Source of the DNA: Terriglobales bacterium
GTDB taxonomy: Bacteria > Acidobacteriota > Terriglobia > Terriglobales > Acidobacteriaceae
Reading direction: 5' to 3'
DNA: 64,000 nt
NCBI GenBank assembly: GCA_049697355.1
Contig: JBAVVP010000163.1
Span: forward strand, 1,169-65,168
Shown one piece after another: positions 1 through 64,000 of the stretch. The notes below the pieces were generated by a model. That model did not search any database, was not told the origin of the DNA, and saw only the letters and a list, made by a program, of their open reading frames with translations. Both the position numbers and the translations under genes were made by a program. Each line of letters opens with the position of its first letter. Positions within the stretch are counted from its first letter, which is position 1.

Positions 1-897
1 ATGAAATTGCGTGAAATGTACCGGCACATCCACGCCCAGGTTGGACTTGATCCAACGCGCCAAGCCGCGGAATTCGGTATCGCTGTCGTTCATCGCCGGC
101 ACCACCAGGTAGACGATCTCGGTCCACTTGTTCATCTTCCGCAAGGTGACCAGCGAGTCCAATACCGGCTTCAACTCACCCACGACAACATCTTTGTAGT
201 AAGACTCCGTGAAGGCTTTCAGATCGATCTTGACCGCGTCCATCTTTCCGTACGCCGCTTTCAGCGCCTCCTCTTGCATGTAGCCGTTCGACACGACTAC
301 GCTGCGGACTCCGGCCTCGTGCCCGGCATCGGCCGCATCCATCAGATACTCGCTGAAGATCACCGGCTCGCTGTAGGTGTAGGCAATCGTGGGACAGCTA
401 TTCTGTTTGGCCAGCTCGGCAACCAATTTCGGGGGCGCGTACTCGGCGGGAACCTGCTCCGGACGCACCTGGGAGATGTCCCAGTTCTGGCAAAATTTGC
501 AGTTGACGTTGCAGCCCGCCGTGGCCAATGAGAAAGCCAGTGTCCCCGGCAGGTAGTGGAACAGAGGCTTCTTCTCGACGGGATCGATGTGCGCGGCGCA
601 CACTCGCGAGTGCACCAGCGTGTGGTAGGTCCCTCCGCGATTCTCGCGCACGCCACAATAGCCGCGTTCCCGGTCTCCCACCGTGCATTCGCGCGGACAC
701 AGCTTGCACTTGATCTTCTTGTTTTGAAGTTTCTGGTAGAACTTCGCCTCGACGGTGAATCGCGAATCGTCCTGCTTTTGCGGACTCGCCCACGCCTGGG
801 TCGCGACAGGGAACTGGGCAAGCTCGCAGACGCCGAAAGCTGCTCCCGACGCCAGGGCGCACTTCAAGAACGAACGGCGATCGAGTTCACGCGACAT
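1..897 (-). CDS. Radical SAM enzyme, PflA-activase-like / AmmeMemoRadiSam-type, with N-terminal twin-arginine signal; 3' end runs off the left edge of the window
   Basis: Absent from the ORF track (no in-window stop). My reverse-complement translation from ATG (897-895) is open for all 299 codons to nt 1: MSRELDRRSFLKCALASGAAFGVCELAQFPVATQAWASPQKQ...KCKLCPRECTVGDRERGYCGVRENRGG...HIDPVEKKPLFHYLPGT...ATAGCNVNCKFCQNWDIS...VPVHFTQFH. CNVNCKFC is the CX3CX2C radical-SAM cluster motif. The DPVEKKPLFH block is typical of PflA-like/AmmeMemoRadiSam-type enzymes. DRRSFLK plus AWA-S is a Tat signal with an SPase I site. Confidence 0.8.
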   Translation of the reverse strand, partial: MSRELDRRSFLKCALASGAAFGVCELAQFPVATQAWASPQKQDDSRFTVEAKFYQKLQNKKIKCKLCPRECTVGDRERGYCGVRENRGGTYHTLVHSRVCAAHIDPVEKKPLFHYLPGTLAFSLATAGCNVNCKFCQNWDISQVRPEQVPAEYAPPKLVAELAKQNSCPTIAYTYSEPVIFSEYLMDAADAGHEAGVRSVVVSNGYMQEEALKAAYGKMDAVKIDLKAFTESYYKDVVVGELKPVLDSLVTLRKMNKWTEIVYLVVPAMNDSDTEFRGLARWIKSNLGVDVPVHFTQFH

Positions 898-956
898 GTT
901 GCACTCTCAATCACGCACCCTATCAGCCCGTGGTGCACGTCTAATCGCCGGCCCCA

Positions 957-1010
957 GCGCCTGAAGGCGCCTTCATAACGCGGCCCCTGCGGCACGCCTG
1001 AAGGCGTGCC
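957..1010. repeat. Two adjacent stem-loops sharing the 11-mer GCCTGAAGGCG in the DUF362 / radical-SAM intercistronic spacer
   Basis: GCGCC-TGAA-GGCGC at 957-970 and GGCACGCC-TGAA-GGCGTGCC at 991-1010, read directly from the sequence. No U-tract follows on either strand. Confidence 0.5.
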
Positions 1011-1041
1011 CTGATACGAAACGTATCTTCACCACAGGCTG

Positions 1042-2070
1042 CTATACCTCAACAACCGCTATTCTCCGCGGATCGTTTGTGCCCAGCCGATGCTGCGCGT
1101 CGGCGGCGGTCGCGATGTAGTGTGGCGCTCTTTTATCGCCTTCCAGCGTCTTCAATCCTTTTTCGGCCCGCTTGCGCTCGATGATTTGCCAGCCGGTGTA
1201 ATCGAGCGCGACGGGATCCTGCGAAACGATCAGGGCATTGTTCTTCCAACTGTATTCCGGCTTGTATCCGGGCCCACCTTCGAAGCAGGCCGTGGTCGCG
1301 TCGCAGATGGTCAACCGCATCTTGGTTCTGATTTCCGGCAGCATGTTCAAATCTGCGATATACGGATTGCAGCCGTTGGGGTGGTACTTGTTCGGGTTAT
1401 GAATGACTCCGTACATGTTCTTCAAGGCCATGGTTACGCCGGCGTCGTCATGGTCTTTCAGCACCGGGACATTGATCAGGACATGGCAGCGTTGCGTCAG
1501 GATCTTCGACAACCGGCTGCCCACGCTGCCATACATGGCCAGCTCGGGTTCGTAATCGATGCGATCGGTGCCAAAGCACTGCACGCGGTTTCCGCCCGTC
1601 GCTACATGAAATCCAACATGCTCCAGTTCGTCGCTATCGCGGTCCCAGACCACGATATCGTTCGCCTTGATTCCGGCCTCCTGCAACCGCTCGCAGATGG
1701 CTTCGACGAGTTGCAGGTTGCTGGAGAGTCCGCGTCCTCCAAGCGCATTGACTTTCAGTCCCACTGTCTCGCCCGGATGGACCAGCTTCTTCCACGTCTC
1801 GATCGGATTATCGCGGTCGAAGAAAGACTGCATGGCGCGATCCAGAAGGCTCAGAATCCGGCGCGAATCGACCGTGGCGCCGGCGCCGCGCAGCGCAGCG
1901 TCGTGCGCGACCACAACCCTGGACTTCGCGAGCGCCGTTACTTGTTGTTGCGGTTGTTGTTGTTCTGCTGATGCGAGCCGTTCCAGCCTGCCGCTTGCGC
2001 CCAGGACCGCAGCGCCGGTGAGGCACTTCCTAAGAAAATCCCGCCGACTGGTGCTGCGCGTTGCGCTCAT
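1042..2070 (-). CDS. DUF362-family protein with twin-arginine signal
   Basis: ORF track gives 1042..2160. I moved the start to ATG 2070 (GGAGAA upstream), giving MSATRSTSRRDFLRKCLTGAAVLGA with Tat motif SRRDFLR. The body has DUF362-like blocks as I recall them (GETVGLKVNALGG, VLKDHDDAGVTMALKNMYG). Confidence 0.75.
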   Translation of the reverse strand: MSATRSTSRRDFLRKCLTGAAVLGASGRLERLASAEQQQPQQQVTALAKSRVVVAHDAALRGAGATVDSRRILSLLDRAMQSFFDRDNPIETWKKLVHPGETVGLKVNALGGRGLSSNLQLVEAICERLQEAGIKANDIVVWDRDSDELEHVGFHVATGGNRVQCFGTDRIDYEPELAMYGSVGSRLSKILTQRCHVLINVPVLKDHDDAGVTMALKNMYGVIHNPNKYHPNGCNPYIADLNMLPEIRTKMRLTICDATTACFEGGPGYKPEYSWKNNALIVSQDPVALDYTGWQIIERKRAEKGLKTLEGDKRAPHYIATAADAQHRLGTNDPRRIAVVEV

Positions 2071-2172
2071 AAGGGTTCTCCGGTGAACCCAGGGCCAGCT
2101 CCGAAAGTCCTTAAGGTACCTATACCGCAATCCGTCTGACTTTTCAGTGACGAACAGCACTTCTGGCGATCG

Positions 2173-2670
2173 TCAGCGGGCAAGCCTCGGTTCGATGCCG
2201 CGCCCTAGTTGCAGAAGTGCCTGCTGTGTTTCCGGCGATTCCTCAAAGGCAACGATTCGCACCAGGTAAGCTCCCTTGCGGAAGACCAGGCTCTGGCTGG
2301 ACAAGCGCGCGGCGTCTCCCAGTTGAATCGGTTTCGCATCGACAGCCGGCTCCGATTCAAGAATCTTCTCGGCGCCTTCCGCGTTTCCCATGGCATAGAT
2401 GTCTGCTGTCGCTTCGACCTGGTTCTGGAACTTGTAGTCGGCCGTAGATACTCGCTGCACCCCAGCTTTCAAGTATCGTTCCGCCTCGCCGTCAATGTAC
2501 TTCCAGAGGTCGGCGGCCTCGAAGGTCCGTGTATCTCCGGTCTTCGCCCAGCCCGCGACCGGATTGGACGCGGGGAAAAGGGATGGTGCAGTTCCCGCCT
2601 GACGTTTGCATCCGGCGTTCAACAGCAGCGCGACACCGAGCATGATCGACAGCGCTTCGCGGGCCTTCAT
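2173..2670 (-). CDS. Small lipoprotein of unknown function (165 aa)
   Basis: Internal ATG 2670 of track ORF 2173..3099. It overlaps the stop of the upstream gene as ATGA (2667-2670). MKAREALSIMLGVALLLNAGC carries lipobox LNAGC. No catalytic motif recognised. Confidence 0.7.
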   Translation of the reverse strand: MKAREALSIMLGVALLLNAGCKRQAGTAPSLFPASNPVAGWAKTGDTRTFEAADLWKYIDGEAERYLKAGVQRVSTADYKFQNQVEATADIYAMGNAEGAEKILESEPAVDAKPIQLGDAARLSSQSLVFRKGAYLVRIVAFEESPETQQALLQLGRGIEPRLAR

Positions 2671-4325
2671 CTCGGCCTTTCCTTGTCTTTGTTTTTGCCC
2701 CGGTTCAGCAGAATCTGGTTGGTTCGCGATCGGCTCTCGCCTACGCTGGTCACGTAAACTGCCGGGCGATCCTGAACCGGGCAGGCGTACTCGCAAGCCC
2801 CGCAGCCCACGCAGCGATGCGGATCGACAAACGGTTGTTTGACCGGCTGCAGATGGCCCTCCGCATCGGCGACTTCGGCGGGCTGCAAATAGATGGCCTT
2901 GGGCGATGTCGGACACCACTCCTCGCACACAATGCACGGGGTTGCCATCGCCCACGGCAAACATCGTCCGCGATCCAGGAACGCTGTTCCTAGGCTGATG
3001 GGTTTGGCGTCGCTCGTGACCCGCGCCTCCCAGCCCTTTTCTTTCGCCGTGATCTCCCATATTGCGCCGGTCGGACAAACCTGGGAGCACAGCACGCAAC
3101 TGCTCTCACAGTAGCCAATCCGCGGCACCAAAACCGGCGTCCAGAGACCTTCCAGCCCCGCCTCGTTCAACGCGGGATGCAGCGCGTTGTTGGGACAGAC
3201 TTTCATGCACTCGCCACAGCGTATGCAACGCGACAGAAAGTCCCCTTCGTCCAATGCGCCCGGAGGACGCAGCAATCTCTCGTGGCGCTCGACGGCGAAT
3301 CCGGGCGTGCTGCGCAACAGTGGAACTACGGCTGCCCCGGCCGCCAATCCCGTGAGCACTTTGCGCCTCTGCAGGTTCACACCGATGGACTTTTGGGCGG
3401 GGAAGAACTTGAACTGCAGGCCGTGCTCCGGGCACTCATCAACACAGTTCAGGCAGAGATGACACTCCGCTTGACGCCACGGAACTCCGCCGATCGGATC
3501 ATCGCCGCCCTGGCAGCGCAGCAGGCAGCGATTGCAGTCCTCGCAGTGCTCCGGGCTCTTGACCAGTCCCAGAATCGACCAGCGCGAAACGATGCCGAGC
3601 AGCGCGCCCAGTGGGCAGAGTGCCCGGCACCAGAAACGGGTCACTCGAAAATTCAACGCCAAAAGAAAGATGAAGATGATGCCAAGCCAAATACCCTGGC
3701 GAAAGTACGGCTGTTTGAAGTTGAGCAGCCATCCTCCGAGAAGGAAGTTCAGCACGTTGCCTTCCAGCCCATTCCCCCAACGGCTGTGTTCGAGCACGCG
3801 CAGGCCAGCGCTCACGGCATAGTTCACACCGGGCAGGATAGACAGGCCCAGCGAGCGCACCAGCAACGAGAAGGGATCCAGCCATCCGACGACCCCCGTG
3901 CCCAACACAGCGGCGATTAAGGCCGCGACTAAGAGGTAGTACTTCGTCGTCTGCCAGCGCTTGTAGCGGTTCGATTCCAACAGTTGCTTTCCACGTTTGC
4001 GCTCGGATTTCAGGCTGCTGAAGAAGTGGTGAACGGAGCCCAGTGGACAAATCCAGCCGCAGAAGAAGCGCCCGAGCAACATGGTCGGAAGCAGAACGAC
4101 CAGGCTCCACAACAGGCCGCGGTACAGCGCGCGGCTGGAGAGAGCATTCGACAGCATTACCAAGGGATCGAATTGGAAAAACAACTGCACCGGGTAGGGG
4201 AGCCGAATCGCATTTCCGCCGGCGTGCAGCGATCCGCGAAACTCCGTGCGCAGCAGAAGGAACAAGAACAGGGAGAAGAAAATAATCTGCGAGAGCCAGC
4301 GCCACCTTGTCGGCTTAAGTCGCAC
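2667..4325 (-). CDS. Membrane polyferredoxin, NapH/MauN-like N-half fused to NapG/MauM-like C-half
   Basis: 552 aa; GTG start with AAGGAG 6 nt upstream. The multi-TM N-part has two CX3CP motifs (FFCGWICPLG, FWCRALCPLG) and two ferredoxin motifs (CEDCNRCLLRC, CHLCLNCVDECP). Then comes RRKVLTGLAAGAAVVPLL (Tat-like or anchor segment), followed by CIRCGECMKVCP, CVLCSQVCP, CIVCEEWCP and CVGCGACEYACP. Confidence 0.85.
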   Translation of the reverse strand: MRLKPTRWRWLSQIIFFSLFLFLLLRTEFRGSLHAGGNAIRLPYPVQLFFQFDPLVMLSNALSSRALYRGLLWSLVVLLPTMLLGRFFCGWICPLGSVHHFFSSLKSERKRGKQLLESNRYKRWQTTKYYLLVAALIAAVLGTGVVGWLDPFSLLVRSLGLSILPGVNYAVSAGLRVLEHSRWGNGLEGNVLNFLLGGWLLNFKQPYFRQGIWLGIIFIFLLALNFRVTRFWCRALCPLGALLGIVSRWSILGLVKSPEHCEDCNRCLLRCQGGDDPIGGVPWRQAECHLCLNCVDECPEHGLQFKFFPAQKSIGVNLQRRKVLTGLAAGAAVVPLLRSTPGFAVERHERLLRPPGALDEGDFLSRCIRCGECMKVCPNNALHPALNEAGLEGLWTPVLVPRIGYCESSCVLCSQVCPTGAIWEITAKEKGWEARVTSDAKPISLGTAFLDRGRCLPWAMATPCIVCEEWCPTSPKAIYLQPAEVADAEGHLQPVKQPFVDPHRCVGCGACEYACPVQDRPAVYVTSVGESRSRTNQILLNRGKNKDKERPR

Positions 4326-4709
4326 CCCGTACTCCTTGCCTCTCCACGCAGTGGATCGGCGCGGCGCACACCAAACCCTCGGTGCGTTCTGAGCGCCTGG
4401 CGCTGCCCACCCAATGTTCTGCCAAGCGCCTTCCGCTTTCTGTGACCAAGATCACTTGTTATGGCCCGCTGGGGCCGAGCGCAATCTGTGCGCTTCCCAC
4501 GTGATGGCATCAACAACAGTCAGAGTAGAAGGGGGAGGGCCTGGATCGCTGCGTCACAGCCATGATTGACGGGGGTCACTGCGCGCCGACCTGGACAGGA
4601 GTAGGGTCAAACTGGATTTGTTTACTCCGTTGCGGCCGTTTCCAAGTAAGCAGCTGGCTTGGTGGTGAACCAGAAAGTTGCCGGACGGACACCAGGAGGG
4701 GACAAGCCC

Positions 4710-6398
4710 ATGAGTGTTCGGCCCTCATACGAGCAACTCAACACGAATTTCGACTGGGCGAATGCTGAGCGCGAACTAGGCTATCGGCCGCGCGATTCGA
4801 TCAACATCGGTTGGATGTGCAGCGACCGCCTGTGCCAGCTGGGGATGGCCGAGAAGCTGGCGCTGCTCTGGGAAGACTATCAGGGCAACCAGAAGCGCTT
4901 CACCTACAACGATCTTCGTGTCTACTCCAACACCATCGCCCATTTCCTGGCCGGCCTGGGAATTCTCCCCGGCGAGCGGGTATGCCTCTTTTTAGACCGG
5001 GTACCCGAGTTGTACATCGGATTTCTGGGCATTCTGAAGATGGGCGCGGTGGCCCAGCCGCTGTTTTCGGCTTTCGGAGACGAATCTCTGTGTGTCCGGC
5101 TCAAAGACGCCGGGACGGCAGCGATCATTACCCAGAAGAAACATCTCCTTAAGGTCCGCAAGATCCGGGAGCAACTCCCGAACTTGCGGCACTTCATCGT
5201 GGTGGATGCGCCCCAGGCGTCTCTCCAGGAACGCGAGACTGCCTTCGCGATGGAACAATCGCCGCCCGTCGAGCACTTCCCAATCTACCCGACCAAGGCC
5301 GAATCTCCATCGGTTCTGCACTACACCTCTGGCACCACGGGCCAGCCTAAGGGTGCGCAGCACGTTCACTACTCGATCGTTTCGCAGTATCTCACCGCGA
5401 AATGGGTCCTCGATTTTCAGCCGGACGACATTTACTGGTGCAACGCCGACCCGGGTTGGGTCACCGGTACGTCCTACGGCATCATCGGTCCCTGGGCGAA
5501 CGGAATTACACAAGCGGTTCTGGACTCCGGTTTCAACGCGGAGAAATGGTACGAGTTCATCGAGAAGTACCACGTTACCGTCTGGTATTCGGCGCCGACT
5601 GCGATCCGCCTGCTCATGAAGGAGGGAGCGGAAATCATCCGCAAGCATGATCTCTCCAGCTTGCGGCATCTAGCCAGTGTGGGCGAGCCGCTCAACCCCG
5701 AGGCCGTGATCTGGTCGAGAGAAGTCTTCGGGAAACCGTTCCACGACACGTTCTGGCAGACCGAAACCGGCTGCATCGTAATTGCGAACTTTCCCGGGAT
5801 GCAAATCAAACCCGGCTCGATGGGCAAGCCGTTTCCGGGAATCACCGCAACCGTGCTGGATCCAAGAACCTACGAACCGGCCAACGCAGGTCTGATTGCG
5901 CTGCGCCCGGGCTGGCCGTCGCAGATTCGCGGTTATTGGAACAATCCCGCCGGATACCACGCCAAATTCAGGAATGGATGGTACCTCTGTGGCGACCGTG
6001 CCTCCATCGACACGGACGGCTATTTCTGGTTCATGGGACGCGATGACGACGTCATCAATACCGGCGGGCACCTGGTCGGCCCCTTCGAAGTCGAATCGGC
6101 CCTGCTGGGATGTCCGGCTGTCGCTGAGTCTGCCGCCGTTGCTAAACCTGACCCTGTCAACATGGAAGTTGTGAAAGCGTACGTGACTGTAAAGCAAGGT
6201 TTTCAACCATCCGACGACCTTGAACTGGAAATCATGAACCATATTCGCAAGCGGTTGTCGCCGCTGGCCATGCCCCAGGAAATCGAGTTCGTCGACTCGT
6301 TGCCTAAGACGCGCAGCGGCAAAATCGTGCGCCGCATCCTACGCTGCAAGGAGTTCCATGAGCCCGTGGGCGATCTTTCCACCATCATGGACGACTAA
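4710..6398 (+). CDS. AMP-forming adenylating ligase, AcsA-like (acyl-CoA or acyl-ACP synthetase)
   Basis: Track ORF 4659..6398; ATG 4710 is preceded by GGAGGGG. Adenylate-forming motifs are present: YTSGTTGQPKG, GEPLNPE, WQTETG, GDRASIDTDGYFWFMGRDDDVINTGGHLVGPFEVESAL, PKTRSGKIVRR. It is collinear with Bacillus-type AcsA as I recall it. Confidence 0.85.
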   Translation: MSVRPSYEQLNTNFDWANAERELGYRPRDSINIGWMCSDRLCQLGMAEKLALLWEDYQGNQKRFTYNDLRVYSNTIAHFLAGLGILPGERVCLFLDRVPELYIGFLGILKMGAVAQPLFSAFGDESLCVRLKDAGTAAIITQKKHLLKVRKIREQLPNLRHFIVVDAPQASLQERETAFAMEQSPPVEHFPIYPTKAESPSVLHYTSGTTGQPKGAQHVHYSIVSQYLTAKWVLDFQPDDIYWCNADPGWVTGTSYGIIGPWANGITQAVLDSGFNAEKWYEFIEKYHVTVWYSAPTAIRLLMKEGAEIIRKHDLSSLRHLASVGEPLNPEAVIWSREVFGKPFHDTFWQTETGCIVIANFPGMQIKPGSMGKPFPGITATVLDPRTYEPANAGLIALRPGWPSQIRGYWNNPAGYHAKFRNGWYLCGDRASIDTDGYFWFMGRDDDVINTGGHLVGPFEVESALLGCPAVAESAAVAKPDPVNMEVVKAYVTVKQGFQPSDDLELEIMNHIRKRLSPLAMPQEIEFVDSLPKTRSGKIVRRILRCKEFHEPVGDLSTIMDD

Positions 6399-6411
6399 GC
6401 CGAGGCCCGTT

Positions 6412-6678
6412 ATGGACGAAATCACGCAAGTAGTTCGCAATTACATAATGCGGGAATACCTGGAAGAAGGTGACGACCGAACCATTACCGAGACAACTCC
6501 ACTGATTTCTGGTGGCATTGTGGATTCGTTTTCCATGGTATCTCTGCTTCGTTTTCTGGAGAAGAAGTACTCGATTGACATTCCCGACGAATGCGCCACC
6601 CCCGAAGCTTTCGATACCGTCGAGCGTATCGCCGGACTGGTGCGACGTTTCCAGAAGGCTGAAGTCATCAAGGGCTAG
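6412..6678 (+). CDS. Stand-alone acyl carrier protein-like protein (88 aa)
   Basis: Track ORF 6358..6678, ATG at 6412: MDEITQVVRNYIMREYL...ISGGIVDSFSMVSLLRFLE. Small and acidic, with a DS(F) serine in the usual phosphopantetheine-attachment context. Confidence 0.75.
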   Translation: MDEITQVVRNYIMREYLEEGDDRTITETTPLISGGIVDSFSMVSLLRFLEKKYSIDIPDECATPEAFDTVERIAGLVRRFQKAEVIKG

Positions 6679-6749
6679 GGTGTGCCCGCCGCCGGACCCG
6701 GTTTGGCTTGGGCACCTACTGAAGAAAATCCTATTACGCGAGGCGCGTC

Positions 6750-7997
6750 ATGGCGTTTGCCGATGCAGTTCGCCACCGCTATCAGACCGATGTCGAGGGA
6801 ATCAAAAACGCAGGCCTGTTCAAAGAGGAAAGGTATATCCACTCGCCGCAGTCCTCGGAAATTGAGGTGGAGTTCCCGGTTGGCTCGGCAATCAGGAAGT
6901 GCATCAATGTTTGCGCGAACAACTACCTCGGACTCTCCAGCCATCCCGAGGTCATCGCCGCGGCGCACGCAGGCTTGGACGCACGGGGCTACGGCATGTC
7001 CTCAGTGCGTTTTATCTGTGGTACGCAGGATATCCACCGCGAGTTAGAGAATCGCCTGACCGCGTTCCTCGGTACCGAGGATACCTTGCTGTTCCCCTCC
7101 TGCATGGACGCAAATGCCGGCTTCTTCGAGGCCTGCCTGAATGAGCAGGATGTCATGATCGCCGATCGGCTCGTTCACGCCTCCATCGTGGATGGAATGC
7201 GTCTGTGCAAGGCGATGCAAGACACCTACAAGCACTCCGATATGGGGCATCTTGCGGAGAAGCTGCAAGAACACCAGGACAAGCGGTCGCGCATAGTGAT
7301 TACGGACGGCGTGTTCTCGATGGATGGCGATACCGCCAAGCTGGCTGACATCGTCGACCTGGCCGAGAAATACAACGCCATGGTGTTCGTGGATGACTCG
7401 CACGCCACCGGCTTCATGGGCAAAACCGGACGTGGGACGCACGAGCACTGCGGCGTGTTCGGCAAGATCGATGTCATCACCACGACGCTGGGAAAGGCGT
7501 TGGGCGGTGCTTCCGGAGGCTGCGTCAGCGGCCGTCGCGAACTGGTGGACATGTGCCGGCAGCGAGCGCGTCCTTACCTGTTTTCCAATGCCGTGGCGCC
7601 GGTGATCGTGGCGGGTGCGCTCAAGGTACTGGACCTAATCAGCGCCTCCACCGATCGTCGCGACAAACTGGAATGGAACGCGAGGTATTGGCGCGGCTTG
7701 CTCAAAGACGCTGGTTTCGATCTGAAGGAAGGGGATACCCCGATTGTGCCGGTCATGCTCTACGACGCCAAACTGGCGCAAGACTTTGCCCGCGATCTCT
7801 TTGACGAGGGCGTGTACGCCGTTGGGTTCTTCTTTCCGGTCGTGCCGAAAGGGCAAGCCCGGATTCGCACGCAACTGTCGGCGGCTCACGATAAACACCA
7901 TCTGGACGCCGCCATCGAGGGTTTCAAAAGAGTAGGGAAAAAACACGGCATTCTAGGTTTGGGAAAAAAGGAACTCATGGCGAGAGCCGTTGCGTAA
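6750..7997 (+). CDS. PLP-dependent alpha-oxoamine synthase, glycine C-acetyltransferase (Kbl)-like
   Basis: 415 aa; collinear with E. coli Kbl as I recall it (GLFKEER, NNYLGL, VRFICGTQD, DGVFSMDGD, VDDSHATGF, TLGKALGG with PLP lysine, RPYLFSN, PKGQARIRTQLSAAH). Confidence 0.9.
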   Translation: MAFADAVRHRYQTDVEGIKNAGLFKEERYIHSPQSSEIEVEFPVGSAIRKCINVCANNYLGLSSHPEVIAAAHAGLDARGYGMSSVRFICGTQDIHRELENRLTAFLGTEDTLLFPSCMDANAGFFEACLNEQDVMIADRLVHASIVDGMRLCKAMQDTYKHSDMGHLAEKLQEHQDKRSRIVITDGVFSMDGDTAKLADIVDLAEKYNAMVFVDDSHATGFMGKTGRGTHEHCGVFGKIDVITTTLGKALGGASGGCVSGRRELVDMCRQRARPYLFSNAVAPVIVAGALKVLDLISASTDRRDKLEWNARYWRGLLKDAGFDLKEGDTPIVPVMLYDAKLAQDFARDLFDEGVYAVGFFFPVVPKGQARIRTQLSAAHDKHHLDAAIEGFKRVGKKHGILGLGKKELMARAVA

Positions 7998-8093
7998 TCG
8001 GCGGATCATCTATTGATGAGAGCAGCCGAGTGCCGGTGCCGAGTTCATTGGGCAGTCAGCTCCGTGACGATTTGAGGAGGAAACGGAGGTCGT

Positions 8094-8276
8094 ATGCTCT
8101 GTGCAGAGCTTGAGGAACTGGAAGCGGAATTCGATGACATTCTTACCGCGCTCGAGAATCCGTACCTGACCGAGCGGGAAAAACGCTCTCTGCAGGCCGC
8201 GTATTCCCGGCTCAGTCACACCATCAAGGATCACCAGAAGCATGGTCACGATGGTGGCCCCTGCTTTGAAGAATAG
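8094..8276 (+). CDS. Small hypothetical protein (60 aa)
   Basis: GGAGG lies 5 nt upstream of the ATG. Acidic helical N-half and His-rich tail (HQKHGHDGG). No family recognised. Confidence 0.4.
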   Translation: MLCAELEELEAEFDDILTALENPYLTEREKRSLQAAYSRLSHTIKDHQKHGHDGGPCFEE

Positions 8277-8343
8277 CGGACTCTCCACTCGCATGAGGAG
8301 CGCTCCTCGTGCTTAACACTTTCATGAACGTAAAGGAGAAGTT

Positions 8344-8835
8344 ATGACAACCGCGACTCTGAAAGCAACCAAGGTCTTCAGCTATCTCCGACCCGAGGAG
8401 ATCGATTTCCTCAGTAATTACGCCAGCACCGAACAATACAAAGCCGGCGCAATCGTCTACCGCAAAGGGCAGCCCGCCGCCCGTGCGTACGTTTTACTCG
8501 AAGGGGAAGTCGTACTCCGCGCTCCCACTCCAGCGGGTCACGGCATTGTCATCGAAGAAGTGGGTCCCGGTACGATGATCGGGGCGAGCGTGCTGTTGGG
8601 GGAAACCTATATGGTGACGGCCCAGTGTGTCACCGACTGCAAGATCATGACTCTCGGCAAAACGGCCCTGGAGCGGATCGTGGACGCCAATCCGCAAATG
8701 GGATTGGTCATTGAGAAGTACCTGGCTGAGCATTACTACCAGAGAAGTCTCGACCTCATGCACATGCTGGAAGGCCTGATACGGGGAGAGCCGCCGGAGG
8801 AGCTGAAGCGGGGAGGACCTCTGCCGATCGTGTGA
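8344..8835 (+). CDS. Cyclic-nucleotide-binding (CAP effector) domain protein without output domain
   Basis: 163 aa with AAAGGAGAAG RBS. cNMP-binding pattern (YKAGAIVYRKGQPAARAYVLLEGEVVL...GPGTMIGASVLLGE). No HTH follows. Confidence 0.75.
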   Translation: MTTATLKATKVFSYLRPEEIDFLSNYASTEQYKAGAIVYRKGQPAARAYVLLEGEVVLRAPTPAGHGIVIEEVGPGTMIGASVLLGETYMVTAQCVTDCKIMTLGKTALERIVDANPQMGLVIEKYLAEHYYQRSLDLMHMLEGLIRGEPPEELKRGGPLPIV

Positions 8836-8878
8836 GACCCATGGCGAGATCGGGGTCTATGATCGGATCGATGGTTTC

Positions 8879-10177
8879 TTAGACGCGATACCAATCTTCC
8901 CGCGTCAGCGGCAAACCACTGCTGCCTTGTCCTGGCTTAGCGAGGAGTGTCTGATACACGTTCAGTCGCTCCGTGCGGAATGCGTGAGCGGAGCCGGCCA
9001 TGTAGAGGCGCCATATCCGGTAAGTTGTATCATCCGAGATTCCACGTGCCTGCTCGGCATGGGCTTCCAGACGCCGGACCCAGCGGTGCAGCGTTAATTC
9101 ATAGTGCTCGCGCAAACTCTCCACGTCCCGGACCTCAAACCCGCTCAGTTCCGCCGCTCGAAGGGTGGTACTGATCGGGACCATCTCCCCATCGGGAAAG
9201 ACATAGCGGTCGCAGAAAGACGGGCCCTGCCGGTGGTAGGTGGCGCTATAAGCAATCCCATGGTTCAGAAATACTCCCCCCGGCCGCAATAGCTCGTACG
9301 CTCGGGCGAAGTACTCCGGCAGAAATACCTCTCCCACGTGCTCAAACATCCCCACACTGACAATCTTGTCGTATAGCTGACCATGCTCAAGGTCACGGTA
9401 ATCTGCAACCTCTACGCGACAGCGGTCATTCAACCCCAATTCGCGCAGCCGTTGTCGGGCTAGTTCCGCCTGCGGCGCACTCAGCGTGATTCCTACCGCT
9501 TCCACGCCATAGTGGGCAGCGGCGTGCATGATCAATCCACCCCAACCGCAACCAATGTCCAAAAGACGCTGACCACGGCAGAGCCGCAGTTTTCTGCAGA
9601 TGTAATCCAGCTTCCTCTCCTGCGCCGAATCCAGATCTTCTTCCGGTGTGGCGAAGTAAGCGCAGGAGTAAACCATGTGCCGATCGAGCCACAGCGCGTA
9701 GAACTCGGCCGGAAGATTGTAGTGATAGCTGACGGCTTGGCGGTCACGATCTCGAGAATGAAGGGATCCGCTGAAATTGGCTGGTCGCCGGTCCTTATGA
9801 GCGCGGTCGCTTACCGGCAACTTCTGCAGTCGTTTAGCAAGATCAAAAGTCTTCCGCGGGTTGCGTTCTTGCCCAAGCATGGAATCCGCCAACTGGAAGA
9901 TTGCTTCGATGTCGCCCTCGATGTCGAAGTCATCGTAGATGTACGCTTCTCCGAGCGTGAGTTCGCTGGGGCAGGAAAACATCGCACGCAAGGCTCCTGG
10001 ATGCTTGAGCACCAACGTGAAGCGCGGTTGCGGTACCGCTCCCCAGGTGGCGCCGTCCCACAGCCGAACCTGAAAATCCCGGTTCGGGTAGTCTTCCAGG
10101 AGCGCCTCCAGGAACTCGGCGCTCGCCACTGAAGCCGTTTCCCTGAATAGAAAGTTCGCCAACGCTGCCATGCGCAC
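8879..10177 (-). CDS. cfa: Cyclopropane-fatty-acyl-phospholipid synthase family SAM methyltransferase
   Basis: 432 aa. SAM-binding LLDIGCGWGG and a CFA-synthase-family C-terminus (YMAGSAHAFRTERLNVYQTLL). Confidence 0.85.
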   Translation of the reverse strand: MRMAALANFLFRETASVASAEFLEALLEDYPNRDFQVRLWDGATWGAVPQPRFTLVLKHPGALRAMFSCPSELTLGEAYIYDDFDIEGDIEAIFQLADSMLGQERNPRKTFDLAKRLQKLPVSDRAHKDRRPANFSGSLHSRDRDRQAVSYHYNLPAEFYALWLDRHMVYSCAYFATPEEDLDSAQERKLDYICRKLRLCRGQRLLDIGCGWGGLIMHAAAHYGVEAVGITLSAPQAELARQRLRELGLNDRCRVEVADYRDLEHGQLYDKIVSVGMFEHVGEVFLPEYFARAYELLRPGGVFLNHGIAYSATYHRQGPSFCDRYVFPDGEMVPISTTLRAAELSGFEVRDVESLREHYELTLHRWVRRLEAHAEQARGISDDTTYRIWRLYMAGSAHAFRTERLNVYQTLLAKPGQGSSGLPLTREDWYRV

Positions 10178-10299
10178 CTCCCGGCACTCAGGCAGTACTC
10201 TGCCTGCTCCAAAATCCAGCGCTCCTTATATCCAGCAGTCCAAAACGTCCGGAGGCCGATTTGGGCACGTCCGTCTCTCAGACACCTTGAATCCTCCAC

Positions 10300-10818
10300 T
10301 CAAGCGGCAGTTTCGATCTTGTTCTGGGCAGCTGTGGGGAGCTCAAATTTCAGCACTCCCCCCTGCCATTGGACGACTGCGCGCTCCGGTATCACCTCCG
10401 TTGCAAGGTCGACGACTTCCAGGATTTGGTCGGGAACCGCGCTAGTCCGCCCGATGGTTTCGTCCTTGGCTTTTGCCCCACTCGTCTTCTTCTCACCGAG
10501 GATCGAGATGCGACTCGGCTCGATGCTAACTTCAAGTTCGGTCTGCTCAAAGCCGGCGACGTTAGCGTAAACACTGACCCGGTCTTTGGATTCTGACAAG
10601 GAAACCGATACCGGACAGAGCAGCTCAGATTCCGCTCGGAACCAGTCTTCCCGATCGTGACCATGCTCCTGGCCACGAGCTTCGAACAACTCATGTGCAC
10701 GCTGCGAAATCGCAAGCTGCACTTTTTGCACCTTCCGTTGGAGGTCTGCAGGATTGGATGGTTTTAGCAACACCACGGGTCGATCCGACTCGAGTTTCGC
10801 TGCCCTTGGAGACTTCAT
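10300..10818 (-). CDS. DUF2934-like N-terminal region fused to an Hsp20/alpha-crystallin domain
   Basis: 172 aa with strong RBS GAAGGAGGG. RAHELFEARGQEHGHDREDWFRAESEL resembles DUF2934. VSVYANVAGFEQTELEVSIEPSRISILGEKK...GGVLKFELP resembles an alpha-crystallin domain. Confidence 0.7.
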   Translation of the reverse strand: MKSPRAAKLESDRPVVLLKPSNPADLQRKVQKVQLAISQRAHELFEARGQEHGHDREDWFRAESELLCPVSVSLSESKDRVSVYANVAGFEQTELEVSIEPSRISILGEKKTSGAKAKDETIGRTSAVPDQILEVVDLATEVIPERAVVQWQGGVLKFELPTAAQNKIETAA

Positions 10819-10824
10819 GGCACC

Positions 10825-10850
10825 CTCCTTCGAATGTTGCGGTGAAGGAG
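10825..10850 (-). promoter_or_regulatory. SD-sequestering hairpin in the 5' UTR of the Hsp20-like gene (candidate RNA thermometer)
   Basis: The minus-strand mRNA reads ...gaug-CUCCUUC-accgcaacauuc-GAAGGAG-GGugcc-AUG. A 7-bp perfect stem pairs the SD (plus-strand 10825-10831) with an upstream anti-SD (10844-10850), with a 12-nt loop. Confidence 0.35.
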
Positions 10851-11027
10851 CATCGCTCGGCCTTTTGTCGCGAGCGGCACAGGCTTGGGCGAGCCGTTAT
10901 GAACCCTCCTGTGCAGGGGCACAGGACACACTTCCACACTTTCCATTCTGGGCAGAGGTTGCCTCGTATGCCGTGACGCGTGTCACCCATGCATGTGTTC
11001 CGGCGCAAACCGGGGAACGATCCGTCC

Positions 11028-11159
11028 CTACTTCGCCGGCACAGTCAGAATCAACACGGCCAAGACGACCAAGACGAAGCCTGCAACAAGCACAAACAGG
11101 GTGTGGAATGGATAGGTGTGGAAATGGCTATCGCCTGATCTCCTGTGCTCTAACCTCAT
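11028..11159 (-). CDS. Tiny single-TM protein (43 aa), below ORF-track threshold
   Basis: ATG 11159 with GGGAGG 6 nt upstream. MRLEHRRSGDSHFHTYPFHTLFVLVAGFVLVVLAVLILTVPAK, with TAG at 11030-11028. One clear hydrophobic helix. Confidence 0.4.
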   Translation of the reverse strand: MRLEHRRSGDSHFHTYPFHTLFVLVAGFVLVVLAVLILTVPAK

Positions 11160-11309
11160 GACCGACCTCCCGCGACGGTTGGGTAGCGGACAATTTGCCG
11201 ATCTCTGGCTTGCACTTTCCTACATCGCCAATCGTCCCCTATCTTCCTTCATTACGCCGCCGTGTTCCGCTGGCCCGAAATCCAGCGCAACTCCACGGGC
11301 CAGCGATAC

Positions 11310-11534
11310 CTAGATTGCCCAGGTGTCGTCTCCGTAACTTGCCGACACATATTTGTTCTGGCATTCGGCAGAGCAGAAATGGACAGCATTCCGTTCACTG
11401 GCACGCTGCTCATCCCACTTCACGCGCAGGTTGATGGTGTATTTCATGGCTGGTTTTCTTGAGCCCTCGAAGCCCAGCAGCCAGCCTTTGGCATCACCCT
11501 TTCGCTTGCCGCAGGTTTTGCAAAAGAACTCCAT
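11310..11534 (-). CDS. Small Cys-motif protein (74 aa), FCS/TRASH-like zinc-finger pattern
   Basis: GAGG 6 nt upstream. FCKTCG ... HFCSAEC (CxxC plus FCSxxC). Confidence 0.5.
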   Translation of the reverse strand: MEFFCKTCGKRKGDAKGWLLGFEGSRKPAMKYTINLRVKWDEQRASERNAVHFCSAECQNKYVSASYGDDTWAI

Positions 11535-11655
11535 CGTGCGACCTCAGCTTTCCATAGACCTTGTCTCTTCCGGAAGTCACCTAAAGCTCTCCGAAATAGC
11601 CCATCAGCTCGATCTCGGACCCGCGACCATCGCGCGGGCCCAAACCCGCGCGTTG

Positions 11656-12786
11656 TCACGCAGCTTGGGGCCGCGGCTTTTCTTCCGGCGGCGTTTCAAT
11701 ATCCTCGATTTTCTGTACGCGATGCAGAAACACGTACGCGGCGAGCAAACTCAGCATCAACAGCGACAGAATCATGACGAAGAGCGCGAAACCAGCCACA
11801 TTTCGGATGGGACCCGTGATCTCACGTTCTTCCTGGCTGGCCACGACGATCCACGGAAGGTTGGGGAACGCGTCCTTCAATCCGGCGTCGGCGAACCCAA
11901 CGAGATATTTCTCGCCCTTGGAGAACGTCGTGAAAAGATATCCAGTTTCGCGACCCCGCAGGTTCCCGAGAGAGTCACGGATCGCGCTGTATTCCTCGGA
12001 GTGGATCTTCATCGATGGGGTTACGCCGTTTGCCTGGATCACGGTTCCATCCTCGCGCACCAGGAACAGTCGCCCACTACGTCCGATCTGCTGCCGGTTC
12101 AGTTGCGCAAACAGCGGCGAAACATCGAGCAGAGCAGTGACCGCGCCGATGAACCTGCCTGTGCTTTCCTGCAAAATGGGGTAAGCGATGCTTAGGTAGG
12201 GCAGTCGGTTCAGTTCGTCATAGCGCACATCGGCCACGTCGATCGCGCCGTGTCCTTGGGAATACAGCCTCCCCCAGTACCCGCGATCCGTCTGAAAGTA
12301 GCGGACGGGCTTATCCGTCGCTGCCACGGTGGCGCCGCTCGCATCTGCAACCGTTACTTTCAACAAGCTCGGGTTCAGCTCCCGCAGGCGACGCAGTTGG
12401 CGCGCCAAATCGGAGGTGAGGATGTTCTTCGCCAAGGCATCGCCTTCCGAGTTGTTCCATTTCTGTTCGGTGGCTTCGAGCTTGCTCATCACGGCGTCGT
12501 CGGAAAGGCGCTCGTATTGATGGTTCGCGGAAACAACTGCTTGAACGACACTGGGGTTGTTCGCGATCACGCTCACGTCCCGCACGTGCCCTGCGATGAA
12601 TTGGGAGGTGTGTTCAGCCGCACTGCGGGTCACGGAACGGACATTTTCGCCGGCCATCTGGCGAATCTGGCTGTCTCCCTGCAACGCGACATAGAAGCCG
12701 AACACGGTGAGCGGAACCAGGATCAGGATCAGACCGACAAGCACTCGTTGGAGAGAAGTACGTAGTTCCAGTGAATCGAGAGGCAT
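11656..12786 (-). CDS. Membrane protein with periplasmic Cache-like sensor domain and no output domain
   Basis: Track ORF 11656..12879; ATG 12786 has GGAGG upstream. TM1 is LILILVPLTVFGFYVAL, followed by a roughly 290-aa extracytoplasmic region with a Cache-like pattern. TM2 is FALFVMILSLLMLSLLAAYVF, followed by only about 25 aa. Confidence 0.7.
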   Translation of the reverse strand: MPLDSLELRTSLQRVLVGLILILVPLTVFGFYVALQGDSQIRQMAGENVRSVTRSAAEHTSQFIAGHVRDVSVIANNPSVVQAVVSANHQYERLSDDAVMSKLEATEQKWNNSEGDALAKNILTSDLARQLRRLRELNPSLLKVTVADASGATVAATDKPVRYFQTDRGYWGRLYSQGHGAIDVADVRYDELNRLPYLSIAYPILQESTGRFIGAVTALLDVSPLFAQLNRQQIGRSGRLFLVREDGTVIQANGVTPSMKIHSEEYSAIRDSLGNLRGRETGYLFTTFSKGEKYLVGFADAGLKDAFPNLPWIVVASQEEREITGPIRNVAGFALFVMILSLLMLSLLAAYVFLHRVQKIEDIETPPEEKPRPQAA

Positions 12787-13004
12787 GGGAACCTCCTCTA
12801 CGGCGCAATGGCCGTCGTGCTGGATCGTACCTGGATGGCACCTGCAACGCCTTAGAGAGCGGAAGAGACAAGTACCCATTTCAACAGTAGATCGCCCAAA
12901 AGATTCTGTCTGTGATTAAGCGCACAGGTTGATAGCGCTCCCATTCCAGCTTCCATCCCGGACTTCCGCGCGTAAAGTCTCGAGAAGCATAGAAGTTCTC
13001 CGAA

Positions 13005-13253
13005 CTAGGCTGCGCCATTCCGTGGTCCCCGCGCCGGCAAACCGGGCGCCAGGGCGGTAGACTCCCGCAACACCAGGCTGGTGTCCAGGGGATACTCCGT
13101 TCCATTCGGCGCGGGAGTCTTGCGTTCGACGTCCGACAGCAGGGCGTGGAACGCCAGCCGTGCCAATTCCGACTGCGACATCCGCACCGTGGTCAGCGGA
13201 GGCAACCCGAACTGCGCCAACCGGATGTCTCCGGATGTACCGCGCCTGGGAAT
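13005..13253 (-). pseudogene. C-terminal remnant of a LacI/GalR-family regulator
   Basis: I extended the frame of track ORF 13005..13220 up to the stop at 13254-13256. IPRRGTSGDIRLAQFGLPPLTTVRMSQSELARLAFHALLSDVE...LDTSLVLRESTA matches only the last ~75 aa of LacI-family proteins. No HTH or N-subdomain can fit, because the GH42 stop is at 13267. Confidence 0.5.
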
Positions 13254-13266
13254 TCACGGTGTGCGT

Positions 13267-15399
13267 TCATCGATCTGCCGGTGGTGTTGGCAGTCGTCCG
13301 CGGTTATCGAGAGCAACGGCGACTCCGTAGGGAGGCAGGTCGACAACGTACCCCTGTTTTCCGTCAAGGACAAGCTTCATCGAATGCGGCAGGCTCACTC
13401 GGCGGTTTTCCGGTGCGTAGTTGATGATAACAAAGACTTGCTTGCCCGGACCGACTCGACGGCTGACCTCTACGCCATCGGGCAGCGGGCCGAACACGGG
13501 CGTAACGCCGGCTTCTTTCGTCATCCATCCGGCGGCAGCCGCCATCAGCTTGTCGTCGAGCAGGGCGCCGACATAGGTGATTCGGCCCTGGCCATAAGTG
13601 CGAGTGACGACGGCAGGCTGATCGTCGAGCCATCCGTTACTCCTGCCGTACTTCAGAAGCACTTCCTCGCCGGGGGCCTGGCTCTTTAGTTGCTCAGCCC
13701 AGATGCTGGCTTCTCCGTTGCCCCAGGCGCCGGAGACAGGAACCTCTTTTTCGAGCGCGTAGTACTGATCGACGCACGCACCGAGGGCGTCAACCAGGAA
13801 CCCCGGCTGTCGTTGCGGCAACAGGGCGTTGAATTCATCTTTCAAGCCGGAGCGCGGACCGAGAACCAGATGTCCACCTTGCCGCACATATTCCAGCAGA
13901 TGATCAGCGAGATCCTTGGGCAGCACGGTCAGACTGGGTGCGGCGACGAGTTTGTAGCCACCGAGCGGAACGTAAGCGCTGACTACATCGACGGACTGCG
14001 AAATCTGCCGCAGCGCGCGGTAGTAACTCTTCAACAGGACGATGTCGTCATACTTCTCGGTGTGTTTCTGAAACTGAATCGCCCAGTGGCTGTCGTAGGA
14101 GTAAAGCAGCGCCACCTGCGATAGCGGCGCAGTGTCGCGAAAACTGCTTTCAACTTTTGTGAACTCTTGCGCCGTTCGGGCAGCTTCATCGTAGAAGGGC
14201 ACGGGAGTGCCGTCGGGGCCGATGAGCACGCCGTGAATCTCTTCCTGGCCGTTGAGCGCGCTGCGCCACTGCCAGTAGTTGACGCCGTCGGCGCCGTGGC
14301 CGATCGCCTGCCAGGCCATGGCACGGGCCTCTCCGCGATTTAAGAAGTTGTTTAGTGGAGACCAATTCACCGCGCCGGGTTGTGTCTCCATCACCCAGAA
14401 GTTCTGGCGCTTGAAGCCGCGGGTGAGATCGTGGGCGAGCCCGTTGTAGGCGGGGTCCACGTGTCCGGTGCCAACATAGTCGTCCCAGGAAGCAAAGGTA
14501 AGCGGTTCGGTGATCGGGTAGTGATCGAATCCATCGAAGAATCCCATGAGGTTGCCGGTAATGAACTGGCGCGGGTCGGCGTGCTGGCGGATGACGTTGA
14601 TCTGATTCTGCTGGTACGAGGCCCAGGTGTAAGTGACAAAGCGCCTCCACTCGAGCATCAGGCCGGGGTTGTGCTCGCCAACCGGAATCGGGATTTCCCT
14701 CCAGTTGTCGTAAGTCTGGCTCCAGTACGCGGTCGTCCAGTGCGTGTTCAGATTGTCGAGCGTTTTGTATTTCGCCTCCAGCCAATCCTGAAACTGCTGG
14801 CGCGTGACATCGTCGTAGGACATCAAGGCGTAGCCGTATTCGTTATCGATCTGCCATCCAACAACGTTGGGATTGTGGCCGAAGCGCATGGCCATCTGCT
14901 GGGCAATACGGCGGCAGATCTCCCGATAGCGCGGAGAGGTAGCCGACGCGTGCGCGCGGTTGCCGTGGGTTACACGTTGACCATTCGCTTCCACTCGCAA
15001 CGTGTCAGGATATTTCTGCGTTAGCCAAGCGGGCGGAGTCGCCGTCGGTGTCCCTAAAACAGAAACGATGTGATGCGTGGCGGCCAGGGAGATGGCGCGC
15101 TCCAGCCAGTCGAAGTCATAGTGGCCCTCCGAGGGTTCCATGCGGCTCCAGGCAAATTCGGCGATCCGGACCACTTTCAGGTTTGCCGCTTCCATCAGGC
15201 GCAGGTCTTCTTCCCAGCGCGAGTCGGGCCACTGCTCCGGATACCAGGCAACACCCATGAGAATCGCGTTCTGACCGGGAATCTGTGTGGGGATGGCGCT
15301 GGTTGCTTGCCCTGCCGGAGTTTTGCCGGATGCTTGCACGGAAAGCGCTAACACGAAGCAAGACAGAAGGTGCGAGAAAGAGGAAGTCGCCACAGACAC
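13267..15399 (-). CDS. GH42 beta-galactosidase
   Basis: 710 aa with a hydrophobic signal-like N-terminus. GVAWYPEQW, RIAEFAWSRMEP and GWQIDNEYG are typical of GH42. GTG start; 15393 is an alternative. Confidence 0.9.
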   Translation of the reverse strand: MSVATSSFSHLLSCFVLALSVQASGKTPAGQATSAIPTQIPGQNAILMGVAWYPEQWPDSRWEEDLRLMEAANLKVVRIAEFAWSRMEPSEGHYDFDWLERAISLAATHHIVSVLGTPTATPPAWLTQKYPDTLRVEANGQRVTHGNRAHASATSPRYREICRRIAQQMAMRFGHNPNVVGWQIDNEYGYALMSYDDVTRQQFQDWLEAKYKTLDNLNTHWTTAYWSQTYDNWREIPIPVGEHNPGLMLEWRRFVTYTWASYQQNQINVIRQHADPRQFITGNLMGFFDGFDHYPITEPLTFASWDDYVGTGHVDPAYNGLAHDLTRGFKRQNFWVMETQPGAVNWSPLNNFLNRGEARAMAWQAIGHGADGVNYWQWRSALNGQEEIHGVLIGPDGTPVPFYDEAARTAQEFTKVESSFRDTAPLSQVALLYSYDSHWAIQFQKHTEKYDDIVLLKSYYRALRQISQSVDVVSAYVPLGGYKLVAAPSLTVLPKDLADHLLEYVRQGGHLVLGPRSGLKDEFNALLPQRQPGFLVDALGACVDQYYALEKEVPVSGAWGNGEASIWAEQLKSQAPGEEVLLKYGRSNGWLDDQPAVVTRTYGQGRITYVGALLDDKLMAAAAGWMTKEAGVTPVFGPLPDGVEVSRRVGPGKQVFVIINYAPENRRVSLPHSMKLVLDGKQGYVVDLPPYGVAVALDNRGRLPTPPADR

Positions 15400-15408
15400 C
15401 TCGCTGAA

Positions 15409-17769
15409 TTAGGGAGTCACGATGATCTGCTTTCCGGAATAGTTCACCACTTTGTCGGGGGTACTGGAAGGCGCAATACCCGTCCCGTGGTTCTCACCGA
15501 CAAAGACCACACGGAACGTCCGGCTCGCTAGCATTCCCGGAAACTGGCCTTGCCGGTCGCTAATGGTCAGGGTTTGCCTGGCATCGTCCCAGCGAAAAGG
15601 AATCGTGGCGTAGGTGCCCTTCTCATAGTTGTAGTTGTCGTTTTCGTCTTCGTAGAGAGTGAACGCACCATCGGCCCCGCGATAGACGCGCAACTCGATC
15701 GGGTCAACGGGCTTTTCCGTGGCCCACTCAACATCAGGACCCATCGGCAAGATAGAGCCAGCACGAATGTAAAGTGGGAGGCGGTCGAGCGGAGCTTGAG
15801 CGGTGATCCCATGTCCGCCATCAACCTGAACGCCGCTCCAAAAGTCATACCACTTAGTGTTGGGCAAATAGACGGGGCGGCTGGTGGCTCCAGGCTCGGT
15901 GACGGGATTCACCAGGAATGCCGTGCCGTACATGAATTCATCCCATGTGTTTTGCGCTCGCACATCGGTGCGAAAGTCCATCACCAATGGCCGCATCGGA
16001 GTGTAACTCTCGCTGGTCGTCTTCCAGGCCAGGGAGTAGATGTAGGGCAATAAACGGCAGCGGAGACGGTCAAAGTTGACCAGGATTTTTTGTGCGTCGG
16101 GGCCGTACGACCACAGTTCGTTCTGATCGGTCTTACGGGTTCCGTGGACACGCAAGATCGGGTTGAATGTTCCGTACTGAAACCAGCGGACAAACAGCTC
16201 TCGATAGGCTGGGTCGTCAGGGTCACCAAAAACGAATCCACCTATGTCGGTGGTCCAGTAGGGAATGCCAGAAAGAGCAAAGTTCAAGCCGGCGGGAATC
16301 TGCCGGCGATAGCTGAACCAGTCAGAGTTGATGTCGCCCGACCAGGCGGTGACGGCATTTCTTTGCGATCCTGCAAAGGCAGATCGCGACAAGATAAATA
16401 CACGTTTCTGCTCCGATGAGCTGCGCTGTCCTTCGTAGACTGCGCCGGTCGTCAGCATGGGATACAGGTTGACGTAGCGATCACCGCTGCCCGCCGCTAG
16501 TTTGTGACCGAGCTGAATGTTTTCTTCCTGGCCTTCGGTCTCGGGTTCGGTTGTATCCATCCACCAGGCATCGAGGCCAATGCTGAACAGTCCTTTATTG
16601 ACCTGCCCCCAGTAGAATTTGCGAGCTTCCGGGCTGGTCGCGTCGTATACCGCCATGGCATCGGTGTGAAAAGGGGGCTTGGCGAACTTGAACTTGTCGA
16701 TGAACCATCCCCGCTTCTCCATGTGGTCGTAGTTGGACGAGCCCGGTTCGAAGAATGGCCAGATCGAGATCATCAGGTGGAAGTTCTCGCGGTGAAGTTC
16801 GTCGACCATGCCCTTGGGATCGGGATAGTTCTTGTTGAAGACGAACTCTCCCTTGTGGTTCCACCAGAACCAATCCTGCACAATGTTGTCGGCGGGGATG
16901 TGGAGCTCACGATACTTGCGGGCCACGCCCAGGATTTCTTCCTGCGATTTGTAGCGATTCTTGCACTGCCAGAAACCATACGCCCACTTGCCGAACATGG
17001 GCGCTTGTCCGGTGAGCTCACGGTAACTGGCGATGACTGTGTCGAGTTCGGGACCGTAGAAAAAGTAATAATCGATCACGTCGGCGACTTCCGAACTGAT
17101 GTACAGATAATTCGCGAAGCGGTTGTTGAAGCGGCTGCGCGAATCGTTGTTCCAGAAGATGCCGTACCCGTTGCTCGAAACCAGGAACGGCACGGCGATG
17201 TTCGTGTTGTCTTGCGAAATGTCGACCGATTCGCCGCGATAGTTCCAGACACCGGCCTGGTGCTGGCCTAGCCCGTATAGGGCTTCTCGTGACCCGTAGA
17301 TATTGACGAATGACTCAGCGCGGTACGTCTCTTCGCCGTTCACCCTCACGGGGGTCAGAGTCCTGGTTGCTTCCTGCACCAGTTGGTTGCCGGCAAGATC
17401 ATAATAGGTAATTGCTCCATCCTTGCGGGTAACGGTGACCTTCAGTTTCAACGTCAAAAGCGTGACTTCCTCATCACTCTGCTGAATCGTCCACGGAGCC
17501 GCTGACCAATTCTTCTTGATGACCACCGGATCGGGAGGGCTCTGAGGAAAAGAGGAAGTCGGAGAATAGACGACGTGGATAATCGAGTCGGAGCAGATCT
17601 GCAGCCGAAGCGTCCCAGATTTCATGGTGAAGACCACGCCATCGGCTTGCGGCTGGACTGCGACCACGGGGTCCATGGGTGCCCATTGCGCAAGCGCAGA
17701 TGACACGAGCCCGAACACCAAGAGCACCAGCAGGATTGAGCGCGGAAAGAAGGTTCTTTGGCCTAGCAT
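15409..17769 (-). CDS. GH31 glycosidase (alpha-xylosidase / alpha-glucosidase type)
   Basis: Track ORF runs to 17934; ATG 17769 gives signal peptide MLGQRTFFPRSILLVLLVFGLVSSALA. GH31 blocks QDWFWW, GLDAWWMDTTEPE, WSGDINSDW. Confidence 0.9.
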   Translation of the reverse strand: MLGQRTFFPRSILLVLLVFGLVSSALAQWAPMDPVVAVQPQADGVVFTMKSGTLRLQICSDSIIHVVYSPTSSFPQSPPDPVVIKKNWSAAPWTIQQSDEEVTLLTLKLKVTVTRKDGAITYYDLAGNQLVQEATRTLTPVRVNGEETYRAESFVNIYGSREALYGLGQHQAGVWNYRGESVDISQDNTNIAVPFLVSSNGYGIFWNNDSRSRFNNRFANYLYISSEVADVIDYYFFYGPELDTVIASYRELTGQAPMFGKWAYGFWQCKNRYKSQEEILGVARKYRELHIPADNIVQDWFWWNHKGEFVFNKNYPDPKGMVDELHRENFHLMISIWPFFEPGSSNYDHMEKRGWFIDKFKFAKPPFHTDAMAVYDATSPEARKFYWGQVNKGLFSIGLDAWWMDTTEPETEGQEENIQLGHKLAAGSGDRYVNLYPMLTTGAVYEGQRSSSEQKRVFILSRSAFAGSQRNAVTAWSGDINSDWFSYRRQIPAGLNFALSGIPYWTTDIGGFVFGDPDDPAYRELFVRWFQYGTFNPILRVHGTRKTDQNELWSYGPDAQKILVNFDRLRCRLLPYIYSLAWKTTSESYTPMRPLVMDFRTDVRAQNTWDEFMYGTAFLVNPVTEPGATSRPVYLPNTKWYDFWSGVQVDGGHGITAQAPLDRLPLYIRAGSILPMGPDVEWATEKPVDPIELRVYRGADGAFTLYEDENDNYNYEKGTYATIPFRWDDARQTLTISDRQGQFPGMLASRTFRVVFVGENHGTGIAPSSTPDKVVNYSGKQIIVTP

Positions 17770-18117
17770 ATTATGAAGACCTCGAGACCATTCAGACTCT
17801 TTGGAGAAAGAATTTGCGATTCGTCGAGGGTACACGCCAGCGGATCGCGGCGGAAGCAGGTGCCCTCCAATGAAGCTGCCGTGCTGGCCCTCGGAATCGA
17901 TTCCGGTAAACTGCGGCATCGCCTCGGCAAACACTGTGGCACTTTATAACTACAATTGTCAATGCGGAAGGCACGGAAACCCAGTGGAGAAAAGCCAGTA
18001 AACCATATTAATACTGCTAATTGCGGAAATGATTCGACCTCGGAAGAGTCCTGGATTGGGAGCACCTGCAAGCTGGAATCAGCCGCCAAAGTTAAGTCTA
18101 TACTTGCTTTATTATAC

Positions 18118-18131
18118 CGGAAACGTTTACG
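18118..18131. promoter_or_regulatory. LacI-type operator candidate CGGAAACGTTTACG
   Basis: 13/14 match to the perfect palindrome at 37703-37716. It lies in the divergent GH31 / mutarotase intergenic region, 59 bp upstream of ATG 18190. Confidence 0.4.
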
Positions 18132-18189
18132 TTACTCTGTTAAGGGTTTAGACTGTAGCGGTTTACGAGTCAGGACCTCGGAGACCCTA

Positions 18190-19359
18190 ATGAAGATTGC
18201 CAACGCAAGGTGCAAAATCCTATCCCTGACAGTCCTAATGGTTATTTCGTCGGGCCTGGCTTGGGCCGCGAATCCTACGAAAGCAAACTCGGAGGCTGCT
18301 GTGGAGACCAGTAAGTTTGGAACCCTGCAGGACGGGAAGGTCGTTGAGTTGTACACGCTAAAGAATGCCAAGGGCGCCACCGCCAAGGTCATTACCTATG
18401 GCGCGACACTGACCGAACTGTGGGTCCCCGATCGATTCGGAAAGCTCGGCGATGTGGTGCTCGGGTTCGACAACCTTCAGGGCTACCTCGGAAAACATCC
18501 CTGGTTCGGAGCCACGGTCGGACGAGTAGCGAACCGTATCGCGAAGGGCAAGTTCACGCTCGATGGAAAAGAATATTCGCTGGAGATCAACGATCCGCCC
18601 AATAGCCTGCATAGTGGGTCGAAGGATTTGAGCCGCGTGGTGTGGAAGGCGGAACCGGTTCATGAGCGGGACGGCGCCGCAGTTCGCTTTACCTATGACA
18701 GCCCGGATGGAGACGAAGGTTTTCCGGGTCGTCTGGCGGTAACGGTCCTCTACCGGCTGACCAACAACAACGAATTGCAGCTGGAATACACGGCCAAGAC
18801 CGACAAAGCGACCCCCGTCAATCTCACCAATCACAGTTATTTCAACCTCGACGGCAATAAGGATGTCCTGGGAGAAGAGTTGCAACTGAACGCGGAGAAG
18901 TACACGCCGGTGGATGCCACGCTGATTCCGACGGGCGAGATCCGGCCGGTGAAAGGAACGCCGCTCGACTTCACGCACCCGGTTGCCATCGGCGCGCACA
19001 TTGCCGAGATGAAGGGAGATCCCGGAGGCTACGATCACAACTTCGTGTTGAGCGCGGACCGAGGCAAGCTCAAGTTGGCGGCCAGCGTTGTGGATCCAGT
19101 TTCGGGCCGGAAGATGGAAGTGTGGACGACGGAACCCGGGGTGCAGTTCTATTCGGGAAACTTTCTCGACGGAAGCCTCACTGGCAAGCGTGGGATCGTC
19201 TACGGGAAACATTCCGGTTTCTGCCTGGAGACGCAACACTTCCCGGATGCCGTGAATCAGCCAACGTTTCCGTCGGTAATCCTGCGGCCGTCTTCGGTCT
19301 ATAGCACGCAGACGACCTACAAATTCTCAACCGTTGACCGGAGCGGAAACGGCAGGTGA
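18190..19359 (+). CDS. Aldose 1-epimerase (galactose mutarotase family) with signal peptide
   Basis: Track ORF starts at 17956; ATG 18190 gives MKIANARCKILSLTVLMVISSGLAWA. Blocks GATVGRVANRI, LHSG, LTNHSYFNL, GFCLETQHFPD. Confidence 0.9.
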   Translation: MKIANARCKILSLTVLMVISSGLAWAANPTKANSEAAVETSKFGTLQDGKVVELYTLKNAKGATAKVITYGATLTELWVPDRFGKLGDVVLGFDNLQGYLGKHPWFGATVGRVANRIAKGKFTLDGKEYSLEINDPPNSLHSGSKDLSRVVWKAEPVHERDGAAVRFTYDSPDGDEGFPGRLAVTVLYRLTNNNELQLEYTAKTDKATPVNLTNHSYFNLDGNKDVLGEELQLNAEKYTPVDATLIPTGEIRPVKGTPLDFTHPVAIGAHIAEMKGDPGGYDHNFVLSADRGKLKLAASVVDPVSGRKMEVWTTEPGVQFYSGNFLDGSLTGKRGIVYGKHSGFCLETQHFPDAVNQPTFPSVILRPSSVYSTQTTYKFSTVDRSGNGR

Positions 19360-19427
19360 CCGAAGCAAAGATCCTGACTCGTGCGATGAAAGGGTGTCGG
19401 TAAGACACAGACGGTGATCCTCCAAGC

Positions 19428-21128
19428 ATGATGGCTATGGCTTTGGTGGTTCCGCAGCGACTGGTTCACTTATCCCTCGTCGATTCGATCATTATCGTCT
19501 TTTACTTTGTGCTGGTGCTGGCCATTGGCTTCTATCTGAAGCGGCAGTCCAATACCAGCGAGGATTACTTTCTTGCCGGCCGCGAGATGACGGCGTGGAT
19601 CGCCGGCCTCAGTTTTCTCTCCGCGAACCTCGGCGCCCTGGAACTCATGGGATGGGCCGCCGCCTCGTATCAGTACGGCATCCTCGCGGCCCACTGGTAT
19701 TGGATCGGCGCCATTCCCGCCATGATCTTCCTCGGCCTGGTGATGATGCCGTTCTATTACATTTCCAAAACGCACTCCGTCCCCGGCTACCTCAAACTAC
19801 GCTACGGAGAGCCGAGCCGCGCCTTGTCCGCCGTCTCTTTCGCTTTTATGACCGTGCTCATGAGCGGCATCAACATGTACTCCATGGCGCTGGTCATGAA
19901 AGTTGTGCTCGGCTGGGACATCCACTTCAGCATCTGGGTTTCCTCGATCACGGTCGCGATCTACGTGGGCCTTGGCGGACTGCGATCGGCCATCTTCAAC
20001 GAGGTGCTGCAGTTCATTCTGATCTGGGCTGGCGCGCTGCTGATTCCGATCCTTGGTTTGATCGAAGCCGGCGGGTGGAAGAACCTGCAGGCGCAGGTAG
20101 CGCAACGTGCCTCGGCGGAATATACGCACTTATGGAGCACCCTCGGTTCGTTCCAATCGAATCCCATGGGCATTCATTGGACCGGGATCGTTTTCGGTCT
20201 GGGTGCGTGCATCTCCATGGGCTACTGGACGACGGACTTCCTGGTCGTGCAACGCATACTCTCCGCCAAAGACTTGCGCGCCGCGAAGATGGCACCCATC
20301 ATCGGCGCTGCTTTCAAGATGTTTGTGCCGCTGATTGTGATCCTTCCCGGGCTGATCGGAATCGCCGTCCTGCCCATGAAGTTGATGGGTGAGGGCGCGG
20401 CGGTTGCTACCGGCGGGCACAGCTACAACGAAGTGCTGCCCCTGCTGTTGGCCCGTTACTGTGGCCCTGGACTGCTTGGGTTGGGCGTGACGGCGCTCAT
20501 GGCCGGATTCATGTCGGGCATGGCGGGCAACGTCAGCGCCTTCTCGACCGTGTGGACCTACGACATTTACGGCGCGCTGCTCCACAAGAACGCGACCGAC
20601 AAGCAGTACGTGAACATGGGACGCTGGTCCACGGTGGTCGGCGTGTTGATCAGCGTGGGCACGGCTTACCTGGTGATGCAATTCCTCAGCATCATGGACT
20701 ACGTGCAGGCGCTCTTCAGCTTCTTCATCGCCCCGCTCTACGGCACCGTGCTGCTGGGCATGTTGTGGAAGCGCGCCACCAATGCCGGAGGATTCTGGGG
20801 TCTGCTGGCGGGAACTCTTTCTTCCATTGGCATGTGGGCGTGGGTGAAGGTGGATCCTTCGGCCCTCCGGTATGTGGCGCTGTCGGCATACGCTCGCGAC
20901 ATGGCGGAAAACATGTACCGCGCGCTGTGGTCTTGTCTGATTTGCGTCGCGGTCACGGTCGTGGTCAGCCTGTTGACCGCTCCCAAGCCGGCCAGCGAAC
21001 TCAAGGGCCTGGTGTACGGCGAAACCGAGATACCCTCCGAAGGCGAATTAGCGTTCTATCAACGGCCCGTGTTCTGGGCCGTCGTTGTCTTGGCGGTGTT
21101 CGTCGTGCTGAATATTCTGTTCTGGTGA
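19428..21128 (+). CDS. Sodium:solute symporter family (SGLT-like sugar transporter)
   Basis: 566 aa and highly hydrophobic. YFLAGREM near the N-terminus and GLGGLRSAIFNEVLQ are typical of the SSF. Confidence 0.9.
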   Translation: MMAMALVVPQRLVHLSLVDSIIIVFYFVLVLAIGFYLKRQSNTSEDYFLAGREMTAWIAGLSFLSANLGALELMGWAAASYQYGILAAHWYWIGAIPAMIFLGLVMMPFYYISKTHSVPGYLKLRYGEPSRALSAVSFAFMTVLMSGINMYSMALVMKVVLGWDIHFSIWVSSITVAIYVGLGGLRSAIFNEVLQFILIWAGALLIPILGLIEAGGWKNLQAQVAQRASAEYTHLWSTLGSFQSNPMGIHWTGIVFGLGACISMGYWTTDFLVVQRILSAKDLRAAKMAPIIGAAFKMFVPLIVILPGLIGIAVLPMKLMGEGAAVATGGHSYNEVLPLLLARYCGPGLLGLGVTALMAGFMSGMAGNVSAFSTVWTYDIYGALLHKNATDKQYVNMGRWSTVVGVLISVGTAYLVMQFLSIMDYVQALFSFFIAPLYGTVLLGMLWKRATNAGGFWGLLAGTLSSIGMWAWVKVDPSALRYVALSAYARDMAENMYRALWSCLICVAVTVVVSLLTAPKPASELKGLVYGETEIPSEGELAFYQRPVFWAVVVLAVFVVLNILFW

Positions 21129-21129
21129 G

Positions 21130-21351
21130 GTGACCATGCACTCCGAAGGCTCGATCTCGATTTGGTTTTTCATTGGCATCTCTCTGCTCGGAAACGGCCT
21201 GCTGATCTTCGGAGCCGGCCTTTACGAACTGGCACATCCGCCGGCACAACCGGTGGTGCTGTTCTCGCTGCACGCACCGGTGTGGTGGGGGGCTCTGCTC
21301 GCGCTAGCGGGAGCGGCGTACTGCTATTACTTTCGGCCGGGACGAGCATGA
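21130..21351 (+). CDS. Small two-helix membrane protein coupled to the SSF transporter
   Basis: GTG 21130 lies 2 nt after the SSF stop (TGA 21126-21128); ATG 21136 is an alternative. 73 aa with two hydrophobic segments. Confidence 0.5.
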   Translation: MTMHSEGSISIWFFIGISLLGNGLLIFGAGLYELAHPPAQPVVLFSLHAPVWWGALLALAGAAYCYYFRPGRA

Positions 21352-21442
21352 ATCGGGCGATCGGGTGATCGGAAGATCAAGAACCGCGTGTTCCAGATTT
21401 TCGATGGCCCGATGGCCCGATCACCCTGCGGCCCGATCACAG
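21352..21442. repeat. Inverted arrays of 8-nt periodic repeats forming a long imperfect hairpin; GATC-rich
   Basis: ATCGGGCG ATCGGGTG ATCGGAAG (21352-21375) faces GATGGCCC GATGGCCC GATCACCC TGCGGCCC GATCACAG (21403-21442). GGGTGATCGG / CCGATCACCC is a 10-bp perfect inverted repeat. There are six GATC in about 115 bp. Confidence 0.45.
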
Positions 21443-21479
21443 CGGATGGAACGGAATCGTTGATCGATAAGGACTCATT

Positions 21480-22931
21480 ATGTCGAATGGTGAGCAGTCG
21501 AATCAGAAGCGGAAAATGACGTTCGGGTTGATTGTCGGGAACCGCGGCTTTTTCCCCGACCATCTGGCGAAATCCGGCCGGGAAGAAATGCTGCGCGCGC
21601 TCGACGAAGCGGGTATCGACGTGGTCGCGCTGGGGACCGAGGAGAGCAAGCACGGCGCGGTTGAGACCCACGAAGAAGCTAAACGCTGTGCGGCGCTGTT
21701 TCGCAAGCATGCGGACCGACTGGATGGTGTAATCGTCACTCTGCCAAATTTTGGAGACGAGCGTGCCATCGCCGACACGCTGCGCCTGGCGAGACTCAAT
21801 GTTCCGGTGCTGGTGCAGGCAACGCCCGACCAGCCCAGCAAAATGACGATCGCGTTCCGGCGCGACAGCTTTTGCGGCAAGATGTCGGCGTGTAACAACC
21901 TGCGGCAGTACGGGATTCCTTATTCGCTTACGGCGACGCATACGGTTGCGCCAGACTCCGCGGAGTTCCGCAAGGATCTGGAGTGGTTTGCGGGCGTCTG
22001 CCGGATCGTAAACGGCCTGCGTGATCTGCGAGTCGGCAGCATTGGTGCGCGTCCGGCGGCGTTTAATACGGTCCGATACAGCGAAAAGATTCTGGAGGCA
22101 AACGGCATTTCCGTCGAAACCATAGACCTCTCCGAGATTCTGGGCCGGATCGCGCGCCTGGGAGATGCAGAAGCGTGCGTACAAGGCAAGCTGCACGAGA
22201 TCCGCAAATATGTGACGACAAGCGGAGTGCCGGAAGCAGCCCTGATCAAGATGGCCAAGCTGGGCGCAGTTATTGATGGCTGGATGAAATCGGCGGATGT
22301 CACCGTCAGCGCCGTGCAGTGCTGGACTGCGCTCGAAGAATATTTTGGCGTAGTCCCGTGCACCATCATGAGCATGATGAGCAACAATCTGATCCCCAGC
22401 GCCTGCGAGGTGGACGTATGCGGCACCGTCAGCATGCACGCCTTACGCCTTGCCTCGGAAACGCCCAGCGCGCTGCTCGACTGGAACAATAACTATGGCG
22501 ATAATCCCGACAAGGCCGTCTGCTTCCACTGCAGCAATCTTCCCAAACATTTCTTTCAGGATGTGCGCATGGACTTCCAGGAAATCATTGCCGGAACGGT
22601 GGGCAAGGAAAACACATTCGGCACCTGCGTGGGCCGTGTCAAAGCGGGCGCGATGAGCTTTGCGCGTTTCTCCACCGATGACCGCGCCGGAGTGGTGCGT
22701 GGCTACGTCGGCGAAGGCGCTTTTACCAACGACCCCCTGAATACATTCGGCGGGGCAGGCGTGGTCGAGATTCCGCACATGCAGAAACTGCTGCACTACA
22801 TTTGTGAGAACGGCTTCGAGCATCACGTAGCCGCTAACTTCTCGACGGTTGCAGGCGCGACGCACGAGGCTGCTACCCGCTATCTGGGCTGGACTACCTA
22901 CTGGCATGGACGGGATCGAGTGGGCGACTGA
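21480..22931 (+). CDS. L-fucose isomerase-family sugar isomerase (short form)
   Basis: 483 aa. The overall pattern (FGLIVGNRGFFPD, SACEVDVCG, CFHCSNLP) resembles FucI/AraA-like isomerase family proteins as I recall them. The antisense ORF 21327..22439 is rejected. Confidence 0.75.
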   Translation: MSNGEQSNQKRKMTFGLIVGNRGFFPDHLAKSGREEMLRALDEAGIDVVALGTEESKHGAVETHEEAKRCAALFRKHADRLDGVIVTLPNFGDERAIADTLRLARLNVPVLVQATPDQPSKMTIAFRRDSFCGKMSACNNLRQYGIPYSLTATHTVAPDSAEFRKDLEWFAGVCRIVNGLRDLRVGSIGARPAAFNTVRYSEKILEANGISVETIDLSEILGRIARLGDAEACVQGKLHEIRKYVTTSGVPEAALIKMAKLGAVIDGWMKSADVTVSAVQCWTALEEYFGVVPCTIMSMMSNNLIPSACEVDVCGTVSMHALRLASETPSALLDWNNNYGDNPDKAVCFHCSNLPKHFFQDVRMDFQEIIAGTVGKENTFGTCVGRVKAGAMSFARFSTDDRAGVVRGYVGEGAFTNDPLNTFGGAGVVEIPHMQKLLHYICENGFEHHVAANFSTVAGATHEAATRYLGWTTYWHGRDRVGD

Positions 22932-23075
22932 AGTCCGACCTGCATCAAACTTTTTGGGATTGATGTCGGCACCGGTGGAAAGTGTTTCCCCCCATCAGCG
23001 CAGCCCACCTCGAAGAGGGATTCTGATTTCCTGTTGCAATGCGGTAAGCCCTTCTCTATGACGAGCTATCCAGCC

Positions 23076-24191
23076 TCAGCCGAAGGACTCGACCATTTCA
23101 GGCGAGGCGCTCTGTACCCGAGCCGCCCGCTGAGGAGTCGATTCCAAGGATTGCCGCTGCAGAAAAAAATCGAGGTTGCCACGCATCACCAGATGCGGCG
23201 CCAGCGTCACCTGGAAGGATGGACACTCGCCCTCGACGAGAAATTCATGCAGCACGCGAAACGCCATGCGTCCTTGCGTGCGCGGCCGCTGATAAATCGT
23301 AGCCGCCACCGCTCGGGATCGGATTTCAGGCACCAGTGCGGGAAACAAATCTGTAGTGATAAAGGTGATCTGGTCCAGCATCTTTGCGTCGCGCGCGGCG
23401 TTCAACACCGGGATTGACGCCTCAGTGGTGACGTAGATGCCGGCCAGATCAGGGTGCTTCTTGAAGAGCTTCGCGCTCTTATCGTACGCCTCGGATTCAA
23501 CGTCGTGATCCTCGATCGTTTCCTGTAGTTGCATCTGCGGATACAGGCCCAGCAGAGTGCTGGCGAAGGCCTTGTGCTTCTCAGCATGTTCGGTGATCGC
23601 CAGAGAACTCAGCGTCACGGCAAGTTTTCCTTTACCGCCGAGGAAACTCCCCATCAGATCGGCCGCGAGCGAGCCGCTGACCAGAGTGTCGATCGAGACC
23701 ACCGCCAGACGGCCAGTGTTTGGGGCATCGGTGGCCACGCAGACAACGGGAATGTTGTTTCGCGATGCACGCCGCATCCATGAGTGCAGACTCTGCGGAC
23801 GACTGGGAAATGTAATGATCCCATCCACGCCAGCTTTAAGAGCCGCTTCAAAGGCCTCTTCTTCGCCTTCCCCCAAGCGAGGATAGGTTCGATACTCAAT
23901 CTCTACGTTCTCCATGACCAGTCCCCGCGCCTCTTCGCCGATCCCCGCGCGGACTTCGTCCCAGAAAGAAGTGGTTCCCTGGAGGGTGTTGACTGAGACT
24001 CGCAGATTGCGCTTCGAGGATAGATAACGCGCTGCCAGATTCGGCCGATATCCCAGAGTCTTCGCCATCTGCAGCACTCTGGACTTAGTCATAGGGCTGA
24101 CGCCGGGATGATTGTGCAAGGCGCGGTGGACGGTTCCGGTAGAAACTCCGAGAGCCCCGGCGATGTCCACGAGCTTGGTTTTTTGCTTCAC
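23076..24191 (-). CDS. LacI-family transcriptional regulator
   Basis: N-terminal HTH KLVDIAGALGVSTGTVHRALHNHPGVSPMTKSRVLQMAKTLGYRPN, followed by a periplasmic-binding-fold core. Confidence 0.9.
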   Translation of the reverse strand: MKQKTKLVDIAGALGVSTGTVHRALHNHPGVSPMTKSRVLQMAKTLGYRPNLAARYLSSKRNLRVSVNTLQGTTSFWDEVRAGIGEEARGLVMENVEIEYRTYPRLGEGEEEAFEAALKAGVDGIITFPSRPQSLHSWMRRASRNNIPVVCVATDAPNTGRLAVVSIDTLVSGSLAADLMGSFLGGKGKLAVTLSSLAITEHAEKHKAFASTLLGLYPQMQLQETIEDHDVESEAYDKSAKLFKKHPDLAGIYVTTEASIPVLNAARDAKMLDQITFITTDLFPALVPEIRSRAVAATIYQRPRTQGRMAFRVLHEFLVEGECPSFQVTLAPHLVMRGNLDFFLQRQSLESTPQRAARVQSASPEMVESFG

Positions 24192-24275
24192 AGCAGCACT
24201 CGGAGGGTTTTACGTGCGCCGTCAATTCTTGGCGATCTACCGATTTTCATGAGAGGTCTACGGAAGCTGGCAGAC

Positions 24276-24289
24276 CGTAAACGTTAACG
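24276..24289. promoter_or_regulatory. LacI-type operator candidate CGTAAACGTTAACG
   Basis: 13/14 match to the 37703-37716 palindrome. It lies 85 bp upstream of the LacI start (24191) in the divergent region with the esterase gene. Confidence 0.4.
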
Positions 24290-24688
24290 AAGGTAAATCT
24301 CCGCATCCTCTGCTGTCAACAAGATTCGTTGAAGGTCTTTTATCCTAAGCGTTTATCGATGATTTTGTAGATCGTGCCCGCGGGAATGGAACAAGTCGAC
24401 CGCATGCCAAGCGAGGACACAAAAATCGCGGCACCAGGCCGCTCCAGAATATGTCTATTCTCGTTTAATGATGATGATGGGGGGGACGCGGTAATTTGCA
24501 GGAATCGGCGCGCCGTGCCCCGCCCCCCACGGATTCGGCTCTGCGGTTCCGGCCGCAATCGGTGCAGGCTTTGAAATCTCGACGCTTGCAGCTTTGAAGT
24601 GTATCAGGCTGGCGCATGAGTTCGATTGCTAAGCGAATCCGACGAATTTGTGTAAGCTGTTGCTTTGTTGAACGGAGTTCTTGAAATC

Positions 24689-26677
24689 ATGATTCCTAGA
24701 AAAGCTCTCATCCTCGCCATCGGGGTTGGATTTGTGCTTTCGCTAGCGTGCAGTGCTTTAGCCCAGAAACCCTCCGAACCGGCACTCAGGCCGCTGCCGT
24801 TCGTGAGCACGATCTTTGGCGACAACATGGTGCTCCAGCGCGGCAAAAAAAACACCATCTGGGGCTGGTCAGATACCGGCGATAAGGTTCGGGTCGAGAT
24901 CGCAGGCAAGCATGCATCCGGCATAGCTGGGCCGGATCGCCGCTGGCAAGTGAAGATGCAGCCGCCGGCTGTGAGCGGCCCTTATACGATCAAGATCAGC
25001 GGTCATCAGAGCGTCGAACTTCACAACGTGCTGGTTGGCGATGTCTGGCTGTGCGGAGGCCAATCCAATATGCAGGTGGCGCTGCGTTTCGCACGAAATG
25101 GCGAGGAGGAGGTCAAAGCCGCCAACTTCCCAGAGATACGCTTCTTCTCGGTTGGGCCTCACCCCGCCTACCACCACACGGATGTTGTGGAGGGATCATG
25201 GAAAGTGGTCTCACCTGAAACCGCCGATCATGTTTCGGCAGTCGCGTACTACTTTGCACACAAGGTGCAACAGGAAATCCATGTTCCGATCGGTCTGGTC
25301 GTGGACGCCCTTGGGGGAACTCCCGCAGAGACATGGACCAGTGTTACCGCACTCCGTCCGCTGAAAGACTTCGATGTCCCGTTGGCAGAACTCGAAAGAC
25401 TGGCCGCCACCGGCGCGCCCGAATATGGGAATTACGTCATGCATTGGTATGACCAGTATGACGTCGGGATTAAAGGAAACTGGGCTGGGCCCGACTTAGA
25501 CGATTCGACCTGGAAGATGGTTGAGATTCCCGGCGGATTTTCCGACTTGGGTGTAGCGGAGACACCCGCAGTGGCCTGGTTCCGGATAGAGATCGTCGTA
25601 CCGGACCCGATTCCGGCGGGGCGCGCCTTGTTGTTCCTGGGCTCGATTGAGCGCATGGATACGGCGTACATCAACGGAACGGAAGTCGGCGCCAGCGCGT
25701 GGGTCGAGAATCCACGCGTCTATTTCATTCCGGATGGTGTACTGAAGCCGGGCAAGAATGTCGTGGCGATTCGCGTCCTGAAGACGAAGCCGCAGGGCGG
25801 ATTTCTTGCGAAGCCAGAGGAGTTGCGCCTCGAACTGGGAGAAAAGACGAGCATTGCCCTTGCCGGCAAATGGAAAGGTCAATTGAGTGTCGATGCTCGC
25901 CCGCCGCATCCGTTGCCCATTGGGTACGAGAACTGGCCCGTGATGCCGTCTGTGCTTTACGAAGGAATGCTGGCTCCCATTGCTCCGCTTTCGATCACGG
26001 GTGCGCTGTGGTACCAGGGCGAGCAGAACTCAGAACGGGGATTCCAATACCGCAGAATCCTTCCCGCAATGATTGAGGATTGGCGAAATCTCTTCGGACA
26101 GGGCGATTTTCCTTTCTACATTGTCAGCTTGCCGACCTTCCGGCAGCGCAGTGCGACACCCATCGAGGACATGTGGGCAGAAACGAGAGAGTCGCAGGCC
26201 TTCACGGCCGCCACGGTCCGCAACTCCTGCCTGGCGGTTACGATCGACACAGGTGATCCCGACAATCTCCATCCTAAGGATAAACAGCCTGTGGGGGAGC
26301 GTCTTGCCCTATGCGCATTAGCAAAACAGTATGGCGAGAGAGTGGTTTATTCTGGCCCAACGCTCGCGTCCGTCGAACGCCTTCCGGGCTCGATCCGACT
26401 GCACTTTGCGAACGCAGATGGTGGTTTGATCGCGAAGGGAGCGAAGTTGGAAGAGTTCGCAATTGCTGGAGAAGACCGAAAATGGTATTGGGCCGATGCA
26501 CACATCGAAGGCGATACAGTTGTCGTCTCATCTCCCTCGGCGCCCAATCCCAAAGAGGTTCGCTACGCCTGGCAGTCGAATCCGGCGGCGACCCTCTTCA
26601 ACGGAGCTGGATTGCCAGCAGGCCCGTTCCGGACCGATACCTGGCCGGGGATAACTGAGCGCCAAAGACCTTACTGA
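24689..26677 (+). CDS. Sialate O-acetylesterase-family carbohydrate esterase (SASA/DUF303-like)
   Basis: Track ORF starts at TTG 24665; ATG 24689 gives signal peptide MIPRKALILAIGVGFVLSLACSALA. GDVWLCGGQSNM block. Confidence 0.85.
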   Translation: MIPRKALILAIGVGFVLSLACSALAQKPSEPALRPLPFVSTIFGDNMVLQRGKKNTIWGWSDTGDKVRVEIAGKHASGIAGPDRRWQVKMQPPAVSGPYTIKISGHQSVELHNVLVGDVWLCGGQSNMQVALRFARNGEEEVKAANFPEIRFFSVGPHPAYHHTDVVEGSWKVVSPETADHVSAVAYYFAHKVQQEIHVPIGLVVDALGGTPAETWTSVTALRPLKDFDVPLAELERLAATGAPEYGNYVMHWYDQYDVGIKGNWAGPDLDDSTWKMVEIPGGFSDLGVAETPAVAWFRIEIVVPDPIPAGRALLFLGSIERMDTAYINGTEVGASAWVENPRVYFIPDGVLKPGKNVVAIRVLKTKPQGGFLAKPEELRLELGEKTSIALAGKWKGQLSVDARPPHPLPIGYENWPVMPSVLYEGMLAPIAPLSITGALWYQGEQNSERGFQYRRILPAMIEDWRNLFGQGDFPFYIVSLPTFRQRSATPIEDMWAETRESQAFTAATVRNSCLAVTIDTGDPDNLHPKDKQPVGERLALCALAKQYGERVVYSGPTLASVERLPGSIRLHFANADGGLIAKGAKLEEFAIAGEDRKWYWADAHIEGDTVVVSSPSAPNPKEVRYAWQSNPAATLFNGAGLPAGPFRTDTWPGITERQRPY

Positions 26678-26684
26678 ACAGTTG

Positions 26685-27755
26685 CTACCGGCAACCTGCC
26701 TGAAAGCAGAGATTCTGGCTGAAAAACGGCACCACATGATTCTGGAAGCGATCCGCCACTTTACTGGTATGAGTGCCCGGATAAACCTCGAAGCGGTTCG
26801 CGATTCCGTACTTATCAAGGACATCGTGCAATTTGGCGGTATCGACGCGTAAGCCGTCCTGGTCGCCCACATCCAACGCGATTGCACGATATTGGCGAAG
26901 ATCTCCGATGTATTGATCGACGAAAGCCAACGGTGCGTTGGCGGCCCATTTCGCGAGGACATCCGGCTGAGGCTGGCCGTCCTTGGTCGGCAGGTCAAGA
27001 TATAGCGGCGGATTCTTCGGATTGGGTGACCAGGCCGCGGCAGTCGCCAGCGTGGCCCGCGCAAAGAAAGGCAGCTTGGCCGAATCTTCCGGCGTCTTCA
27101 CGGACTCCATCGCTTTATCCACTTCTGGGTTTGGGGCGGGACGAGGCGATAGGCAGCACGGGCTCATGATGTACAGGCTGCCGAACACATCTGCATGCTT
27201 CATGCCGATGCGCATCGCGCCGTAGCCTCCCATGGAGTGGCCAACCAGGCCGCGGCTTGCTCGATCGGGAATCGTGCGGTAATGAGCGTCGATGTACGCG
27301 ACCACATCGTGCGCGATGAACTGCTCGAAGTCTCCGGTGGTGACCGAACTCGAATACATGGAACCGTTGTGCAACGTTTTCGAATCGGGCAGCACGACGA
27401 TCATCTCTTTCGCACCCTGGGCGAAAGCGCCTTCAATGGTCTGTGGCACATGGATCTCGTGGGACCACTGTTCCGCGCCGATGGAAAACCCGTGCAGTGC
27501 GTACACGACGGGATAGCGGCGATGCCTGTCTTTCTGGTAGCTGGGCGGCAAAACCACGAACACGTCGCGGTCAACTGCGTCGCCCTCCAGGCTACCTTCG
27601 AGAGCGCTGCCGTGGACCTTTATGTGCTCGACCACCGCAGGCTTCGCTCCGGCAACAACAGGGGGCACGTCAGTCTGAACTTGTGCTGTAAGGCGAGATC
27701 CCAGAGCGACGGTCATTGCAAGCGTCATCACATAGAGCAGTTTGTTCGCTATCAT
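26685..27755 (-). CDS. Secreted alpha/beta-hydrolase esterase (esterase-D / PF00756-like)
   Basis: Track ORF runs to 27884; ATG 27755 (AGGAAAGG upstream) gives signal peptide MIANKLLYVMTLAMTVALGSRLTA. Nucleophile elbow GHSMGGYG. Confidence 0.8.
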   Translation of the reverse strand: MIANKLLYVMTLAMTVALGSRLTAQVQTDVPPVVAGAKPAVVEHIKVHGSALEGSLEGDAVDRDVFVVLPPSYQKDRHRRYPVVYALHGFSIGAEQWSHEIHVPQTIEGAFAQGAKEMIVVLPDSKTLHNGSMYSSSVTTGDFEQFIAHDVVAYIDAHYRTIPDRASRGLVGHSMGGYGAMRIGMKHADVFGSLYIMSPCCLSPRPAPNPEVDKAMESVKTPEDSAKLPFFARATLATAAAWSPNPKNPPLYLDLPTKDGQPQPDVLAKWAANAPLAFVDQYIGDLRQYRAIALDVGDQDGLRVDTAKLHDVLDKYGIANRFEVYPGTHTSKVADRFQNHVVPFFSQNLCFQAGCR

Positions 27756-27880
27756 CAATACCTTTCCTTGAGATGGACCACGAACATGCATGCAGTGGCC
27801 GCGGAAACTCGGTGCGCCAGGAGTGACGTTAGGCCACATTACCCGCGTCCGATCGGACTTAGGTTTCGAAACAACCTGTT

Positions 27881-30283
27881 TCACGGTTCTTCTACCGAAA
27901 TTGCCTTCCCGGTGTACTCCACAGTTTTGTCGGGGTTAGCCACTGGTGCGGCTGAGGCGCCGTGCCCGGCAGACACCCAGACGATATTGATTTGAATACT
28001 CGCAGGCATTTCGGGGTACTCGCCCTTCCGATCACCGATCGTCAGAGTCTTGGCGGACTCAGACCAGCGCAACGGAATGACAGCATGCGCACCCTTTTCG
28101 TAGTCGTAACTGTCTCCAGCATCCTGGTACAGATCGAACGTGCCGTCGGCTCCCTTGAAAATCCGAAGGTCAATCGGTCCGGCGGGCTTCGCATTGGCAT
28201 ACTCAATTTCTGGGCCAAGGGGAAGAATCGAACCGGCACGTACGTAGAGTGGAATGCGGTCGAGAGGAGCGTCCGTGTCAATTTCACGGCCTCCCTTTTG
28301 CGAAGCTCCAGTCCAGAAGTCGTACCACGCCGGAGAATCTGGCAAATACAGACTTCTGCGAATAGCGTCCGGCTGAAGCACCGGACCGACAAGGATCCCA
28401 GGTCCAAACATGAACTCATCGCCGATGTCGCGTGTATTCGGATCAGTCCGCCAGTCCATCACCAGCGGCCGCTGGATCGTGTAGTCCTCATTGGTGACGC
28501 GCCAGGCAAGGGAGTAGATATACGGCATCAGACGATATCGAAGCTTGTCATAGTTAACCAGGATTGGCCGAACTTTATCGAACGCCCAGATCTCATTTTG
28601 CGGCCGGTGCCCGTGAGTGCGGAAAATAGGACAGAATATTCCATACTCGAACCATCGTGCATAGAGTTCCTGGAATTTTGGATCGTCAACCGGATTGTCG
28701 TGCGGCGGCCAATAGCCCCCGATATCAGTGGTCCAATAGGGATAACCGGAAAGCGCGAAGTTCAGCCCGGCGGCTACCTGATGGCGCAAACCCCAATACG
28801 AGCCATAGACGTCGCCCGACCACACCGTCGCTCCAACTCGTTGCTGGCCAAGAAAAGCGGAACGCGTCAGGAGAAAGACCCGCTTCCGGTTCGTCGTCGC
28901 TCTCCAGTGCTGCTGGATTCCAAGAGTGTGAGTGAGGGGGAATATGTTCGTGTACTCGGCTCCGTTGCCAATCGCAATCTGCTGGTTGCTGAGAATCGCA
29001 TCGCCCATGTGGGGCCAGTATTCTTCGGGTTCTGCGCTGTCGAGCCAGAACGCATCCCAGCCCTGCGAAAACAGTTTGCCGACCAGGTTATTCCAATAGA
29101 AGTCGCGCGCCTGCGGATTGGTCGAATCGTACACGTGAGCATTCGGCACACCGAAGTGTTTGGCGGCGAGTTCCTGGTAATTCTGCGACTTCGTATCGAA
29201 GAGTCCCCACACCGACAACATCGCGTGAACGTGCTCATCGTGCAACTGCTTCAGTTCGCCAGGGACGTCCGGGAAGTTGGGATTGAATACCGGATCGCCT
29301 TCTGTTTTCCACCAAAACCAGTCCTGCACAATGGCATCCAAAGGAATGTGCTCTTCACGGTAACGTTGTGCTATGCCTAAGACCTCGTCTTGGGAAACGT
29401 ACCGATCCTTCGACTGAAAAAAGCCATACGCCCATTGGGGAAGCATCGGCGTGTGCCCGGTGAGGCTTCGGTATTCATGGATCATCTGATCCATTTCCGG
29501 ACCGTAAATGAAGGAGTAGTCCACGGAATGCCCTGCGAGCGAACGCAGGTTCAGTTCAAGAGGGAAGCGGTTGTCGACGTAAGTGAGGGAAGCAGTATTC
29601 CACATTAATGCGTAGCCCTTGCTCGACAAGAGCAACGGAATGGCAACATCCGTATTGTTCTGGCCAAGCTCGATGGTTGCTCCGCGGTAATTGAATAACC
29701 CACTCTGATGCTGTCCCAGACCGTAGAACCCCTCTGAGAAGTCCGGTGCAAATCTATCTTCGACATGGAATGTTTTCTCGCCGTTCAACTCGACGGGTTC
29801 ATAGGTACGAGGAATGGAGTTTCGCTCCCGCAAAAGGGTCTCGCCGGCCAGGGTGCTGTATTGAACGTTTCCCCACTTCAACGAAAACTCGATTTTTACA
29901 GCGTCGGTTGTGAGGATGACCGCATCGGCAGTCTCTGATATCTGGAACTTTGCCCCTGGACATGACTCCTTCGAATCGAGCATCCATGGCTGGTTCTGTC
30001 GGATCGCGTTGGACGGCTCAGGAGTGGCGACAAAGTGGATAACAGCGGAACGGCAAACGGAAATATGAATCTGCTCGGCTCCGACCGAGACCGTCATACC
30101 GTCCGGAGCCGGCGCAAACTTTACAGGAGGCACCGGAGGTGTTTCCCACAGCTGAGCCCGTGCATCCGTTGGACTCCACAGGAAACAGCACATCGCGACA
30201 AGGAGAAAGCTTCGGACACTGAGTAGCCGGGGACCGATAACTCTCACAACGTTTATCGCTCGAAATATCTGTGCCGTTATCAT
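27881..30283 (-). CDS. GH31 glycosidase, paralogue of 15409..17769
   Basis: Blocks QDWFWW, GWDAFWLDSAEPE, WSGDVYGSYW. The start is uncertain: ATG 30283, or GTG 30247 giving MRVIGPRLLSVRSFLLVAMCCFLWSPTDARA. Confidence 0.9.
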   Translation of the reverse strand: MITAQIFRAINVVRVIGPRLLSVRSFLLVAMCCFLWSPTDARAQLWETPPVPPVKFAPAPDGMTVSVGAEQIHISVCRSAVIHFVATPEPSNAIRQNQPWMLDSKESCPGAKFQISETADAVILTTDAVKIEFSLKWGNVQYSTLAGETLLRERNSIPRTYEPVELNGEKTFHVEDRFAPDFSEGFYGLGQHQSGLFNYRGATIELGQNNTDVAIPLLLSSKGYALMWNTASLTYVDNRFPLELNLRSLAGHSVDYSFIYGPEMDQMIHEYRSLTGHTPMLPQWAYGFFQSKDRYVSQDEVLGIAQRYREEHIPLDAIVQDWFWWKTEGDPVFNPNFPDVPGELKQLHDEHVHAMLSVWGLFDTKSQNYQELAAKHFGVPNAHVYDSTNPQARDFYWNNLVGKLFSQGWDAFWLDSAEPEEYWPHMGDAILSNQQIAIGNGAEYTNIFPLTHTLGIQQHWRATTNRKRVFLLTRSAFLGQQRVGATVWSGDVYGSYWGLRHQVAAGLNFALSGYPYWTTDIGGYWPPHDNPVDDPKFQELYARWFEYGIFCPIFRTHGHRPQNEIWAFDKVRPILVNYDKLRYRLMPYIYSLAWRVTNEDYTIQRPLVMDWRTDPNTRDIGDEFMFGPGILVGPVLQPDAIRRSLYLPDSPAWYDFWTGASQKGGREIDTDAPLDRIPLYVRAGSILPLGPEIEYANAKPAGPIDLRIFKGADGTFDLYQDAGDSYDYEKGAHAVIPLRWSESAKTLTIGDRKGEYPEMPASIQINIVWVSAGHGASAAPVANPDKTVEYTGKAISVEEP

Positions 30284-30294
30284 TGATACGCCTT

Positions 30295-30324
30295 TCTAGA
30301 TATCTAGCAAACGTTTGTTCTAGA
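30295..30324. promoter_or_regulatory. Composite palindrome upstream of GH31: CTAGATATCTAG + CAAACGTTTG + TCTAGA
   Basis: CTAGATATCTAG (30296-30307) is a perfect 12-bp palindrome and CAAACGTTTG (30308-30317) a perfect 10-bp palindrome. A third TCTAGA lies at 30319-24. The element lies 12-40 bp upstream of ATG 30283. Confidence 0.35.
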
Positions 30325-30395
30325 TCAGGGCTTCGCCCTCAGAAGCGCTTCTTTCCAAGGTCCGTAGCTCGGCAAAAGAAAAATGATCTTCGAGC

Positions 30396-31799
30396 CTATT
30401 TTTTGTCGAGCATTAGAACGACGCTGGCATGGGGCTCGAGCGTGGTGCCAACGCGAACTCCCGCAGGCAAACGCTCTCCGGTCCAAGCGTTTCTTAGGTT
30501 GTACTGCGCTGCCGACGGGACGAAGTCCGACAAAGGGCGATCGAAAGTGATGGCCTTTTCGCCCAGGTTGAATGCTGCCAAAGCATGCTGATCCCCAGGT
30601 AAGTCGGCACTCCAGATCACGAGATCACCTTCGTGCAACACCTGCCGCGACGCCGTAGCGGTCTGGTCGATCTTCAAAATGTCGGTATTGCACAGCAGGC
30701 GCAGAGTGCCCTGATCAAGCAGGGTGAGATTGGCGCCGATGATCAGCGGACTGCGAGCCATAGCCCAAAGGCTTAGTTGCGTTTGTTGCTCCGCAGGCAT
30801 TAGACGCGTATGGCGCGGTCCTGGGCCGACGTCGGGGTACGGACGCAACTCGCCGACCGGCAGCATGTCCGCATCCGGCCAGTGTCCGGGTTTTGTATAT
30901 TGAGCCCAACGTGCAGCGTTCTCAAATTGGTTCTTGATGCCGATGGGGAAGTCCGAGTTACCGATCCAAATGTCCCAGATGTCGTTCGATATGCGCCACA
31001 TCTGGGCGAGGTTGCCGACTTCGGCGTGATGCTCGACAGCGGTCGGCCCTGGCGAGAGGCTCAGCACAATGTCGCGACCGCTACGCTGTACCGCCAGCTT
31101 GATCTGCCGAATTTCGCCGGCCTTGTAGGGATGATCCGCAATACAGTCAACCTTCAGGAAATCGACGCCCCAGTTTGCGTACTGACGAAGGAGAGAGTCG
31201 TACCATGCCTGACCGGCGGTGGTGTCCTTGATACCCCAGCTTGTGGGGTCCCAAGGACAGGCGTCATTTTGGTCAGCGGCATCCTGAGCTTTGAAAGCTG
31301 AACCCTCGATTGGCAGATTGCGCAAAACACTCTCCCGGGGTATGCCGCGGACAATGTGCACCCCGAACTTGAGGCCCTTTGCATGGACCGACTTCGCGAT
31401 CTCCTCGAAACCCACGTTCCTGCCATTGCGCAGAGCGGACGGGAAACGCACGATCACGGGAATAAACCGGCCATTCTCGTCCACCGCATACTTCAGCAGG
31501 TCAGGCTTGGGCCTGTCCTCAGGATTGACCATGTACCAGCCCTCGTCGATGACGGCGTAGGTATAGCCGAACGGCTTCAGTTTCGTAGCCATGGCCTCGA
31601 CATTCTCGCGGAACTGCTGTTCATTGATGCGCAAGCCGTAGGAATCCCAACTGTTCCATCCCATGGGAGGCGTTTGCGCGAGCACCTTACTCACGGTGCG
31701 ACTCTCTTGAGCCATTAGCGTGGCTTGCAGACAAAGAAGATTGCCGGCAATCAATAGCGAAGCCATCCCATAGCAGAATGAAGAATTGCCTGATCTCAT
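30396..31799 (-). CDS. GH27 alpha-galactosidase-family enzyme
   Basis: Track ORF runs to 31829; ATG 31799 has AAGGAGAA upstream and gives a signal peptide. PPMGWNSWDSYG, AVIDEGWY, DFLKVDC. Confidence 0.85.
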   Translation of the reverse strand: MRSGNSSFCYGMASLLIAGNLLCLQATLMAQESRTVSKVLAQTPPMGWNSWDSYGLRINEQQFRENVEAMATKLKPFGYTYAVIDEGWYMVNPEDRPKPDLLKYAVDENGRFIPVIVRFPSALRNGRNVGFEEIAKSVHAKGLKFGVHIVRGIPRESVLRNLPIEGSAFKAQDAADQNDACPWDPTSWGIKDTTAGQAWYDSLLRQYANWGVDFLKVDCIADHPYKAGEIRQIKLAVQRSGRDIVLSLSPGPTAVEHHAEVGNLAQMWRISNDIWDIWIGNSDFPIGIKNQFENAARWAQYTKPGHWPDADMLPVGELRPYPDVGPGPRHTRLMPAEQQTQLSLWAMARSPLIIGANLTLLDQGTLRLLCNTDILKIDQTATASRQVLHEGDLVIWSADLPGDQHALAAFNLGEKAITFDRPLSDFVPSAAQYNLRNAWTGERLPAGVRVGTTLEPHASVVLMLDKK

Positions 31800-31838
31800 G
31801 GATTCTCCTTCGAACAATGCCAACAGCACCGTTCGCTC

Positions 31839-33473
31839 TCAAAACGTTAAACGGAGTACGTATGCATACTTGGCCGGTGGCTGCGCGGGCAGTACCACGT
31901 GCAATCCATCGGGACGCTGCTGGAACTTCGGCTTTGCATCGCTGCCCAGCAGTGACACGCTTTGTACGGATTGGCTTCCCGTTGTCGCTGCAAGCGAGCG
32001 AATCACCACCTCTGCGTTCGTCGGCCATGCGAGTCCGATCGCATAGAGCACGTCGCCTTTGGTGGTGAAGCGAAAATCCTCAGGCGTGTAGTGAGCGGTG
32101 TCAGTGTCGTGAAACGAACCAGCCGCCACCTTTGTCGGTCCCTCGCCGTAAGTCCTCCAGGGGCGAGTGCCGTAGATCGCGTCTCCGTTGACATTCAACC
32201 AGGAGCCCACGTCCAGCAGCACCTCCTGTGCTTCTTCAGGGATGGTTCCGTCAGAACGCGGGCCGATGTTTAACAATAGATTTCCGTTCTTGCTGACAAT
32301 ATCAATGAGCTGGTGAACCACGAATTCCGGCGACTTGAAGGTGTCGTCCTTGATGTAGCCCCAAGACTTGTTGCTTACGGATGTATCGGTTTGCCAATGG
32401 AGCGCGCGCGTGTCGCCGAGTTGGCCACGTTCCACGTCCAGCACGCCAGCGTGCTCCTGCATAGCGTAGTCCTTGTAGTTGATGACTCCGACATGGTCGC
32501 CATACTTCAGGGAACGGTTGTAATAAAACGCTGCAAAGCGCGTCAAATTCGGCCGGATCGATGCCTGGCCGATCCACCAGTCGAAGTAGACGAGATCGGG
32601 ATGATATTTCTCGACGAGTTCGGCGCCCCGAGCAAGCCAGTCGTCGGCCCACGCCGACGAAACATAGGTGAAATCATTGCCGACGGGAGTCCCCCACTGA
32701 TACACGCCTGGTTGTGCCGGACCGTAGAAGGCGGCATATTGCGGGTCGTTAACATCAGAGGGAATCTTGCGGCCCACGCCCATGAAGAAATCGTGTTCCA
32801 CCCGATGCGACGACACGCCAAAACGCAAGCCTCGTGCCCGTACGGCCTGTGCCAGGTCGCCAATGATATCGCGGTGGGGTCCCATCTTTGCAGCCGTCCA
32901 ATCGCTCAGTCCGCTGTCGTACATGGCAAAACCGTCGTGATGTTCTGCGACCGGTACGACGTACTTTGCGCCCGCTTTCTTGAACAACTCGGCCCATGCA
33001 GAAGGATCGAAGCGCTCCGCCTTAAACATCGGGATGAAATCTTTGTAGCCGAACTTGTCCTGTGGTCCGTAGGTGGCGATATGGTGCTTGTACGCCTCGA
33101 ATCCAGGCTCATACATATTCCGCGGATACCATTCGTTGCCAAAAGCTGCGACCGAATAGACTCCCCAATGAATGAAAATGCCGAACTTCGCGTTCTGATA
33201 CCAGTCAGGAGCCTCATATTTCTGCAGTGACTCCCAGTCGGGCCGGAACGGGCCTTGGTAATCGATGGCATCAACTTCCTTCAGGAGAGCTGCCCGTTGC
33301 GCGTCGTACTTACTGCTGGCTGTCTGCCAGATCTGATCAATCTTTACCGGCTCCTCCGAAGCGGTGGGAGCCGTGGGGCTTTGCGCGTACATGACGGAGA
33401 ACGCGGAAAAAACCAACACGATACCGCCGAACCAACGAATCAATGATGATGAGAACAATCGATGTAGCCTCAT
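31839..33473 (-). CDS. GH29 alpha-L-fucosidase
   Basis: 544 aa with GGGAGGAG RBS and a signal peptide. KFGIFIHWGVYSV, EHHDGFAMYDS. Confidence 0.9.
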   Translation of the reverse strand: MRLHRLFSSSLIRWFGGIVLVFSAFSVMYAQSPTAPTASEEPVKIDQIWQTASSKYDAQRAALLKEVDAIDYQGPFRPDWESLQKYEAPDWYQNAKFGIFIHWGVYSVAAFGNEWYPRNMYEPGFEAYKHHIATYGPQDKFGYKDFIPMFKAERFDPSAWAELFKKAGAKYVVPVAEHHDGFAMYDSGLSDWTAAKMGPHRDIIGDLAQAVRARGLRFGVSSHRVEHDFFMGVGRKIPSDVNDPQYAAFYGPAQPGVYQWGTPVGNDFTYVSSAWADDWLARGAELVEKYHPDLVYFDWWIGQASIRPNLTRFAAFYYNRSLKYGDHVGVINYKDYAMQEHAGVLDVERGQLGDTRALHWQTDTSVSNKSWGYIKDDTFKSPEFVVHQLIDIVSKNGNLLLNIGPRSDGTIPEEAQEVLLDVGSWLNVNGDAIYGTRPWRTYGEGPTKVAAGSFHDTDTAHYTPEDFRFTTKGDVLYAIGLAWPTNAEVVIRSLAATTGSQSVQSVSLLGSDAKPKFQQRPDGLHVVLPAQPPAKYAYVLRLTF

Positions 33474-33576
33474 GACTCCTCCCGGTCAATCTGGGTTGGT
33501 CGCCCTATACCGGACTGCAATGAAGGGCCTTGCCGAATGCGGCCCAACGAATTAGTAGATGGGAAAGTTCGTTACA

Positions 33577-35508
33577 TCAGGAATCACTCTTATGAATCTC
33601 GTGGTATACGGAGTACCGTTCATGCACAATACCCGCCAGAGGCAGAAACGGTACTGCTTGATTTTGTGACACTGCGCGGAACGTGAGTTTTCCGCTCCCA
33701 GGTTCCAGCCAAGTTGCTGGATCGTCCAGCTTGCCCTTGAACTGCAGCGTGGGCGAGGGCTCCTGCTTCTCTTGTGAGGTAAAGTGACGGTACCACTTCT
33801 CCCGAGGTTCTTCTTCGAAGCGCGCGGCTAATACCAGGGGTCCATACATCGCCGCCTGAAGATTTTCCTTGTCGGGCATGGGAGCCGCGTGCAGTGACAT
33901 TGGAAGGCTAAGTTCGATGCGGTCTCCGTCCCTCCACGGCCCGCGCAGAACGAGGTAGCTGCCGGGATCCGCGAAGGCCGGTATCGGACGCCCGTTCACT
34001 TTCACGCCGCCGCTTTTCGCCCAGTACGGAATGCGCAATTTCAGATCGACATAGACCGGCTTCGTCGCTGAAACGACCAGCGTGGTCCCTTGCTCCTCCG
34101 GGAAAGAAGTCCATTGTGTCAGGCGGATGCCTTTCTCTGGCCAGTTCACATCGGAAGCGATGTAGAGATTGACGGAAATAGAATCGTCGTCGTGAAAATA
34201 GATCGCGTCCGTCATCTTGGCGAACTCTTCCGCACCCGTACCGTTGCAGCACCAGAAGGAGTCGAACGGCTTGGCGTAGATTTTGGAGTAACCGTTTCCA
34301 AGCGGCAGGTAGTAGACGGTTGTACCGGTTTCAGGATCGATGGTGCCCATGCGGTGATTGAACAGCACACGTTCGTAGTAGTCCATGAAATGCGCTTGCG
34401 GCGACCACGAGAATAAGTGACGCGTCAGCTTCATCATGTTGTACACACAGCAATCCTCGGCCGTTTCGGAGCTGAGTTGCGTCGAGAGTACGCCCGGATC
34501 CGATCTCCAAAGCTCGAAATTGCTAGTGCCGCCTGTGCAAAATGAACGTTCGCTCGTAACTTCGTTCCAGAAGTAATCGGCAATGTTCCAGTAGCGCTTG
34601 TCTCCGGTGAGCTCGTACAACCGGGCAGCAGCGATCACCTGAGGAACGTGCGTGTTCACGTGCAGACCCTTGAGTTCGTCGCGGTGCGCCGCAAGCGGAT
34701 CGAAAAACCCTTTCTTGTCGAAACGTTGTGCCAGATCCAGATATTCGCGCTTTCCCGTCACTCCGTACAAATTGGCGAGCACCTCGCCCATCCCGCCGTA
34801 CTCCACCAGAAGCACGCGCTGCATTTGCTGTTCGCTCAATGGATCGGACCAACTCCGCACCCATCGCGCCATCCTCTCGACGGTCTGCAGAGACTGCTCG
34901 TTACCGGCCAGTGTGTACATGTCGAGATGCCCGGCCATGATTTTGTGGATGGTGTAGAACGGAGCCCACACGTTCACGCCATCACGGAGGCGGTCGAACG
35001 ATTCCTGAGGAAATGCGCTGAGGTAGCCATTTTTGTGTTGCGCCTGGCACTTGGCCAGTTCAACCACCATAAGATCGCCGTTCCGTTTGAGTTCTTCGTC
35101 TCCCGAACCGGCGAAGGCCAGCGCGCAAGCCGAAAGGTAGTGTCCGCCGGCGAAGTGCCCTCGCAGTTCGCAATCGGACTTTTCCCAATCGCCCAGCGGT
35201 TCAGCAGAGGATGGCAGGCCGGCAGTCAGGCGAAAGGTATGAAGCAACCGGTCGGGAGGGAGCGTCTTCAGATATCGCCGATTAGCCTCGGCGGCAGCGC
35301 TGAACGTCCCCGGCTGGAGCCTTACACTCTTCATTGGGAATGGACTCGCTTGCGGCGCCACGACCTCGTGATTCACGGCCTTGGATGCAGCAGCGGAACC
35401 GGCACGATTGCCGTGGGCCTCAAACGCGAATGCTGGGGAGCGAAGCATCGCGCCCGCGCCGACGGCAGCGGCGGTAGCGACGAACTCACGGCGGCTAACG
35501 GTTCTCAT
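33577..35508 (-). CDS. GH127 (DUF1680, HypBA1-like beta-L-arabinofuranosidase family) with Tat signal
   Basis: Track ORF runs to 35568; ATG 35508 (AAGGAG upstream) gives MRTVSRREFVATAAAVGAGAMLRSPAFA. Length and sequence character are consistent with DUF1680/GH127 as I recall it. Confidence 0.75.
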   Translation of the reverse strand: MRTVSRREFVATAAAVGAGAMLRSPAFAFEAHGNRAGSAAASKAVNHEVVAPQASPFPMKSVRLQPGTFSAAAEANRRYLKTLPPDRLLHTFRLTAGLPSSAEPLGDWEKSDCELRGHFAGGHYLSACALAFAGSGDEELKRNGDLMVVELAKCQAQHKNGYLSAFPQESFDRLRDGVNVWAPFYTIHKIMAGHLDMYTLAGNEQSLQTVERMARWVRSWSDPLSEQQMQRVLLVEYGGMGEVLANLYGVTGKREYLDLAQRFDKKGFFDPLAAHRDELKGLHVNTHVPQVIAAARLYELTGDKRYWNIADYFWNEVTSERSFCTGGTSNFELWRSDPGVLSTQLSSETAEDCCVYNMMKLTRHLFSWSPQAHFMDYYERVLFNHRMGTIDPETGTTVYYLPLGNGYSKIYAKPFDSFWCCNGTGAEEFAKMTDAIYFHDDDSISVNLYIASDVNWPEKGIRLTQWTSFPEEQGTTLVVSATKPVYVDLKLRIPYWAKSGGVKVNGRPIPAFADPGSYLVLRGPWRDGDRIELSLPMSLHAAPMPDKENLQAAMYGPLVLAARFEEEPREKWYRHFTSQEKQEPSPTLQFKGKLDDPATWLEPGSGKLTFRAVSQNQAVPFLPLAGIVHERYSVYHEIHKSDS

Positions 35509-35554
35509 GATGATCTCCTTTGAGACAAGACATTCTGTTCTTGCGCTGGAGAAC

Positions 35555-37627
35555 TTACTGCACCGCAAACGAATAGAGGTTCACGCTAAACGGCGGAACG
35601 GTCATCGCATCGGGCATCGACTTCAGTTTTTGCTCCTGCATCTCAACCTCTGCCTTTTGCCCCACAGTGATGGTAGCTTCAACCGACGATGGAGCCATAC
35701 GCCACAGATGACCCGGGCTGGCGAGCTTTACGCCGCTGATCGCGAGTTGCAAGTGCTGCTCGGAATCTGACGGATTCAGCACGGAGAACGTGAGCGTTGT
35801 GCGGTCGTCACCAAGGGCAGCACTCACATCCAGAGGATAGGTATCGCTTCCCGGATTGACCGCAGGTTGGTCACCGCCGTCCGGATAAACTGGCTTGGGC
35901 TGCGGAGAGTCTCCGGAGACCTGTACCGGAATCGTGCCGAAATGCTCCCGATACATCTTGAACAGAAGACCCGTCGGATTCAGAACCGCGTCGGTGCGGC
36001 TTTCGCTGACCATTGCTGTCGCGAAGGTGAACGCGCCTAGCTGATAAAGATCAGAATGGCGAAACATCTCGTGGAAAGCCCAGGCGTAGGCCGGCACCAC
36101 TTTGTAAGAATTCGGCGGAGCACCGATATATGCCCATTCGTCGAGACTGATCGGCACTGGCCTTGCTTTGAGATCAGGGATGCGCTTCAAGTATTCCTGG
36201 TAGTGCTCGTATTTCGCCCGGACCTGGGTCGCTGGCGCCCGTTCCCACTCGATCAGGCTCTGCGGACCGACATCAACTTTTTCACCCGTCTGAAGGTCGG
36301 TTCGCTTTCCGCTGGTGGAGTAGAAGTGCTCACTCAGCATGTCCATATTGTCGAGACAATGCGCTAGCAGGTTGCCACTCCAATCTCCCGGCGAGAGGTA
36401 GTCTGGGACGATTTGGCCGTTCAAGCGCTTCGCCTGCTTGGAGCCGGTCATTGCGTCCGGCATTGCACCGGCGGCGATTAGCTTGATCGTGGGATCTACT
36501 TTTCGCATCGCCTTCGCGAACATGTTGTGCTTCAATTCCCATTGTGCGACGGGCATGAAGCCGAGTTGCCACTCGCCCCACGGCTCGTTTCCGACGCCCC
36601 AAAGTTTGATGTGGTACGGCTCCGGATGACCATTCGCAGCACGCAACTTCCCCATCGGCGTGGTGACAGCTCCATTCGTATACTCGACAAGTTGCGCCGC
36701 CGACCATTCGTCGCCAAAGCCGCCATTGACAGTCACGTAAGGTTCGACGTTCAGTAAGCGGCAAAGCGTCATGAATTCATCCGTGCCAACGTCGTTGGGC
36801 TGAACCGCGTGCCAGACCGGATCCAAGATTGGAGGGCGCGTGTCCGGATCGCCAATCGCATCGCGCCACTCGTATCCGGAAACGAAGTTGCCCCCGGGCC
36901 AACGATACACACCGGAATGCAGTTGCTTCAGCGCCGCGATGACTTCTGCGCGAAAGCCCTGGACGTTGTCGGCGGGCATTAACGAGACTGCTCCGACGCG
37001 AAAAGAGCCGGTGCCGCTTCCCGCAATCTCAAGCCGGGCATCGTCACTATCACCTTGCACCTGGAACGTTAGCGGGAACTTGCGATATTCAGATCCGACT
37101 TTGTGAATGACAACCGTCGGGTGGTCACTCGCGGCGTTCCCCCAGATCAGACTCACCTTCACCGTTGTGCCGGGTGCTCCTGCCAAAACAACGCGTCCCG
37201 TGTACGACTTGCCTTTGCGCACGGCCAGCCCGGCTTGCTGGATTCCGTGAGCTTCGCTGGAACTCAGCTTCACCAGCGGCGTGTGTTCTCCGACATAAGG
37301 ACGATCCTTGTCCATCGTCACGAATTCGTCCGCGCCGATCGGCATCCAATGGCGCAACGCGGTGCGTCTCCATGGTGGTCCGGATGGTTCTGCGGGCGGG
37401 TGCGAGTTGATCGGGAAATAAAACTTGCGGTCATCGAGCATCTCGGCCCAGATGTTGTTATTCACGATGCCGCCGATGTGTTCGAGAAACTGCCCGTAAA
37501 TGTATTTCGAGATCGGAGCGCCGGTTTTAGACGCGTCGATGGCCGCATGGACTGGCTGGGTTTGAGCAGAGCAGAGATTTGTGAATAGCAATGTTAAAAG
37601 CATTAGGATTGGATTTTTAGCTTGCAC
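35555..37627 (-). CDS. GH51 alpha-L-arabinofuranosidase
   Basis: Track ORF runs to TTG 37675; GTG 37627 is preceded by GGAGG (9 nt) and gives signal peptide MQAKNPILMLLTLLFTNLCSA. IYGQFLEHIG, YRWPGGNFVSGYEWRDAIG, WGVGNEPWG. Confidence 0.85.
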   Translation of the reverse strand: MQAKNPILMLLTLLFTNLCSAQTQPVHAAIDASKTGAPISKYIYGQFLEHIGGIVNNNIWAEMLDDRKFYFPINSHPPAEPSGPPWRRTALRHWMPIGADEFVTMDKDRPYVGEHTPLVKLSSSEAHGIQQAGLAVRKGKSYTGRVVLAGAPGTTVKVSLIWGNAASDHPTVVIHKVGSEYRKFPLTFQVQGDSDDARLEIAGSGTGSFRVGAVSLMPADNVQGFRAEVIAALKQLHSGVYRWPGGNFVSGYEWRDAIGDPDTRPPILDPVWHAVQPNDVGTDEFMTLCRLLNVEPYVTVNGGFGDEWSAAQLVEYTNGAVTTPMGKLRAANGHPEPYHIKLWGVGNEPWGEWQLGFMPVAQWELKHNMFAKAMRKVDPTIKLIAAGAMPDAMTGSKQAKRLNGQIVPDYLSPGDWSGNLLAHCLDNMDMLSEHFYSTSGKRTDLQTGEKVDVGPQSLIEWERAPATQVRAKYEHYQEYLKRIPDLKARPVPISLDEWAYIGAPPNSYKVVPAYAWAFHEMFRHSDLYQLGAFTFATAMVSESRTDAVLNPTGLLFKMYREHFGTIPVQVSGDSPQPKPVYPDGGDQPAVNPGSDTYPLDVSAALGDDRTTLTFSVLNPSDSEQHLQLAISGVKLASPGHLWRMAPSSVEATITVGQKAEVEMQEQKLKSMPDAMTVPPFSVNLYSFAVQ

Positions 37628-37702
37628 AGTCGGAAACCTCCAGTCGCAACGGTGAGCAAACGTAAAAGATACCAATTGCGAACTGCTTCATTGGCTTCTC
37701 CT

Positions 37703-37716
37703 CGTAAACGTTTACG
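37703..37716. promoter_or_regulatory. Perfect 14-bp palindrome CGTAAACGTTTACG, LacI-type operator candidate
   Basis: Read directly from the sequence. It lies 76 bp upstream of the GH51 start (37627), between the two GH51 genes. Confidence 0.45.
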
Positions 37717-37766
37717 ATCTCGACCGCGCGGGCTCATGATTCGCTAACCGCACTACCGAGAGTTTG

Positions 37767-39341
37767 TTATTGCTCGACCGAGACCACAGTCACGGACTTA
37801 GGCTCGAGTTGCAGAATCAACTTGCCGCCTTGTGCCCTCGCCGAAATGGGCCTGGGCACGACGGCATTCGGGGCTTCGAAGGTGTTCACGCTGTCCACCT
37901 TGGGCGCAGTGAGAGTCTCTCCCGAGGCAGACTTGGCGTTGATCCCAGTCACGTTCAACTCGACCTCCGCTGATTGATGGGGATCGACATTCGTAATCTC
38001 CACCCACAGCTTGCCGTCTTTGCTTTTTGCAGCCATGGCATCGACGCGTGGCAGGGTGGAGTCGCTGTGCGTGTATCTGCCTGGGTCAAACGAAACGGGG
38101 ACGAATATGGAATCCTGGAATGGCACGTACATTTTGTAAACATAGTAGGTCGGTGTTAGTACCATCTTCTCGTGATCGGTCAGTATCACCGCCTGCAACA
38201 CGTTGATCATCTGGGCGATGTTGGCGCCGCGCACGCGATCGGCGTGACGCGCAAAGATGTTGATATTCAGCGCAGCCAGTATCGCATCGCGCAAGCTGTT
38301 CTGCTGCACGAGAAAGCCCGGATTGCTGCCGGGCAACGGCGCATACCAGCCGCCCCATTCATCCACCACTAGAGCGACCTTCTTCTGCGGATCATACTTA
38401 TCCATGATAGAAGCATGCTTTTTGATCAGGTCATCCATGTCTAGCGTGGCCTTGAGAACCTGTGCGTACTCGTCTTCTCCGAATCCTACCGAATTAAACG
38501 ATGGCGGCCACTTCACGACCGTGTAGTTATGCATGGAAAGGCCGTTGATGTCCCAGCTCCACGTGTGTTGCTGGTAGGCCTTCATGACGGTTTCGGTCCA
38601 GTCGGTCCAGCGCTGTTCGCCGCCGCCCGGACCGACGGCGATCTTCAGCGTTTGGTCTTTCTCCATCTGCGCCGGATTGTAGTTGCGAACGAACCGGCTG
38701 AAGAGCTTCATCCGGTCCAGATAGTACTCGGGCGTCATGTTACCGCCACAGTCCCAGCTTTCATTGCCGAGCCCGAGCCATGCGATTTTGTACGGCTCCG
38801 GATGTCCGTTCGCGGCGCGCTCCTTCTCGAGCGTCGTCGCCTGCGCGGCGGTCATGTACTCCAGCCACTCGGCCGCCTCCTGGGGAGTACCGGAGCCGAC
38901 ATTGACGGAGACGTAAGCGTCGGCACCGATCTGATCGAGGAAGTCCATGAATTCGTGCGTCCCAAAAGTGTTCGGCTCGATCACGCCCCCCCAGTTGGGG
39001 TTCAGCCCCACGACTCGCTGCGGACCGATCCCGTGGCGCCAGTGATATTCATCGGCGAAGCAGCCTCCGGGCCAGCGAACGTTCGGCACCTTGATCGCTT
39101 TCAAAGCGCCAACAACGTCGTTGCGAATTCCGTGTGTATTCGGAATTTTGGAATCCGGTCCAACCCAGATGCCTTCATAAACGCCGTGTCCAAGATGCTC
39201 GGCGAACTGCCCGAAAATGTTGCGGTCGATCTTCGCACCGGTTGTGGATGCGTCAATCGACAATTCAACCTTCTGGGCAGCCATCATCGGCGCGGTGATG
39301 GCCATCACGATCAGCGTGAAGCCGACAAGAACTGAACGCAT
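37767..39341 (-). CDS. GH51 alpha-L-arabinofuranosidase (AbfA-like), tandem paralogue
   Basis: Track ORF runs to 39503; ATG 39341 gives signal peptide MRSVLVGFTLIVMAITAPMMAA. IFGQFAEHLG, VRWPGGCFADEYHWRHGIG, LGLGNESW. Confidence 0.9.
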   Translation of the reverse strand: MRSVLVGFTLIVMAITAPMMAAQKVELSIDASTTGAKIDRNIFGQFAEHLGHGVYEGIWVGPDSKIPNTHGIRNDVVGALKAIKVPNVRWPGGCFADEYHWRHGIGPQRVVGLNPNWGGVIEPNTFGTHEFMDFLDQIGADAYVSVNVGSGTPQEAAEWLEYMTAAQATTLEKERAANGHPEPYKIAWLGLGNESWDCGGNMTPEYYLDRMKLFSRFVRNYNPAQMEKDQTLKIAVGPGGGEQRWTDWTETVMKAYQQHTWSWDINGLSMHNYTVVKWPPSFNSVGFGEDEYAQVLKATLDMDDLIKKHASIMDKYDPQKKVALVVDEWGGWYAPLPGSNPGFLVQQNSLRDAILAALNINIFARHADRVRGANIAQMINVLQAVILTDHEKMVLTPTYYVYKMYVPFQDSIFVPVSFDPGRYTHSDSTLPRVDAMAAKSKDGKLWVEITNVDPHQSAEVELNVTGINAKSASGETLTAPKVDSVNTFEAPNAVVPRPISARAQGGKLILQLEPKSVTVVSVEQ

Positions 39342-39812
39342 AAGAAGCGATGTCCTTTGAGGCAGAAGTACGACTGCCAGGGAGAAACGACGAACGAATG
39401 AGCAGCATTGTGCTAAAAATACTGTCCTCGCTGGGAAAGTATCGACGTGAAGTTTCGGGGAATGGACTATGGATTGAGATCTATGAGCGAGTGTAAAGGC
39501 CATCTATTCTTCCCTCTTCTCCGCGACTTGGTGCCGACTAGTTTCTCTGTAGAAAGGACATGATAGCTCAAGCACTTTCGAAGCAGTGCTCTCAGTCGAC
39601 GTGTTTCTGTCTGGAGTTGGGGCGTAGGCCGCGAAAGAACCGCAGGCAGGTGGCACCTGATGCGCGGAGACTCACATTCCTCTCCAGCACGTTGCTTCAT
39701 TGGGAAGTCGGCATGGCAAAGGCAATACCGCCGCGACATTTTGCACCAGACCATAGCAGGCCGCTGAAAAATTGATGAGCAGCCTGCTAGACGCCCACGA
39801 TCGCGGCGTTGC

Positions 39813-41702
39813 TCATTTCTTCTTCTTATTGTAGTTTTGCATCATCGCCTGAAAGCGGTCCATGGTCGGCTGGAGTTGCTGCGGATCGCGAATGCAATTC
39901 GAGAATATTGAACGCGGGTCGAAGTCTCCCATGCCTCCGAAATACCGGTACGCTGCGGGCGGCGGCGGGCCACCGGGCTGGCCTGCCGCGGGAATGATTT
40001 CAGGAAGCTGGACCGCGTACATGCTGCCACCGGCGAGAACCTGGTGCGGATACTCCATGAGCCAAATACAGTTCCCCGCATCCGCCATATAGTTAGCGGA
40101 GACTACCGCCCATTGGCCGCCATCGTGCGATGCAGGTTGCTGGCAATCCCAAAGCAACGCCTGGGGAACGTAAGCCGCAGACTCTGAGAATCCATACTCC
40201 TCGAGCAGGAGCTGCTTCAGACCGCGCTCGCGCACGAAACTCTCCACTTCGGGAAGAGCGTGGTTCCAGTCGAGGTTCGAGTCGTTGACCAAGGTGTAGC
40301 CCGGCCGTCCCATGCTGAGAATATTCAGATAAGGAAAATAGTTCGGGTAGGCGCGTATGGCCGTAACGATGGAGGACAGCACTAGCACAATCGTGAGCCA
40401 GTTTCCGATACGTGCCGCCAGCGGGCTCGAGTCGCGCAGCAGTTCCAGCGCACGGGGGAGGGGGGCGAGCAGCAAGACAATAAGCGCCAGCGCAACCGAG
40501 AAATGGCGGATGCTGAGGTCCAATCGGTTCAGCATGCAGGCGGCGACGAATACGGCCAGGGAAACCCAGACGGCGCGCCAGTGCAGGTCCAGCTCGGTGG
40601 GTATCGCCGCACGCGCGAGTGACCGCCGCTTCACAATCAAGGCCGTCGCAGTAGCAAGAAAGAGGAGCAAAAGGAACGCCAACTGCGATTTCAAAAGGAA
40701 GAGCACGGGGAAATAGAACCAGACCCCGTGCGGATAAGGATGGCCGAGGATGTATGTGGGACGGCTCGCTGCACTGAACGCAAATCCCACCAGACCACGC
40801 AAGTAGATCCCGAGCGGCATGAGCAGCCGCCGCAGGACCGGCGAAGCGGGAAAGTGCGGAATGATCTGGAAAGAATCGGTTGGTTGGTTCCACGACAGGA
40901 CCAGATACACCAGGTAAACGAACAACGCGGCCCAGAGAGTCCCTTTTGCAAGATTGCGCCACGCCCGCCGGCGCCAGCGGCGCAGTTCGATCTTCTCAAC
41001 CGGTTGCTCCGGCAGCGGCTTGCATCGCAAACTCAGGGCAAAGGCAACGAACACGAAGAACAACAATCCCGACGAAAACTTAGAAAGCAAAGCTCCGGCC
41101 AGCGCTAGACCAAACTTCACGACTGTTCCCCGCGTGGGTGAACGCCACAACTTCGGGAGTTGCCAAACCGTCAGCACCCAGAATGATGCGACCGCGATGT
41201 CGGTAATCACGAGCGGGCCAAATGCGAGAAAGGCCGGCATGGTCACGAAGGCCGAGAGACAGAGCAAGCCTCCCCAGTCGCCTCCTAGCCGCGAGCCACA
41301 AGTGTAAAGAATGAGTCCCAACAACAAAGTCATCAGCAACATGGGCGCTCGCGCCCATAGCACCGTGGAGTAGGGGTCGTTCCACTGCATGAGGAACCAG
41401 TGTCCGAAGACCCACTCGCCCAGAAACTGGTGGAACATCTTGTTGCTGAACGTCCAGGAGAGATGGGAATAGTCGGCATGCGCCCCGCGCAGAACCAGCG
41501 GCAGCGCGGCGACCACCTTGGCCAGCGGGGGATGCTCTTCGTTCATCCGCATGTCTAACTTCTGGAGATAGCTCACGCCAGCGCCGATATGCGGGACTTC
41601 ATCGACGGTTACGGACTCACGTCTCGCTGCCCCACCCGCGAGCAGCGCCATCAGGGCAAGTAGGAGGACTGCGGTGAAGCAAAATCTTCCAGGTGTTTTC
41701 AC
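39813..41702 (-). CDS. GT-C fold glycosyltransferase (GT39 / ArnT-PMT_2-like) membrane protein
   Basis: 629 aa with many TM helices and then a soluble C-domain. The N-terminal DEVPHIGAG...EHPPLAK pattern resembles PMT_2/ArnT-type enzymes. Confidence 0.7.
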   Translation of the reverse strand: MKTPGRFCFTAVLLLALMALLAGGAARRESVTVDEVPHIGAGVSYLQKLDMRMNEEHPPLAKVVAALPLVLRGAHADYSHLSWTFSNKMFHQFLGEWVFGHWFLMQWNDPYSTVLWARAPMLLMTLLLGLILYTCGSRLGGDWGGLLCLSAFVTMPAFLAFGPLVITDIAVASFWVLTVWQLPKLWRSPTRGTVVKFGLALAGALLSKFSSGLLFFVFVAFALSLRCKPLPEQPVEKIELRRWRRRAWRNLAKGTLWAALFVYLVYLVLSWNQPTDSFQIIPHFPASPVLRRLLMPLGIYLRGLVGFAFSAASRPTYILGHPYPHGVWFYFPVLFLLKSQLAFLLLLFLATATALIVKRRSLARAAIPTELDLHWRAVWVSLAVFVAACMLNRLDLSIRHFSVALALIVLLLAPLPRALELLRDSSPLAARIGNWLTIVLVLSSIVTAIRAYPNYFPYLNILSMGRPGYTLVNDSNLDWNHALPEVESFVRERGLKQLLLEEYGFSESAAYVPQALLWDCQQPASHDGGQWAVVSANYMADAGNCIWLMEYPHQVLAGGSMYAVQLPEIIPAAGQPGGPPPPAAYRYFGGMGDFDPRSIFSNCIRDPQQLQPTMDRFQAMMQNYNKKKK

Positions 41703-41753
41703 TTCCGTTAACCTCGTGCAATCAAACTGAAGAGGCGAAATCTACAGCACACT

Positions 41754-43652
41754 CTAGACCGTCGTCGGCGTCGTTCCTGGCGCGGTATTGGCCGGGCCAC
41801 TGTACTGGTTGATGTGTTCGAGTTCCTGGAGATGGTTGTACCAGGTGAACTTCAGGGTGATCGAAGTAATCGCGATGACGCCAAACGCGATCGCCGCGGT
41901 CCGCAGCCTCCACGTCACGATGTAGATGGGCAGGGCCACCAGGGCGATCTGCCAGACGATGCCAACGACGACGTTGAACATGTCGCGGAAGAAATCGTTG
42001 TTCTTTTGAAAAGACGGGTCCTCCTGCTGCACTTTCTTCAGGATCGGTCCCCAGAAGCCCCAGGGCCGCACCCGCCGGTAGAACTCTTTCAACACTTCTT
42101 CATCTTCCGGCGCGGTGAGCCATGTGCCCGCGAAGCAACCGATGAGCGATAGCAGGAACACTATGCCAAAGCCCACGGAGACTTCCAGATTCAGCGAATG
42201 GGCATGGGCGAAATTCTGCAAAGGCTCGATCGTTGTCAGTAGCGTCGGAATCGTCAGCGCGGAGGAGATTCCCGCCACCATGCCCCAGAAATAACCATAG
42301 CCATTGAAGCGCCACCAATACCACTTGAGCACATTCGAAGCCGTGTAGCCGCCCCAGAGCGAGGTCACGATCCAGATCACCACGTTGTTCACACTGGTCA
42401 CGTACCAGCCGAGCAGCACGCCGAGCAGCACCACCACGAACGAACTCAGATAGCTCAGCCGCACGTAGGTCTTCGCGCTGGCATTGGGATTGATGAAGCG
42501 CTTGTAAATGTCGTTCACGAAGTAGGGTGGCGCGGCATTCACAGTCGCAGCGAAGTTGGACATATACGCAGCCAGCAAGCCCGCGATCAGCACGCCGAGC
42601 AAGCCGGCCGGAACAAACAGCGCCAGCGCCGACGGAAGAATCCGCTCGAAATCCATGTTCGTGCCCATGCTCCGGATCTGGTCGCCGAAAAACACCAGCG
42701 CCAGCACGGTCAGCCCGGTGATCAGGAAGTAGCGCGGGAACGTCAGCACCACGTTCACCCATCCGCTCATCATGGAGGCTTCGCGCGGGTTCTTGCAGGA
42801 AAGAACGCGCTGCATGTCGTAGTTGGGCGCGGGGCCGGCGGCGCTGATCAGGATGCCTTTAAAGAGGAGCATCATCACGAAAAATCCGAATAGTCCGTAG
42901 CCGTCCTGCGCCACGCGCGCATTGGCCGACGGTATCAGATGGGACCAGTCCAGATTCAAGTGCCACCCAAAGAAGATGTTGCCCCAGCCTGCTGGAGTGA
43001 AGCGCTGCAACGTCCCCGGCGCGACCTTCATCATGGCGATGATCCCCACCGCGAAGGACGCGACGGAGAGGATGCAGAACTGCAACACTTCGGTGATCAC
43101 CACGCTGAACATCCCGCCCTTGATCACGTAAATGGCGGTGATGGCAATCAGCAGGAGGGCGTACTGATTCACGCTGAGGTGCCAGGGCAGGAAGGTGGCG
43201 GCGAATTTGCCGATGCCCTTGAACCCGTAAGTGAAGAATCCGATGATGCTGATGAAGGCGTAAATCACGACGATGATGTGGGAAAGTTGCGCGCCGCGGC
43301 CCTTGCCGAATCGCGTCTGAATCCACTCCGCACCCGTCATCACATTCGATCGCCGCAGCCAGGTGGACATATACACCATCAGGATGACCTGGTTGAAGGT
43401 CGGCCAGAGCCACGGGATCCACACGCTCTTGACGCCGTAGACAAACATCCAATAGACCAGCAGCATGGTGCCGCTGATATCAAACATCCCCGAAGCGTTG
43501 GAGATCCCGAGGATGTACCAGGGCATGACGTTGCCGCCCAGGAAGTACGCCCTCATGTCGCGCGACGCGCGATGAGAAACCCAGTAGCCGATCAGGACCG
43601 ACAGCGCCAGGTAGGCAATGATGATGGCAATATCAATGAAATGCAGGTGCAT
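41754..43652 (-). CDS. Sodium:solute symporter family transporter
   Basis: Track ORF runs to 43697; ATG 43652 gives MHLHFIDIAIIIAYLALSVLIGYWVSHRASRDMRAYFLGG. Polytopic throughout. Confidence 0.85.
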   Translation of the reverse strand: MHLHFIDIAIIIAYLALSVLIGYWVSHRASRDMRAYFLGGNVMPWYILGISNASGMFDISGTMLLVYWMFVYGVKSVWIPWLWPTFNQVILMVYMSTWLRRSNVMTGAEWIQTRFGKGRGAQLSHIIVVIYAFISIIGFFTYGFKGIGKFAATFLPWHLSVNQYALLLIAITAIYVIKGGMFSVVITEVLQFCILSVASFAVGIIAMMKVAPGTLQRFTPAGWGNIFFGWHLNLDWSHLIPSANARVAQDGYGLFGFFVMMLLFKGILISAAGPAPNYDMQRVLSCKNPREASMMSGWVNVVLTFPRYFLITGLTVLALVFFGDQIRSMGTNMDFERILPSALALFVPAGLLGVLIAGLLAAYMSNFAATVNAAPPYFVNDIYKRFINPNASAKTYVRLSYLSSFVVVLLGVLLGWYVTSVNNVVIWIVTSLWGGYTASNVLKWYWWRFNGYGYFWGMVAGISSALTIPTLLTTIEPLQNFAHAHSLNLEVSVGFGIVFLLSLIGCFAGTWLTAPEDEEVLKEFYRRVRPWGFWGPILKKVQQEDPSFQKNNDFFRDMFNVVVGIVWQIALVALPIYIVTWRLRTAAIAFGVIAITSITLKFTWYNHLQELEHINQYSGPANTAPGTTPTTV

Positions 43653-43837
43653 GAACACCCCAATGGCCCTCCCATGAGGGCGTGACTTCCCGCACATTTC
43701 CCGGAGACGTGCGCCCCACTCTCTAGTTTTGCGGGCACGCTAAATATTTACACCTCAAAGTTGTTCAATGCCAGTAGAAAATCGTTATACTAAGTATTCT
43801 TGCCGGTTCGGAACCTGCCGTTCAGAAAGCCGCCATC

Positions 43838-46282
43838 ATGAAATACGGGTACTTCGACGATCAGAACCGCGAGTATGTAATCACGCAGCCGGATACGCCA
43901 CTGCCCTGGATCAACTACCTCGGATGCGAGGCCTATTTCGGAATCATCTCCAATACTGCTGGCGGCTACTCTTTCTATCGCGACGCGCGCCTGCGCCGCA
44001 TCACGCGCTACCGTTACAACAACGCTCCCTTCGATCTCGGCGGACGCTACATTTATCTTCGTGATGATAGCTCTGGCGAATTCTGGTCTCCCTCCTGGCA
44101 ACCCACGCGGCACAAGCTGGAGCAGTATTCCTGCCGTCACGGCATGGGCTACACCACGATCGGCTCGCAATACGGCGGCATTGAGGCGAGTGCCCGCTAC
44201 TTCGTGCCTCTCGGCGAGAATCTCGAAATCTGGCAGCTGACGATCACGAATCATCGCCCGCAGGCCGCCGAACTCTCGGTTTTTTCCAGCGTCGAGTTCT
44301 GCTTGTGGGACGCGCAGGACGATTCTACAAACTTCCAGCGCAACTTCAGCATCGGCCAAGTCGAAATCGAGGACGGCGTTATCTACCACAAGACCGAATA
44401 CCGCGAGCGCCGCGACCACTTTGCGTTCTTCGCGTGCTCGGAGAAAATCGCCGGCTACGACACGCAGCGCGACGTTTTCCTCGGCCCCTATCGCGGCTGG
44501 GACAACCCCTCTGCCGTGGAGCGTGGACACTCGTCCAACTCCGTCGCCCACGGTTGGGCTCCCATCGGCTCACACCACGTCAAGCTCTCGCTCAAGCGCG
44601 GCGAATCCCGCCAGATCATTTTTGTTCTCGGCTATCAGGAGAACCCGCGGGACGAGAAATTCGATCCGCCCGATTCGCAAATCATCAGCAAGAAGACAGC
44701 GAAAGCCACGATCGCCAAGTATCGGGTTGCGGCGAATGTCGACGCGGCGTTCGAAAAGCTTCGTCTTTACTGGAGTGAATTGCTCGGCCTCTGCCAGGTG
44801 CAGACGCCCGACGTGCACACCAATCGCATGGTGAACATCTGGAACGCTTATCAGTGCATGGCTACGTTCAACATGTCCCGCTCGGCGTCCTTCTACGAAT
44901 CCGGCATCGGCCGAGGCCTCGGCTTCCGCGATTCGAACCAGGATCTGCTGGGCTTTGTCCACATGGTTCCGGGCCGCGCCCGCGAACGCATACTCGATCT
45001 CTCGGCCACGCAGCTCGCCACCGGCGGGGCTTATCACCAGTACCAGCCGCTCACCAAGCGCGGCAATAACGACGTGGGCAGCGGCTTCAACGACGATCCC
45101 CACTGGCTGATTATCGGCGTCGGCGCTTATCTCAAAGAAACTGGCGACTGCAACATTCTGGATGAACTTGTGCCCTATGACAATAAGCCCGGCTCCGAAG
45201 CGCCGCTCTACGAGCATCTGCAGCGCAGCTTCCGCTACACGCTCGATCGTCTCGGTCCGCATGGCCTGCCGCTCATCGGCCGCGCCGATTGGAACGATTG
45301 CCTCAACCTGAACTGCTTCTCCGATTCGCCGGGGCAGTCCTTCCAGACCACCACCAACAAAGACGGCAAGGTTGCCGAATCCGTTTTCATCGCTGGGCTG
45401 TTTGTGCTCGCCGGCCGCGAGCTCGCCGAAATCGCCCGCCATCGCGGCCTCGCCGCCGAGGCGTGCTCGTACCTGAGAGAAGTGGTCAAGATGGAAGCCA
45501 CGATCCGCCAGCATGGATGGGACGGCGAGTGGTTTGTCCGCGCCTACGACGATTTCGGCCGCAAGGTCGGCTCCAAGGAAAATGCCGAGGGCAAGATCTT
45601 CATCGAGACGCAGGGGATCTGCACACTGGCCGGCATCGGCATAGAAGATGGCCTCGCGGCTCGCGCCCTCGAATCCACGCGCCAGTTGCTCGCCACCAAA
45701 CACGGCATCGTCCTGCAACAGCCGGCTTACTCGAAGTATTACATCGAACTCGGCGAGATCTCCTCGTACCCGCCGGGCTACAAGGAGAACGCCGGCATCT
45801 TCTGCCACAACAATCCGTGGGTCATGATCGGCGAAACGCGCGTCGGCAATGGAGACCGTGCCCACGACTATTACAACCGGATCAATCCTTCCGCTCGCGA
45901 GGAAATCAGCGACGTCCACCGCTGCGAACCCTACGTTTACGCCCAAATGATCGCCGGCCGCGATGCTCCCACGCATGGGGAAGCCAAAAACTCGTGGCTT
46001 ACCGGCACAGCCGCTTGGAACTACTACGCCATCACGCAATGGATTCTTGGCATCCGCACGTCCTACGATGGGCTCTTGATCGCGCCGGTCATCCCGAAAA
46101 GCTGGCGCGGCTTCAAGGCTACCCGCAAATTTCGCGGCGTGACCTATGACATCGAAGTGCAGCGCGCCGGAGAGGGCAACCAGGTTTCTCTCGAAGTGAA
46201 TGGCGCGCCCGTGAAGGGCAACCTCGTACCGCTGCCCCCGTCGGGCCCTAAAACTGTATCGGTCAAAGCGACGCTGCGTTAA
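43838..46282 (+). CDS. GH94 cellobiose / chitobiose phosphorylase-family enzyme
   Basis: 814 aa. The N-terminus [29 protein letters not shown] and overall length are typical of cellobiose phosphorylases. No signal peptide. Confidence 0.9.
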
Positions 46283-46421
46283 GCGGCCAACCCTCGATCG
46301 GCGCGAGTAACGGGCTAAAGTAATTGGCGAGTTTGTTAGCCATGTTCATAACTTCTAGCTTGCCGTCATCCGGCCTGCTCGGGGGGGCAAACTGTTTCAA
46401 TTACCGGCAAAGGAGCTGCTC

Positions 46422-47153
46422 ATGAACGATCTGAAAGTGATCCACTGGACCGGTGCTTTTGGGATAGCAGTCTTCGTCCTGGTCCTGATGGAGTTCCCGC
46501 TCTGGATGGTAGGCAACGCGCCTCCCTTCAACGACACCGTAGCTCACAGCCAATACATGACGAAAATCAAGGACGTCGCTCTCACGCGCGTGCTGCTCGA
46601 CATGTGCATCTACGTCAGCTCCATGATCTTCTTTGCCGGTTTCCGCCATCTGATAAGGAAAGCGCGGGCTGACTATGAGTGGGCTGCCACGCTGGCCTTT
46701 GGAGCCGGCATGATCTGGTGGGCGGTCACGCTCGTGGCCGACTCGCTGGAGGGAGGAGCGGCCCTGGATACGCTTGGCGGCAAGGCCGATCCCACCGCGG
46801 TCCGAGCCTTGGTCGAAGGCGCACTTCTCATCTTCAACGGTCCCATCGCTTTCGTCACGACCGGACTATTCCTCGGCGCGGCGGGTTACGCCAGTTGGGC
46901 TACAGGGGCGTTGCCTAAGTGGACCGCTTGGCTGGCCTATGTCGGCGCCGCGCTCTGTGCCGCATCCATTCCTGCCATGTACGGAGGCACCCTCGACCCC
47001 ACTCGTTTCTACAATGCTCTCGGATGGGGCCCCATTATCGTTGGCACCTTCCCAGTAATTCTCTGGATCTTGGTCGCCGGCATTTGCATGATCCGGAAGA
47101 GGGAAGCCATTGCGCCGATGCCGCTCCTAAGGAATACGGTCACGGGAGAATAG
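46422..47153 (+). CDS. Polytopic membrane protein of unknown function
   Basis: 243 aa with AAAGGAG RBS and about 6 hydrophobic segments. No family confidently recognised. Confidence 0.6.
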   Translation: MNDLKVIHWTGAFGIAVFVLVLMEFPLWMVGNAPPFNDTVAHSQYMTKIKDVALTRVLLDMCIYVSSMIFFAGFRHLIRKARADYEWAATLAFGAGMIWWAVTLVADSLEGGAALDTLGGKADPTAVRALVEGALLIFNGPIAFVTTGLFLGAAGYASWATGALPKWTAWLAYVGAALCAASIPAMYGGTLDPTRFYNALGWGPIIVGTFPVILWILVAGICMIRKREAIAPMPLLRNTVTGE

Positions 47154-47293
47154 GGCGAGTTCGCGCGGTGCGCTGCCGCGCCCCCCTCTATCGCTTGGAG
47201 TTCTTCACGCTCTTCTTCTTAGCCGGAGCTTGCGTTCGCCCGGAAATTTGCCGTATGTGTTCAGCACGGAGAGATTCTTCCGGATCAGCGCGT

Positions 47294-48499
47294 TCAAACC
47301 CTGCGGTTCCTGGCCAACTTGTCCAGCCGTTCCATTAGTTCAAAGCAGGCTCGGCTGTTGTGATACGGACACTTCCAGGGATCCACCTTGTACTTGTCGT
47401 TGCTCGGCGTGCCGTCGTGCGACACCTTCCCATACCACTCTCCGTGCTGGCGATCCACGATGTATTTTTCTATGAAGTCCCAGCTCTTCTCCGAGGCCTT
47501 CAGGAAATGATCTTTCCCTGAAAGTTCATAGGCGTTCAGCAATCCCACCACGGCTTCCGCCTGCGGCCACCACTGCTTGTCCGTGTCGATGATTTCCTTG
47601 CCTCGGCCTTCGTAGAACAGGCCGCCATCCGTGTCCACCGCCTGCTGGTACACCGCCTGCGCCATCCTCACCGCGGCAATCCGCGCTTCCTCCAGAATGG
47701 CCTGGTCGCCCAGGACTCCCGCAGCCTCGCAGATCAGCCAACTGCTCTCAATATCATGCCCAAAGGAAAACCGGTCCGAGTGGTTGTGCCACATTGCGTC
47801 GAAAAACATCCGTAAATGGTGCGTTTCCGGGTCAAGGATGTGTTCCAGAAAAATACGCACCAGTTCACGCAGACCCTTCCGCAGCGCGTTGTCATTCCAA
47901 ATCCGCAGCAGATTCGCGTACGCTTCCAACAGGTGCAGGTGAGTGTTCATGGATTTCTGTTCATCCATGTCCGCTTCGCTCAGCCGCTGCTCTTCTGCCA
48001 GTTTCCAGTCTCGCTCATAGGTCTCGAAGTATCCGCCGTTCTTTTCGTCATGGCTGGCGTCTTCAATCATCTGGTGCAGCGCAATGGCTTCTCCCAGCGG
48101 TTCCTTTTCCGCGCTTGCGGACGCGTACTCCGCCAGCGCGTACAGGGTAAATGCCTGCCCGAAAATCCGCTTTTTCGTTTCCACCGGGTTCCCCAGGTGG
48201 TCCACCATCCAGTACATCCCGCCGAATTCTTCGTCCCAGAAGTACTGCTGCAGATATTCGTACGCCCGCCGCGCCGTCCGCAGGTAGATCTCGTCCCCGT
48301 AAACCTTGTACGCCTTGGCAAATGTCCACAGAATGCGCGCGTTCAGGATCAGCCCTTTATGCGCCAGCGGATCAATCGTCAGATCGTTCGCAATCTGTCC
48401 GCGAAACCCGCCATACTCATCGTCCACCGCGTACTTCAACCAAAACGGCAGAATGTCGCCGCGCAATTCCCGCTCCACCCGCTCTCGCAACCCGTCCAC
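47294..48499 (-). CDS. N-acylglucosamine 2-epimerase (AGE) superfamily, cellobiose 2-epimerase-like
   Basis: 401 aa with a GTG start. ILPFWLKYAVDDEYGGF, ARILWTF, GGMYWMVD and QAFTLYALAEY are typical of AGE/CE-family (alpha/alpha)6 barrels. Confidence 0.8.
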   Translation of the reverse strand: MDGLRERVERELRGDILPFWLKYAVDDEYGGFRGQIANDLTIDPLAHKGLILNARILWTFAKAYKVYGDEIYLRTARRAYEYLQQYFWDEEFGGMYWMVDHLGNPVETKKRIFGQAFTLYALAEYASASAEKEPLGEAIALHQMIEDASHDEKNGGYFETYERDWKLAEEQRLSEADMDEQKSMNTHLHLLEAYANLLRIWNDNALRKGLRELVRIFLEHILDPETHHLRMFFDAMWHNHSDRFSFGHDIESSWLICEAAGVLGDQAILEEARIAAVRMAQAVYQQAVDTDGGLFYEGRGKEIIDTDKQWWPQAEAVVGLLNAYELSGKDHFLKASEKSWDFIEKYIVDRQHGEWYGKVSHDGTPSNDKYKVDPWKCPYHNSRACFELMERLDKLARNRRV

Positions 48500-48709
48500 G
48501 ACCGCTCACCCTTTCTCCTGTAACTCGCCGCGCAGCCGATCGTGCCTGCGTTCCTTACTACACGCTCCACGACTTACTTAACGTGCGTTCCCGGCCCGCG
48601 CGGCTCCGCTGGACCGGCTTCGACTCTCATCATCTCAGTGCGAAGACGTCGCTTCTTTTGCGTTGAGTCTGGAATATACGCCCGCCAATGTCAAGGTCAG
48701 ATAACGCTA

Positions 48710-48723
48710 GATAAACGTTTCTG
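48710..48723. promoter_or_regulatory. Weaker operator-like site GATAAACGTTTCTG upstream of the second LacI gene
   Basis: AAACGTTT core; 10/14 match to the 37703 palindrome. It lies in the divergent AGE / LacI intergenic region. Confidence 0.25.
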
Positions 48724-48834
48724 TAAAGGGAAATCGCTTTCACTTGCTTTTATTTCCTTGCACCCTCCCTGACAAAATCGCGTTAGAATGAGTGGTGCTT
48801 CGCTCCGCAGGGTGTTGAGCGAGGTTATGACCCC

Positions 48835-49881
48835 ATGAAAAAATCCGCTAAGGCACGCCACACCACGAAGGTGCCTGCAGTTACTCTCAAGTCACTGGCT
48901 TTGCATCTCGACCTTACGGCGGGAACCGTTTCCAGTGTTCTCAACAATTCGCCAGCCTCCCGCTCTATCCCCGAACACACCCGCGACCGCATCTTCAAGG
49001 CCGCTCACCAGTTCAACTATCGTCCGAATTTCCTCGCGCGTTCTCTCCGCGTCAAGCGCAGCTACACCGTCGGCGTCATCGCCGAGGAAATCGGCGATGC
49101 CTACGGCGCAACGGTCATCAGCGGTATCGAAACCTTCCTGCGCAAGAACAATTTCCTCTTCCTCACCGTCGCCCACCGCCATGACTACAAACTCATGCGC
49201 TCTTATTTCCAGTTGCTTCTCACCCGCGGCGTCGAAGGCATCATTACCATTGACACTTCGGTTGACCAGCAGCACACGGTTCCTACCGTTGCCATCGCCG
49301 GCCATCAGCACGTCCCCAACGTCACCAACATCATCCTCGATCACCACTGCGCCGCACGGCTCGTCCTTCAGCATCTCTTAGACCTGGGCCACAGACAGAT
49401 CGCTTTTTTTCGCGGACCTTCTACCAGCTCGGACTCCGTCCCGCGCTGGAACGCCATCCAGGAAGTTGCCGCCGAATTGAATCTCCCCATCGACCCGAAA
49501 CTCGTGTTCCAACTCGAAAATACCCCGAACACTCCCGATATCGGCTGCCTTCCCGCGAAGGCGCTGCTGGCCACCAAGCTCCCCTTCACCGCTCTCTTCG
49601 CCTATAACGACACTTCCGCCATGGGTGCCATGGTCGTCTTTCACAAAGTCGGCCTAAGCGTTCCCTGCGACGTTTCCGTCGTCGGCTTCGACGACATCGA
49701 CTTCTCCTCTTTCACCATTCCTCCTCTTACGACCGTCCACCAGCCCCTCCTCGAAATGGGCACCGTCGCCGCACAAACCCTGCTCGACCGCATCGGAGAG
49801 CGCGCTCCCTTTATTCCGGAAATCGCCCTCGCCCCGGAACTCATCATCCGCGAATCCACCGGCCCCGCGCGCCGGTTCTGA
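48835..49881 (+). CDS. LacI-family transcriptional regulator
   Basis: HTH VTLKSLALHLDLTAGTVSSVLNNSPASRSIPEHTRDRIFKAAHQFNYRPN, and VGFDDIDFSSFTIPPLTTVHQP near the C-terminus. Confidence 0.9.
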   Translation: MKKSAKARHTTKVPAVTLKSLALHLDLTAGTVSSVLNNSPASRSIPEHTRDRIFKAAHQFNYRPNFLARSLRVKRSYTVGVIAEEIGDAYGATVISGIETFLRKNNFLFLTVAHRHDYKLMRSYFQLLLTRGVEGIITIDTSVDQQHTVPTVAIAGHQHVPNVTNIILDHHCAARLVLQHLLDLGHRQIAFFRGPSTSSDSVPRWNAIQEVAAELNLPIDPKLVFQLENTPNTPDIGCLPAKALLATKLPFTALFAYNDTSAMGAMVVFHKVGLSVPCDVSVVGFDDIDFSSFTIPPLTTVHQPLLEMGTVAAQTLLDRIGERAPFIPEIALAPELIIRESTGPARRF

Positions 49882-49966
49882 CCTCACATTCGCACCTCTG
49901 ATCTGGATGACCTCCAGTAGCAACGCTCTAGCATGCTGGTGCAGAGCTTAGCGAACTTCATTCGCA

Positions 49967-52417
49967 ATGAGCGAAAGGTTGACGCCGCGCAACAAGTTCG
50001 CGGGCAACAAGTTCATTCGACGTTTGCTCTTCTTCAAGTTATGCTTTCCCGTTGCCGGTCTCCCGGTGCAAGCAAACATGGTGCGCATGAAACAGACAGA
50101 ACGAACTCCAGTCGCTGTCAGAAAACAATCGAAGTCCCGTCCTTACAAAAATGCTGCCCTACCCGTGGCGAAGCGGGTGAAAGACTTGCTGTCCCGCATG
50201 ACGCTGGGAGAAAAGGCGGCACAGATGGTTTGTGTCTGGCAGAAGAAGCCAGAGACCCTCGTCGATGGCGACGGCAAGTTCGACCTTCAAAAGGCCAAGA
50301 CCGCTTTCAAAGATCGCCGCGGACTGGGTCAGGTCGGTCGCCCTAGTGACGCCGGAAAGGGCAAGGACGCGCGCGGCATGGCGGAACTCACCAACGCCAT
50401 CCAGAAGTTTTTCATCGAGAACAGTCGCCTGGGAATTCCGGTGATGTTTCATGAGGAGTGCCTGCACGGTCACGCTGCCATCGACGGTACGAGTTTCCCG
50501 CAACCCATCGCGCTGGGAGCGACGTTCAATCCGAAACTGGTCGAGTCACTTTTCACGATGACGGCCGAAGAGGCCCGGGTTCGCGGGACCCATCAGGCCC
50601 TGACGCCGGTCGTGGATGTGGCGCGCGATCCGCGTTGGGGTCGCGTGGAAGAGACCTACGGGGAAGATCCGTACCTGGTCTCGCGGCTCGGAATCGCGGC
50701 GGTGCGCGGGTTCCAAGGTGATGCGAAGTTCCGGGACAAGCGGCATGTCATCGCAACCCTTAAGCACTTTGCCGGCCACGGACAGCCGGAATCGGGCATG
50801 AACTGTGCGCCGGCGAATGTATCGATGCGCCTGCTTCGCGAAACCTTCCTTTATCCCTTTAAAGCGGTCCTGGACAAAGCCGGGGCCGTCAGCGTGATGG
50901 CTTCCTATAACGAAATTGACGGCGTGCCATCGCATGCCAACAAGTGGTTGCTACGTGACGTGCTACGCAAGGAGTGGGGATTCAAAGGATTCGTCGCCGC
51001 CGACTATTTCGCAATTTGGGAGTTGAGTTACCGTCCCGATACTCACGGGCACTCCGTGGCAAGGGACAAGAAAGAGGCGTGCGCTCTCGCGGTCGAAGCG
51101 GGTGTGAATATCGAACTACCTGACCCGGACTGCTATTTGCATTTGGTCGAACTGGTCCGCAAACGCGTGCTCAAAGAGTCCCAACTCGATGAACTAGTCG
51201 CCCCGATGCTGTACTGGAAGTTCCAGATGGGCCTGTTCGACGATCCCTACGTAGATCCCGACGAAGCCGCACGGGTTGTCGGCTCCGAAGCCAATCGGAA
51301 GCTGGCCCTGCAAGCAGGGCGGGAAGTCATCACGTTGCTGAAGAATGACAACAACATCGCGCCGCTCAATCTGGATCGGATCAAGACCATCGCGGTCATC
51401 GGCCCGAATGCGGACCGCAGTCTGCTTGGCGGCTACAGCGGAGTGCCGAAGCACAACAGCACGGTGCTCGATGGCATCAAGGCCAGGGTCGGCAATCGTG
51501 CCAAGGTCCTCTACAGTGAGGGCTGCAAGATCACCATCGGCGGATCATGGAACCGGGACGAAGTCACCCCGTCCAATCCTGATGAAGACCGCAAGCAAAT
51601 TGCCGAGGCCGTCGACGTCGCCGAGCAGGCGGACGTCATCGTGCTCGCCATCGGGGGCAACGAGCAGACCTCGCGTGAGGCATGGTCGCTGGTCCACATG
51701 GGCGACCGTACCAGTCTGGATCTCATCGGGAGACAGGAAGAACTGGTCAAGGCGATGGTCGCAACCGGCAAACCGGTCATCGTCTTCCTGTTCAACGGGC
51801 GCCCGCTCTCCATCAATTACGTGAGCGAAAACGTGCCGGTCATTTTCGAGTGCTGGTATCTGGGGCAGGAAACGGGACCGGCTGTCGCGGAAGTGCTGTT
51901 TGGGGATTTCAACCCGGGGGGCAAGCTGCCGATCACCATCCCGCGATCTGCTGGTCATCTGCCGGCGTTCTACAACCACAAGCCCTCCGCGCGACGGGGT
52001 TATCTGTTCGACGACGTCTCTCCTCTCTACGCTTTTGGTTACGGTCTGAGCTACACAACCTTCGCCGTCCAGAACGTGCGCTTGGAGAAGAAGAAGATTA
52101 GACGCAATCGGGCCACGCGTGCTCTGGCGGACATCACGAACACAGGCAAGCGCGCAGGCACGGAGGTCGTGCAAATGTACATCCGCGACCGGGTGAGTTC
52201 CGTGACGCGACCCGTCAAGGAACTGAAAGCCTTCGAGAAAGTTTCACTGCAACCGGGTGAGACGAAAACGGTCAGCTTGGAAATTACACCAGAGTCGCTT
52301 GCCTTGTACGACGTGAACATGAAATACACCGTCGAGCCCGGCGAATTCGAAATCATGGTGGGAAATTCGTCGCGGAACGAAGACCTCCAGAAAGCGCTTC
52401 TTCTGGTGCAAGAGTGA
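49967..52417 (+). CDS. GH3 beta-glucosidase / beta-xylosidase (BglX-like), cytoplasmic
   Basis: 816-aa ORF; the true start is more likely ATG 50078 or 50087 (MVRMKQT...). MTLGEKAAQM, KHFAGHGQPESG, SYNEIDGVP, GFVAADY, FGYGLSYT. Confidence 0.9.
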   Translation: MSERLTPRNKFAGNKFIRRLLFFKLCFPVAGLPVQANMVRMKQTERTPVAVRKQSKSRPYKNAALPVAKRVKDLLSRMTLGEKAAQMVCVWQKKPETLVDGDGKFDLQKAKTAFKDRRGLGQVGRPSDAGKGKDARGMAELTNAIQKFFIENSRLGIPVMFHEECLHGHAAIDGTSFPQPIALGATFNPKLVESLFTMTAEEARVRGTHQALTPVVDVARDPRWGRVEETYGEDPYLVSRLGIAAVRGFQGDAKFRDKRHVIATLKHFAGHGQPESGMNCAPANVSMRLLRETFLYPFKAVLDKAGAVSVMASYNEIDGVPSHANKWLLRDVLRKEWGFKGFVAADYFAIWELSYRPDTHGHSVARDKKEACALAVEAGVNIELPDPDCYLHLVELVRKRVLKESQLDELVAPMLYWKFQMGLFDDPYVDPDEAARVVGSEANRKLALQAGREVITLLKNDNNIAPLNLDRIKTIAVIGPNADRSLLGGYSGVPKHNSTVLDGIKARVGNRAKVLYSEGCKITIGGSWNRDEVTPSNPDEDRKQIAEAVDVAEQADVIVLAIGGNEQTSREAWSLVHMGDRTSLDLIGRQEELVKAMVATGKPVIVFLFNGRPLSINYVSENVPVIFECWYLGQETGPAVAEVLFGDFNPGGKLPITIPRSAGHLPAFYNHKPSARRGYLFDDVSPLYAFGYGLSYTTFAVQNVRLEKKKIRRNRATRALADITNTGKRAGTEVVQMYIRDRVSSVTRPVKELKAFEKVSLQPGETKTVSLEITPESLALYDVNMKYTVEPGEFEIMVGNSSRNEDLQKALLLVQE

Positions 52418-52441
52418 AGGTTCTTAGAAACGAGACCATCT

Positions 52442-53950
52442 ATGGCTAACGGTGCTCAAAGGCTTGCCTCCAGAGAAAAGATCGGTTACGCCCTCGGCGA
52501 CGTCGCGACCAACTTTTTCTTTCAGTCGATGATTCTCTACCAGACCCGTTTTTATACAGACACGGCTGGGCTTTCCGCGGTGGCGGTTGGCTCGATGTTC
52601 CTGGTGCTCCGGCTCGGCGATGCCGTCATTGATCCGGTGATCGGCGCATTGTCGGACCGGACGCAAACCCGCTGGGGCAAGTTCCGCCCCTGGATTCTGG
52701 GAACCGCTATCCCCTTCGGCGTGATTTTCTGGCTCGTGTACGTAACCCCGAACTTTGGACCTCACGGGAAGCTCGTCTACGCCTACATCACTTACTCGCT
52801 GGTGATGATGCTCTATTCCGCCAACAACACGCCCTATTCGGCTCTCATGGGCGTGATGACGCCCGATAGCAGCGAGCGAAGCAGTATCGCCGGCTATCGC
52901 TTTGTCGGAGCCTTGATCGGGCAGTTCATCATTCAAGCGCTCCCGCTGCCACTGGTGGCCAAGCTGGGCCATGGCGATTCCGCCAGGGGCTGGGCAATCA
53001 CGATGGCGATCTTCGGGTTTCTCATCATCATTCTGAACCTGATCACATTCGCCACTACGCGCGAACGGGTTTTCTCCGCCCCCGGACAGAAAGCCTCCCT
53101 GCGTGCCGACCTGAAGGACGTTTTCACTTGTCGTCCGTGGATCGTAATGTTCGTTCTCACGCTGCTCATCTTCACAACGCTTGTGGTGCGCGGCAGTTCG
53201 TTGAACTATCTCTTCGCCTACTACCTTGACCAAGGGACGGTCAAGGCATCCCTCGACAAGCTCGGTCTCGCAGCCCTCGGCGCCGGGCCGGTAACAAGCT
53301 GGAAGTTGGGGTTGAACGCCCTCGGCCTGCTGGTGAATCGTGACGGCTCGAATGCCGCCGCCGTTGGCCTGAGCTTGTTTTTTGTGCTGGGCAGCTTGAT
53401 TCAAATTGTCGGGATCGTCTTTTCCAAAGCCCTCGCCGATCGCTTCGGTAAAAAGGCGGTCTTCATCGCAGGCATGTCGGTCACGGCCATCGCGACCGCA
53501 CTCGTTTTCTTCGTCACGCCGACATCGATGACCCTGCTGGTCGTGCTCAGCATCCTCTGGCCCATCGGGTGGGGGCCCACCGTGCCGTTGCTGTGGGTGA
53601 TGATCGCCGACGTGGCCGACTTCTCGGAGTGGAAAAACTCGCGCCGCGCTACGGGCTTCATGTATGCGGGCATTCTCTTCGCTCTTAAAGCCGGTTTGAG
53701 CCTTGGTGGAGCGCTCAGCGCATGGGTGATCGCCGCCTATGGCTACGTTCCTAACGTCCCGCAAACACAGCGCGCCCTGCTCGGGATCCGCCTGGGTGCG
53801 ACTCTCTACCCGGCCGCCACCCTCGCTCTCGGCATCGTATGTTTGGCGATCTACCCGATCGGCAAGACGCTCAATATCCGCATCCAGGACGAGCTGACCG
53901 AACGGCGAAAGAAATACTCAACCCCAAACACGGTCGCCGCTACGTCGTGA
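52442..53950 (+). CDS. Glycoside-pentoside-hexuronide (GPH):cation symporter family MFS transporter
   Basis: 502 aa. KIGYALGDVATNFFFQSMILYQTRFYTD and DRTQTRWGKFRPWIL are typical of MelB/XynT-like GPH carriers. Confidence 0.9.
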   Translation: MANGAQRLASREKIGYALGDVATNFFFQSMILYQTRFYTDTAGLSAVAVGSMFLVLRLGDAVIDPVIGALSDRTQTRWGKFRPWILGTAIPFGVIFWLVYVTPNFGPHGKLVYAYITYSLVMMLYSANNTPYSALMGVMTPDSSERSSIAGYRFVGALIGQFIIQALPLPLVAKLGHGDSARGWAITMAIFGFLIIILNLITFATTRERVFSAPGQKASLRADLKDVFTCRPWIVMFVLTLLIFTTLVVRGSSLNYLFAYYLDQGTVKASLDKLGLAALGAGPVTSWKLGLNALGLLVNRDGSNAAAVGLSLFFVLGSLIQIVGIVFSKALADRFGKKAVFIAGMSVTAIATALVFFVTPTSMTLLVVLSILWPIGWGPTVPLLWVMIADVADFSEWKNSRRATGFMYAGILFALKAGLSLGGALSAWVIAAYGYVPNVPQTQRALLGIRLGATLYPAATLALGIVCLAIYPIGKTLNIRIQDELTERRKKYSTPNTVAATS

Positions 53951-53962
53951 GAGATCAACGCT

Positions 53963-55648
53963 GTGGGCTGCGGCATCGAACACGATTCAGCAGAGTCCGC
54001 AACGAGTGGAACGCGGACTTGCACTTCGGAGAATCGGTGGTACTATAACAGGTCCGTTAACGTACACGATGTCCTTTCTCTGCACATTCTTGAGTTTGGC
54101 AGCCAGCCCACCCGATGTGCATACCTAAAGCTAGCGCGAAGGAGGAAGCTTATCTACGCACTCGGGATTGACGTAGGAACCGGCGGAACGCGGGCCCTTA
54201 TTGTGGATCAAGACGGGTCTGTAGTTGCCTCCGCCACGGAAGAGCATGCTCCCTTTGCGTCGCCGCAGATTGGCTGGGCCGAGCAGCAACCTGACGATTG
54301 GTGGGCTGCTTGTGCGATTGCCGTTCCACGCGCTCTGGAGCGTGCCGGACTGCGGGGGAGCGACATCGCTTGTCTGGGTTTCTCCGGACAAATGCACGGC
54401 GCCGTAATGCTCGATGAGAGTGGGCGGGTGGTGCGTCCGGCACTGATCTGGTGCGACGTGCGCACCCATCGCCAGTGCTGCGAGCTAACGGAAAAGATCG
54501 GAGCCGAACGGCTCATTCAGCTGACCTGCAATCCGGCTCTGCCCAACTTCACGCTGACCAAGTTCCTGTGGGTGCGAGAAAACGAACCGGACAACTGGAA
54601 GCGGGTTCGCTCGGTCATGCTGCCCAAAGATTATGTTCGCTACCAGCTCACGGGAGATCGCGCCACCGACATGGCGGATGCTTCCGGGACTCTGTTGCTG
54701 GATGTTGCCAACCGGCGCTGGTCCCACGAGATGCTGGAAGCGGCCGAAATCGATCGAGCCTTGTTGCCAGCCCTCTATGAATCGCCCGACGTTTGCGGGA
54801 AAGTGTCCGCTCGTGCCGCTGCCGCCACGGGTTTGAAGGCCGGAACTCCGGTGGTCGCGGGCGCCGGGGATCAGGCGGCAGGGGCGACCGGGATGGGGAT
54901 TGTGACGCCGGGTGCGGTGAGCGCGACGATCGGTACGTCCGGGGTCGTATTTGCGGCGACCGATGCGCCGGCGCTGGATCGCAAGGGACGACTGCATACG
55001 TTTTGTCACGCGATTCCCGGCCGCTGGCACGTGATGGGTGTTACCCAAGCGGCGGGGCTCTCCCTGCGCTGGTTTCGCGATCAGTTTGGCGGAGGCAACG
55101 ACGATGGGCGAGATCCTTATGAACGTTTGACAGAAGAAGCGGCGACCGCGCCACCGGGCTGCAATGGGCTCTTGTTTACGCCCTATCTCATGGGTGAACG
55201 CACACCGCACCTGGATCCTCGCGCCCGAGGCGCTTTCGTGGGCCTTACGGCCTCCCATACCAGGGGGGATGTGATTCGCGCGATTCTTGAGGGCGTCGCG
55301 TTCAGCTTGCGCGACACCTTTAGCATTTTCGATGAGATGAATGTCCCGGTAAAAAGCGTGCGGCTGGGCGGAGGCGGCGCCAGGTCGACACTGTGGCGGC
55401 AGATCCAGGCCGATGTTTACAGGCACGAAGTTGAAGTCGTCGAGGCAGAAGAGGGAGCCGCGTACGGCGCCGCCCTGCTGGCGGGTGTGGGCGCGCGGAT
55501 GTGGGCTTCGGTGGATGAGGCATGCACCTCGGTTGTACGCGTCGTAAAGAGGGTCCGCCCCAACGCAGATGCGGTAGCTACGCTGAACAAGAACTATGCG
55601 GCCTATCGCCGTGTGTATGGTGCTACGCGCGACATCTTTGCCGGCTAA
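53963..55648 (+). CDS. xylB: Xylulokinase (FGGY family)
   Basis: YALGIDVGTGGTRALIVD plus FGGY blocks throughout. The only canonical in-frame start is GTG 53963, about 63 codons upstream of the conserved N-terminus. AGGAGG at 54140-54145 precedes an ATC at 54152. Confidence 0.9.
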   Translation: MGCGIEHDSAESATSGTRTCTSENRWYYNRSVNVHDVLSLHILEFGSQPTRCAYLKLARRRKLIYALGIDVGTGGTRALIVDQDGSVVASATEEHAPFASPQIGWAEQQPDDWWAACAIAVPRALERAGLRGSDIACLGFSGQMHGAVMLDESGRVVRPALIWCDVRTHRQCCELTEKIGAERLIQLTCNPALPNFTLTKFLWVRENEPDNWKRVRSVMLPKDYVRYQLTGDRATDMADASGTLLLDVANRRWSHEMLEAAEIDRALLPALYESPDVCGKVSARAAAATGLKAGTPVVAGAGDQAAGATGMGIVTPGAVSATIGTSGVVFAATDAPALDRKGRLHTFCHAIPGRWHVMGVTQAAGLSLRWFRDQFGGGNDDGRDPYERLTEEAATAPPGCNGLLFTPYLMGERTPHLDPRARGAFVGLTASHTRGDVIRAILEGVAFSLRDTFSIFDEMNVPVKSVRLGGGGARSTLWRQIQADVYRHEVEVVEAEEGAAYGAALLAGVGARMWASVDEACTSVVRVVKRVRPNADAVATLNKNYAAYRRVYGATRDIFAG

Positions 55649-55676
55649 ACGGTTTTTGTTTGAGGGAGGCACTCTT

Positions 55677-56849
55677 ATGATAAAGAACGGAAAATACGAA
55701 CCCAAGGCAGAACACAAATTTACCTTCGGCCTCTGGACTGTGGGAAACCGCGGGCGGGATCCCTTTGGCGATGCTGTGCGGGAGCGGATGGCTCCGCCAG
55801 AACTGGTCAATCTTTTGGGTGAGGTAGGGGCATGGGGCGTGAATCTCCACGACAACGACTTGGTTCCGATTGATGCCACGCCGGCGCAACGCGATCAGAT
55901 TGTCTGTGCTTTCAAGAAAGCCTGCGATCGCAACCACATCGTCGTGCCCATGGCGACGGTTAACCTGTTCTTCCACCCCGTCTTCCGCGACGGAGCTTTC
56001 ACCGCGAATGATCCCGAAGTACGCGCCTACGCGCTCCAGAAGACGATGCGCGCGATGGATCTCGGGGCAGAACTGGGCGCGAAGGTCTTCGTTCTTTGGG
56101 CGGGGAGAGACGGCGCTGAAACGGATGGTTGCCGCCGGGCCGACGTTGCCGTCCAGCGCGCGCGCCATGCCATTAACTACCTTTGTGAATACAACGCCGA
56201 CAAGAAATACGGTTTCAAGTTCGCTCTGGAGGCTAAGCCCAACGAACCACGCAGCGATATTTATTTTCCAACCATCGGGCACTATCTGGCGCTGATCCCA
56301 ACCCTGGATCATCCCGAAATGGTCGGGGTCAATCCTGAGGTGGCTCATGAGCAAATTTCTGGCCTGAACTTCATGCACGGAGTGGCACAGGCCTGGGAAG
56401 CGGGGAAACTCTTCCACATCGATCTGAATGATCAGGCGCCGGGACGCTTCGATCAGGATTTGCGTTTTGGCTCGCACAACCTCAAATCCGCTTTCTGGCT
56501 GGTGAAGTTCCTGGAAGATGTCGGTTACGAAGGCTCGCGCCACTTCGACGCTCATGCCTACCGCACCGAGGACTACGAAGGCGTGAAGGATTTCGCTCGT
56601 GGCTGCATGCGCACTTATCTCATCCTGAAAGAGAAGGCGGAGCAGTGGAGTGCCGACAAGGAAATCCGGGACATTCTGAAGCAGATCGAAGCAGAGACAA
56701 AGGATACGCCGCCGGTGGACAAGCACTCGCGAAACGGTGCTGCCGCCCTGTTGGGATATAGCTTCGACAAGGCCAGGATTGCGAAAAAGCCTTTGCCTTA
56801 CGAACGGCTCGATCAGATCACCGTCGATATTCTTCTCGGCGTCCGCTAG
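55677..56849 (+). CDS. xylA: Xylose isomerase, class I (short, actinobacterial-type)
   Basis: Track ORF starts at 55596; ATG 55677 has GGGAGG upstream. FTFGLWTVGNRGRDPFG, FALEAKPNEPR, FHIDLNDQ. Confidence 0.9.
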   Translation: MIKNGKYEPKAEHKFTFGLWTVGNRGRDPFGDAVRERMAPPELVNLLGEVGAWGVNLHDNDLVPIDATPAQRDQIVCAFKKACDRNHIVVPMATVNLFFHPVFRDGAFTANDPEVRAYALQKTMRAMDLGAELGAKVFVLWAGRDGAETDGCRRADVAVQRARHAINYLCEYNADKKYGFKFALEAKPNEPRSDIYFPTIGHYLALIPTLDHPEMVGVNPEVAHEQISGLNFMHGVAQAWEAGKLFHIDLNDQAPGRFDQDLRFGSHNLKSAFWLVKFLEDVGYEGSRHFDAHAYRTEDYEGVKDFARGCMRTYLILKEKAEQWSADKEIRDILKQIEAETKDTPPVDKHSRNGAAALLGYSFDKARIAKKPLPYERLDQITVDILLGVR

Positions 56850-56887
56850 CGAACCACCCAGGGTTTGGATTTGCGACGGTTGCGGCG

Positions 56888-59860
56888 ATGCGTTCTCTCT
56901 CGACGAAAGACTGGTCTCGTGCTGCAAGTTCCCGCGAGTGTGTCCTGCCGGTCAAGTGGCCCGGCAAGACGATTCTGTTTGTCCTGTGTCTTTTCAATTT
57001 CGCTCAACCCAGCTTCGCTCTTGGCCAGGCACGGTATGTGGAGTACGTTCATCGGCCCGGCAGCTTTGCCATTGCGCAAGGAAGAACCCTCGCCAGCATT
57101 TATGTAGACCCCAACGATTACGCGGGTGTGCTGCGGGCCGCCAGGGACCTGCAAGCCGACGTCGCTCGGGTCACCGGCCGCAGCCCCACGGTTGCTGAAG
57201 TCGGAAGCGATCTCGGAACCCATGAGATCGTGGTAGGCACGATCGGAAAGAACGCAGTCATCGACCGGCTCATCCGGCAACGGAAGATTGATGTAACCGC
57301 TATCGCCGGGCAGTGGGAGTCGTTCCTCATTCAAGTTGTTCGGAAGCCTGTGCCCGGAGTTGAAGTCGGATTGATTATTGCCGGGAGCGATAAGCGCGGG
57401 ACCATCTATGGCATCTACGACCTTTCGGAGCAGATGGGAGTGTCTCCCTGGTATTGGTGGGCTGACGTTCCTGTCGCTCATAAAGACGCTCTCTTCGTGA
57501 AGGCGGGCAAGTTCGTACAAGGGCCTCCCGCGGTCCGGTATCGAGGAATCTTCTTGAACGACGAGGCTCCCGCGCTGGCTGGCTGGGCGCACGAAAAGTT
57601 CGGAAACTTCAACCATCAGATGTACGAGAAAGTTTTCGAGCTCCTGCTGCGGCTCAAAGCCAACTATCTTTGGCCGGCCATGTGGAACAACGCTTTCAAC
57701 GAGGACGATCCGCTGAACCCAAAGCTGGCCGACGAATATGGCATCGTGATGGGAACCTCGCACCACGAGCCGATGCTGCGAGCGCAACAGGAGTGGAAGA
57801 GGCACGGCACGGGACCCTGGAACTATGCGACCAATGCCGAGGTTCTCCGCCAATTCTGGACGGAGGGTGCCGAGCGCAACAAGAACTATGAAAGCATTTT
57901 TACCATCGGCATGCGTGGCGATGGCGACCTGCCCATGGTGGAGGGCGGCGACATGGCGGACAACGTGAATCTGCTGGAACGGATTGTCACTGACCAACGA
58001 AAGATCATCGCCGATCGCGTGAATCCCGACGTTTCTAAAGTGCCCCAGCTCTGGGCGCTGTACAAGGAAGTGCAGGAGTACTACGAGCGTGGGATGCGAG
58101 TTCCAGACGATGTGACTTTGCTCTGGTGCGACGACAACTGGGGCAATGTCCGAAGGCTGCCGACTGACGACGAAAGAAAACGCAGTGGCGGCGCCGGAGT
58201 TTACTACCACTTCGATTACGTGGGAGGTCCGCGCTCCTACAAGTGGCTCAACACGATTCCAATCACAAAAGTGTGGGAGCAGATGAACCTGGCGTATCGC
58301 TACGGGGCGGATCGCATTTGGATTGTCAACGTGGGCGACCTCAAGCCCATGGAGTTTCCGACAGAATTCTTCCTTACGTTGGCGTGGAATCCCGGTCGAT
58401 GGTCGCAGGATCAATGGTCGCAGGAGAAGATTCGGGAATATACCAGAAGTTGGGCTGAGCGCGAGTTTGGACCGAGATACGCGCTGGAGATTTCCGACAT
58501 CATTTCCGCATATACAAAATACAACGGACGGCGGAAGCCTGAACTTCTCGACCCCGCTACTTTCAGTCTGGTGGATTACGCGGAAGCGGACCGTATCGTC
58601 GCCGAGTGGGAAGCAGTTGTTGCGAAGGCTGAGCACATCGATCGAAGCCTGCCGAAGAATGCGCGCGACGCTTTCTTCGAACTCGTGCTCTACCCGGCAA
58701 AAGCCTCCGCTCAAGTTGTTCAGCTCTATGTGACGGCGGGAAAGAACCAGTTGTATGCCAGCCAAGGCCGGGCCAGCACGAACGACCTCGCGGCGCAGGC
58801 CCGAGCGCTGTTTCGCGCTGACGCTACGCTTTCCGAGTTCTACAACCACACTCTCGCGCACGGAAAGTGGAACCATATGATGGACCAGACTCATATCGGA
58901 TATTCCTCGTGGAACGAGCCGTCCTCAAACGTCATGCCCAAAGTCGCTGAGATTGAAGTCCCGGTGGCCGGCGCACTGGGGGTCGCGGTTGAAGGTTCGA
59001 CGGCGGCTTGGCCGGGCACATCCGGCGAGCCTTCGCTTCCGCAATTTGACGGGTTCAACCAGCAACGGCGCTACATCGACGTCTTTAATCGCGGAGCCGT
59101 GCCCTTTCAATTCACAGCCACGGTCAGCGCGCCGTGGATTGTGCTGGACAGAACGCGGGGCTCCATAGAGCGCAGCATCATAGAAAAAGAGCGGCGCCTC
59201 TGGGTGAGCGTGGACTGGCAGAAGGTGCCGAAGGGCTTGTCTAAAGGTGCGGTAACGATTGTGGGTGCTGGCGCTGAAGCCACCGTCAGAGTGGAAGCAT
59301 TCAATCCTGAAACACCGGCCAGAGCTTCCTTGCCCGGCTTTGTTGAGGCGAACGGTTACGTTTCCATCGAAGCTGAGCACTATACGAAAAAGATTGACGC
59401 GACTACAGTGCACTGGGAGAAAATCGCGGACTACGGTCGGACGCTGTCATCCATGTCGATCTTTCCAGTTACCTCACGAAGCGTGACGCCTCCTGACCCT
59501 CCGTGTCTCGAGTATCGAATGTATTTATTCCACGCGGGGCCGGTTGCAGTTGAAGCGATCCTTGCCCCGACCTTGAATTTTGTGCCCGGGCGGGGTCTGC
59601 GGTACGCAATCTCATTCGATGACCAACCGCCCCAGATCATTGATGTGCTGGCGCACAATACGCTTGCAGATTGGGAGAAGTCGGTTGAGGATAGCGTGCG
59701 CACGGTCAAGTCGACGTACATTCTGGCAAGACCGGGCTATCACACTCTGAAGTTCTGGATGGTAGATTCGGGAGTCGTACTGCAGAAGTTGGTGGTCGAT
59801 CTGGGTGGCGTAAAACCGAGCTACCTCGGACCGCCGGAGAGTTATCGGGGAACCCCATGA
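56888..59860 (+). CDS. GH115 xylan alpha-glucuronidase family
   Basis: 990 aa. IIAGSDKRGTIYGIYDLSEQMGVSPWYWWADVPV is typical of GH115. Hydrophobic N-terminal segment ILFVLCLFNFAQPSFALG. Confidence 0.85.
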   Translation: MRSLSTKDWSRAASSRECVLPVKWPGKTILFVLCLFNFAQPSFALGQARYVEYVHRPGSFAIAQGRTLASIYVDPNDYAGVLRAARDLQADVARVTGRSPTVAEVGSDLGTHEIVVGTIGKNAVIDRLIRQRKIDVTAIAGQWESFLIQVVRKPVPGVEVGLIIAGSDKRGTIYGIYDLSEQMGVSPWYWWADVPVAHKDALFVKAGKFVQGPPAVRYRGIFLNDEAPALAGWAHEKFGNFNHQMYEKVFELLLRLKANYLWPAMWNNAFNEDDPLNPKLADEYGIVMGTSHHEPMLRAQQEWKRHGTGPWNYATNAEVLRQFWTEGAERNKNYESIFTIGMRGDGDLPMVEGGDMADNVNLLERIVTDQRKIIADRVNPDVSKVPQLWALYKEVQEYYERGMRVPDDVTLLWCDDNWGNVRRLPTDDERKRSGGAGVYYHFDYVGGPRSYKWLNTIPITKVWEQMNLAYRYGADRIWIVNVGDLKPMEFPTEFFLTLAWNPGRWSQDQWSQEKIREYTRSWAEREFGPRYALEISDIISAYTKYNGRRKPELLDPATFSLVDYAEADRIVAEWEAVVAKAEHIDRSLPKNARDAFFELVLYPAKASAQVVQLYVTAGKNQLYASQGRASTNDLAAQARALFRADATLSEFYNHTLAHGKWNHMMDQTHIGYSSWNEPSSNVMPKVAEIEVPVAGALGVAVEGSTAAWPGTSGEPSLPQFDGFNQQRRYIDVFNRGAVPFQFTATVSAPWIVLDRTRGSIERSIIEKERRLWVSVDWQKVPKGLSKGAVTIVGAGAEATVRVEAFNPETPARASLPGFVEANGYVSIEAEHYTKKIDATTVHWEKIADYGRTLSSMSIFPVTSRSVTPPDPPCLEYRMYLFHAGPVAVEAILAPTLNFVPGRGLRYAISFDDQPPQIIDVLAHNTLADWEKSVEDSVRTVKSTYILARPGYHTLKFWMVDSGVVLQKLVVDLGGVKPSYLGPPESYRGTP

Positions 59861-60777
59861 ACAAGCTCAAGGTCGTCTTATCCTTAATTACCCGTGACAA
59901 CGACTATCAGCTGGAGCAAGCCAAGGCCGCCGAAACGGTGGCGCAACAACAGAACGTGGAACTGGAGATTTTCTACGCCGACAGCAACTCTGTCACCCAG
60001 AGCGCGCAACTGCTCGACGTAATTCACAAGTACAAGGCGGGGCTGAGCGCCATACTAGTCGAGCCTGCGGGAGGCACTGAATTTCCGCAGGTGAGTCGAG
60101 CCGCCGTCAGCGCGGGCATCGCATGGGTTGTTCTCAACCGCGATGCCAGTTCCCTGGCGGATTTGCGGGGGAACTTTCCAGCGCCGGCTTTTGCCGTCAG
60201 TTCCGACCACAAACAGGTGGGGCGCATTCAGGCGCAGCAACTCGCCGCGATTCTCCCGCCAGCCGCAACCGTCCTGTGCATTCAAGGTCCGTCAAATACC
60301 CTGGCCGCACAGCAGCGGCTCATTGGTCTTGAGGGTGCAAAGGCGGCGAGCATAACCCTCAAGCTGATGAAAAGCCATAATTGGACGGAGGAAGGCGGCT
60401 ATCACGCGGTCTCGTCGTGGTTGCGCCTGACTACCTCGCAGCAGCAGCCGCTTTGCGCCGTCGCCGCTCAGAATGACTCCATCGCCATTGGAGCGAGGAA
60501 AGCGTTTGAGGAGGCAAAGCTCTTAGTGCCCGGCGGGGCGCGGTCGCAATTGCTTTTCCTCGGAGTGGACGGGTTGCCCCGCACCGGGCAGGCCTTTGTC
60601 AACCGTGGTTTGCTGATCGCAACTGTGGTGGTGCCGCCCGTCGCTGGCCCGGCACTGGAAACTGTCGTGAAGGCCATCACTGCCAAGACCGTGCCACCCG
60701 AACTGCACTTGATTCCCAGCTACTCCTACCCGGACATCGAATCGCTCAGCCGAATCGCAGTGGTCACGGACCGATAG
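59857..60777 (+). CDS. Periplasmic-binding-protein-fold (ribose/LacI-core-like) sugar-binding domain protein lacking both signal peptide and HTH
   Basis: The ATG overlaps the GH115 stop (ATGA at 59857-59860). 306 aa, beginning directly with the first beta-strand of the fold (KLKVVLSLITRDNDYQLEQAKAAE...). Later AAQNDSIAIGARKAFEEA is typical of the PBP type I fold. Confidence 0.75.
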   Translation: MNKLKVVLSLITRDNDYQLEQAKAAETVAQQQNVELEIFYADSNSVTQSAQLLDVIHKYKAGLSAILVEPAGGTEFPQVSRAAVSAGIAWVVLNRDASSLADLRGNFPAPAFAVSSDHKQVGRIQAQQLAAILPPAATVLCIQGPSNTLAAQQRLIGLEGAKAASITLKLMKSHNWTEEGGYHAVSSWLRLTTSQQQPLCAVAAQNDSIAIGARKAFEEAKLLVPGGARSQLLFLGVDGLPRTGQAFVNRGLLIATVVVPPVAGPALETVVKAITAKTVPPELHLIPSYSYPDIESLSRIAVVTDR

Positions 60778-60813
60778 GCACGCCGGATAGCCACTCCCAG
60801 GAAGGGACACAAT

Positions 60814-62583
60814 CTACTTCGCCGGCTCCTTGACTAAAACGATACGGTCGCCTGCGACGTCGCGTAGTTGCTGCGTTGTGCCGGAGGGCCAGCGGATCTC
60901 GACCAGATCCGCCGAGGGATTCGTTCCCAAGCCAAAATGGACCGGTCCGGCGCTGGACGAAGCATAGCCCGCGGCCGTTGACATATGGTCATATTGCGTA
61001 CCGCTCTTGGTCACCACCTTGATGCGTGCCCCGATGCCATCGCGATTGCTCTTGGTTCCTTGAAGCTTGAGTTCCAGCCAATGGTTGTTGCCCGGGCTCT
61101 GGTTGATCCAAATCTCCGCTGGAGCATTTAGTGCACTCACGACCACGTCGATACGCCCATCTCCGTTCAAGTCACCGATGGCGGATCCCCGGTGCCGGGC
61201 AGGGGGGCGTGAGGTTAGCCCGGCCTCGGCGGTCAACGCGGCGAACTTCATCCCACCCAGATTGCGGAAGACCGTGTTCGGTTGTTCCACGGTTATGCGA
61301 GGCGCGGACAAAAGAGACTGAACGTGCCCGCGCGAAACAAAGATGTCTTTCCAGCCGTCGTTGTCGAAATCGGCGATCGTCGGAGAATAACCGGCCATGG
61401 GCAAGCTCTGGCTGGTCACGCCGCTCGATTCCGTCACTTCGACGAAACTTCCTTTTCCAGTGTTCCGATAGATCGGAAATGTTTCATTGTCCAGGGCGAC
61501 CACGACAATGTCGGGATAGCCATCATTATCAAGATCGCGGAAATCGGCACCCATCCCGGAGATGAAGATGCCGTCTTCGCGTAACGCCACATTGGCGTCG
61601 AATCCAATTTCCTCAAAGCGCGAACCGTTTATGTTTCGGAAAAACCAATTGAACAGCTTGTCGTTGGTGATGAAGAGATCCATGCGGCCGTCAAGGTCAA
61701 AGTCAGCCACTGCCGCTCCCATGCCTTTTCCAGGATGCGCGCGGAATCCATACTCGATCGAGGCATCCCTGAAAGTCCCGTCGCCGTTGTTGAGGAATAA
61801 CTGGTTCGGGGTCGGCTTATACATTTTTGGATGACAGTAGTCGCGATGGCCCTCGTCCTGACAAACTGGTTCGTGCTCCCCATCCCACTTGAGATAGTTG
61901 ATGACTACCAGGTCCAGCAGGCCGTCATTGTTCACGTCCACCCAAACGCCGCCGACCGACCAGAGCGGGCCGTACTCAGCATCGGGCTTATTGAGACCCG
62001 CCTTGGCGGTCACATCGGTGAAGGTTCCGTCCCCGTTGTTGTGGTAGAGCGTATTGTGGTGCACTCCGCCAACGAAGATATCTTCGTACCCGTCGTTGTC
62101 GTAATCACCAATGGCTACGCCGGTGTCGTAGCCAGTGCCCGCCAGCCCCGCCTTGGCGGTGACGTCGGTGAAATGTCCTTTGCCGTCATTTTCGAAAAGG
62201 CGGTTCGAATATTTCGGAGAACTTTTTTTGAGCGTGTCGATATCGGCGCCGTTGGCGAAGAAGATGTCCAGCTTGCCGTCGTTGTTGTAGTCAAAGACCG
62301 CCACGCCCCCAGCCATGGTTTCCGGCGCATGGCGCACGGGCGTCTCGCAACTGTCCAGTGTAAAGTCGATGGGTTGGTAGGCAAACTGGATAGGACTTTC
62401 GCGCGGCTTGTCAGTGGTCTCCGCCGCCCGCGCCGTTTGTCCGAGGGCCGGCAGAAGGAATGGGCTCGGCGCGCGCCGGCTCGATGGTGCGAACAGCGAC
62501 AATGCGGCAATGGTAACTCCCAGCTTCCAGTTCTTCATCGCCGGTTCACGCTGCACCCTCGAGTTCGTTCTCCAGCGCGCCAC
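60814..62583 (-). CDS. CRTAC1-family protein: FG-GAP/VCBS repeats plus ASPIC/UnbV C-terminal domain
   Basis: Repeated DxNxDGxxD(I/L) blocks (FDYNNDGKLDIFF, GDYDNDGYEDIFV, VDVNNDGLLDLVV, ADFDLDGRMDLFI, RDLDNDGYPDIVV, ADFDNDGWKDIFV, GDLNGDGRIDVVV). The C-terminus has NRDGIGARIKV...GYASSS, typical of ASPIC/UnbV. The alternative start ATG 62538 gives a signal peptide. Confidence 0.85.
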   Translation of the reverse strand: MARWRTNSRVQREPAMKNWKLGVTIAALSLFAPSSRRAPSPFLLPALGQTARAAETTDKPRESPIQFAYQPIDFTLDSCETPVRHAPETMAGGVAVFDYNNDGKLDIFFANGADIDTLKKSSPKYSNRLFENDGKGHFTDVTAKAGLAGTGYDTGVAIGDYDNDGYEDIFVGGVHHNTLYHNNGDGTFTDVTAKAGLNKPDAEYGPLWSVGGVWVDVNNDGLLDLVVINYLKWDGEHEPVCQDEGHRDYCHPKMYKPTPNQLFLNNGDGTFRDASIEYGFRAHPGKGMGAAVADFDLDGRMDLFITNDKLFNWFFRNINGSRFEEIGFDANVALREDGIFISGMGADFRDLDNDGYPDIVVVALDNETFPIYRNTGKGSFVEVTESSGVTSQSLPMAGYSPTIADFDNDGWKDIFVSRGHVQSLLSAPRITVEQPNTVFRNLGGMKFAALTAEAGLTSRPPARHRGSAIGDLNGDGRIDVVVSALNAPAEIWINQSPGNNHWLELKLQGTKSNRDGIGARIKVVTKSGTQYDHMSTAAGYASSSAGPVHFGLGTNPSADLVEIRWPSGTTQQLRDVAGDRIVLVKEPAK

Positions 62584-62641
62584 GAAGCCGCTTCCGCACT
62601 CCAGTGTACCTCCTCTTCAGCAGCTGGTTCTATGCAGCCAC

Positions 62642-64000
62642 CTATTCCGGCAATTTCTGTTCGCCGCGAATTGAAAAGGAAGTCTCCACCACCGTGGCAC
62701 CTGTCCCCGGTTGTCCTCCACCTACGCTGATGCGGTAGGGGCCCGCGGCCACGATTCGATCTCCAGCTTCGTTTACCTGACTCAAGTCGCGCGCTGGCAG
62801 TGTGAAGGCTACATGCCGTGTTTCACCAGCGCCCAGGTGAACTCGTGTGAAGCCCCGAAGCGCTCGAATGGGAGCGCCCGCCGATTCGGGAAAGTGCAAG
62901 TAGAGTTCCGCCACCTCGTCTCCTGCTCGTTCGCTTGCGTTCCTGACGTCGACTTCGACGCTGAGGGGATCGCCTGCGTTCAACTCGCTGGCGGAAATCT
63001 TAAGCTTGCTGTAGGTAAATTTCGAGTAACTCAGCCCGTAGCCGAAACGGTAGAGCGGTTGTCCATTGAAGTACCGATACGTCCGGTTCTTCATGGAATA
63101 GTCTTCAAACGGCGGCAACTGCTGGACTCCTCTATAGAAGGTCACTGGCAACCGCCCCGCCGGGTTGTTGGCACCGGACAGCGTCTGTGCAATCGCAGTC
63201 CCGCCTTCCTCGCCGGCGTACCAGGCGTCTAGAATTGCGTTGGCGTGTTGGGCAGCCCAGTTCACCGAGAGAGCGCTGCCGTTCATCAGGACAACGACGA
63301 CCGGCTTGCCGGTACCTTGGAGCGCTTCGAGAAGGTCTTCCTCCTCTTTGGGCAGGTCGAGGCTGATTCGATCTCCGCCCTTGAAGCCGGGTACGTCCAC
63401 TTTCATTTCTTCGCCTTCCAGCTTCGACGTAATGCCGACCACAGCAACGACTATATCCGCGGCCTTTGCCAACAACGTCGCGTCGCCGATTGGATCCGCG
63501 ATCACTGGCAGCCATGAAAACTTTGTTCCGAATCCCCCTCGCAGATATTCGATCTTCACCGCGTAGCGATGTCCCTTCTCCAGTTGCATGGTCACGATCG
63601 AAGGCTTGGGGTCGTGTAACTCTGGATCATCAACGATCAGCTTTCCATCAAACCAAAGCCTGTTCCTGGAGCCCTCCAGCCCGACTTGGTACGTGCCCGA
63701 TTCTGCCGGAGTCAAGAAGCCTGTCCACCGCGCTGAGAACTCCTTCATCCCGGCCGGCAACATGAGCGCAGAGGAATCCGGGTGGAAGAGTTGCAGATCG
63801 ACGTAATTGTCTACGCGAACAGTTTGCGGCGAGCCAGAAAAGTCTGCCCCGGCAAAATATTCCCCCTTGAGCCCAGCTTGCCCATCGTCGGTCGAGAGCA
63901 CCGCCGCTGGGATCACCGCTAGTTCGCGCAGGAAGTTCATGCCGGGCTCGAAACTTACCTGGGCCGCGCCAAATTGCTTTTGAATGCCCTCCAGTGCGGT
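62642..64000 (-). CDS. GH3 glycosidase with inserted PA14 domain; 5' end beyond the right edge of the window
   Basis: The track starts at an internal M (63940), but the frame stays open to nt 64000 (TALEGIQKQFGAAQVSFEPG-MNFL...). PA14-like GLKGEYFAGADFSG...WTGFLTP...GTYQV, and a GH3 C-domain VVVLMNGSALSVNW, FGYGLSYSKF. Confidence 0.85.
   Translation of the reverse strand, partial: TALEGIQKQFGAAQVSFEPGMNFLRELAVIPAAVLSTDDGQAGLKGEYFAGADFSGSPQTVRVDNYVDLQLFHPDSSALMLPAGMKEFSARWTGFLTPAESGTYQVGLEGSRNRLWFDGKLIVDDPELHDPKPSIVTMQLEKGHRYAVKIEYLRGGFGTKFSWLPVIADPIGDATLLAKAADIVVAVVGITSKLEGEEMKVDVPGFKGGDRISLDLPKEEEDLLEALQGTGKPVVVVLMNGSALSVNWAAQHANAILDAWYAGEEGGTAIAQTLSGANNPAGRLPVTFYRGVQQLPPFEDYSMKNRTYRYFNGQPLYRFGYGLSYSKFTYSKLKISASELNAGDPLSVEVDVRNASERAGDEVAELYLHFPESAGAPIRALRGFTRVHLGAGETRHVAFTLPARDLSQVNEAGDRIVAAGPYRISVGGGQPGTGATVVETSFSIRGEQKLPE

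Follow-up and report, generated by a model that had tools for sequence, protein, structure and literature searches.

An acidobacterial AmmeMemoRadiSam-type locus combining a NapH-NapG-like polyferredoxin with predicted export signals

Radical SAM enzymes are normally cytoplasmic, so export signals on one of them are unexpected. The locus described here raises this question: within positions 1-4325 of the window (the whole stretch of 64,000 nucleotides analysed, from a Terriglobales bacterium), a radical SAM gene with a Tat-type N-terminal signal lies downstream of genes for a polyferredoxin, a DUF6599 protein and a DUF362 protein. Does such an enzyme act outside the cytoplasm, and does the polyferredoxin serve it? 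At somewhat better than even confidence, we read the locus as an AmmeMemoRadiSam system turned towards the envelope, with export predicted from sequence and the polyferredoxin as its electron wire.

Gene content and order of the locus

Four co-directional genes occupy the minus strand, where the sequence-only reading had placed them (Table 1); the polyferredoxin TGA and the DUF6599 ATG overlap as ATGA. They make up the 5' part of an acidobacterial locus (Candidatus Sulfotelmatobacter-like) of seven genes, of which they are the first four. DNA of locus L007, 96.7% identical to window 1-10915, gives the remainder of the radical SAM gene and, beyond nt 1, a Sec-signal Memo-AMMECR1 fusion, a polytopic membrane protein that contains a spermidine-synthase-like domain, and another DUF362 protein, in that order. 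The anticipated synteny is real: relatives keep the gene order even where DUF362 identity has dropped to 58%. Memo-AMMECR1, suspected left of nt 1, indeed directly follows the radical SAM gene in close relatives (L002-L009, including L007, and L166, L167).

Table 1 Features of the locus in the window
Feature	Position (nt)	Strand	Basis
Polyferredoxin gene, 552 aa, GTG start, stop codon 2667-2669	2667..4325	-	ORF; Fer4_5 (E = 5e-15), NapH, NapG matches
NapH-like half, aa 1-319, four TM segments	3369..4325	-	Hydropathy, motifs, NapH NF007013 E = 5e-24 (below cut-off)
Internal twin-arginine motif R320-R321-K322, fifth TM segment VLTGLAAGAAVVPLL, Arg338	3312..3368	-	Motif reading; homologue conservation
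NapG-like half, aa 339-552, predicted on outer face	2670..3311	-	NapG NF007012 E = 7e-30 (below cut-off)
DUF6599 protein gene, 165 aa, ATG start	2173..2670	-	ORF; PF20244, E = 8e-20
DUF6599 N-terminal signal, aa 1-20, ending LLNAG-C	2611..2670	-	
DUF362 protein gene, 342 aa	1042..2070	-	ORF; PF04015, E = 2e-21
DUF362 Tat signal, aa 1-35, SRRDFLR ... ASA-E	1966..2070	-	TIGR01409
Spacer between DUF362 and radical SAM genes, 144 nt, structured	898..1041	-	RNA fold
AmmeMemoRadiSam-family radical SAM gene, first 299 of ~383 aa	1..897	-	TIGR04337; off window edge
Radical SAM Tat-type signal, aa 1-37, DRRSFLK ... AWA-S	787..897	-	

All families proposed beforehand were matched by HMM searches (TIGR04337, PF04015, NapH and NapG), the last two below cut-off. 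The radical SAM fragment scores 296.7 bits with TIGR04337 and the full-length homologue P0043 378 bits, against a cut-off of 220; by this profile the enzyme belongs to the AmmeMemoRadiSam family, as had been suggested. The spacer in front of its gene contains several GC-rich hairpins (fold -67.9 kcal/mol, z = -3.45 versus shuffles) and has no match in Rfam. No terminator-like site in 1-4800 rises above chance.

The AmmeMemoRadiSam system, reportedly discussed by Burroughs and colleagues in 2019, is represented in NCBIfam by models for AMMECR1 (TIGR04335), Memo (TIGR04336) and the radical SAM enzyme (TIGR04337). The locus resembles it in the enzyme's score above the family cut-off and in the Memo and AMMECR1 gene directly after it in close relatives. 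It differs in the predicted export signals of all its components, in having Memo and AMMECR1 as one fused protein, and in the addition of DUF362, the polyferredoxin, DUF6599 and the polytopic protein. In canonical signal-less loci (L132, L150, L164, L165), by contrast, the Memo and AMMECR1 genes are separate and signal-less, and DUF362 is absent; we refer to loci with signals as the exported type.

The polyferredoxin and its partners

The best NCBIfam matches of the polyferredoxin halves are NapG and NapH. The chain shares domain content and the predicted topology of its halves with the NapGH quinol dehydrogenase of periplasmic nitrate reductase and with MauM/MauN. However, its scores lie far below the NapGH equivalog cut-offs (104 versus 269 and 85 versus 234), its halves are fused into a single chain, and no nap or mau genes occur among the neighbours examined. 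Hydropathy places hydrophobic segments at 11-29, 66-89, 131-149 and 208-229. The NapH-like half has the two CX3CP (C89, C233) and two ferredoxin-type CxxCxxCxxxC motifs (C261, C288) read in it earlier, the latter pair predicted on the cytoplasmic side, and K/R-rich loops at 95-130 and 229-235. Four [4Fe-4S]-type Cys motifs follow in the NapG-like half, at C367, C406, C455 and C505; the pattern CxxCxxCxxxCP, first assigned to all four, holds for C367 and C505, whereas the motif at C406 is Cx3CxxCxxxCP and that at C455 Cx8CxxCxxxCP.

A guide to topology is the MLMS-1 polyferredoxin (Q1NSB0), whose insertion by Sec plus Tat was shown experimentally: reporter fusions revealed that its fifth TM segment depends on Tat, and replacing RR by KK abolishes export (Tooke et al. 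2017, eLife 6:e26577, PMC5449189). That work treats membrane insertion only and gives no partners or function. Residues 2-340 of the window protein align with it end to end (39% identity, E = 9e-55) across the RR motif and fifth TM segment, the window motif and segment pairing with RRR-LLGAAAAGLVVGPLLR. Both are NapH-NapG fusions with five TM segments, an RR before a weakly hydrophobic fifth, a positive charge after it and four outward-facing clusters, and the RR/KR motif, weakly hydrophobic segment and subsequent Arg are conserved in homologues. The alignment supports the original expectation that the NapG-like half should face outward. Because a polyferredoxin of this type was already described, the claim of a system without precedent narrows to the combination, which is new: the window protein, unlike that of MLMS-1, comes with links to a radical SAM system as well as to DUF362 and DUF6599. 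In L125 polyferredoxin and DUF6599 form one chain, DUF6599 being C-terminal. The DUF6599 protein is a putative lipoprotein by its signal. The signal recurs in relatives; of the lipobox first read there, the Cys closing the h-region recurs in most of them, while the Asn at -3 is atypical.

How tightly is this module tied to the radical SAM enzyme? NapH-like halves are enriched in exported-type loci, yet occur in only 15/108 of them (~14%; 1/54 in the comparison), and polyferredoxin and DUF6599 are accessory. The relay was also called quinol-fed; we found no support for this, and it is thermodynamically doubtful because the potential of menaquinol is far too positive for reducing a radical SAM cluster. 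These observations would suit two independent neighbours, with polyferredoxin-DUF6599-DUF362 a self-contained extracytoplasmic oxidoreductase, quinol-oxidising or quinone-reducing, that would not feed the radical SAM enzyme, and DUF362-radical SAM-Memo/AMMECR1 a separate system. Judged by redox potentials, quinol-level electrons could not reduce the cluster, and ~86% of exported-type loci lack the polyferredoxin. Polyferredoxin and DUF6599 form their own module with DUF362 paralogues in four loci: as a separate polyferredoxin-DUF6599-DUF362-DUF362 operon on the other strand in L011 and L015, and with a DUF362 of its own in L035 and L043. There the polyferredoxin accompanies DUF6599 and DUF362 and not the radical SAM gene, which counts against the electron-wire reading. 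NapH-like modules are, moreover, used with many different oxidoreductases (PMC8238504).

We nevertheless regard this separation as unlikely, at about one chance in five. The seven-gene order, the polyferredoxin/DUF6599 overlap and the closeness of DUF362 and radical SAM genes persist to 58% DUF362 identity, the enrichment given above points the same way, and the radical SAM clade is repeatedly joined to electron-transfer modules. Fusions in this clade comprise FMN_bind+Fer4_5+radical SAM, DsbD_2+radical SAM and DsbD_2+FMN_bind+Fer4_5+radical SAM; other relatives adjoin FMN_bind/NapH-like and DsbD_2 modules. In P0274 and P0294, one N-terminal anchor is followed by FMN_bind, with the DxVSGAT flavinylation motif, and the radical SAM domain, and no membrane segment lies between; such FMN_bind domains sit outside the cytosol (PMC8238504). 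These arrangements recall the flavinylated NapH-like/NosR/PceC and DsbD modules that supply extracytosolic enzymes with electrons across the membrane in a modular way (Meheust et al. 2021, eLife 10:e66878, PMC8238504); the main text of that paper does not mention radical SAM partners. In the window polyferredoxin, though, the outside part is NapG-like Fe-S and not an FMN-binding domain.

Export signals and the site of chemistry

Topology and signal calls are regex and hydropathy heuristics. Of the two Tat motifs first described as textbook, that of DUF362 passes its curated model (TIGR01409, 23.4 bits, cut-off 16.7), while the radical SAM N-terminus falls just under both curated cut-offs (TIGR01409, 14.8 bits for 16.7; PF10518, 20.3 bits for 22.7), which counts against export. 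A start downstream of the RR motif is contradicted for DUF362 by upstream in-frame stops in relatives, which fix the Met before it. For both proteins the motifs are kept across many phyla and not in this genome alone. In the radical SAM enzyme, RRxFL and an h-region are found in 33 of the best 150 50%-identity cluster representatives and recur, in many cases together with an AxA site, at an equivalent position in at least 15 phyla, while the family model begins only at residue 58. Orthologue N-termini reach 21.7, 17.0 and 26.6 bits on TIGR01409, and in almost every one of the 84 loci L002-L085 the enzyme has an N-terminus of Tat type or, in a few, of Sec type; the latter replaces the Tat signal in L067, L071-L073 and L079.

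Memo-AMMECR1 follows suit, with classical Sec or lipoprotein signals (in L002, MNIKMRPKIYWLAVLFIAILAIAALQQVCA-AD) in 51/55 exported-type loci, its signals too being conserved in at least 15 phyla. Its signal and that of the radical SAM enzyme co-vary imperfectly (51/4 versus 7/4, p = 0.02, Fisher p-values being overstated because the loci lack phylogenetic independence), because in a third class (L103, L121, L141) Memo-AMMECR1 is membrane-anchored while the radical SAM enzyme lacks a signal. In a neighbour-joining tree, the signal-bearing and fused radical SAM enzymes form a group apart from the signal-less bulk.

Export of the enzyme need not mean that it acts outside. With a probability again near one in five, its chemistry may come first: drawing on AdoMet and reductant in the cytoplasm, it would modify a partner, DUF362 being the likeliest, or load it, and Tat would then carry the complex out, leaving DUF362, wired to the polyferredoxin, as the sole active catalyst outside. 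AdoMet supply outside the cell would no longer be a problem; we know of no AdoMet or low-potential reductants outside the cytoplasm, which counts against exported chemistry. The gene directly upstream encodes DUF362 in 56/95 loci of the exported type and in 0/35 of those without signals, an almost obligatory adjacency, and in nine Aminicenantes-type loci (L027, L028, L035-L038, L040, L049, L055) DUF362 lacks its own signal beside a radical SAM enzyme that has one, the pattern of a Tat hitch-hiker. The nearest characterised radical SAM relatives are protein-activating, namely glycyl-radical-enzyme activases (PFL-AE, TIGR02493). The window enzyme scores only 64 bits there (cut-off 232), adds an N-terminal CxxCxxxC...C and C-terminal Cys pairs to its CX3CX2C, and has no glycyl-radical enzyme gene nearby.

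The structure model of DUF362 (AF2, pLDDT 76.6) suits a loaded partner. In the PDB, significant fold matches to it are confined to LarA-family enzymes (probability ~1.0), which predicts a LarA-like fold. Model confidence is low in HNPNKYH, the loop conserved most strongly, as might be expected of a cofactor site. DUF362 and LarA-family DUF2088 share Pfam clan CL0471 (PMC11770544). The protein is nevertheless distinct from the nickel-pincer-nucleotide racemases, with TM-scores of only 0.37-0.42, 11-15% identity, no DUF2088 match and a different invariant set (K106, K205, H207, K217, N225-H230). Against chemistry before export stands Memo-AMMECR1, the family's defining partner: being Sec-signalled, it crosses the membrane unfolded and so could meet the radical SAM enzyme outside only. 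The fusions to extracytosolic FMN_bind suggest that reductant is needed outside, and the outward AdoMet-type domain of the polytopic protein suggests AdoMet chemistry there in any case.

A last alternative is that the N-terminal arginines are no export signals, that the soluble parts work inside the cell or at the membrane's inner face, and that the locus is a usual AmmeMemoRadiSam system joined by additional ferredoxin-type proteins. It would suit the heuristic calls, the window enzyme's own score and the characterised radical SAM enzymes, to our knowledge all cytoplasmic, but is improbable given the motif conserved ahead of the family model, the orthologues that pass TIGR01409, the Tat-to-Sec exchange, the signals on Memo-AMMECR1 in the same loci and the chains in which a signal anchor precedes radical SAM domains fused with FMN_bind, CBM_11 and beta-propeller domains.

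A predicted envelope-facing system

In the envelope-facing reading that we favour, the radical SAM enzyme and DUF362 would fold and acquire their metals in the cytoplasm before Tat export, Memo-AMMECR1 would leave by Sec, and the DUF6599 protein would be exported and probably lipid-anchored. For the polyferredoxin we expect insertion through both Sec and Tat, with the NapH-like Fe-S centres inside and the four-cluster NapG-like half outside. We infer that it wires electrons through the membrane to DUF6599 and DUF362 on the outer face, and to the radical SAM enzyme directly or via DUF362.

AdoMet might come from the spermidine-synthase-like protein, present in 55/81 exported-type loci against 6/25. 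Its AdoMet-type motifs are conserved, and a positive-inside analysis of 62 homologues places this domain outside, making it a candidate supplier or user of AdoMet there. This protein and the Memo-AMMECR1 fusion are conserved more widely than the polyferredoxin. Export signals on AmmeMemoRadiSam-type components appear not to have been described before. Together, the radical SAM enzyme and Memo-AMMECR1 may modify a putative envelope or lipid-linked substrate.

The AmmeMemoRadiSam locus and its gene content

The left end of the window (1-4325) carries four genes, for a polyferredoxin, a DUF6599 protein, a DUF362 protein and a radical SAM enzyme cut by the window's edge. The re-derived ORFs agree in coordinates and in head-to-tail, minus-strand layout with those of the sequence-only reading. 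The 165-aa protein reaches 71.6 bits on PF20244 (DUF6599; Pfam gathering threshold 27). On TIGR04337, the radical SAM model of the AmmeMemoRadiSam set (cut-off 220), the 299-aa fragment scores 296.7 bits and a full-length homologue, P0043, 378.3 bits. A promoter and terminator scan gave no hit above chance, terminator-like sites between the four genes included, and no Rfam family was found in window 1-4800. Between the DUF362 gene and that of the radical SAM enzyme, a 144-nt spacer (898-1041, minus strand) folds into multiple GC-rich hairpins (-67.9 kcal/mol, z = -3.45); a UUCA loop is common to two of these, and none matches Rfam. A similar 15-mer occurs once, at 60221-60235.

Features of the window and of related loci (L-numbers); positions without a locus prefix refer to the window
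Feature	Position	Strand	Remarks
Polyferredoxin, 552 aa, GTG start	4325->2667	-	Fer4_5 E = 5e-15; NapG E = 7e-30; NapH E = 5e-24
DUF6599 protein, 165 aa, ATG overlapping polyferredoxin TGA	2670->2173	-	PF20244 E = 8e-20
DUF362 protein, 342 aa	2070->1042	-	PF04015 E = 2e-21
AmmeMemoRadiSam radical SAM enzyme, 299 codons to the left edge	897->1	-	TIGR04337
Memo+AMMECR1 fusion, 530 aa	directly after radical SAM gene		L002-L009 (including L007), L166, L167
Polytopic protein, ~780 aa, central spermidine-synthase-like domain	L002:12790-15132; L007:12731-15121	-, convergent	PF01564, NF037959
Second DUF362 paralogue, 329 aa, after spermidine-synthase-like gene	L002:15212-16201; L007:15174-16143; L166:15264-16253		
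AMP-binding enzyme	4659-6398		possible lipid-modification cluster
Small ORF, 106 aa	6358-6678		no Pfam match; possible lipid-modification cluster
Class I/II aminotransferase	6750-7997		could be alpha-oxoamine synthase; possible lipid-modification cluster
cNMP-binding protein	8344-8835		possible lipid-modification cluster
CMAS-type cyclopropane/methyl fatty-acid synthase, in the possible lipid-modification cluster	8879-10177	-	

Among public sequences, L007 (contig CAVQHM010000010.1 of an uncultured Acidobacteriaceae MAG) comes closest, being 96.7% identical to and colinear with window 1-10915; the nearest named homologues belong to Candidatus Sulfotelmatobacter and Terriglobales. Exact-sequence look-ups gave no match for the window's DUF362 protein and polyferredoxin, and only a 2-kb contig for DUF6599. 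In L007, as throughout L002-L009, three genes follow the radical SAM gene: a Memo+AMMECR1 fusion, a polytopic spermidine-synthase protein and a second DUF362 paralogue. Memo or AMMECR1 genes had been suspected to the left of nucleotide 1, and this is where the fusion lies in L007 and its relatives. The seven-gene order is repeated, by independent gene calls with precomputed Pfam labels, in contigs whose DUF362 protein is only 58% identical to the window's, one of them labelled Methylomirabilota. Window 1-4325 thus represents the 5' portion of a complete AmmeMemoRadiSam locus. The N-terminus of the second DUF362 paralogue (SRREALIKLLRLGGVAAGTAGLGFWLS) is not recognized by TIGR01409 and resembles a membrane anchor with RR in front of it more than it does a cleaved signal. 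Divergent from the locus, window 4659-10177 holds a possible lipid-modification cluster, which is colinear in L007; L002, L005 and L166 lack it upstream of their loci.

The reading that we favour, by a modest preference, is that of an envelope-facing AmmeMemoRadiSam system in which the polyferredoxin would be an electron wire through the membrane, serving DUF6599/DUF362 and the radical SAM enzyme.

The polyferredoxin and its DUF6599 and DUF362 partners

The polyferredoxin is of an already known kind (Tooke et al. 2017, PMC5449189): polytopic fusions of NapH and NapG in which a twin-arginine motif inside the chain precedes the fifth membrane segment. Tat-dependent translocation of the C-terminal domain was shown for the MLMS-1 protein only, in E. 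coli reporters, where the domain behind the fifth segment was exported only with Tat and the RR pair (PMC5449189). With the MLMS-1 reference (Q1NSB0, residues 5-360; Supplementary file 1 of Tooke et al. 2017, PMC5449189), residues 2-340 of the window protein share 39% identity (E = 9e-55), in an alignment that spans window NLQRRKVLTGLAAGAAVVPLLRS and MLMS-1 DLGRRRLLGAAAAGLVVGPLLRVS. Both proteins have in common the homologous membrane part, the RR pair before a weakly hydrophobic fifth segment and the positive charge. The layout in the window is R320 R321 K322 - VLTGLAAGAAVVPLL - R338; the fifth segment alone falls under the hydropathy threshold, which the other four pass, and the arrangement of twin arginine, fifth segment and following Arg is kept in homologues. 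The second and fourth segments are each followed by a K/R-rich loop; the topology predicted from this has both CX3CP motifs and the two ferredoxin motifs on the inner side, and the NapG-like half with its four clusters on the outer side. These features agree with the family of Tooke et al. and with the topology of E. coli NapH, reportedly described by Brondijk et al. 2004. The motifs listed in the sequence-only reading were right, except that it took all four C-terminal cluster motifs as canonical: CxxCxxCxxxCP holds for two of the four, the remaining two being Cx3CxxCxxxCP and Cx8CxxCxxxCP.

Against NapG and NapH the window protein scores 104 and 84.9 bits, well under the respective equivalog cut-offs of 269 and 234. 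No napA, napB or napC was found among the window neighbours to about 12.9 kb (AMP-binding enzyme, aminotransferase, cNMP-binding protein, CMAS methyltransferase, DUF2934 and dCache proteins) or in related loci. Given the sub-cut-off scores and the lack of nap/mau genes among the neighbours examined, a bona fide NapGH or MauMN system was rejected.

Outside the radical SAM operon, the polyferredoxin goes with DUF6599 and DUF362 paralogues (L011, L015, L035, L043), and in L125 (2540-4732, plus strand) a DUF6599 domain is fused to its C-terminus, which ties DUF6599 to the outward-facing NapG-like half. From this shared travel and the fusion, DUF6599 and DUF362 emerge as the polyferredoxin's most direct partners. 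The polyferredoxin is no universal partner of exported-type radical SAM genes, those whose product has a Tat- or Sec-type N-terminus. That the locus holds two independent modules, neighbours by chance, is an alternative to the electron wire that we consider improbable; the repeated seven-gene order also counts against it.

The putative lipobox of DUF6599 reads L-N-A-G-C, with Asn at -3 (consensus tested, [LVI][ASTVI][GAS]C). Its relatives have D, Q, N or G at this position and usually keep the Cys, which the Aminicenantes homologues lack. A single-sequence structure model was poor (pLDDT 54), and the fold search returned no credible match for this protein. PDB sequence searches with DUF362, DUF6599 and the radical SAM enzyme gave nothing useful.

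Signal and topology calls are heuristic throughout; the curated Tat cut-offs are 16.7 bits for TIGR01409 and 22.7 bits for PF10518. The DUF362 N-terminus (MSATRSTSRRDFLRK ... LASA/EQ) passes the former with 23.4 bits alone and 19.5 bits within the whole protein, and relatives have upstream in-frame stops that exclude any other start. The AlphaFold model (pLDDT 76.6, pTM 0.78) has as its only significant PDB matches LarA-family nickel-pincer-nucleotide racemases (probability ~1.0, TM-score 0.37-0.42, identity 11-15%). LarA (DUF2088) and DUF362 have a Pfam clan in common, which fits the match, but the likeness is at the fold level only: the window protein matches PF04015 and not DUF2088. Invariant residues are K106, K205, H207, K217 and N225-P226-N227-K228-x-H230; model confidence is low in the invariant loop, which is what a cofactor site would show. 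The reading of DUF362 as an Fe-S protein was rejected, since the subfamily has no conserved Cys motif.

In nine Aminicenantes-type loci (L027, L028, L035-L038, L040, L049, L055), DUF362 lacks a signal and starts at the mature domain, and a Tat signal is retained on the radical SAM enzyme next to it; the DUF6599 gene is divergent there, and no polyferredoxin lies within 10 kb. A signal-less DUF362 beside a signal-bearing enzyme suggests a complex exported together, by Tat hitch-hiking. The chemistry might also precede export, the radical SAM enzyme being a maturase and Tat carrier for DUF362; this we regard as unlikely, on a par with chance neighbourhood.

Predicted export signals and electron-transfer modules of the radical SAM enzyme

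The N-terminus of the window's radical SAM enzyme (MSRELDRRSFLKCALASGAAFGV ... AWA/SP) stays just under both cut-offs, with 14.8 bits on TIGR01409 and 20.3 bits on PF10518. Those of orthologues reach 21.7, 17.0 and 26.6 bits on TIGR01409, for segments that had a few flanking residues added, the matched stretches lying inside real residues. TIGR04337 matches the full-length homologue only from residue 58 onward, which makes its first 57 residues an addition to the core of the family. In an alignment of 21 orthologues, chosen for having the RR motif, this motif is invariant. The first two homologue searches found only relatives more than 82% identical, uninformative on diversity, and an initial alignment of 21 sequences proved too divergent to serve in the locus scan. 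A HMMER scan of 1.84 billion cluster representatives retrieved 1444 relatives at E < 1e-30; 33 of the best 150 of these have RRxFL followed by an h-region, at 37-54% identity to the query.

Scanning one genome per species gave 80 loci, from Acidobacteriota, Eisenbacteria, Calditrichota, KSB1, Aminicenantes, Zixibacteria, Latescibacterota, Poribacteria, Planctomycetota, Deltaproteobacteria, Omnitrophota, Elusimicrobia, Lentisphaerae, WOR-3 and others. In nearly all of them the N-terminus of the enzyme is of Tat type, and in a few Elusimicrobia and Omnitrophota it is of Sec type. Memo-AMMECR1 proteins of exported-type loci carry a classical Sec or lipoprotein signal (MNIKMRPKIYWLAVLFIAILAIAALQQVCA/AD in L002). 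In contrast, the canonical AmmeMemoRadiSam system is implicitly signal-less and cytoplasmic. As far as sequence can tell, the export signals are conserved and no local accident; that the RR signals are non-functional seems very improbable.

In some close relatives (L002:10001-10120; P0004, P0012, P0100) an insertion of ~30 aa separates the conserved start MxRELD from the RR motif. Database entries for this protein, of 373-421 aa, suggest inconsistent start-codon calls. A glycyl-radical enzyme activase was rejected on scores of 63.9 against 231.75 (TIGR02493) and 45.8 against 174.35 (TIGR02494).

As controls, metagenome contigs were scanned with signal-less radical SAM queries, which gave a set of mixed composition, and features were counted by heuristic calls. 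A signal on Memo was found in 51/55 exported-type vs 7/11 signal-less loci (Fisher p 0.02), DUF362 as the direct upstream neighbour of the radical SAM gene in 56/95 vs 0/35 (p 3e-11), a NapH-like half in 15/108 vs 1/54 (p 0.02) and the polytopic spermidine-synthase-like protein in 55/81 vs 6/25 (p 1.5e-4), p-values that are overstated because the loci are related to each other. The direction of all four differences is clear. A rough tree of 117 representatives, built by neighbour joining, groups the Tat-type, Sec-type and membrane-fused forms with one another and apart from the signal-less bulk. A third type of locus (L103:8001-14707, L141:396-6631, L121, L157) combines a signal-less radical SAM enzyme with a Memo-AMMECR1 protein that has a single N-terminal membrane anchor, and makes the family heterogeneous; L103 and L141 encode a protein of more than 1100 aa matching FMN_bind, NapH-like and spermidine-synthase-like queries together.

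Several relatives are fused to electron-transfer modules: FMN_bind + Fer4_5 of NapH/NosR type (P0266, P0272), DsbD_2 (P0277, P0280), or DsbD_2 + FMN_bind + Fer4_5 (P0314). Others stand behind a signal anchor, fused to a beta-propeller (P0252) or to CBM_11 (P0256). Most informative are the cluster representatives P0274 and P0294: a single N-terminal anchor is followed by FMN_bind, which has the flavinylation motif DxVSGAT, and by the radical SAM domain, and no membrane segment separates these two domains. Such FMN_bind domains carry electrons outside the cytosol (PMC8238504), which puts the radical SAM domain on that side as well; the flavin domain could be its natural flavodoxin-like reductant. 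Stand-alone neighbours of the radical SAM gene include DsbD_2 + FMN_bind + NapH-like (L094) and DsbD_2-like proteins (L071, L072, L087).

A Pfam census of 128 neighbouring ORFs returned Spermine_synth as the sole recurrent extra family near radical SAM genes. It corresponds to the commonest extra neighbour of exported-type genes across phyla, a polytopic protein of ~750 aa (PF01564 E = 3e-27; NF037959, 'fused MFS/spermidine synthase', 54.7 bits, cut-off 40) in which GxGxG, acidic-loop and D..P motifs are conserved. Its loops alternate cleanly in K+R count, taken as the mean of 62 homologues. By the positive-inside rule, seven segments precede the AdoMet-type domain and six to seven follow, with the domain outside. 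This predicted second AdoMet-dependent domain on the outer face makes AdoMet availability outside more plausible, and the protein may be a candidate AdoMet conduit or co-enzyme.

Proposed electron path and location, and significance

In the favoured reading, the polyferredoxin would pass electrons across the membrane to DUF6599/DUF362, and the radical SAM enzyme would receive them directly or via these proteins. Radical SAM clusters need donors near -450 mV, and menaquinol lies near -70 mV. We found no support for the 'quinol-fed' relay of the sequence-only reading; a cytoplasmic donor of low potential, feeding in at the clusters on the NapH side, would be more plausible than quinol. Alternatively, the polyferredoxin might drain electrons from a DUF362 oxidoreductase.

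More tentatively, a large and widespread clade within the AmmeMemoRadiSam radical SAM enzymes, in at least 15 phyla, might truly work outside the cytoplasm, with a dedicated transmembrane electron supply and an outward AdoMet-binding polytopic protein; we hold this for possible, although rather doubtful. Electrons would then come from the NapH-NapG polyferredoxin here and from FMN_bind/NapH-like or DsbD-like modules elsewhere; the outward domain of the polytopic protein would deliver or use AdoMet there, and the chemistry would act on an envelope or lipid-linked substrate. These phyla are mostly uncultured and assumed to be mostly anaerobic. We know of no earlier case of radical AdoMet chemistry in the periplasm.

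The polyferredoxin type, the AmmeMemoRadiSam triad (NCBIfam) and the modular NapH-like supply to extracytosolic enzymes (Meheust et al. 2021, PMC8238504) are already described. In the full-text literature we found no description of radical SAM enzymes that are exported or periplasmic, the pairing of DUF362 with radical SAM, DUF6599, the seven-gene locus or AmmeMemoRadiSam biology. The triad is said to be discussed in Burroughs et al. 2019, which may mention secreted versions.

Radical SAM enzymes are regarded as strictly cytoplasmic. They depend on AdoMet, on an electron donor of very low potential and on being shielded from oxygen. A clade with export signals on the radical SAM enzyme, Memo-AMMECR1 and DUF362, and with repeated fusion or linkage to transmembrane electron-transfer modules, challenges this view; a conserved, apparently exported system of this type would surprise a radical SAM or Tat specialist. 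It makes testable how AdoMet and low-potential electrons get outside the cell, and reporter assays for the export of the enzyme already exist. If export were disproved, a conserved DUF362-radical SAM partnership would still be defined and worth characterising. For the polyferredoxin family, so far only a model of membrane insertion, the physiological partner set becomes testable, and an envelope location would narrow the candidate substrates of the enigmatic Memo, AMMECR1 and DUF362 families.

Follow-up and report, generated by a model that had tools for sequence, protein, structure and literature searches.

A conserved twin-arginine signal on an AmmeMemoRadiSam radical SAM enzyme points to a possible envelope-directed version of the system

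The window, a 64,000-nucleotide stretch of a Terriglobales contig from a soil acidobacterium, opens with the 5' part of a radical SAM gene of the AmmeMemoRadiSam family (1..897, minus strand), whose product begins with a predicted twin-arginine (Tat) signal peptide. We judge, by a modest margin and on computational evidence only, that this enzyme has gained a functional twin-arginine signal within an envelope-directed version of the three-protein system. What the analysis shows is the signal itself, how widely it is kept, which genes surround it and that the partner proteins carry export signals; that the enzyme is exported, how electrons reach it and what it acts on are inferences. Our literature search on AmmeMemoRadiSam, exported or periplasmic radical SAM enzymes and radical SAM enzymes with a Tat signal turned up no account of such an enzyme being exported, and no studied member of this superfamily is known to us to work away from intracellular SAM and strong reductants.

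Translation of the minus strand over positions 1-897 gives 299 sense codons, beginning MSRELDRRSFLKCALASGAAFGVCELAQFPVATQAWASPQKQDD, with about 84 further codons missing past the window edge; full-length homologues comprise 383-415 residues. The open reading frame (ORF) is absent from the mechanical ORF list because its frame runs off the window edge. Though truncated, the protein scores 296.7 bits against TIGR04337 (cutoff 220), with residues 51-299 covering model positions 1-250 of 349, and 57.4 bits against PF04055. With the family-model cutoff passed, the ORF running from 897 to 1 encodes a genuine AmmeMemoRadiSam radical SAM enzyme. Its ATG lies at 895-897 and an in-frame TGA at 907-909, three codons upstream, so the frame cannot begin farther upstream. 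Between this ATG and the region matched by the family model, only codon 11 (TTG) could also serve as a start, and it follows the arginine pair. Computationally, therefore, no plausible start other than the ATG at 895-897 remains. An earlier note, made from sequence alone, had described an unlisted 299-codon minus-strand ORF in which a twin-arginine signal precedes CNVNCKFC and had raised an AmmeMemoRadiSam-type identity for it; translation and the family model bear out both. Its description of the motif as a consensus S/T-RRxFLK held only in part, the motif being near-consensus.

The predicted signal peptide occupies residues 1-37 (787..897, minus strand), within the 50 N-terminal residues that lie outside the family model, and is identified by its motif and by the hydropathy of its h-region, with mixed support from Pfam TAT_signal (PF10518). 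Specifically, it consists of an n-region MSRELD, the twin-arginine motif DRRSFLK, an h-region CALASGAAFGVCELAQFPVA that contains a glutamate, and a c-region TQAWA; cleavage is predicted ahead of S38. The arginine pair, R7 and R8 (codons at 874..879, minus strand), is conserved in homologues. Aspartate rather than serine or threonine precedes it, and the Z-R-R-x-hydrophobic-hydrophobic pattern is met. Small residues stand at -3 and -1 (AWA before S38); this AxA site is not kept in every relative (AAPVP in homologue P0100), and in some relatives a lipobox, such as LAAC, lies inside the Tat signal. PF10518 scores 20.3 bits on the whole fragment (gathering score 22.7) and 23.9 bits (E 3.7e-5) on the isolated 46-residue N-terminus, and TIGR01409 does not match the radical SAM protein. 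Such curated profiles match only a minority of the 46 Tat-class N-termini (PF10518 15, TIGR01409 18). The best 15-residue hydropathy of the h-region, 1.61, equals the Tat-class median, whereas Sec-class segments range from 2.29 to 3.45 (median 2.75), with no overlap between the two classes.

Conservation is the strongest evidence for the signal. All but two of 119 close homologue clusters (117) have the motif xRRxFLx, and both exceptions are gene calls from the internal TTG. Among the 150 nearest 50%-identity representatives, about 30, at 37-54% identity, carry the arginine pair followed by an h-region; in these distant proteins RRxF(L/I) is retained while the N-terminus is otherwise unconserved. 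Across 82 loci, the Tat-type enzyme occurs in 50, from more than 20 phyla, and these form one large clade in a rough neighbour-joining tree, with the signal-less type of archaea and Desulfobacterota as its outgroup. The earlier note had named two observations that would refute it, a conserved internal start after residue ~40 and an arginine pair unconserved in orthologues; no such start was found, and the pair is kept in orthologues and far beyond. Taken together, these findings show computationally that the N-terminus is a real twin-arginine signal, beyond chance; export is inferred from it, as no export experiment was done and no dedicated signal-peptide predictor was used.

The enzymatic core is intact. 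The CX3CX2C radical SAM cluster motif, CNVNCKFC (residues 129-136; 490..513, minus strand), is invariant in both alignments of the family in which it was followed (A1 and A3), and an N-terminal four-cysteine motif, CKLCPRECx9C, lies at residues 64-81 (655..708, minus strand), its four cysteines invariant in Tat-type and Sec-type members alike. This second motif probably binds another metal or iron-sulfur site. SAM-site, cluster and cysteine residues are conserved in the family alignments, and the enzyme is therefore not degenerate. AlphaFold models residues 1-46 of an 88% identical homologue (P0043) as a low-confidence lone helix and gives the core a pLDDT above 89. A Protein Data Bank sequence search with the radical SAM enzyme gave no match; in a fold search with the P0043 model, the nearest solved structure was the pyruvate formate-lyase activating enzyme (PFL-AE, 3CB8; TM 0.82 normalised to the target, rmsd 2.5 Å over 255 columns), at an identity of only 18%. 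The window's family has the CX3CX2C and SAM-site motifs in common with this enzyme and the glycyl-radical activases; unlike them, it has additional four-cysteine motifs at both termini, along with an export signal, and no glycyl-radical enzyme is encoded nearby. An identity as a glycyl-radical activase was rejected (TIGR02493, 63.9 bits against 231.75; TIGR02494, 45.8 against 174.35), and with these models far below their cutoffs the label that homologues bear at JGI, "pyruvate formate lyase activating enzyme", is unsupported.

The radical SAM gene is the last in the window of an operon ordered as NapH/NapG-like polyferredoxin, DUF6599 lipoprotein, Tat-signal DUF362 protein and radical SAM enzyme, an order kept in relatives at 65-92% identity. 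The first gene (2667..4325, minus strand), whose GTG start is preceded at 8 nt by AAGGAG, encodes a 552-residue fusion identified by the NapG and NapH models and by its motifs, with about five membrane helices, two CxxCxxCxxxC motifs, an internal Tat-like motif NLQRRKVLTGLAAGAAVVPLL (3315-3371, minus strand; conserved in relatives L001-L003) and a NapG-like domain with the other two CxxCxxCxxxC motifs. Its internal arginine pair aligns with NapG's own signal region. The NapG model reaches 104 bits against a cutoff of 269, residues 316-530 matching model positions 7-210, and the NapH/MauN model 86.7 bits against 213.05; both scores fall below cutoff, and the protein is thus Nap-related in architecture and not a member of the NapG/NapH family. 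As in NapG/NapH (MauM/MauN), a membrane part (NapH-like) goes with a part that holds four clusters (NapG-like); here, however, the two parts are fused in one protein, and no nitrate reductase genes are present.

The DUF6599 gene (2173..2670, minus strand; PF20244), whose ATG overlaps the upstream gene's stop (ATGA), encodes a protein with a lipoprotein signal, MKAREALSIMLGVALLLNAGC, and a lipobox at nt 2608-2622. It is also found in L001-L003, L005 and L083, and a Protein Data Bank sequence search with it returned only chance-level TPR matches. The DUF362 protein (1042..2070, minus strand; PF04015) bears a twin-arginine signal of its own, MSATRSTSRRDFLRKCLTGAAVLGA, with arginine codons at 2041-2046 and 19.3 bits on TIGR01409 (cutoff 16.7), and at least 99 of 120 related DUF362 clusters carry the pair. 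Its alignment contains invariant K, H, N and D residues and no invariant cysteine. A Protein Data Bank search by sequence found no match for it, and its structural model (pLDDT 88.3) is closest to LarA-family nickel-pincer-nucleotide racemases (PDB 7S91 and 9Q3K; E 5e-7). DUF362 and the LarA domain belong to a common Pfam clan (PMC11770544); however, the structural overlap is partial (TM ~0.45, 12-14% identity), and conservation of the cofactor ligands is not established. A Tat-signal DUF362 gene also occurs in a Brocadiia genome without a radical SAM neighbour, and DUF362 is therefore not exclusive to the radical SAM system. In exact-sequence look-ups, the DUF362 protein and the polyferredoxin had no match, and the DUF6599 protein was found only on a 2-kb contig. 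In the all-against-all comparison of neighbours, most further clusters proved to be shadow ORFs or unrelated housekeeping genes and were dropped.

The earlier note had also expected, should the gene belong to this system, Memo and AMMECR1 genes just left of nucleotide 1, and this holds in syntenic relatives. Directly 3' of the radical SAM gene, a Memo-AMMECR1 fusion is encoded in L001, L002, L003, L005, L083 and L084 (65-92% identity), which include every syntenic relative with enough sequence; the window's own downstream region lies past the edge and is not included. The fusion passes both component models (TIGR04336, 274 bits; TIGR04335, 184 bits). These Memo-AMMECR1 fusions bear Sec signals, many with a lipobox, and in relatives at 84-92% identity the next gene encodes a membrane-embedded spermidine-synthase-like protein. 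The canonical cytoplasmic system is built from the same three families (TIGR04337; TIGR04336, Memo-like B; TIGR04335, AMMECR1-like A), with the same cysteine motifs and core, and to our knowledge has no known function. Its signal-less radical SAM enzyme, as in Methanosarcinales and Geobacter, begins directly at the core and lacks the neighbours seen here. In the present version, by contrast, all three components are signal-bearing, the signal of the radical SAM enzyme being of the Tat type and that of the fused Memo-AMMECR1 of the Sec or lipoprotein type, and the Tat-signal DUF362 protein, the DUF6599 lipoprotein, the NapH/NapG-like polyferredoxin and the membrane-embedded spermidine-synthase-like protein are added.

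Not every relative uses the Tat-type signal. At 17 of the 82 loci a Sec-type signal stands in its place, with a charge distribution that predicts an N-in, C-out orientation in 16 of the 17, and a strongly hydrophobic segment likewise replaces the twin-arginine signal in 108 of 120 Omnitrophota-type clusters. Five loci combine an exported-type Memo-AMMECR1 with a radical SAM enzyme that has no signal, and at two Pirellulales loci a signal-less enzyme lies beside a conserved ORF of about 60 residues with a Tat-like signal. By gene neighbourhood, membrane redox modules follow signal type: DUF362 adjoins 21 of 50 Tat-type loci and none of the 32 others, and DsbD_2 adjoins 14 of 17 Sec-type loci and none of the 65 others, although the Fisher tests behind this association ignore the kinship of the loci. 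No exported iron-sulfur protein is known to us to be delivered by Sec, all known ones using Tat, and it is possible that the whole clade needs a different explanation.

Based on these findings, we propose the following model for the Tat-type enzyme. The protein would fold and receive its iron-sulfur cluster(s) in the cytoplasm, and the Tat system would then move the folded enzyme over the cytoplasmic membrane, where it may be freed by cleavage at AWA|S or held outside by an uncleaved signal. Once exported, it would partner with the Sec-exported, often lipid-anchored Memo-AMMECR1 and the Tat-exported, LarA-like DUF362 protein in acting on a membrane or periplasmic substrate. Electrons may be supplied by the NapH/NapG-like polyferredoxin, whose NapG-like half is predicted to lie outside by virtue of its internal Tat-like motif, an arrangement that mirrors the actinobacterial Rieske protein, a polytopic iron-sulfur protein shown to be inserted by Sec and Tat jointly (PMC3471235). 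A quinol-linked NapH/NapG-type module is normally not reducing enough for a radical SAM cluster, which needs a far lower potential, and the periplasm is not known to offer SAM or any reductant near -450 mV. The supply of SAM is unsolved, with two leads: SAM may leave already bound to the folded enzyme, or it may be delivered by the co-occurring membrane-embedded spermidine-synthase-like protein. Computation cannot fully separate the three alternatives that the earlier note had raised, namely action in the periplasm, an uncleaved anchor and an altered role for the cluster. The context speaks for a place outside the cytoplasm, and conservation of the SAM-site and cysteine residues speaks against degeneracy of the enzyme.

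A bolder reading goes beyond location: a widespread clade of bacteria would perform radical SAM catalysis itself beyond the cytoplasmic membrane, with dedicated partners bringing across what the reaction needs. Low-potential electrons would arrive via the polyferredoxin or DsbD_2/FMN-type modules, and SAM would come bound to the Tat-exported enzyme or from the membrane-embedded spermidine-synthase-like protein. Taken as a whole, we hold this reading only tentatively, the balance lying against it. If it were true, the Sec-type lineages, mostly Omnitrophota, would assemble an iron-sulfur cluster on the enzyme after export.

Alternatively, the enzyme may act before export, using SAM once in the cytoplasm (its target could be itself or a partner protein, for instance DUF362) and then leaving via Tat, possibly in a complex, so that no SAM is needed outside. 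The nearest solved fold, that of PFL-activating enzyme, has a protein substrate. Tat carries folded complexes, in which the signal of one subunit can bring a partner along, and the two Pirellulales loci fit such hitch-hiking. Cytoplasmic radical SAM maturases of exported proteins are also familiar, among them the anaerobic sulfatase-maturing enzymes and QhpD, and such maturases are not known to leave the cytoplasm. In the recently described HXS phage-defence system (PMC13128918), which likewise ties radical SAM chemistry to a periplasmic product, a radical SAM enzyme matures an effector that acts in the periplasm. In systems of this type, however, the export signal is borne by the substrate, whereas here it is borne by the enzyme. 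Against this alternative, Memo-AMMECR1 proteins with Sec or lipoprotein signals cross unfolded, which rules out their modification in a folded state inside the cell, the dedicated transmembrane redox modules beside the genes suggest ongoing redox work outside, and export in more than 20 phyla would have no clear reason if the sole job were intracellular. We regard action before export as unlikely.

A second alternative, likewise unlikely in our view, is that the N-terminus serves only as a tether, which holds the catalytic domain on the cytoplasmic face with SAM and ferredoxin at hand, acting on a membrane substrate that Memo-AMMECR1 later handles outside. In this scenario the SAM and reductant problem disappears. 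It is supported by the strongly hydrophobic segments of the Sec-type loci and Omnitrophota-type clusters, since Sec should not pass an iron-sulfur enzyme, and by the five loci with an exported partner and no signal on the enzyme. On the other hand, a twin-arginine consensus would be superfluous in a plain anchor, and RRxF(L/I) persists over a deep clade while neighbouring residues vary. With a median hydropathy of 1.61 (Sec class, 2.75), Tat-class h-regions fall short of a typical membrane helix, the charges of the Sec-type segments predict that the C-terminal part lies outside, and the lipobox within the Tat signal of some relatives also speaks against a tether. Finally, an artefact, in the form of a wrong start or a chance arginine pair and hydrophobic stretch on an ordinary cytoplasmic enzyme, could be read from the below-cutoff PF10518 score on the whole fragment and the two homologues called from the internal TTG, but is all but excluded, as far as computation goes, by the stop three codons 5' of the ATG, the lack of any start except TTG codon 11 between the arginine pair and the family core, the conservation of the pair in 117 of 119 close clusters and 50 of 82 loci, and the export signals on the partners.

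Our preferred reading thus remains an envelope-directed form of a system that is known but not characterised, which on computational evidence alone we find somewhat more plausible than its negation. If the enzyme is exported, either bacteria have a way of bringing SAM and electrons of very low potential into the periplasm, or SAM serves this family as a cofactor that is carried along and regenerated. The enzyme would also represent a new kind of cargo for Tat, and the Sec-type lineages would raise the question of extracytoplasmic iron-sulfur assembly. The envelope location, the lipoprotein partner and the membrane-embedded aminopropyl-transferase-like protein point, by inference, to a membrane or cell-envelope substrate. 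This gives a handle on AmmeMemoRadiSam, a system of unknown function even though humans have homologues of Memo and AMMECR1.

Within the operon, a 144-nt spacer separates the DUF362 gene from the radical SAM gene (898..1041, minus strand). No sigma-70-like promoter and no convincing terminator were found in 1-4800. Rfam returned no match for the spacer, whose repeat shows no significant enrichment within the window. The spacer is missing in L001, where the two genes abut. The spacer is structured, with two hairpins that share GCCTTCAGGCG inside a long-range stem, and its minimum free energy of -73.5 kcal/mol (z -3.1) was equalled by none of 200 shuffled sequences.

The radical SAM gene occupies the minus strand at positions 897–1, where its translation opens with an ATG (895–897), comprises 299 sense codons and begins with MSRELDRRSFLKCALASGAAFGVCELAQFPVATQAWASPQKQDD. 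Because the frame runs past the window edge, it is absent from the mechanical ORF list. An in-frame TGA (907–909) lies three codons 5' of the ATG, and the sole alternative start ahead of the conserved core, a TTG at codon 11, is located downstream of both arginines. Specifically, the RR pair comprises residues 7–8 (nt 874–879), followed in the same minus-strand translation by a four-cysteine motif (residues 64–81) and by CNVNCKFC (residues 129–136, nt 490–513). The earlier note had described this frame as a radical SAM enzyme with a consensus twin-arginine export signal, and the description held save for one detail: D, not S/T, precedes RR.

With TIGR04337 (AmmeMemoRadiSam system radical SAM enzyme) the score is 296.7 bits, above the cutoff of 220, with 250 of 349 model positions within the window, and the match runs from residue 51 on, so that residues 1–50 are extra to the family core. 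The family is already known and named but lacks a functional characterisation, and public records already list the gene under it. Its 120 nearest clusters (82–94% identity; 383–415 aa) belong to Candidatus Sulfotelmatobacter, Terriglobales and other Acidobacteria. No solved structure of the family turned up in a sequence search; for P0043, a full-length homologue that shares 88% identity with the window fragment, the predicted structure has a mean pLDDT of 86.4, with residues 1–46 forming a lone low-confidence helix and values above 89 in the core, which starts near residue 51. Among solved folds, the closest is 3CB8, pyruvate formate-lyase activating enzyme (TM 0.82, target-normalised; 18% identity).

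Profile support for the twin-arginine signal is moderate, and conservation provides the stronger evidence. PF10518 reaches 20.3 bits on the whole fragment, under the gathering score of 22.7, and 23.9 bits (E 3.7e-5) on the isolated N-terminus; TIGR01409 gives no match to the window radical SAM protein. The pattern xRRxFLx is present in 117 of 119 close clusters, the remaining two being gene calls that start at the internal TTG. A search of 1.84 billion cluster representatives retrieved 5,823 relatives, and among the nearest 150 the RR pattern flagged 37, of which about 30 are clear (RR, then a hydrophobic stretch; 37–54% identity), with the rest of their N-termini unrelated. In the alignment of RR-bearing relatives, no residue ahead of the core is invariant apart from the two arginines; since members were picked for having RR, this shows the absence of other conservation and is not proof of RR itself.

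The radical SAM gene closes the visible part of a minus-strand operon, which also encodes a 552-aa polyferredoxin (4325–2667) with NapH-like and NapG-like parts. In the polyferredoxin, a NapH-like part of about five membrane helices plus two CxxCxxCxxxC motifs is followed by NLQRRKVLTGLAAGAAVVPLL and then by a NapG-like domain holding the other two such motifs; the NapG and NapH models both score under cutoff. The RR segment of the polyferredoxin aligns to the opening positions of the NapG model, where NapG itself has its signal, and this internal motif is kept in relatives. The actinobacterial Rieske protein (PMC3471235) sets a precedent for inserting a polytopic iron-sulfur protein through both Sec and Tat. 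The start of the DUF6599 gene (2670–2173) overlaps the preceding stop (ATGA), and its product carries the lipoprotein signal LLNAGC. The DUF362 protein (2070–1042) begins with MSATRSTSRRDFLRKC, scores above cutoff with TIGR01409 and retains invariant K, H, N and D residues without a conserved cysteine; RR is present in at least 99 of 120 related clusters. Its structural model (pLDDT 88.3) best matches LarA-family nickel-pincer racemases (E 5e-7, TM about 0.45), in agreement with the shared Pfam clan of DUF362 and LarA (PMC11770544). A lone Tat-signal DUF362 relative occurs in a Brocadiia (anammox) genome (L085, 7001–8068), away from any radical SAM or Memo gene, so the role of this DUF362 subfamily is not confined to the AmmeMemoRadiSam system.

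Between the DUF362 and radical SAM genes lies a structured 144-nt spacer (898–1041, minus strand; z −3.1), in which a long-range stem encloses two hairpins with a common GCCTTCAGGCG. Rfam gives no match for the spacer, and in L001 the DUF362 and radical SAM genes abut without it; an inserted repeat element and a regulatory RNA are both possible identities.

Relatives at 65–92% identity (loci L001, L002, L003, L005, L083 and L084) share the order polyferredoxin, DUF6599, DUF362, radical SAM enzyme and Memo-AMMECR1 fusion, followed by an oppositely transcribed gene for a product of about 780 aa and by a second DUF362. By this gene order, the earlier expectation of Memo and AMMECR1 genes beyond nt 1 held in these relatives. 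The fusion passes both system models (TIGR04336, 274 bits; TIGR04335, 184 bits) and starts with a Sec signal, as do nearly all Memo-AMMECR1 fusions across 38 loci, many with a lipobox. Separately, a phage-type integrase gene lies directly 5' of the polyferredoxin gene in two 92%-identical relatives (L083, 3013–4161; L084, 82–1230), and the neighbours upstream of the operon vary between genomes, so the block may possibly move as a unit.

A one-genome-per-species scan gave 80 loci from more than 20 phyla, which, with L001 and the window, were classified by the radical SAM N-terminus as Tat-type (50 of 82; KR for RR in three), Sec-type with a strongly hydrophobic signal or anchor (17) and without extension (15). 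Median h-region hydropathy is 1.61 for the Tat type versus 2.75 for the Sec type, without overlap, and the window protein stands at 1.61. In a rough neighbour-joining tree with signal-less archaeal, Geobacter and Desulfobacterota enzymes as outgroup, Tat-type members group in a single large clade and Sec-type members in subclades that are mostly Omnitrophota. Cluster and SAM-site residues are invariant among both Tat-type and Sec-type members, and by this conservation the enzyme still looks like a working SAM enzyme. A Sec-type signal in place of RR (L031, L032, L043, L048, L050, L061, L066 and others; proteins P0271–P0390) occurs in Omnitrophota and some other phyla, almost always with an adjoining DsbD_2 membrane protein.

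All-against-all clustering of ORFs from the 82 loci revealed two further partner families. The first is a spermidine-synthase-like membrane protein (L001, 12715–15072, minus strand; also L083, 10790–13132), in which a PF01564 domain (NCBIfam "fused MFS/spermidine synthase") sits between 6–7 helices and 6–7 more. Of 72 export-type loci, 43 have it within 5 kb, versus none of 10 cytoplasmic-type loci. Where readable, its nucleotide-binding motif is GGG(V/I/A)xG; canonical spermidine synthases have GGGDGG there, with aspartate at the fourth position. As a lead only, this hints at a different ligand, conceivably SAM itself. The second, the DsbD_2 protein, adjoins 14 of 17 Sec-type loci versus 0 of 65 others, and in two loci is fused to an FMN-binding domain and a NapH-like part. 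DUF362, in turn, adjoins 21 of 50 Tat-type loci versus 0 of 32 others. These counts ignore kinship of the loci, so the p-values overstate the support.

Export or membrane signals occur on each of the three core proteins and on the accessory proteins, and the type of redox partner tracks the type of signal. The simplest reading, in our view, is that this clade operates the AmmeMemoRadiSam system on the outer side of the cytoplasmic membrane. Folding and cluster loading of the window enzyme would happen inside the cell; it would then cross via Tat and work alongside the Memo-AMMECR1 protein (lipid-anchored or soluble) and the LarA-like DUF362 protein, with electrons delivered by the polyferredoxin. 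We lean, by a modest margin, towards this envelope-directed explanation as a whole; the evidence is computational only, and export, electron path and substrate are inferred.

Two rivals stay alive because of the SAM and reductant supply, the Sec-type signals and five of the 82 loci in which Memo-AMMECR1 is exported and the radical SAM enzyme lacks a signal. In the one, SAM chemistry happens before export. In the other, the enzyme is tethered and faces the cytoplasm. As to supply, the periplasm is not known to offer SAM or reductants near −450 mV, and a Nap-type module linked to quinol would be too oxidising for a radical SAM enzyme. SAM might, speculatively, leave bound to the folded enzyme or be supplied by the spermidine-synthase-like protein; regeneration of SAM is known for some radical SAM enzymes. 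A Sec-type signal sits uneasily with an iron-sulfur enzyme because, to our knowledge, all known exported iron-sulfur proteins use Tat. The charge distribution of the Sec-type segments predicts N-in, C-out for 16 of 17; the DsbD_2 link could conceivably mean that cysteines are kept reduced outside the cell. Two Pirellulales genomes among the five loci have a conserved ORF of about 60 aa between the radical SAM and Memo-AMMECR1 genes (L065, 8972–9154; L069, 5373–5561), with a Tat-like start (MTRRIFIRRLIVAGSAIVAG...), possibly a signal-carrying partner for co-export. Two other readings were rejected: the Sec type as an assembly artefact, since such a signal is present in 108 of 120 clusters nearest an Omnitrophota member, and a glycyl-radical activase, those models scoring far below their cutoffs.

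In the literature searched, six papers name AmmeMemoRadiSam, all of them incidentally as judged by titles and abstracts, and no account of an exported radical SAM enzyme emerged from searches pairing radical SAM with Tat or periplasm. An export-directed form of the whole system seems to be undescribed, although prior mention is not excluded.

Elsewhere in the window, a lipid-metabolism-like cluster (4659–10177), transcribed divergently from the operon, encodes an acyl-AMP ligase, an alpha-oxoamine synthase-type aminotransferase, a cNMP-binding protein, a cyclopropane-fatty-acid-synthase-like methyltransferase and, in carrier-protein position, a small ORF product without a Pfam match; the cluster was not found at the corresponding position in L001 or L083. 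Additionally, base composition is unusual at 40001–44000 (AT skew +0.22 and +0.15) and at 48001–50000 (GC skew −0.25), and these stretches overlie large minus-strand ORFs (39813–41702, 41754–43697 and 47294–48499).

Follow-up and report, generated by a model that had tools for sequence, protein, structure and literature searches.

A conserved AcsA-type ligase, carrier protein and Kbl-type alpha-oxoamine synthase module with a putative role in acetyl-carrier glycine/threonine/acetate interconversion

Described systems and the layout of the locus

In the AasR/AcpR/SPT system, described in Caulobacter crescentus, E. coli BL21(DE3) and other 'Rhodobacteria', a ligase acylates its own acyl carrier protein (ACP) exclusively and an alpha-oxoamine synthase (AOS) prefers the resulting acyl-ACP (PMC9386255). 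The module analysed here likewise presents clustered and co-occurring ligase, ACP and AOS genes, and the described system constitutes a functional precedent that counts in favour of a carrier-dependent reading. The parts of the two systems are nonetheless not orthologous. The module ligase is an Acs-type enzyme with an acetate pocket, whereas AasR is FAAL-like, and it shows 22% identity (50 bits) to AasR from E. coli BL21; the module ACP yields no BLASTP alignment to AcpR from the same strain, and the AOS, with 31% identity to Spt of E. coli BL21, is of the Kbl type (glycine + C2). The module also lacks CerR and ceramide synthase, and no lipid product would be expected from it.

Three other systems provide points of comparison. 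Canonical Kbl, as in the E. coli Tdh-Kbl pathway (kbl-tdh, structure 1fc4), works with free CoA. The module AOS passes the Kbl model and keeps the catalytic residues, and the genome encodes a tdh gene, but the AOS falls in a separate clade and is linked to ACP and ligase genes rather than to tdh. The short AcsA type of B. subtilis (NF003313, PDB 9g79) resembles the module ligase in length, acetate pocket and A10 lysine. Lastly, PigG and PltL are carriers loaded directly by stand-alone (free-standing ANL) adenylating enzymes, and they are the closest matches to the predicted fold of the module carrier, although in PigI/PigG and PltF/PltL the loaded substrate is proline, destined for pyrrole antibiotics, and the enzymes fall in other ANL subfamilies. 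No paper describing the ligase/ACP/Kbl gene combination was found in a literature search.

The window, here the whole 64,000-nucleotide stretch of DNA analysed, contains the following module features:

4553..4579, + strand: upstream DNA motif, a conserved block 131 nt ahead of the ligase ATG
4710..6398, + strand: AcsA-type adenylate-forming ligase, 562 aa (Pfam AMP-binding and AMP-binding_C)
6412..6678, + strand: carrier protein (ACP), 88 aa, with Ser39 in GIVDSFSM as the phosphopantetheine site
6750..7997, + strand: Kbl-type PLP alpha-oxoamine synthase (AOS), 415 aa, from a module-specific subclade
8094..8276, + strand: helical-hairpin protein, 60 aa, a fourth module gene present only in Terriglobia

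The ligase, ACP and AOS genes are intact and co-directional, with gaps of 13 bp (ligase/ACP) and 71 bp (ACP/AOS), and the coordinates and gaps given in an earlier sequence-only reading of the window proved exact. The ligase ORF runs from an ATG at 4710, preceded by AGGAGGGG, to a stop at 6398, and the AOS reading frame carries TTTLGKALGGASGG. The three genes of the trio outlined in that reading are real, but the fourth co-directional gene (8094-8276) had been missed. A 94-aa minus-strand ORF overlapping it in the ORF list (8010-8294) was rejected as a gene because stops interrupt its frame in relatives. No reductase or N-acyltransferase is encoded within about 5 kb of the module, in agreement with the reported absence of nearby CerR/bCerS-like enzymes. 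Automatic pipelines would label the three genes as acetyl-CoA synthetase (AcsA), acyl carrier protein and Kbl.

Conservation and active-site residues of the three module proteins

The carrier protein was found in at least 588 species genomes, mostly uncultured. The best 80 loci were compared, with gene order scored where the contig reaches, and the ligase-ACP-AOS order was constant in all of them. These 80 loci span about 8 phyla (Acidobacteriota, Gemmatimonadota, Fibrobacterota, Zixibacteria, Calditrichota, Ignavibacteriota, Eisenbacteria and Myxococcota), with the ligase 68-97% identical, the ACP 64-97% and the AOS 70-99%. In the window's genus, the ligase, the ACP, the AOS and the 60-aa protein are all found in the same 7/25 genomes. 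In a sample of 201 genomes from the phylum, 19/19 ACPs adjoin a Kbl-type AOS and 16 of the 19 ACP-bearing genomes encode a module-type ligase, one more being truncated where its contig stops. G214 and G235, both fairly complete genomes, present the ACP and AOS without a module-type ligase; where an unlinked ligase occurs, it is still present elsewhere in the genome. The linkage of the trio is far beyond chance. The gain and loss of the genes together and their persistent linkage across phyla bear out the idea of a dedicated trio put forward in the sequence-only reading, and support a co-inherited unit analogous to the Caulobacter ACP/acyl-ACP synthetase/Spt system. The refuting outcome named in that reading did not materialise, as the ACP proved strongly conserved and its linkage persists in distant relatives. 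The distribution of the module is patchy and looks like the result of horizontal transfer, and its surroundings in the best 80 loci contain no conserved gene for tailoring, export or regulation.

The absence of tdh noted in the sequence-only reading holds for the window and its contig, but not for the genome, which encodes tdh on another contig (C199; 477.6 bits, above cut-off). The genome also holds a tdh-associated BioF/Kbl paralog (TIGR01825), which in a sister family starts 23 bp after tdh. The CoA-dependent pathway would hence already be covered, and the module appears as an extra. Canonical Kbls of the phylum adjoin tdh, whereas a tdh gene near the module is rare, with one Tdh-like gene (34% identity) in 1/80 of the best loci. 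In some lineages, the module AOS adjoins a canonical Kbl.

The AOS clears the cut-offs of the Kbl models TIGR01822 (581.9 vs 493 bits) and NF005394 (578.6 vs 460 bits), scores 476 bits against structure 1fc4 of E. coli Kbl and shares about 53-56% of its residues with that enzyme, in line with its earlier description as very close to Kbl. The E. coli Kbl residues N50, H136, S185, D210, H213, T241, K244, S274 and R368 are identical in 29/29 module AOS sequences. In phylogenetic analysis, these sequences place inside Kbl, not among the canonical, tdh-linked Kbls but in a single clade of their own (support 99/95). Clade-specific substitutions include N135V, F112M, F309W and L298R, and fixed changes adjoin the catalytic His.

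The ligase passes marginally the NCBIfam model for acetate--CoA ligase AcsA (NF003313; 741.6 bits, cut-off 729), falls under the cut-off of TIGR02188 (484.5 vs 725 bits) and scores 555 bits against AcsA (PDB 9g79). Inspection of its acyl pocket revealed that all four acetate-pocket residues (V310, T311, V386 and W414 in S. enterica numbering), including the Trp that limits chain length, are kept in 58/59 module ligases, the window's among them. This agrees with the suggestion in the sequence-only reading that the carboxylate might be short-chain, and the acyl group handled by the module is most likely short. Beside the pocket Trp, the residue corresponding to W413 is Phe.

The module ligase departs from the B. 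subtilis AcsA type in the ACP gene that always follows it, in the barely passed cut-off, in the replacement of S523 by Gly in all module ligases and in its A8 motif (GGHLVG), in which the Arg corresponding to R526 of S. enterica Acs has become Leu in 58/59 sequences. The statement that the core motifs of the ligase were all intact is hence not quite right. The A8 Arg is present in B. subtilis-type AcsA (9g79), in PDB 8rpk and in E. coli Acs; it stabilises the thioester-forming state and is required for normal CoA kinetics, that is, for the CoA-dependent half-reaction (PMC10455477). F163, R194 and R584, which in S. enterica Acs bind the nucleotide part of CoA, are kept, and since it also passes the AcsA equivalog cut-off, the ligase may still produce acetyl-CoA. 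No other Acs was found in 4/7 module-bearing genomes of the window's genus. The loss of S. enterica Acs R191 was considered as an argument against CoA use and dropped, because the short B. subtilis AcsA type also departs from long Acs in that loop, where the alignment is unreliable.

Searches with the carrier protein returned no PP-binding match in Pfam at E <= 0.01 and weak ACP matches in NCBIfam. Its AF2 model (pLDDT 87.3) displays a carrier fold with helices at residues 3-16, 39-53 and 70-87, in which Ser39 begins helix II, in line with the original identification of an 88-aa carrier with a DSF serine. The top Foldseek matches were PigG and PltL (TM 0.75-0.86), and the direct loading of these carriers by stand-alone enzymes counts for a carrier-dependent reading of the module. 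The protein presents 27 invariant columns (38 sequences, about 8 phyla) and a dN/dS of 0.06-0.15, indicative of strong conservation. A gene encoding an AcpS-type phosphopantetheinyl transferase lies immediately upstream of the module in 51/80 of the best loci. This dedicated gene is missing at the window's locus and from the window's clade, and the window's genome encodes a single AcpS (35% identical).

Proposed reaction and alternative explanations

From these features we infer the identity of the acyl group, the role of the carrier as acceptor and donor, and a link to Tdh. The reading that we favour, with a confidence somewhat better than even, is that the module carries out the Kbl reaction as a self-contained unit relying on a carrier protein, mediating acetyl-carrier glycine/threonine/acetate interconversion. 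The AcsA-type ligase would adenylate acetate and load the acetyl group onto the carrier's phosphopantetheine arm, in place of free CoA or with preference over it. The Kbl-type AOS would then catalyse the reaction acetyl-S-carrier protein + glycine <-> 2-amino-3-oxobutanoate + holo-carrier protein, and 2-amino-3-oxobutanoate would join threonine via the Tdh encoded elsewhere in the genome. Through these three steps, acetate, glycine and threonine would be connected by a protein-bound acetyl group, apart from the acetyl-CoA pool. The module could operate in synthesis (acetate + glycine + ATP -> aminoketobutyrate/threonine) or in breakdown, with threonine yielding glycine and acetyl-carrier, and ligase reversal then yielding acetate and ATP. 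The window's lineage would have lost the dedicated AcpS and gained the 60-aa Cys/His protein, and the housekeeping AcpS would therefore have to arm the carrier. Points against this reading are that the ligase may still produce acetyl-CoA, that 4/7 module genomes of the genus lack another Acs, that two genomes present the ACP and AOS without a module-type ligase, that tdh is rarely nearby, and that no clear benefit of a carrier over CoA is evident.

We regard as improbable a more specific proposal, in which the module would serve threonine fermentation as a branch that conserves energy and does not depend on CoA. Tdh would generate 2-amino-3-oxobutanoate, the special Kbl would convert it with holo-carrier into glycine and acetyl-carrier protein, and the Acs-like ligase would run backwards (acetyl-carrier + AMP + PPi -> acetate + ATP). 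The private carrier would permit an acetyl/thiol ratio high enough for ATP synthesis, independently of the acetyl-CoA pool. If true, this would represent a new kind of substrate-level phosphorylation using a carrier protein.

The conservation of the carrier and of its linkage also bears on a housekeeping explanation, in which a normal acetyl-CoA synthetase and a CoA-dependent Kbl would be co-transcribed with a carrier of separate or regulatory role. Both enzymes clear NCBIfam equivalog cut-offs (AcsA and Kbl), the ligase retains the CoA-contacting R194, R584 and F163, the lack of another Acs in 4/7 module genomes of the genus would fit such a role, and the ACP and AOS occur without the ligase in two genomes. 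We nevertheless deem this explanation unlikely, given that the ACP, with its 27 invariant columns, invariably lies between both enzymes across about 8 phyla, that a dedicated AcpS is part of the operon in 51/80 loci, and that genomes gain or lose the three genes as a set. The distinct AOS clade with fixed substitutions beside the catalytic His, the A8 Arg to Leu change in the ligase and the separate tdh-linked BioF/Kbl in the genome argue in the same direction. A minor possibility is that the same architecture handles another small acyl group (e.g. propionate or glycolate) and/or amino acid, generating an aminoketone signal or a pyrazine-type, aminoacetone-like precursor. The AOS substitutions N135V, F112M, F309W and L298R could alter substrate use. 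The Phe beside the pocket Trp of the ligase and the patchy distribution also count for this possibility, as does the spontaneous decarboxylation of 2-amino-3-oxobutanoate, which yields aminoacetone, known as a precursor of pyrazines (PMC9814548). Set against this are the unchanged acetate-pocket residues and Kbl substrate and PLP residues, and the lack of conserved genes for tailoring, export or regulation. A product of the aminoketone or pyrazine type is possible but not favoured, because the 70-80% identity across phyla, unusual for secondary metabolism, looks like core metabolism.

The sequence-only reading had also contemplated an unusual lipid base as the product, with a nearby CFA-synthase homologue (8879-10177) as a hint of lipid chemistry. 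A sphingolipid or long-chain-base pathway, with the AOS as an Spt analogue, would match the AasR/AcpR/SPT architecture (PMC9386255), and a CMAS-family gene does lie within a few kb of the module in the window and some close relatives. Such a product is not supported, since the AOS is a member of the Kbl clade with all Kbl catalytic residues and scores 311 bits with the best Spt model, whose cut-off is 640 bits. The low identities to Spt and AasR, the lack of similarity between the ACP and AcpR, the ligase Trp restricting the pocket to acetate and the absence of CerR or bCerS nearby point the same way, and the CMAS gene is found near the module just in the closest clade (4/19 closest loci, also L034 and L042, vs 0/61 other loci). 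The sphingolipid explanation appears hence largely refuted, and we consider it very improbable.

Because automatic annotation reads ordinary AcsA, ACP and Kbl, the module goes unnoticed in hundreds of genomes from bacteria that abound in soil, peat and sediment. Should the carrier really accept and donate the acetyl group, as the carrier-dependent Kbl reading proposes, this would be the first small-molecule (C2) central-metabolic reaction known to have moved from CoA onto a private carrier, and a second, independently assembled case of the ligase/ACP/alpha-oxoamine-synthase design. It would also correct how metabolic models treat the flow of acetate, glycine and threonine in the Acidobacteriota and their neighbours, and biocatalysis would gain an ACP-dependent Kbl and an acetate:ACP ligase of natural origin.

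The fourth gene and the upstream DNA

The 60-aa protein encoded downstream of the AOS forms a helical hairpin (AF2 model, pLDDT 86.7) with invariant Cys3, His47, His52 and Cys57, and might possibly bind metal. Searches against Pfam, NCBIfam and Foldseek returned no family or fold match. Its frame is intact in all relatives, its 41 distinct sequences are all exactly 60 aa long, its dN/dS is 0.07-0.36, and the protein and the module are present in exactly the same 7/41 genomes.

Upstream, Rfam searches over positions 4200 to 8400 identified no riboswitch or known RNA, the remaining matches looking like chance, and no convincing sigma-70 promoters or terminators were detected at the module. Conserved structure in the leader RNA amounts to just 4 weak pairs, and conservation of the leader itself does not extend beyond the close clade. 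The alignment of upstream regions did outline a conserved block, GTCAC-N9-TGAC-N3-GTCAC (GTCACAGCCATGATTGACGGGGGTCAC in the window), which constitutes a putative operator or promoter element. In 19 Terriglobia loci it precedes the module operon, where chance would give about 0.1, and the window's genome contains 6 such sites, compared with 0 for a reversed-pattern control.

Gene content and family assignments

The analysis centered on the following features.

4553-4579: motif GTCAC-N9-TGAC-N3-GTCAC, 131 nt 5' of the ligase start
4710-6398, + strand: ligase, intact, with Pfam AMP-binding and AMP-binding_C domains and an NCBIfam NF003313 match
6412-6678, + strand: carrier protein, 88 aa, containing GIVDSFSM, with an AF2-predicted carrier fold
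6750-7997, + strand: alpha-oxoamine synthase (AOS), 415 aa, intact, containing TLGKALGG and passing both Kbl models
8094-8276, + strand: 60-aa open reading frame, intact in every Terriglobia-type locus

The gene coordinates bear out the initial description of three intact, co-directional genes separated by gaps of 13 and 71 bp; AGGAGGGG precedes the ligase start (4710). Searches with NCBIfam profiles assigned the ligase narrowly to NF003313 (acetate--CoA ligase; 741.6 bits, cut-off 729), and among solved structures it scores best against the 572-aa AcsA 9g79 (555 bits). The AOS passed TIGR01822 (Kbl) with 581.9 bits (cut-off 493) and scored 476 bits against the E. coli Kbl structure 1fc4, while its score against the best Spt model (311 bits) fell below the 640-bit cut-off. 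The carrier returned no match in a Pfam search, and NCBIfam ACP models matched it only below threshold. Its AF2 model (pLDDT 87.3) presents a carrier fold with helix II beginning at Ser39, and model comparison identified PigG and PltL as the nearest folds. Both are carriers charged directly by free-standing adenylating enzymes.

The source genome is a Terriglobales (Acidobacteriota) MAG of 570 contigs and 96% completeness. The sequence-only reading had remarked on the absence of tdh from the window, and none is present on this contig, but a tdh gene (477.6 bits, cut-off 458) was identified on contig C199. A second AOS, approximately 43% identical to the one described here, lies on contig C543 and was found in all 40 relatives searched; its complete copies in genomes G026 and, within the window's genus, G017 pass both the Kbl model NF005394 and TIGR01825 (BioF/Kbl family). 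The sister family has the second AOS beginning 23 bp downstream of tdh (contig C3 of G026, 656-2910). This TIGR01825 gene also passes the bioF cut-off, and is probably a bifunctional Thermus-type BioF/Kbl acting as the housekeeping Kbl of the order. The presence of tdh and a second BioF/Kbl elsewhere in the genome hence indicates that separate genes provide the usual CoA-dependent Tdh-Kbl route and that the trio is an addition to it. The search for a long-type Acs in this genome gave none, and ackA is present.

Conservation and phylogeny of the module

Across 25 genomes of the genus, the carrier, Kbl-type AOS, short ligase and small downstream ORF occur together in the same seven, one of which holds two copies, with carrier identities of 76-95% and a constant module amid varying flanks. 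The only AOS in the remaining 18 is the BioF/Kbl paralog, and most of them encode a long Acs. A scan of public genomes with the carrier alignment, using one genome per species, identified at least 588 carrier-bearing species. In the best 80 loci the ligase-carrier-AOS order is kept wherever the contig extends far enough, with identities to the window of 68-97% (ligase), 64-97% (carrier) and 70-99% (AOS). These loci encompass Acidobacteriota (Terriglobia, Thermoanaerobaculia, Holophagae, Vicinamibacteria and Aminicenantes), Gemmatimonadota, Fibrobacterota, Zixibacteria, Calditrichota, Ignavibacteriota, Eisenbacteria and Myxococcota, plus a single bin with an Alphaproteobacteria label. In 51 of the 80, the gene immediately 5' of the ligase encodes an AcpS-type phosphopantetheinyl transferase (Pfam ACPS), though not in the window's own clade (L044-L062); the sole AcpS of the window's genome is 35% identical.

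Of 201 evenly sampled Acidobacteriota genomes, 19 encode the carrier, always adjoined by a Kbl-type AOS (19/19), and 16 of these also a module-type ligase (at least 62% identity), one further case being cut by a contig end. As exceptions, two assemblies (G214 and G235; 93% and 99% complete) encode carrier and module-type AOS with no module-type ligase in the whole assembly. In one family (G159, G224 and G098) the ligase is still in the genome, displaced by more than 30 kb or onto another contig; at these loci (L130-L132) a canonical Kbl comes straight after carrier and module AOS or is found no more than about 5 kb from them. The trio thus stands as a linked unit, its order kept across phyla and its genes co-occurring in the genus and in the 201-genome sample, although the counts across relatives are not independent and, since the genomes are mostly MAGs, absences and taxonomic labels are provisional. 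Among individual loci, one genus genome (L032, contig C3 of G017, 10242-11744) carries an insertion of about 1.5 kb between the carrier and AOS genes. At L038 (contig C150 of G022), L076 and L115 the module ligase and/or AOS is split over several frames, which reflects either gene decay or mis-assembly of the MAGs.

A maximum-likelihood tree combined outgroups with 29 AOSs of the module and 20 unlinked Kbls, of which 19 came from the phylum sample and one from E. coli; two of the 20 Kbl rows are unreliable. All module AOSs formed a single clade (support 99/95) with a stem of 0.36 and very short internal branches, nested among canonical Kbls, many of them adjoining tdh. Together with the Kbl model scores, this placement upholds the initial description of the AOS as Kbl-like. 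Branching within the clade does not track phylum, which suggests horizontal transfer or binning error. The AOSs of a Zixibacteria (L118) and an Ignavibacteriales (L119) MAG are almost identical (branch lengths 0.015 and 0), pointing to one or the other, with any transfer being recent. The Kbl cofactor and substrate residues are all identical in module AOSs, and the changes fixed in the clade include N135V, F112M, F309W, L298R and L264C. Residue 135 neighbors the PLP-stacking His136.

Ligase active site and candidate function

Among 59 module ligases, 58 keep V310, T311, V386 and W414 of the acetate pocket, as well as the A3, A5 and A10 motifs. R194, R584 and F163, the CoA-nucleotide contacts, are also kept. 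An argument from R191 was dropped because the short AcsA type departs from long Acs at this position anyway. The initial claim that all adenylating-enzyme core motifs are intact hence holds for A3, A5 and A10 but not for A8, which reads GGHLVG: the equivalents of S. enterica Acs R526 and S523 are Leu and Gly, respectively. E. coli Acs, 9g79 and 8rpk retain S-G-x-R at A8. In the conformation that forms the thioester, the A8 Arg touches the phosphate of the acyl-adenylate, and its replacement in another Acs left the enzyme unsaturable for CoA or lowered kcat 130-326-fold (PMC10455477).

The simplest reading fitting all these findings is a carrier-linked acetate/glycine route in three steps. The ligase would activate acetate and load it on the private carrier; the Kbl-type enzyme would then interconvert acetyl-carrier and glycine with 2-amino-3-oxobutanoate, which Tdh, encoded elsewhere, would link to threonine. 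The adjacency of canonical Kbl in some lineages, together with anaerobic habitats, makes a catabolic, ATP-yielding direction conceivable. The main rival holds that the enzymes still act through CoA and that the carrier has another job. The conserved CoA-nucleotide contacts favor it, making residual CoA use by the ligase possible, whereas the Arg-to-Leu change at A8 of the module ligases argues against it. A further alternative is the use of another small acid or amino acid, with an aminoketone released; the conservation of both the acetate pocket and the Kbl substrate residues argues against it.

The carrier-linked acetate/glycine route finds a parallel in the AasR/AcpR/SPT system, in which the ligase acylates its own ACP alone and acyl-AcpR is the preferred substrate of the synthase (PMC9386255). 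The module appears to follow the same design of ligase, dedicated ACP and synthase, but its parts lack family-level homology to that system: in the comparison with E. coli BL21, ligase and AasR are 22% identical, carrier and AcpR gave no alignment, and AOS and Spt are 31% identical. This combination suggests an independently assembled variant operating on a C2 unit. The lack of family-level relationship and the sub-cut-off Spt score argue against a sphingolipid pathway and against the lipid-base precursor first considered. A full-text literature search returned no paper on this combination of ligase, carrier and AOS genes.

Downstream protein, upstream motif and flanking genes

The 60-aa ORF shows exact co-occurrence with the module. 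Its 41 distinct sequences are each exactly 60 aa long, with invariant Cys3, His47, His52 and Cys57 and dN/dS of 0.07-0.36. Family and fold searches with this protein gave no match. AF2 predicted with confidence (pLDDT 86.7) that it forms a helical hairpin with meeting ends, which would bring the Cys and His residues close together. A minus-strand 94-aa ORF after the AOS was rejected as a gene because it contains stops in relatives.

In 19 Terriglobia loci the upstream motif recurs 5' of the module operon. A tandem-domain universal stress protein (Usp) gene lies before acpS in several Terriglobia loci (L063-L079 and L085, positions ~2680-3790). In three of the 19 (L065, L070 and L078) the motif precedes the Usp gene, followed by acpS, and Usp may be an operon member in at least these three. 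The window's genome contains six motif sites, against none for a reversed-pattern control, and this set may define a small regulon. The other five sites (contigs C43, C79, C276, C282 and C432; L156, L157 and L159-L161) lie before genes encoding a bacterioferritin, a DAHP/KDO8P-synthase-family protein, a PEP-CTERM protein, an outer-membrane beta-barrel protein and a 161-aa cNMP-binding protein.

The neighboring genes, listed below, are unrelated to lipid-base chemistry.

1-4325, - strand, upstream of and divergent from the ligase: radical-SAM protein with TAT signal, DUF362, DUF6599 and multi-4Fe-4S ferredoxin-like protein
8344-8835, + strand, downstream of the trio: 163-aa protein consisting of a cNMP-binding domain alone, without DNA-binding domain
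Also downstream of the trio: CMAS-family methyltransferase, Hsp20 and dCache protein

Synteny of the minus-strand cluster is limited to the closest relatives (L038, L044 and L047). Both in the window and in its nearest relatives, the 8344-8835 gene comes after the module; the product of this gene belongs to the same domain family as the 161-aa protein on contig C276 (L159, 310-795), which has the motif about 36 bp upstream.
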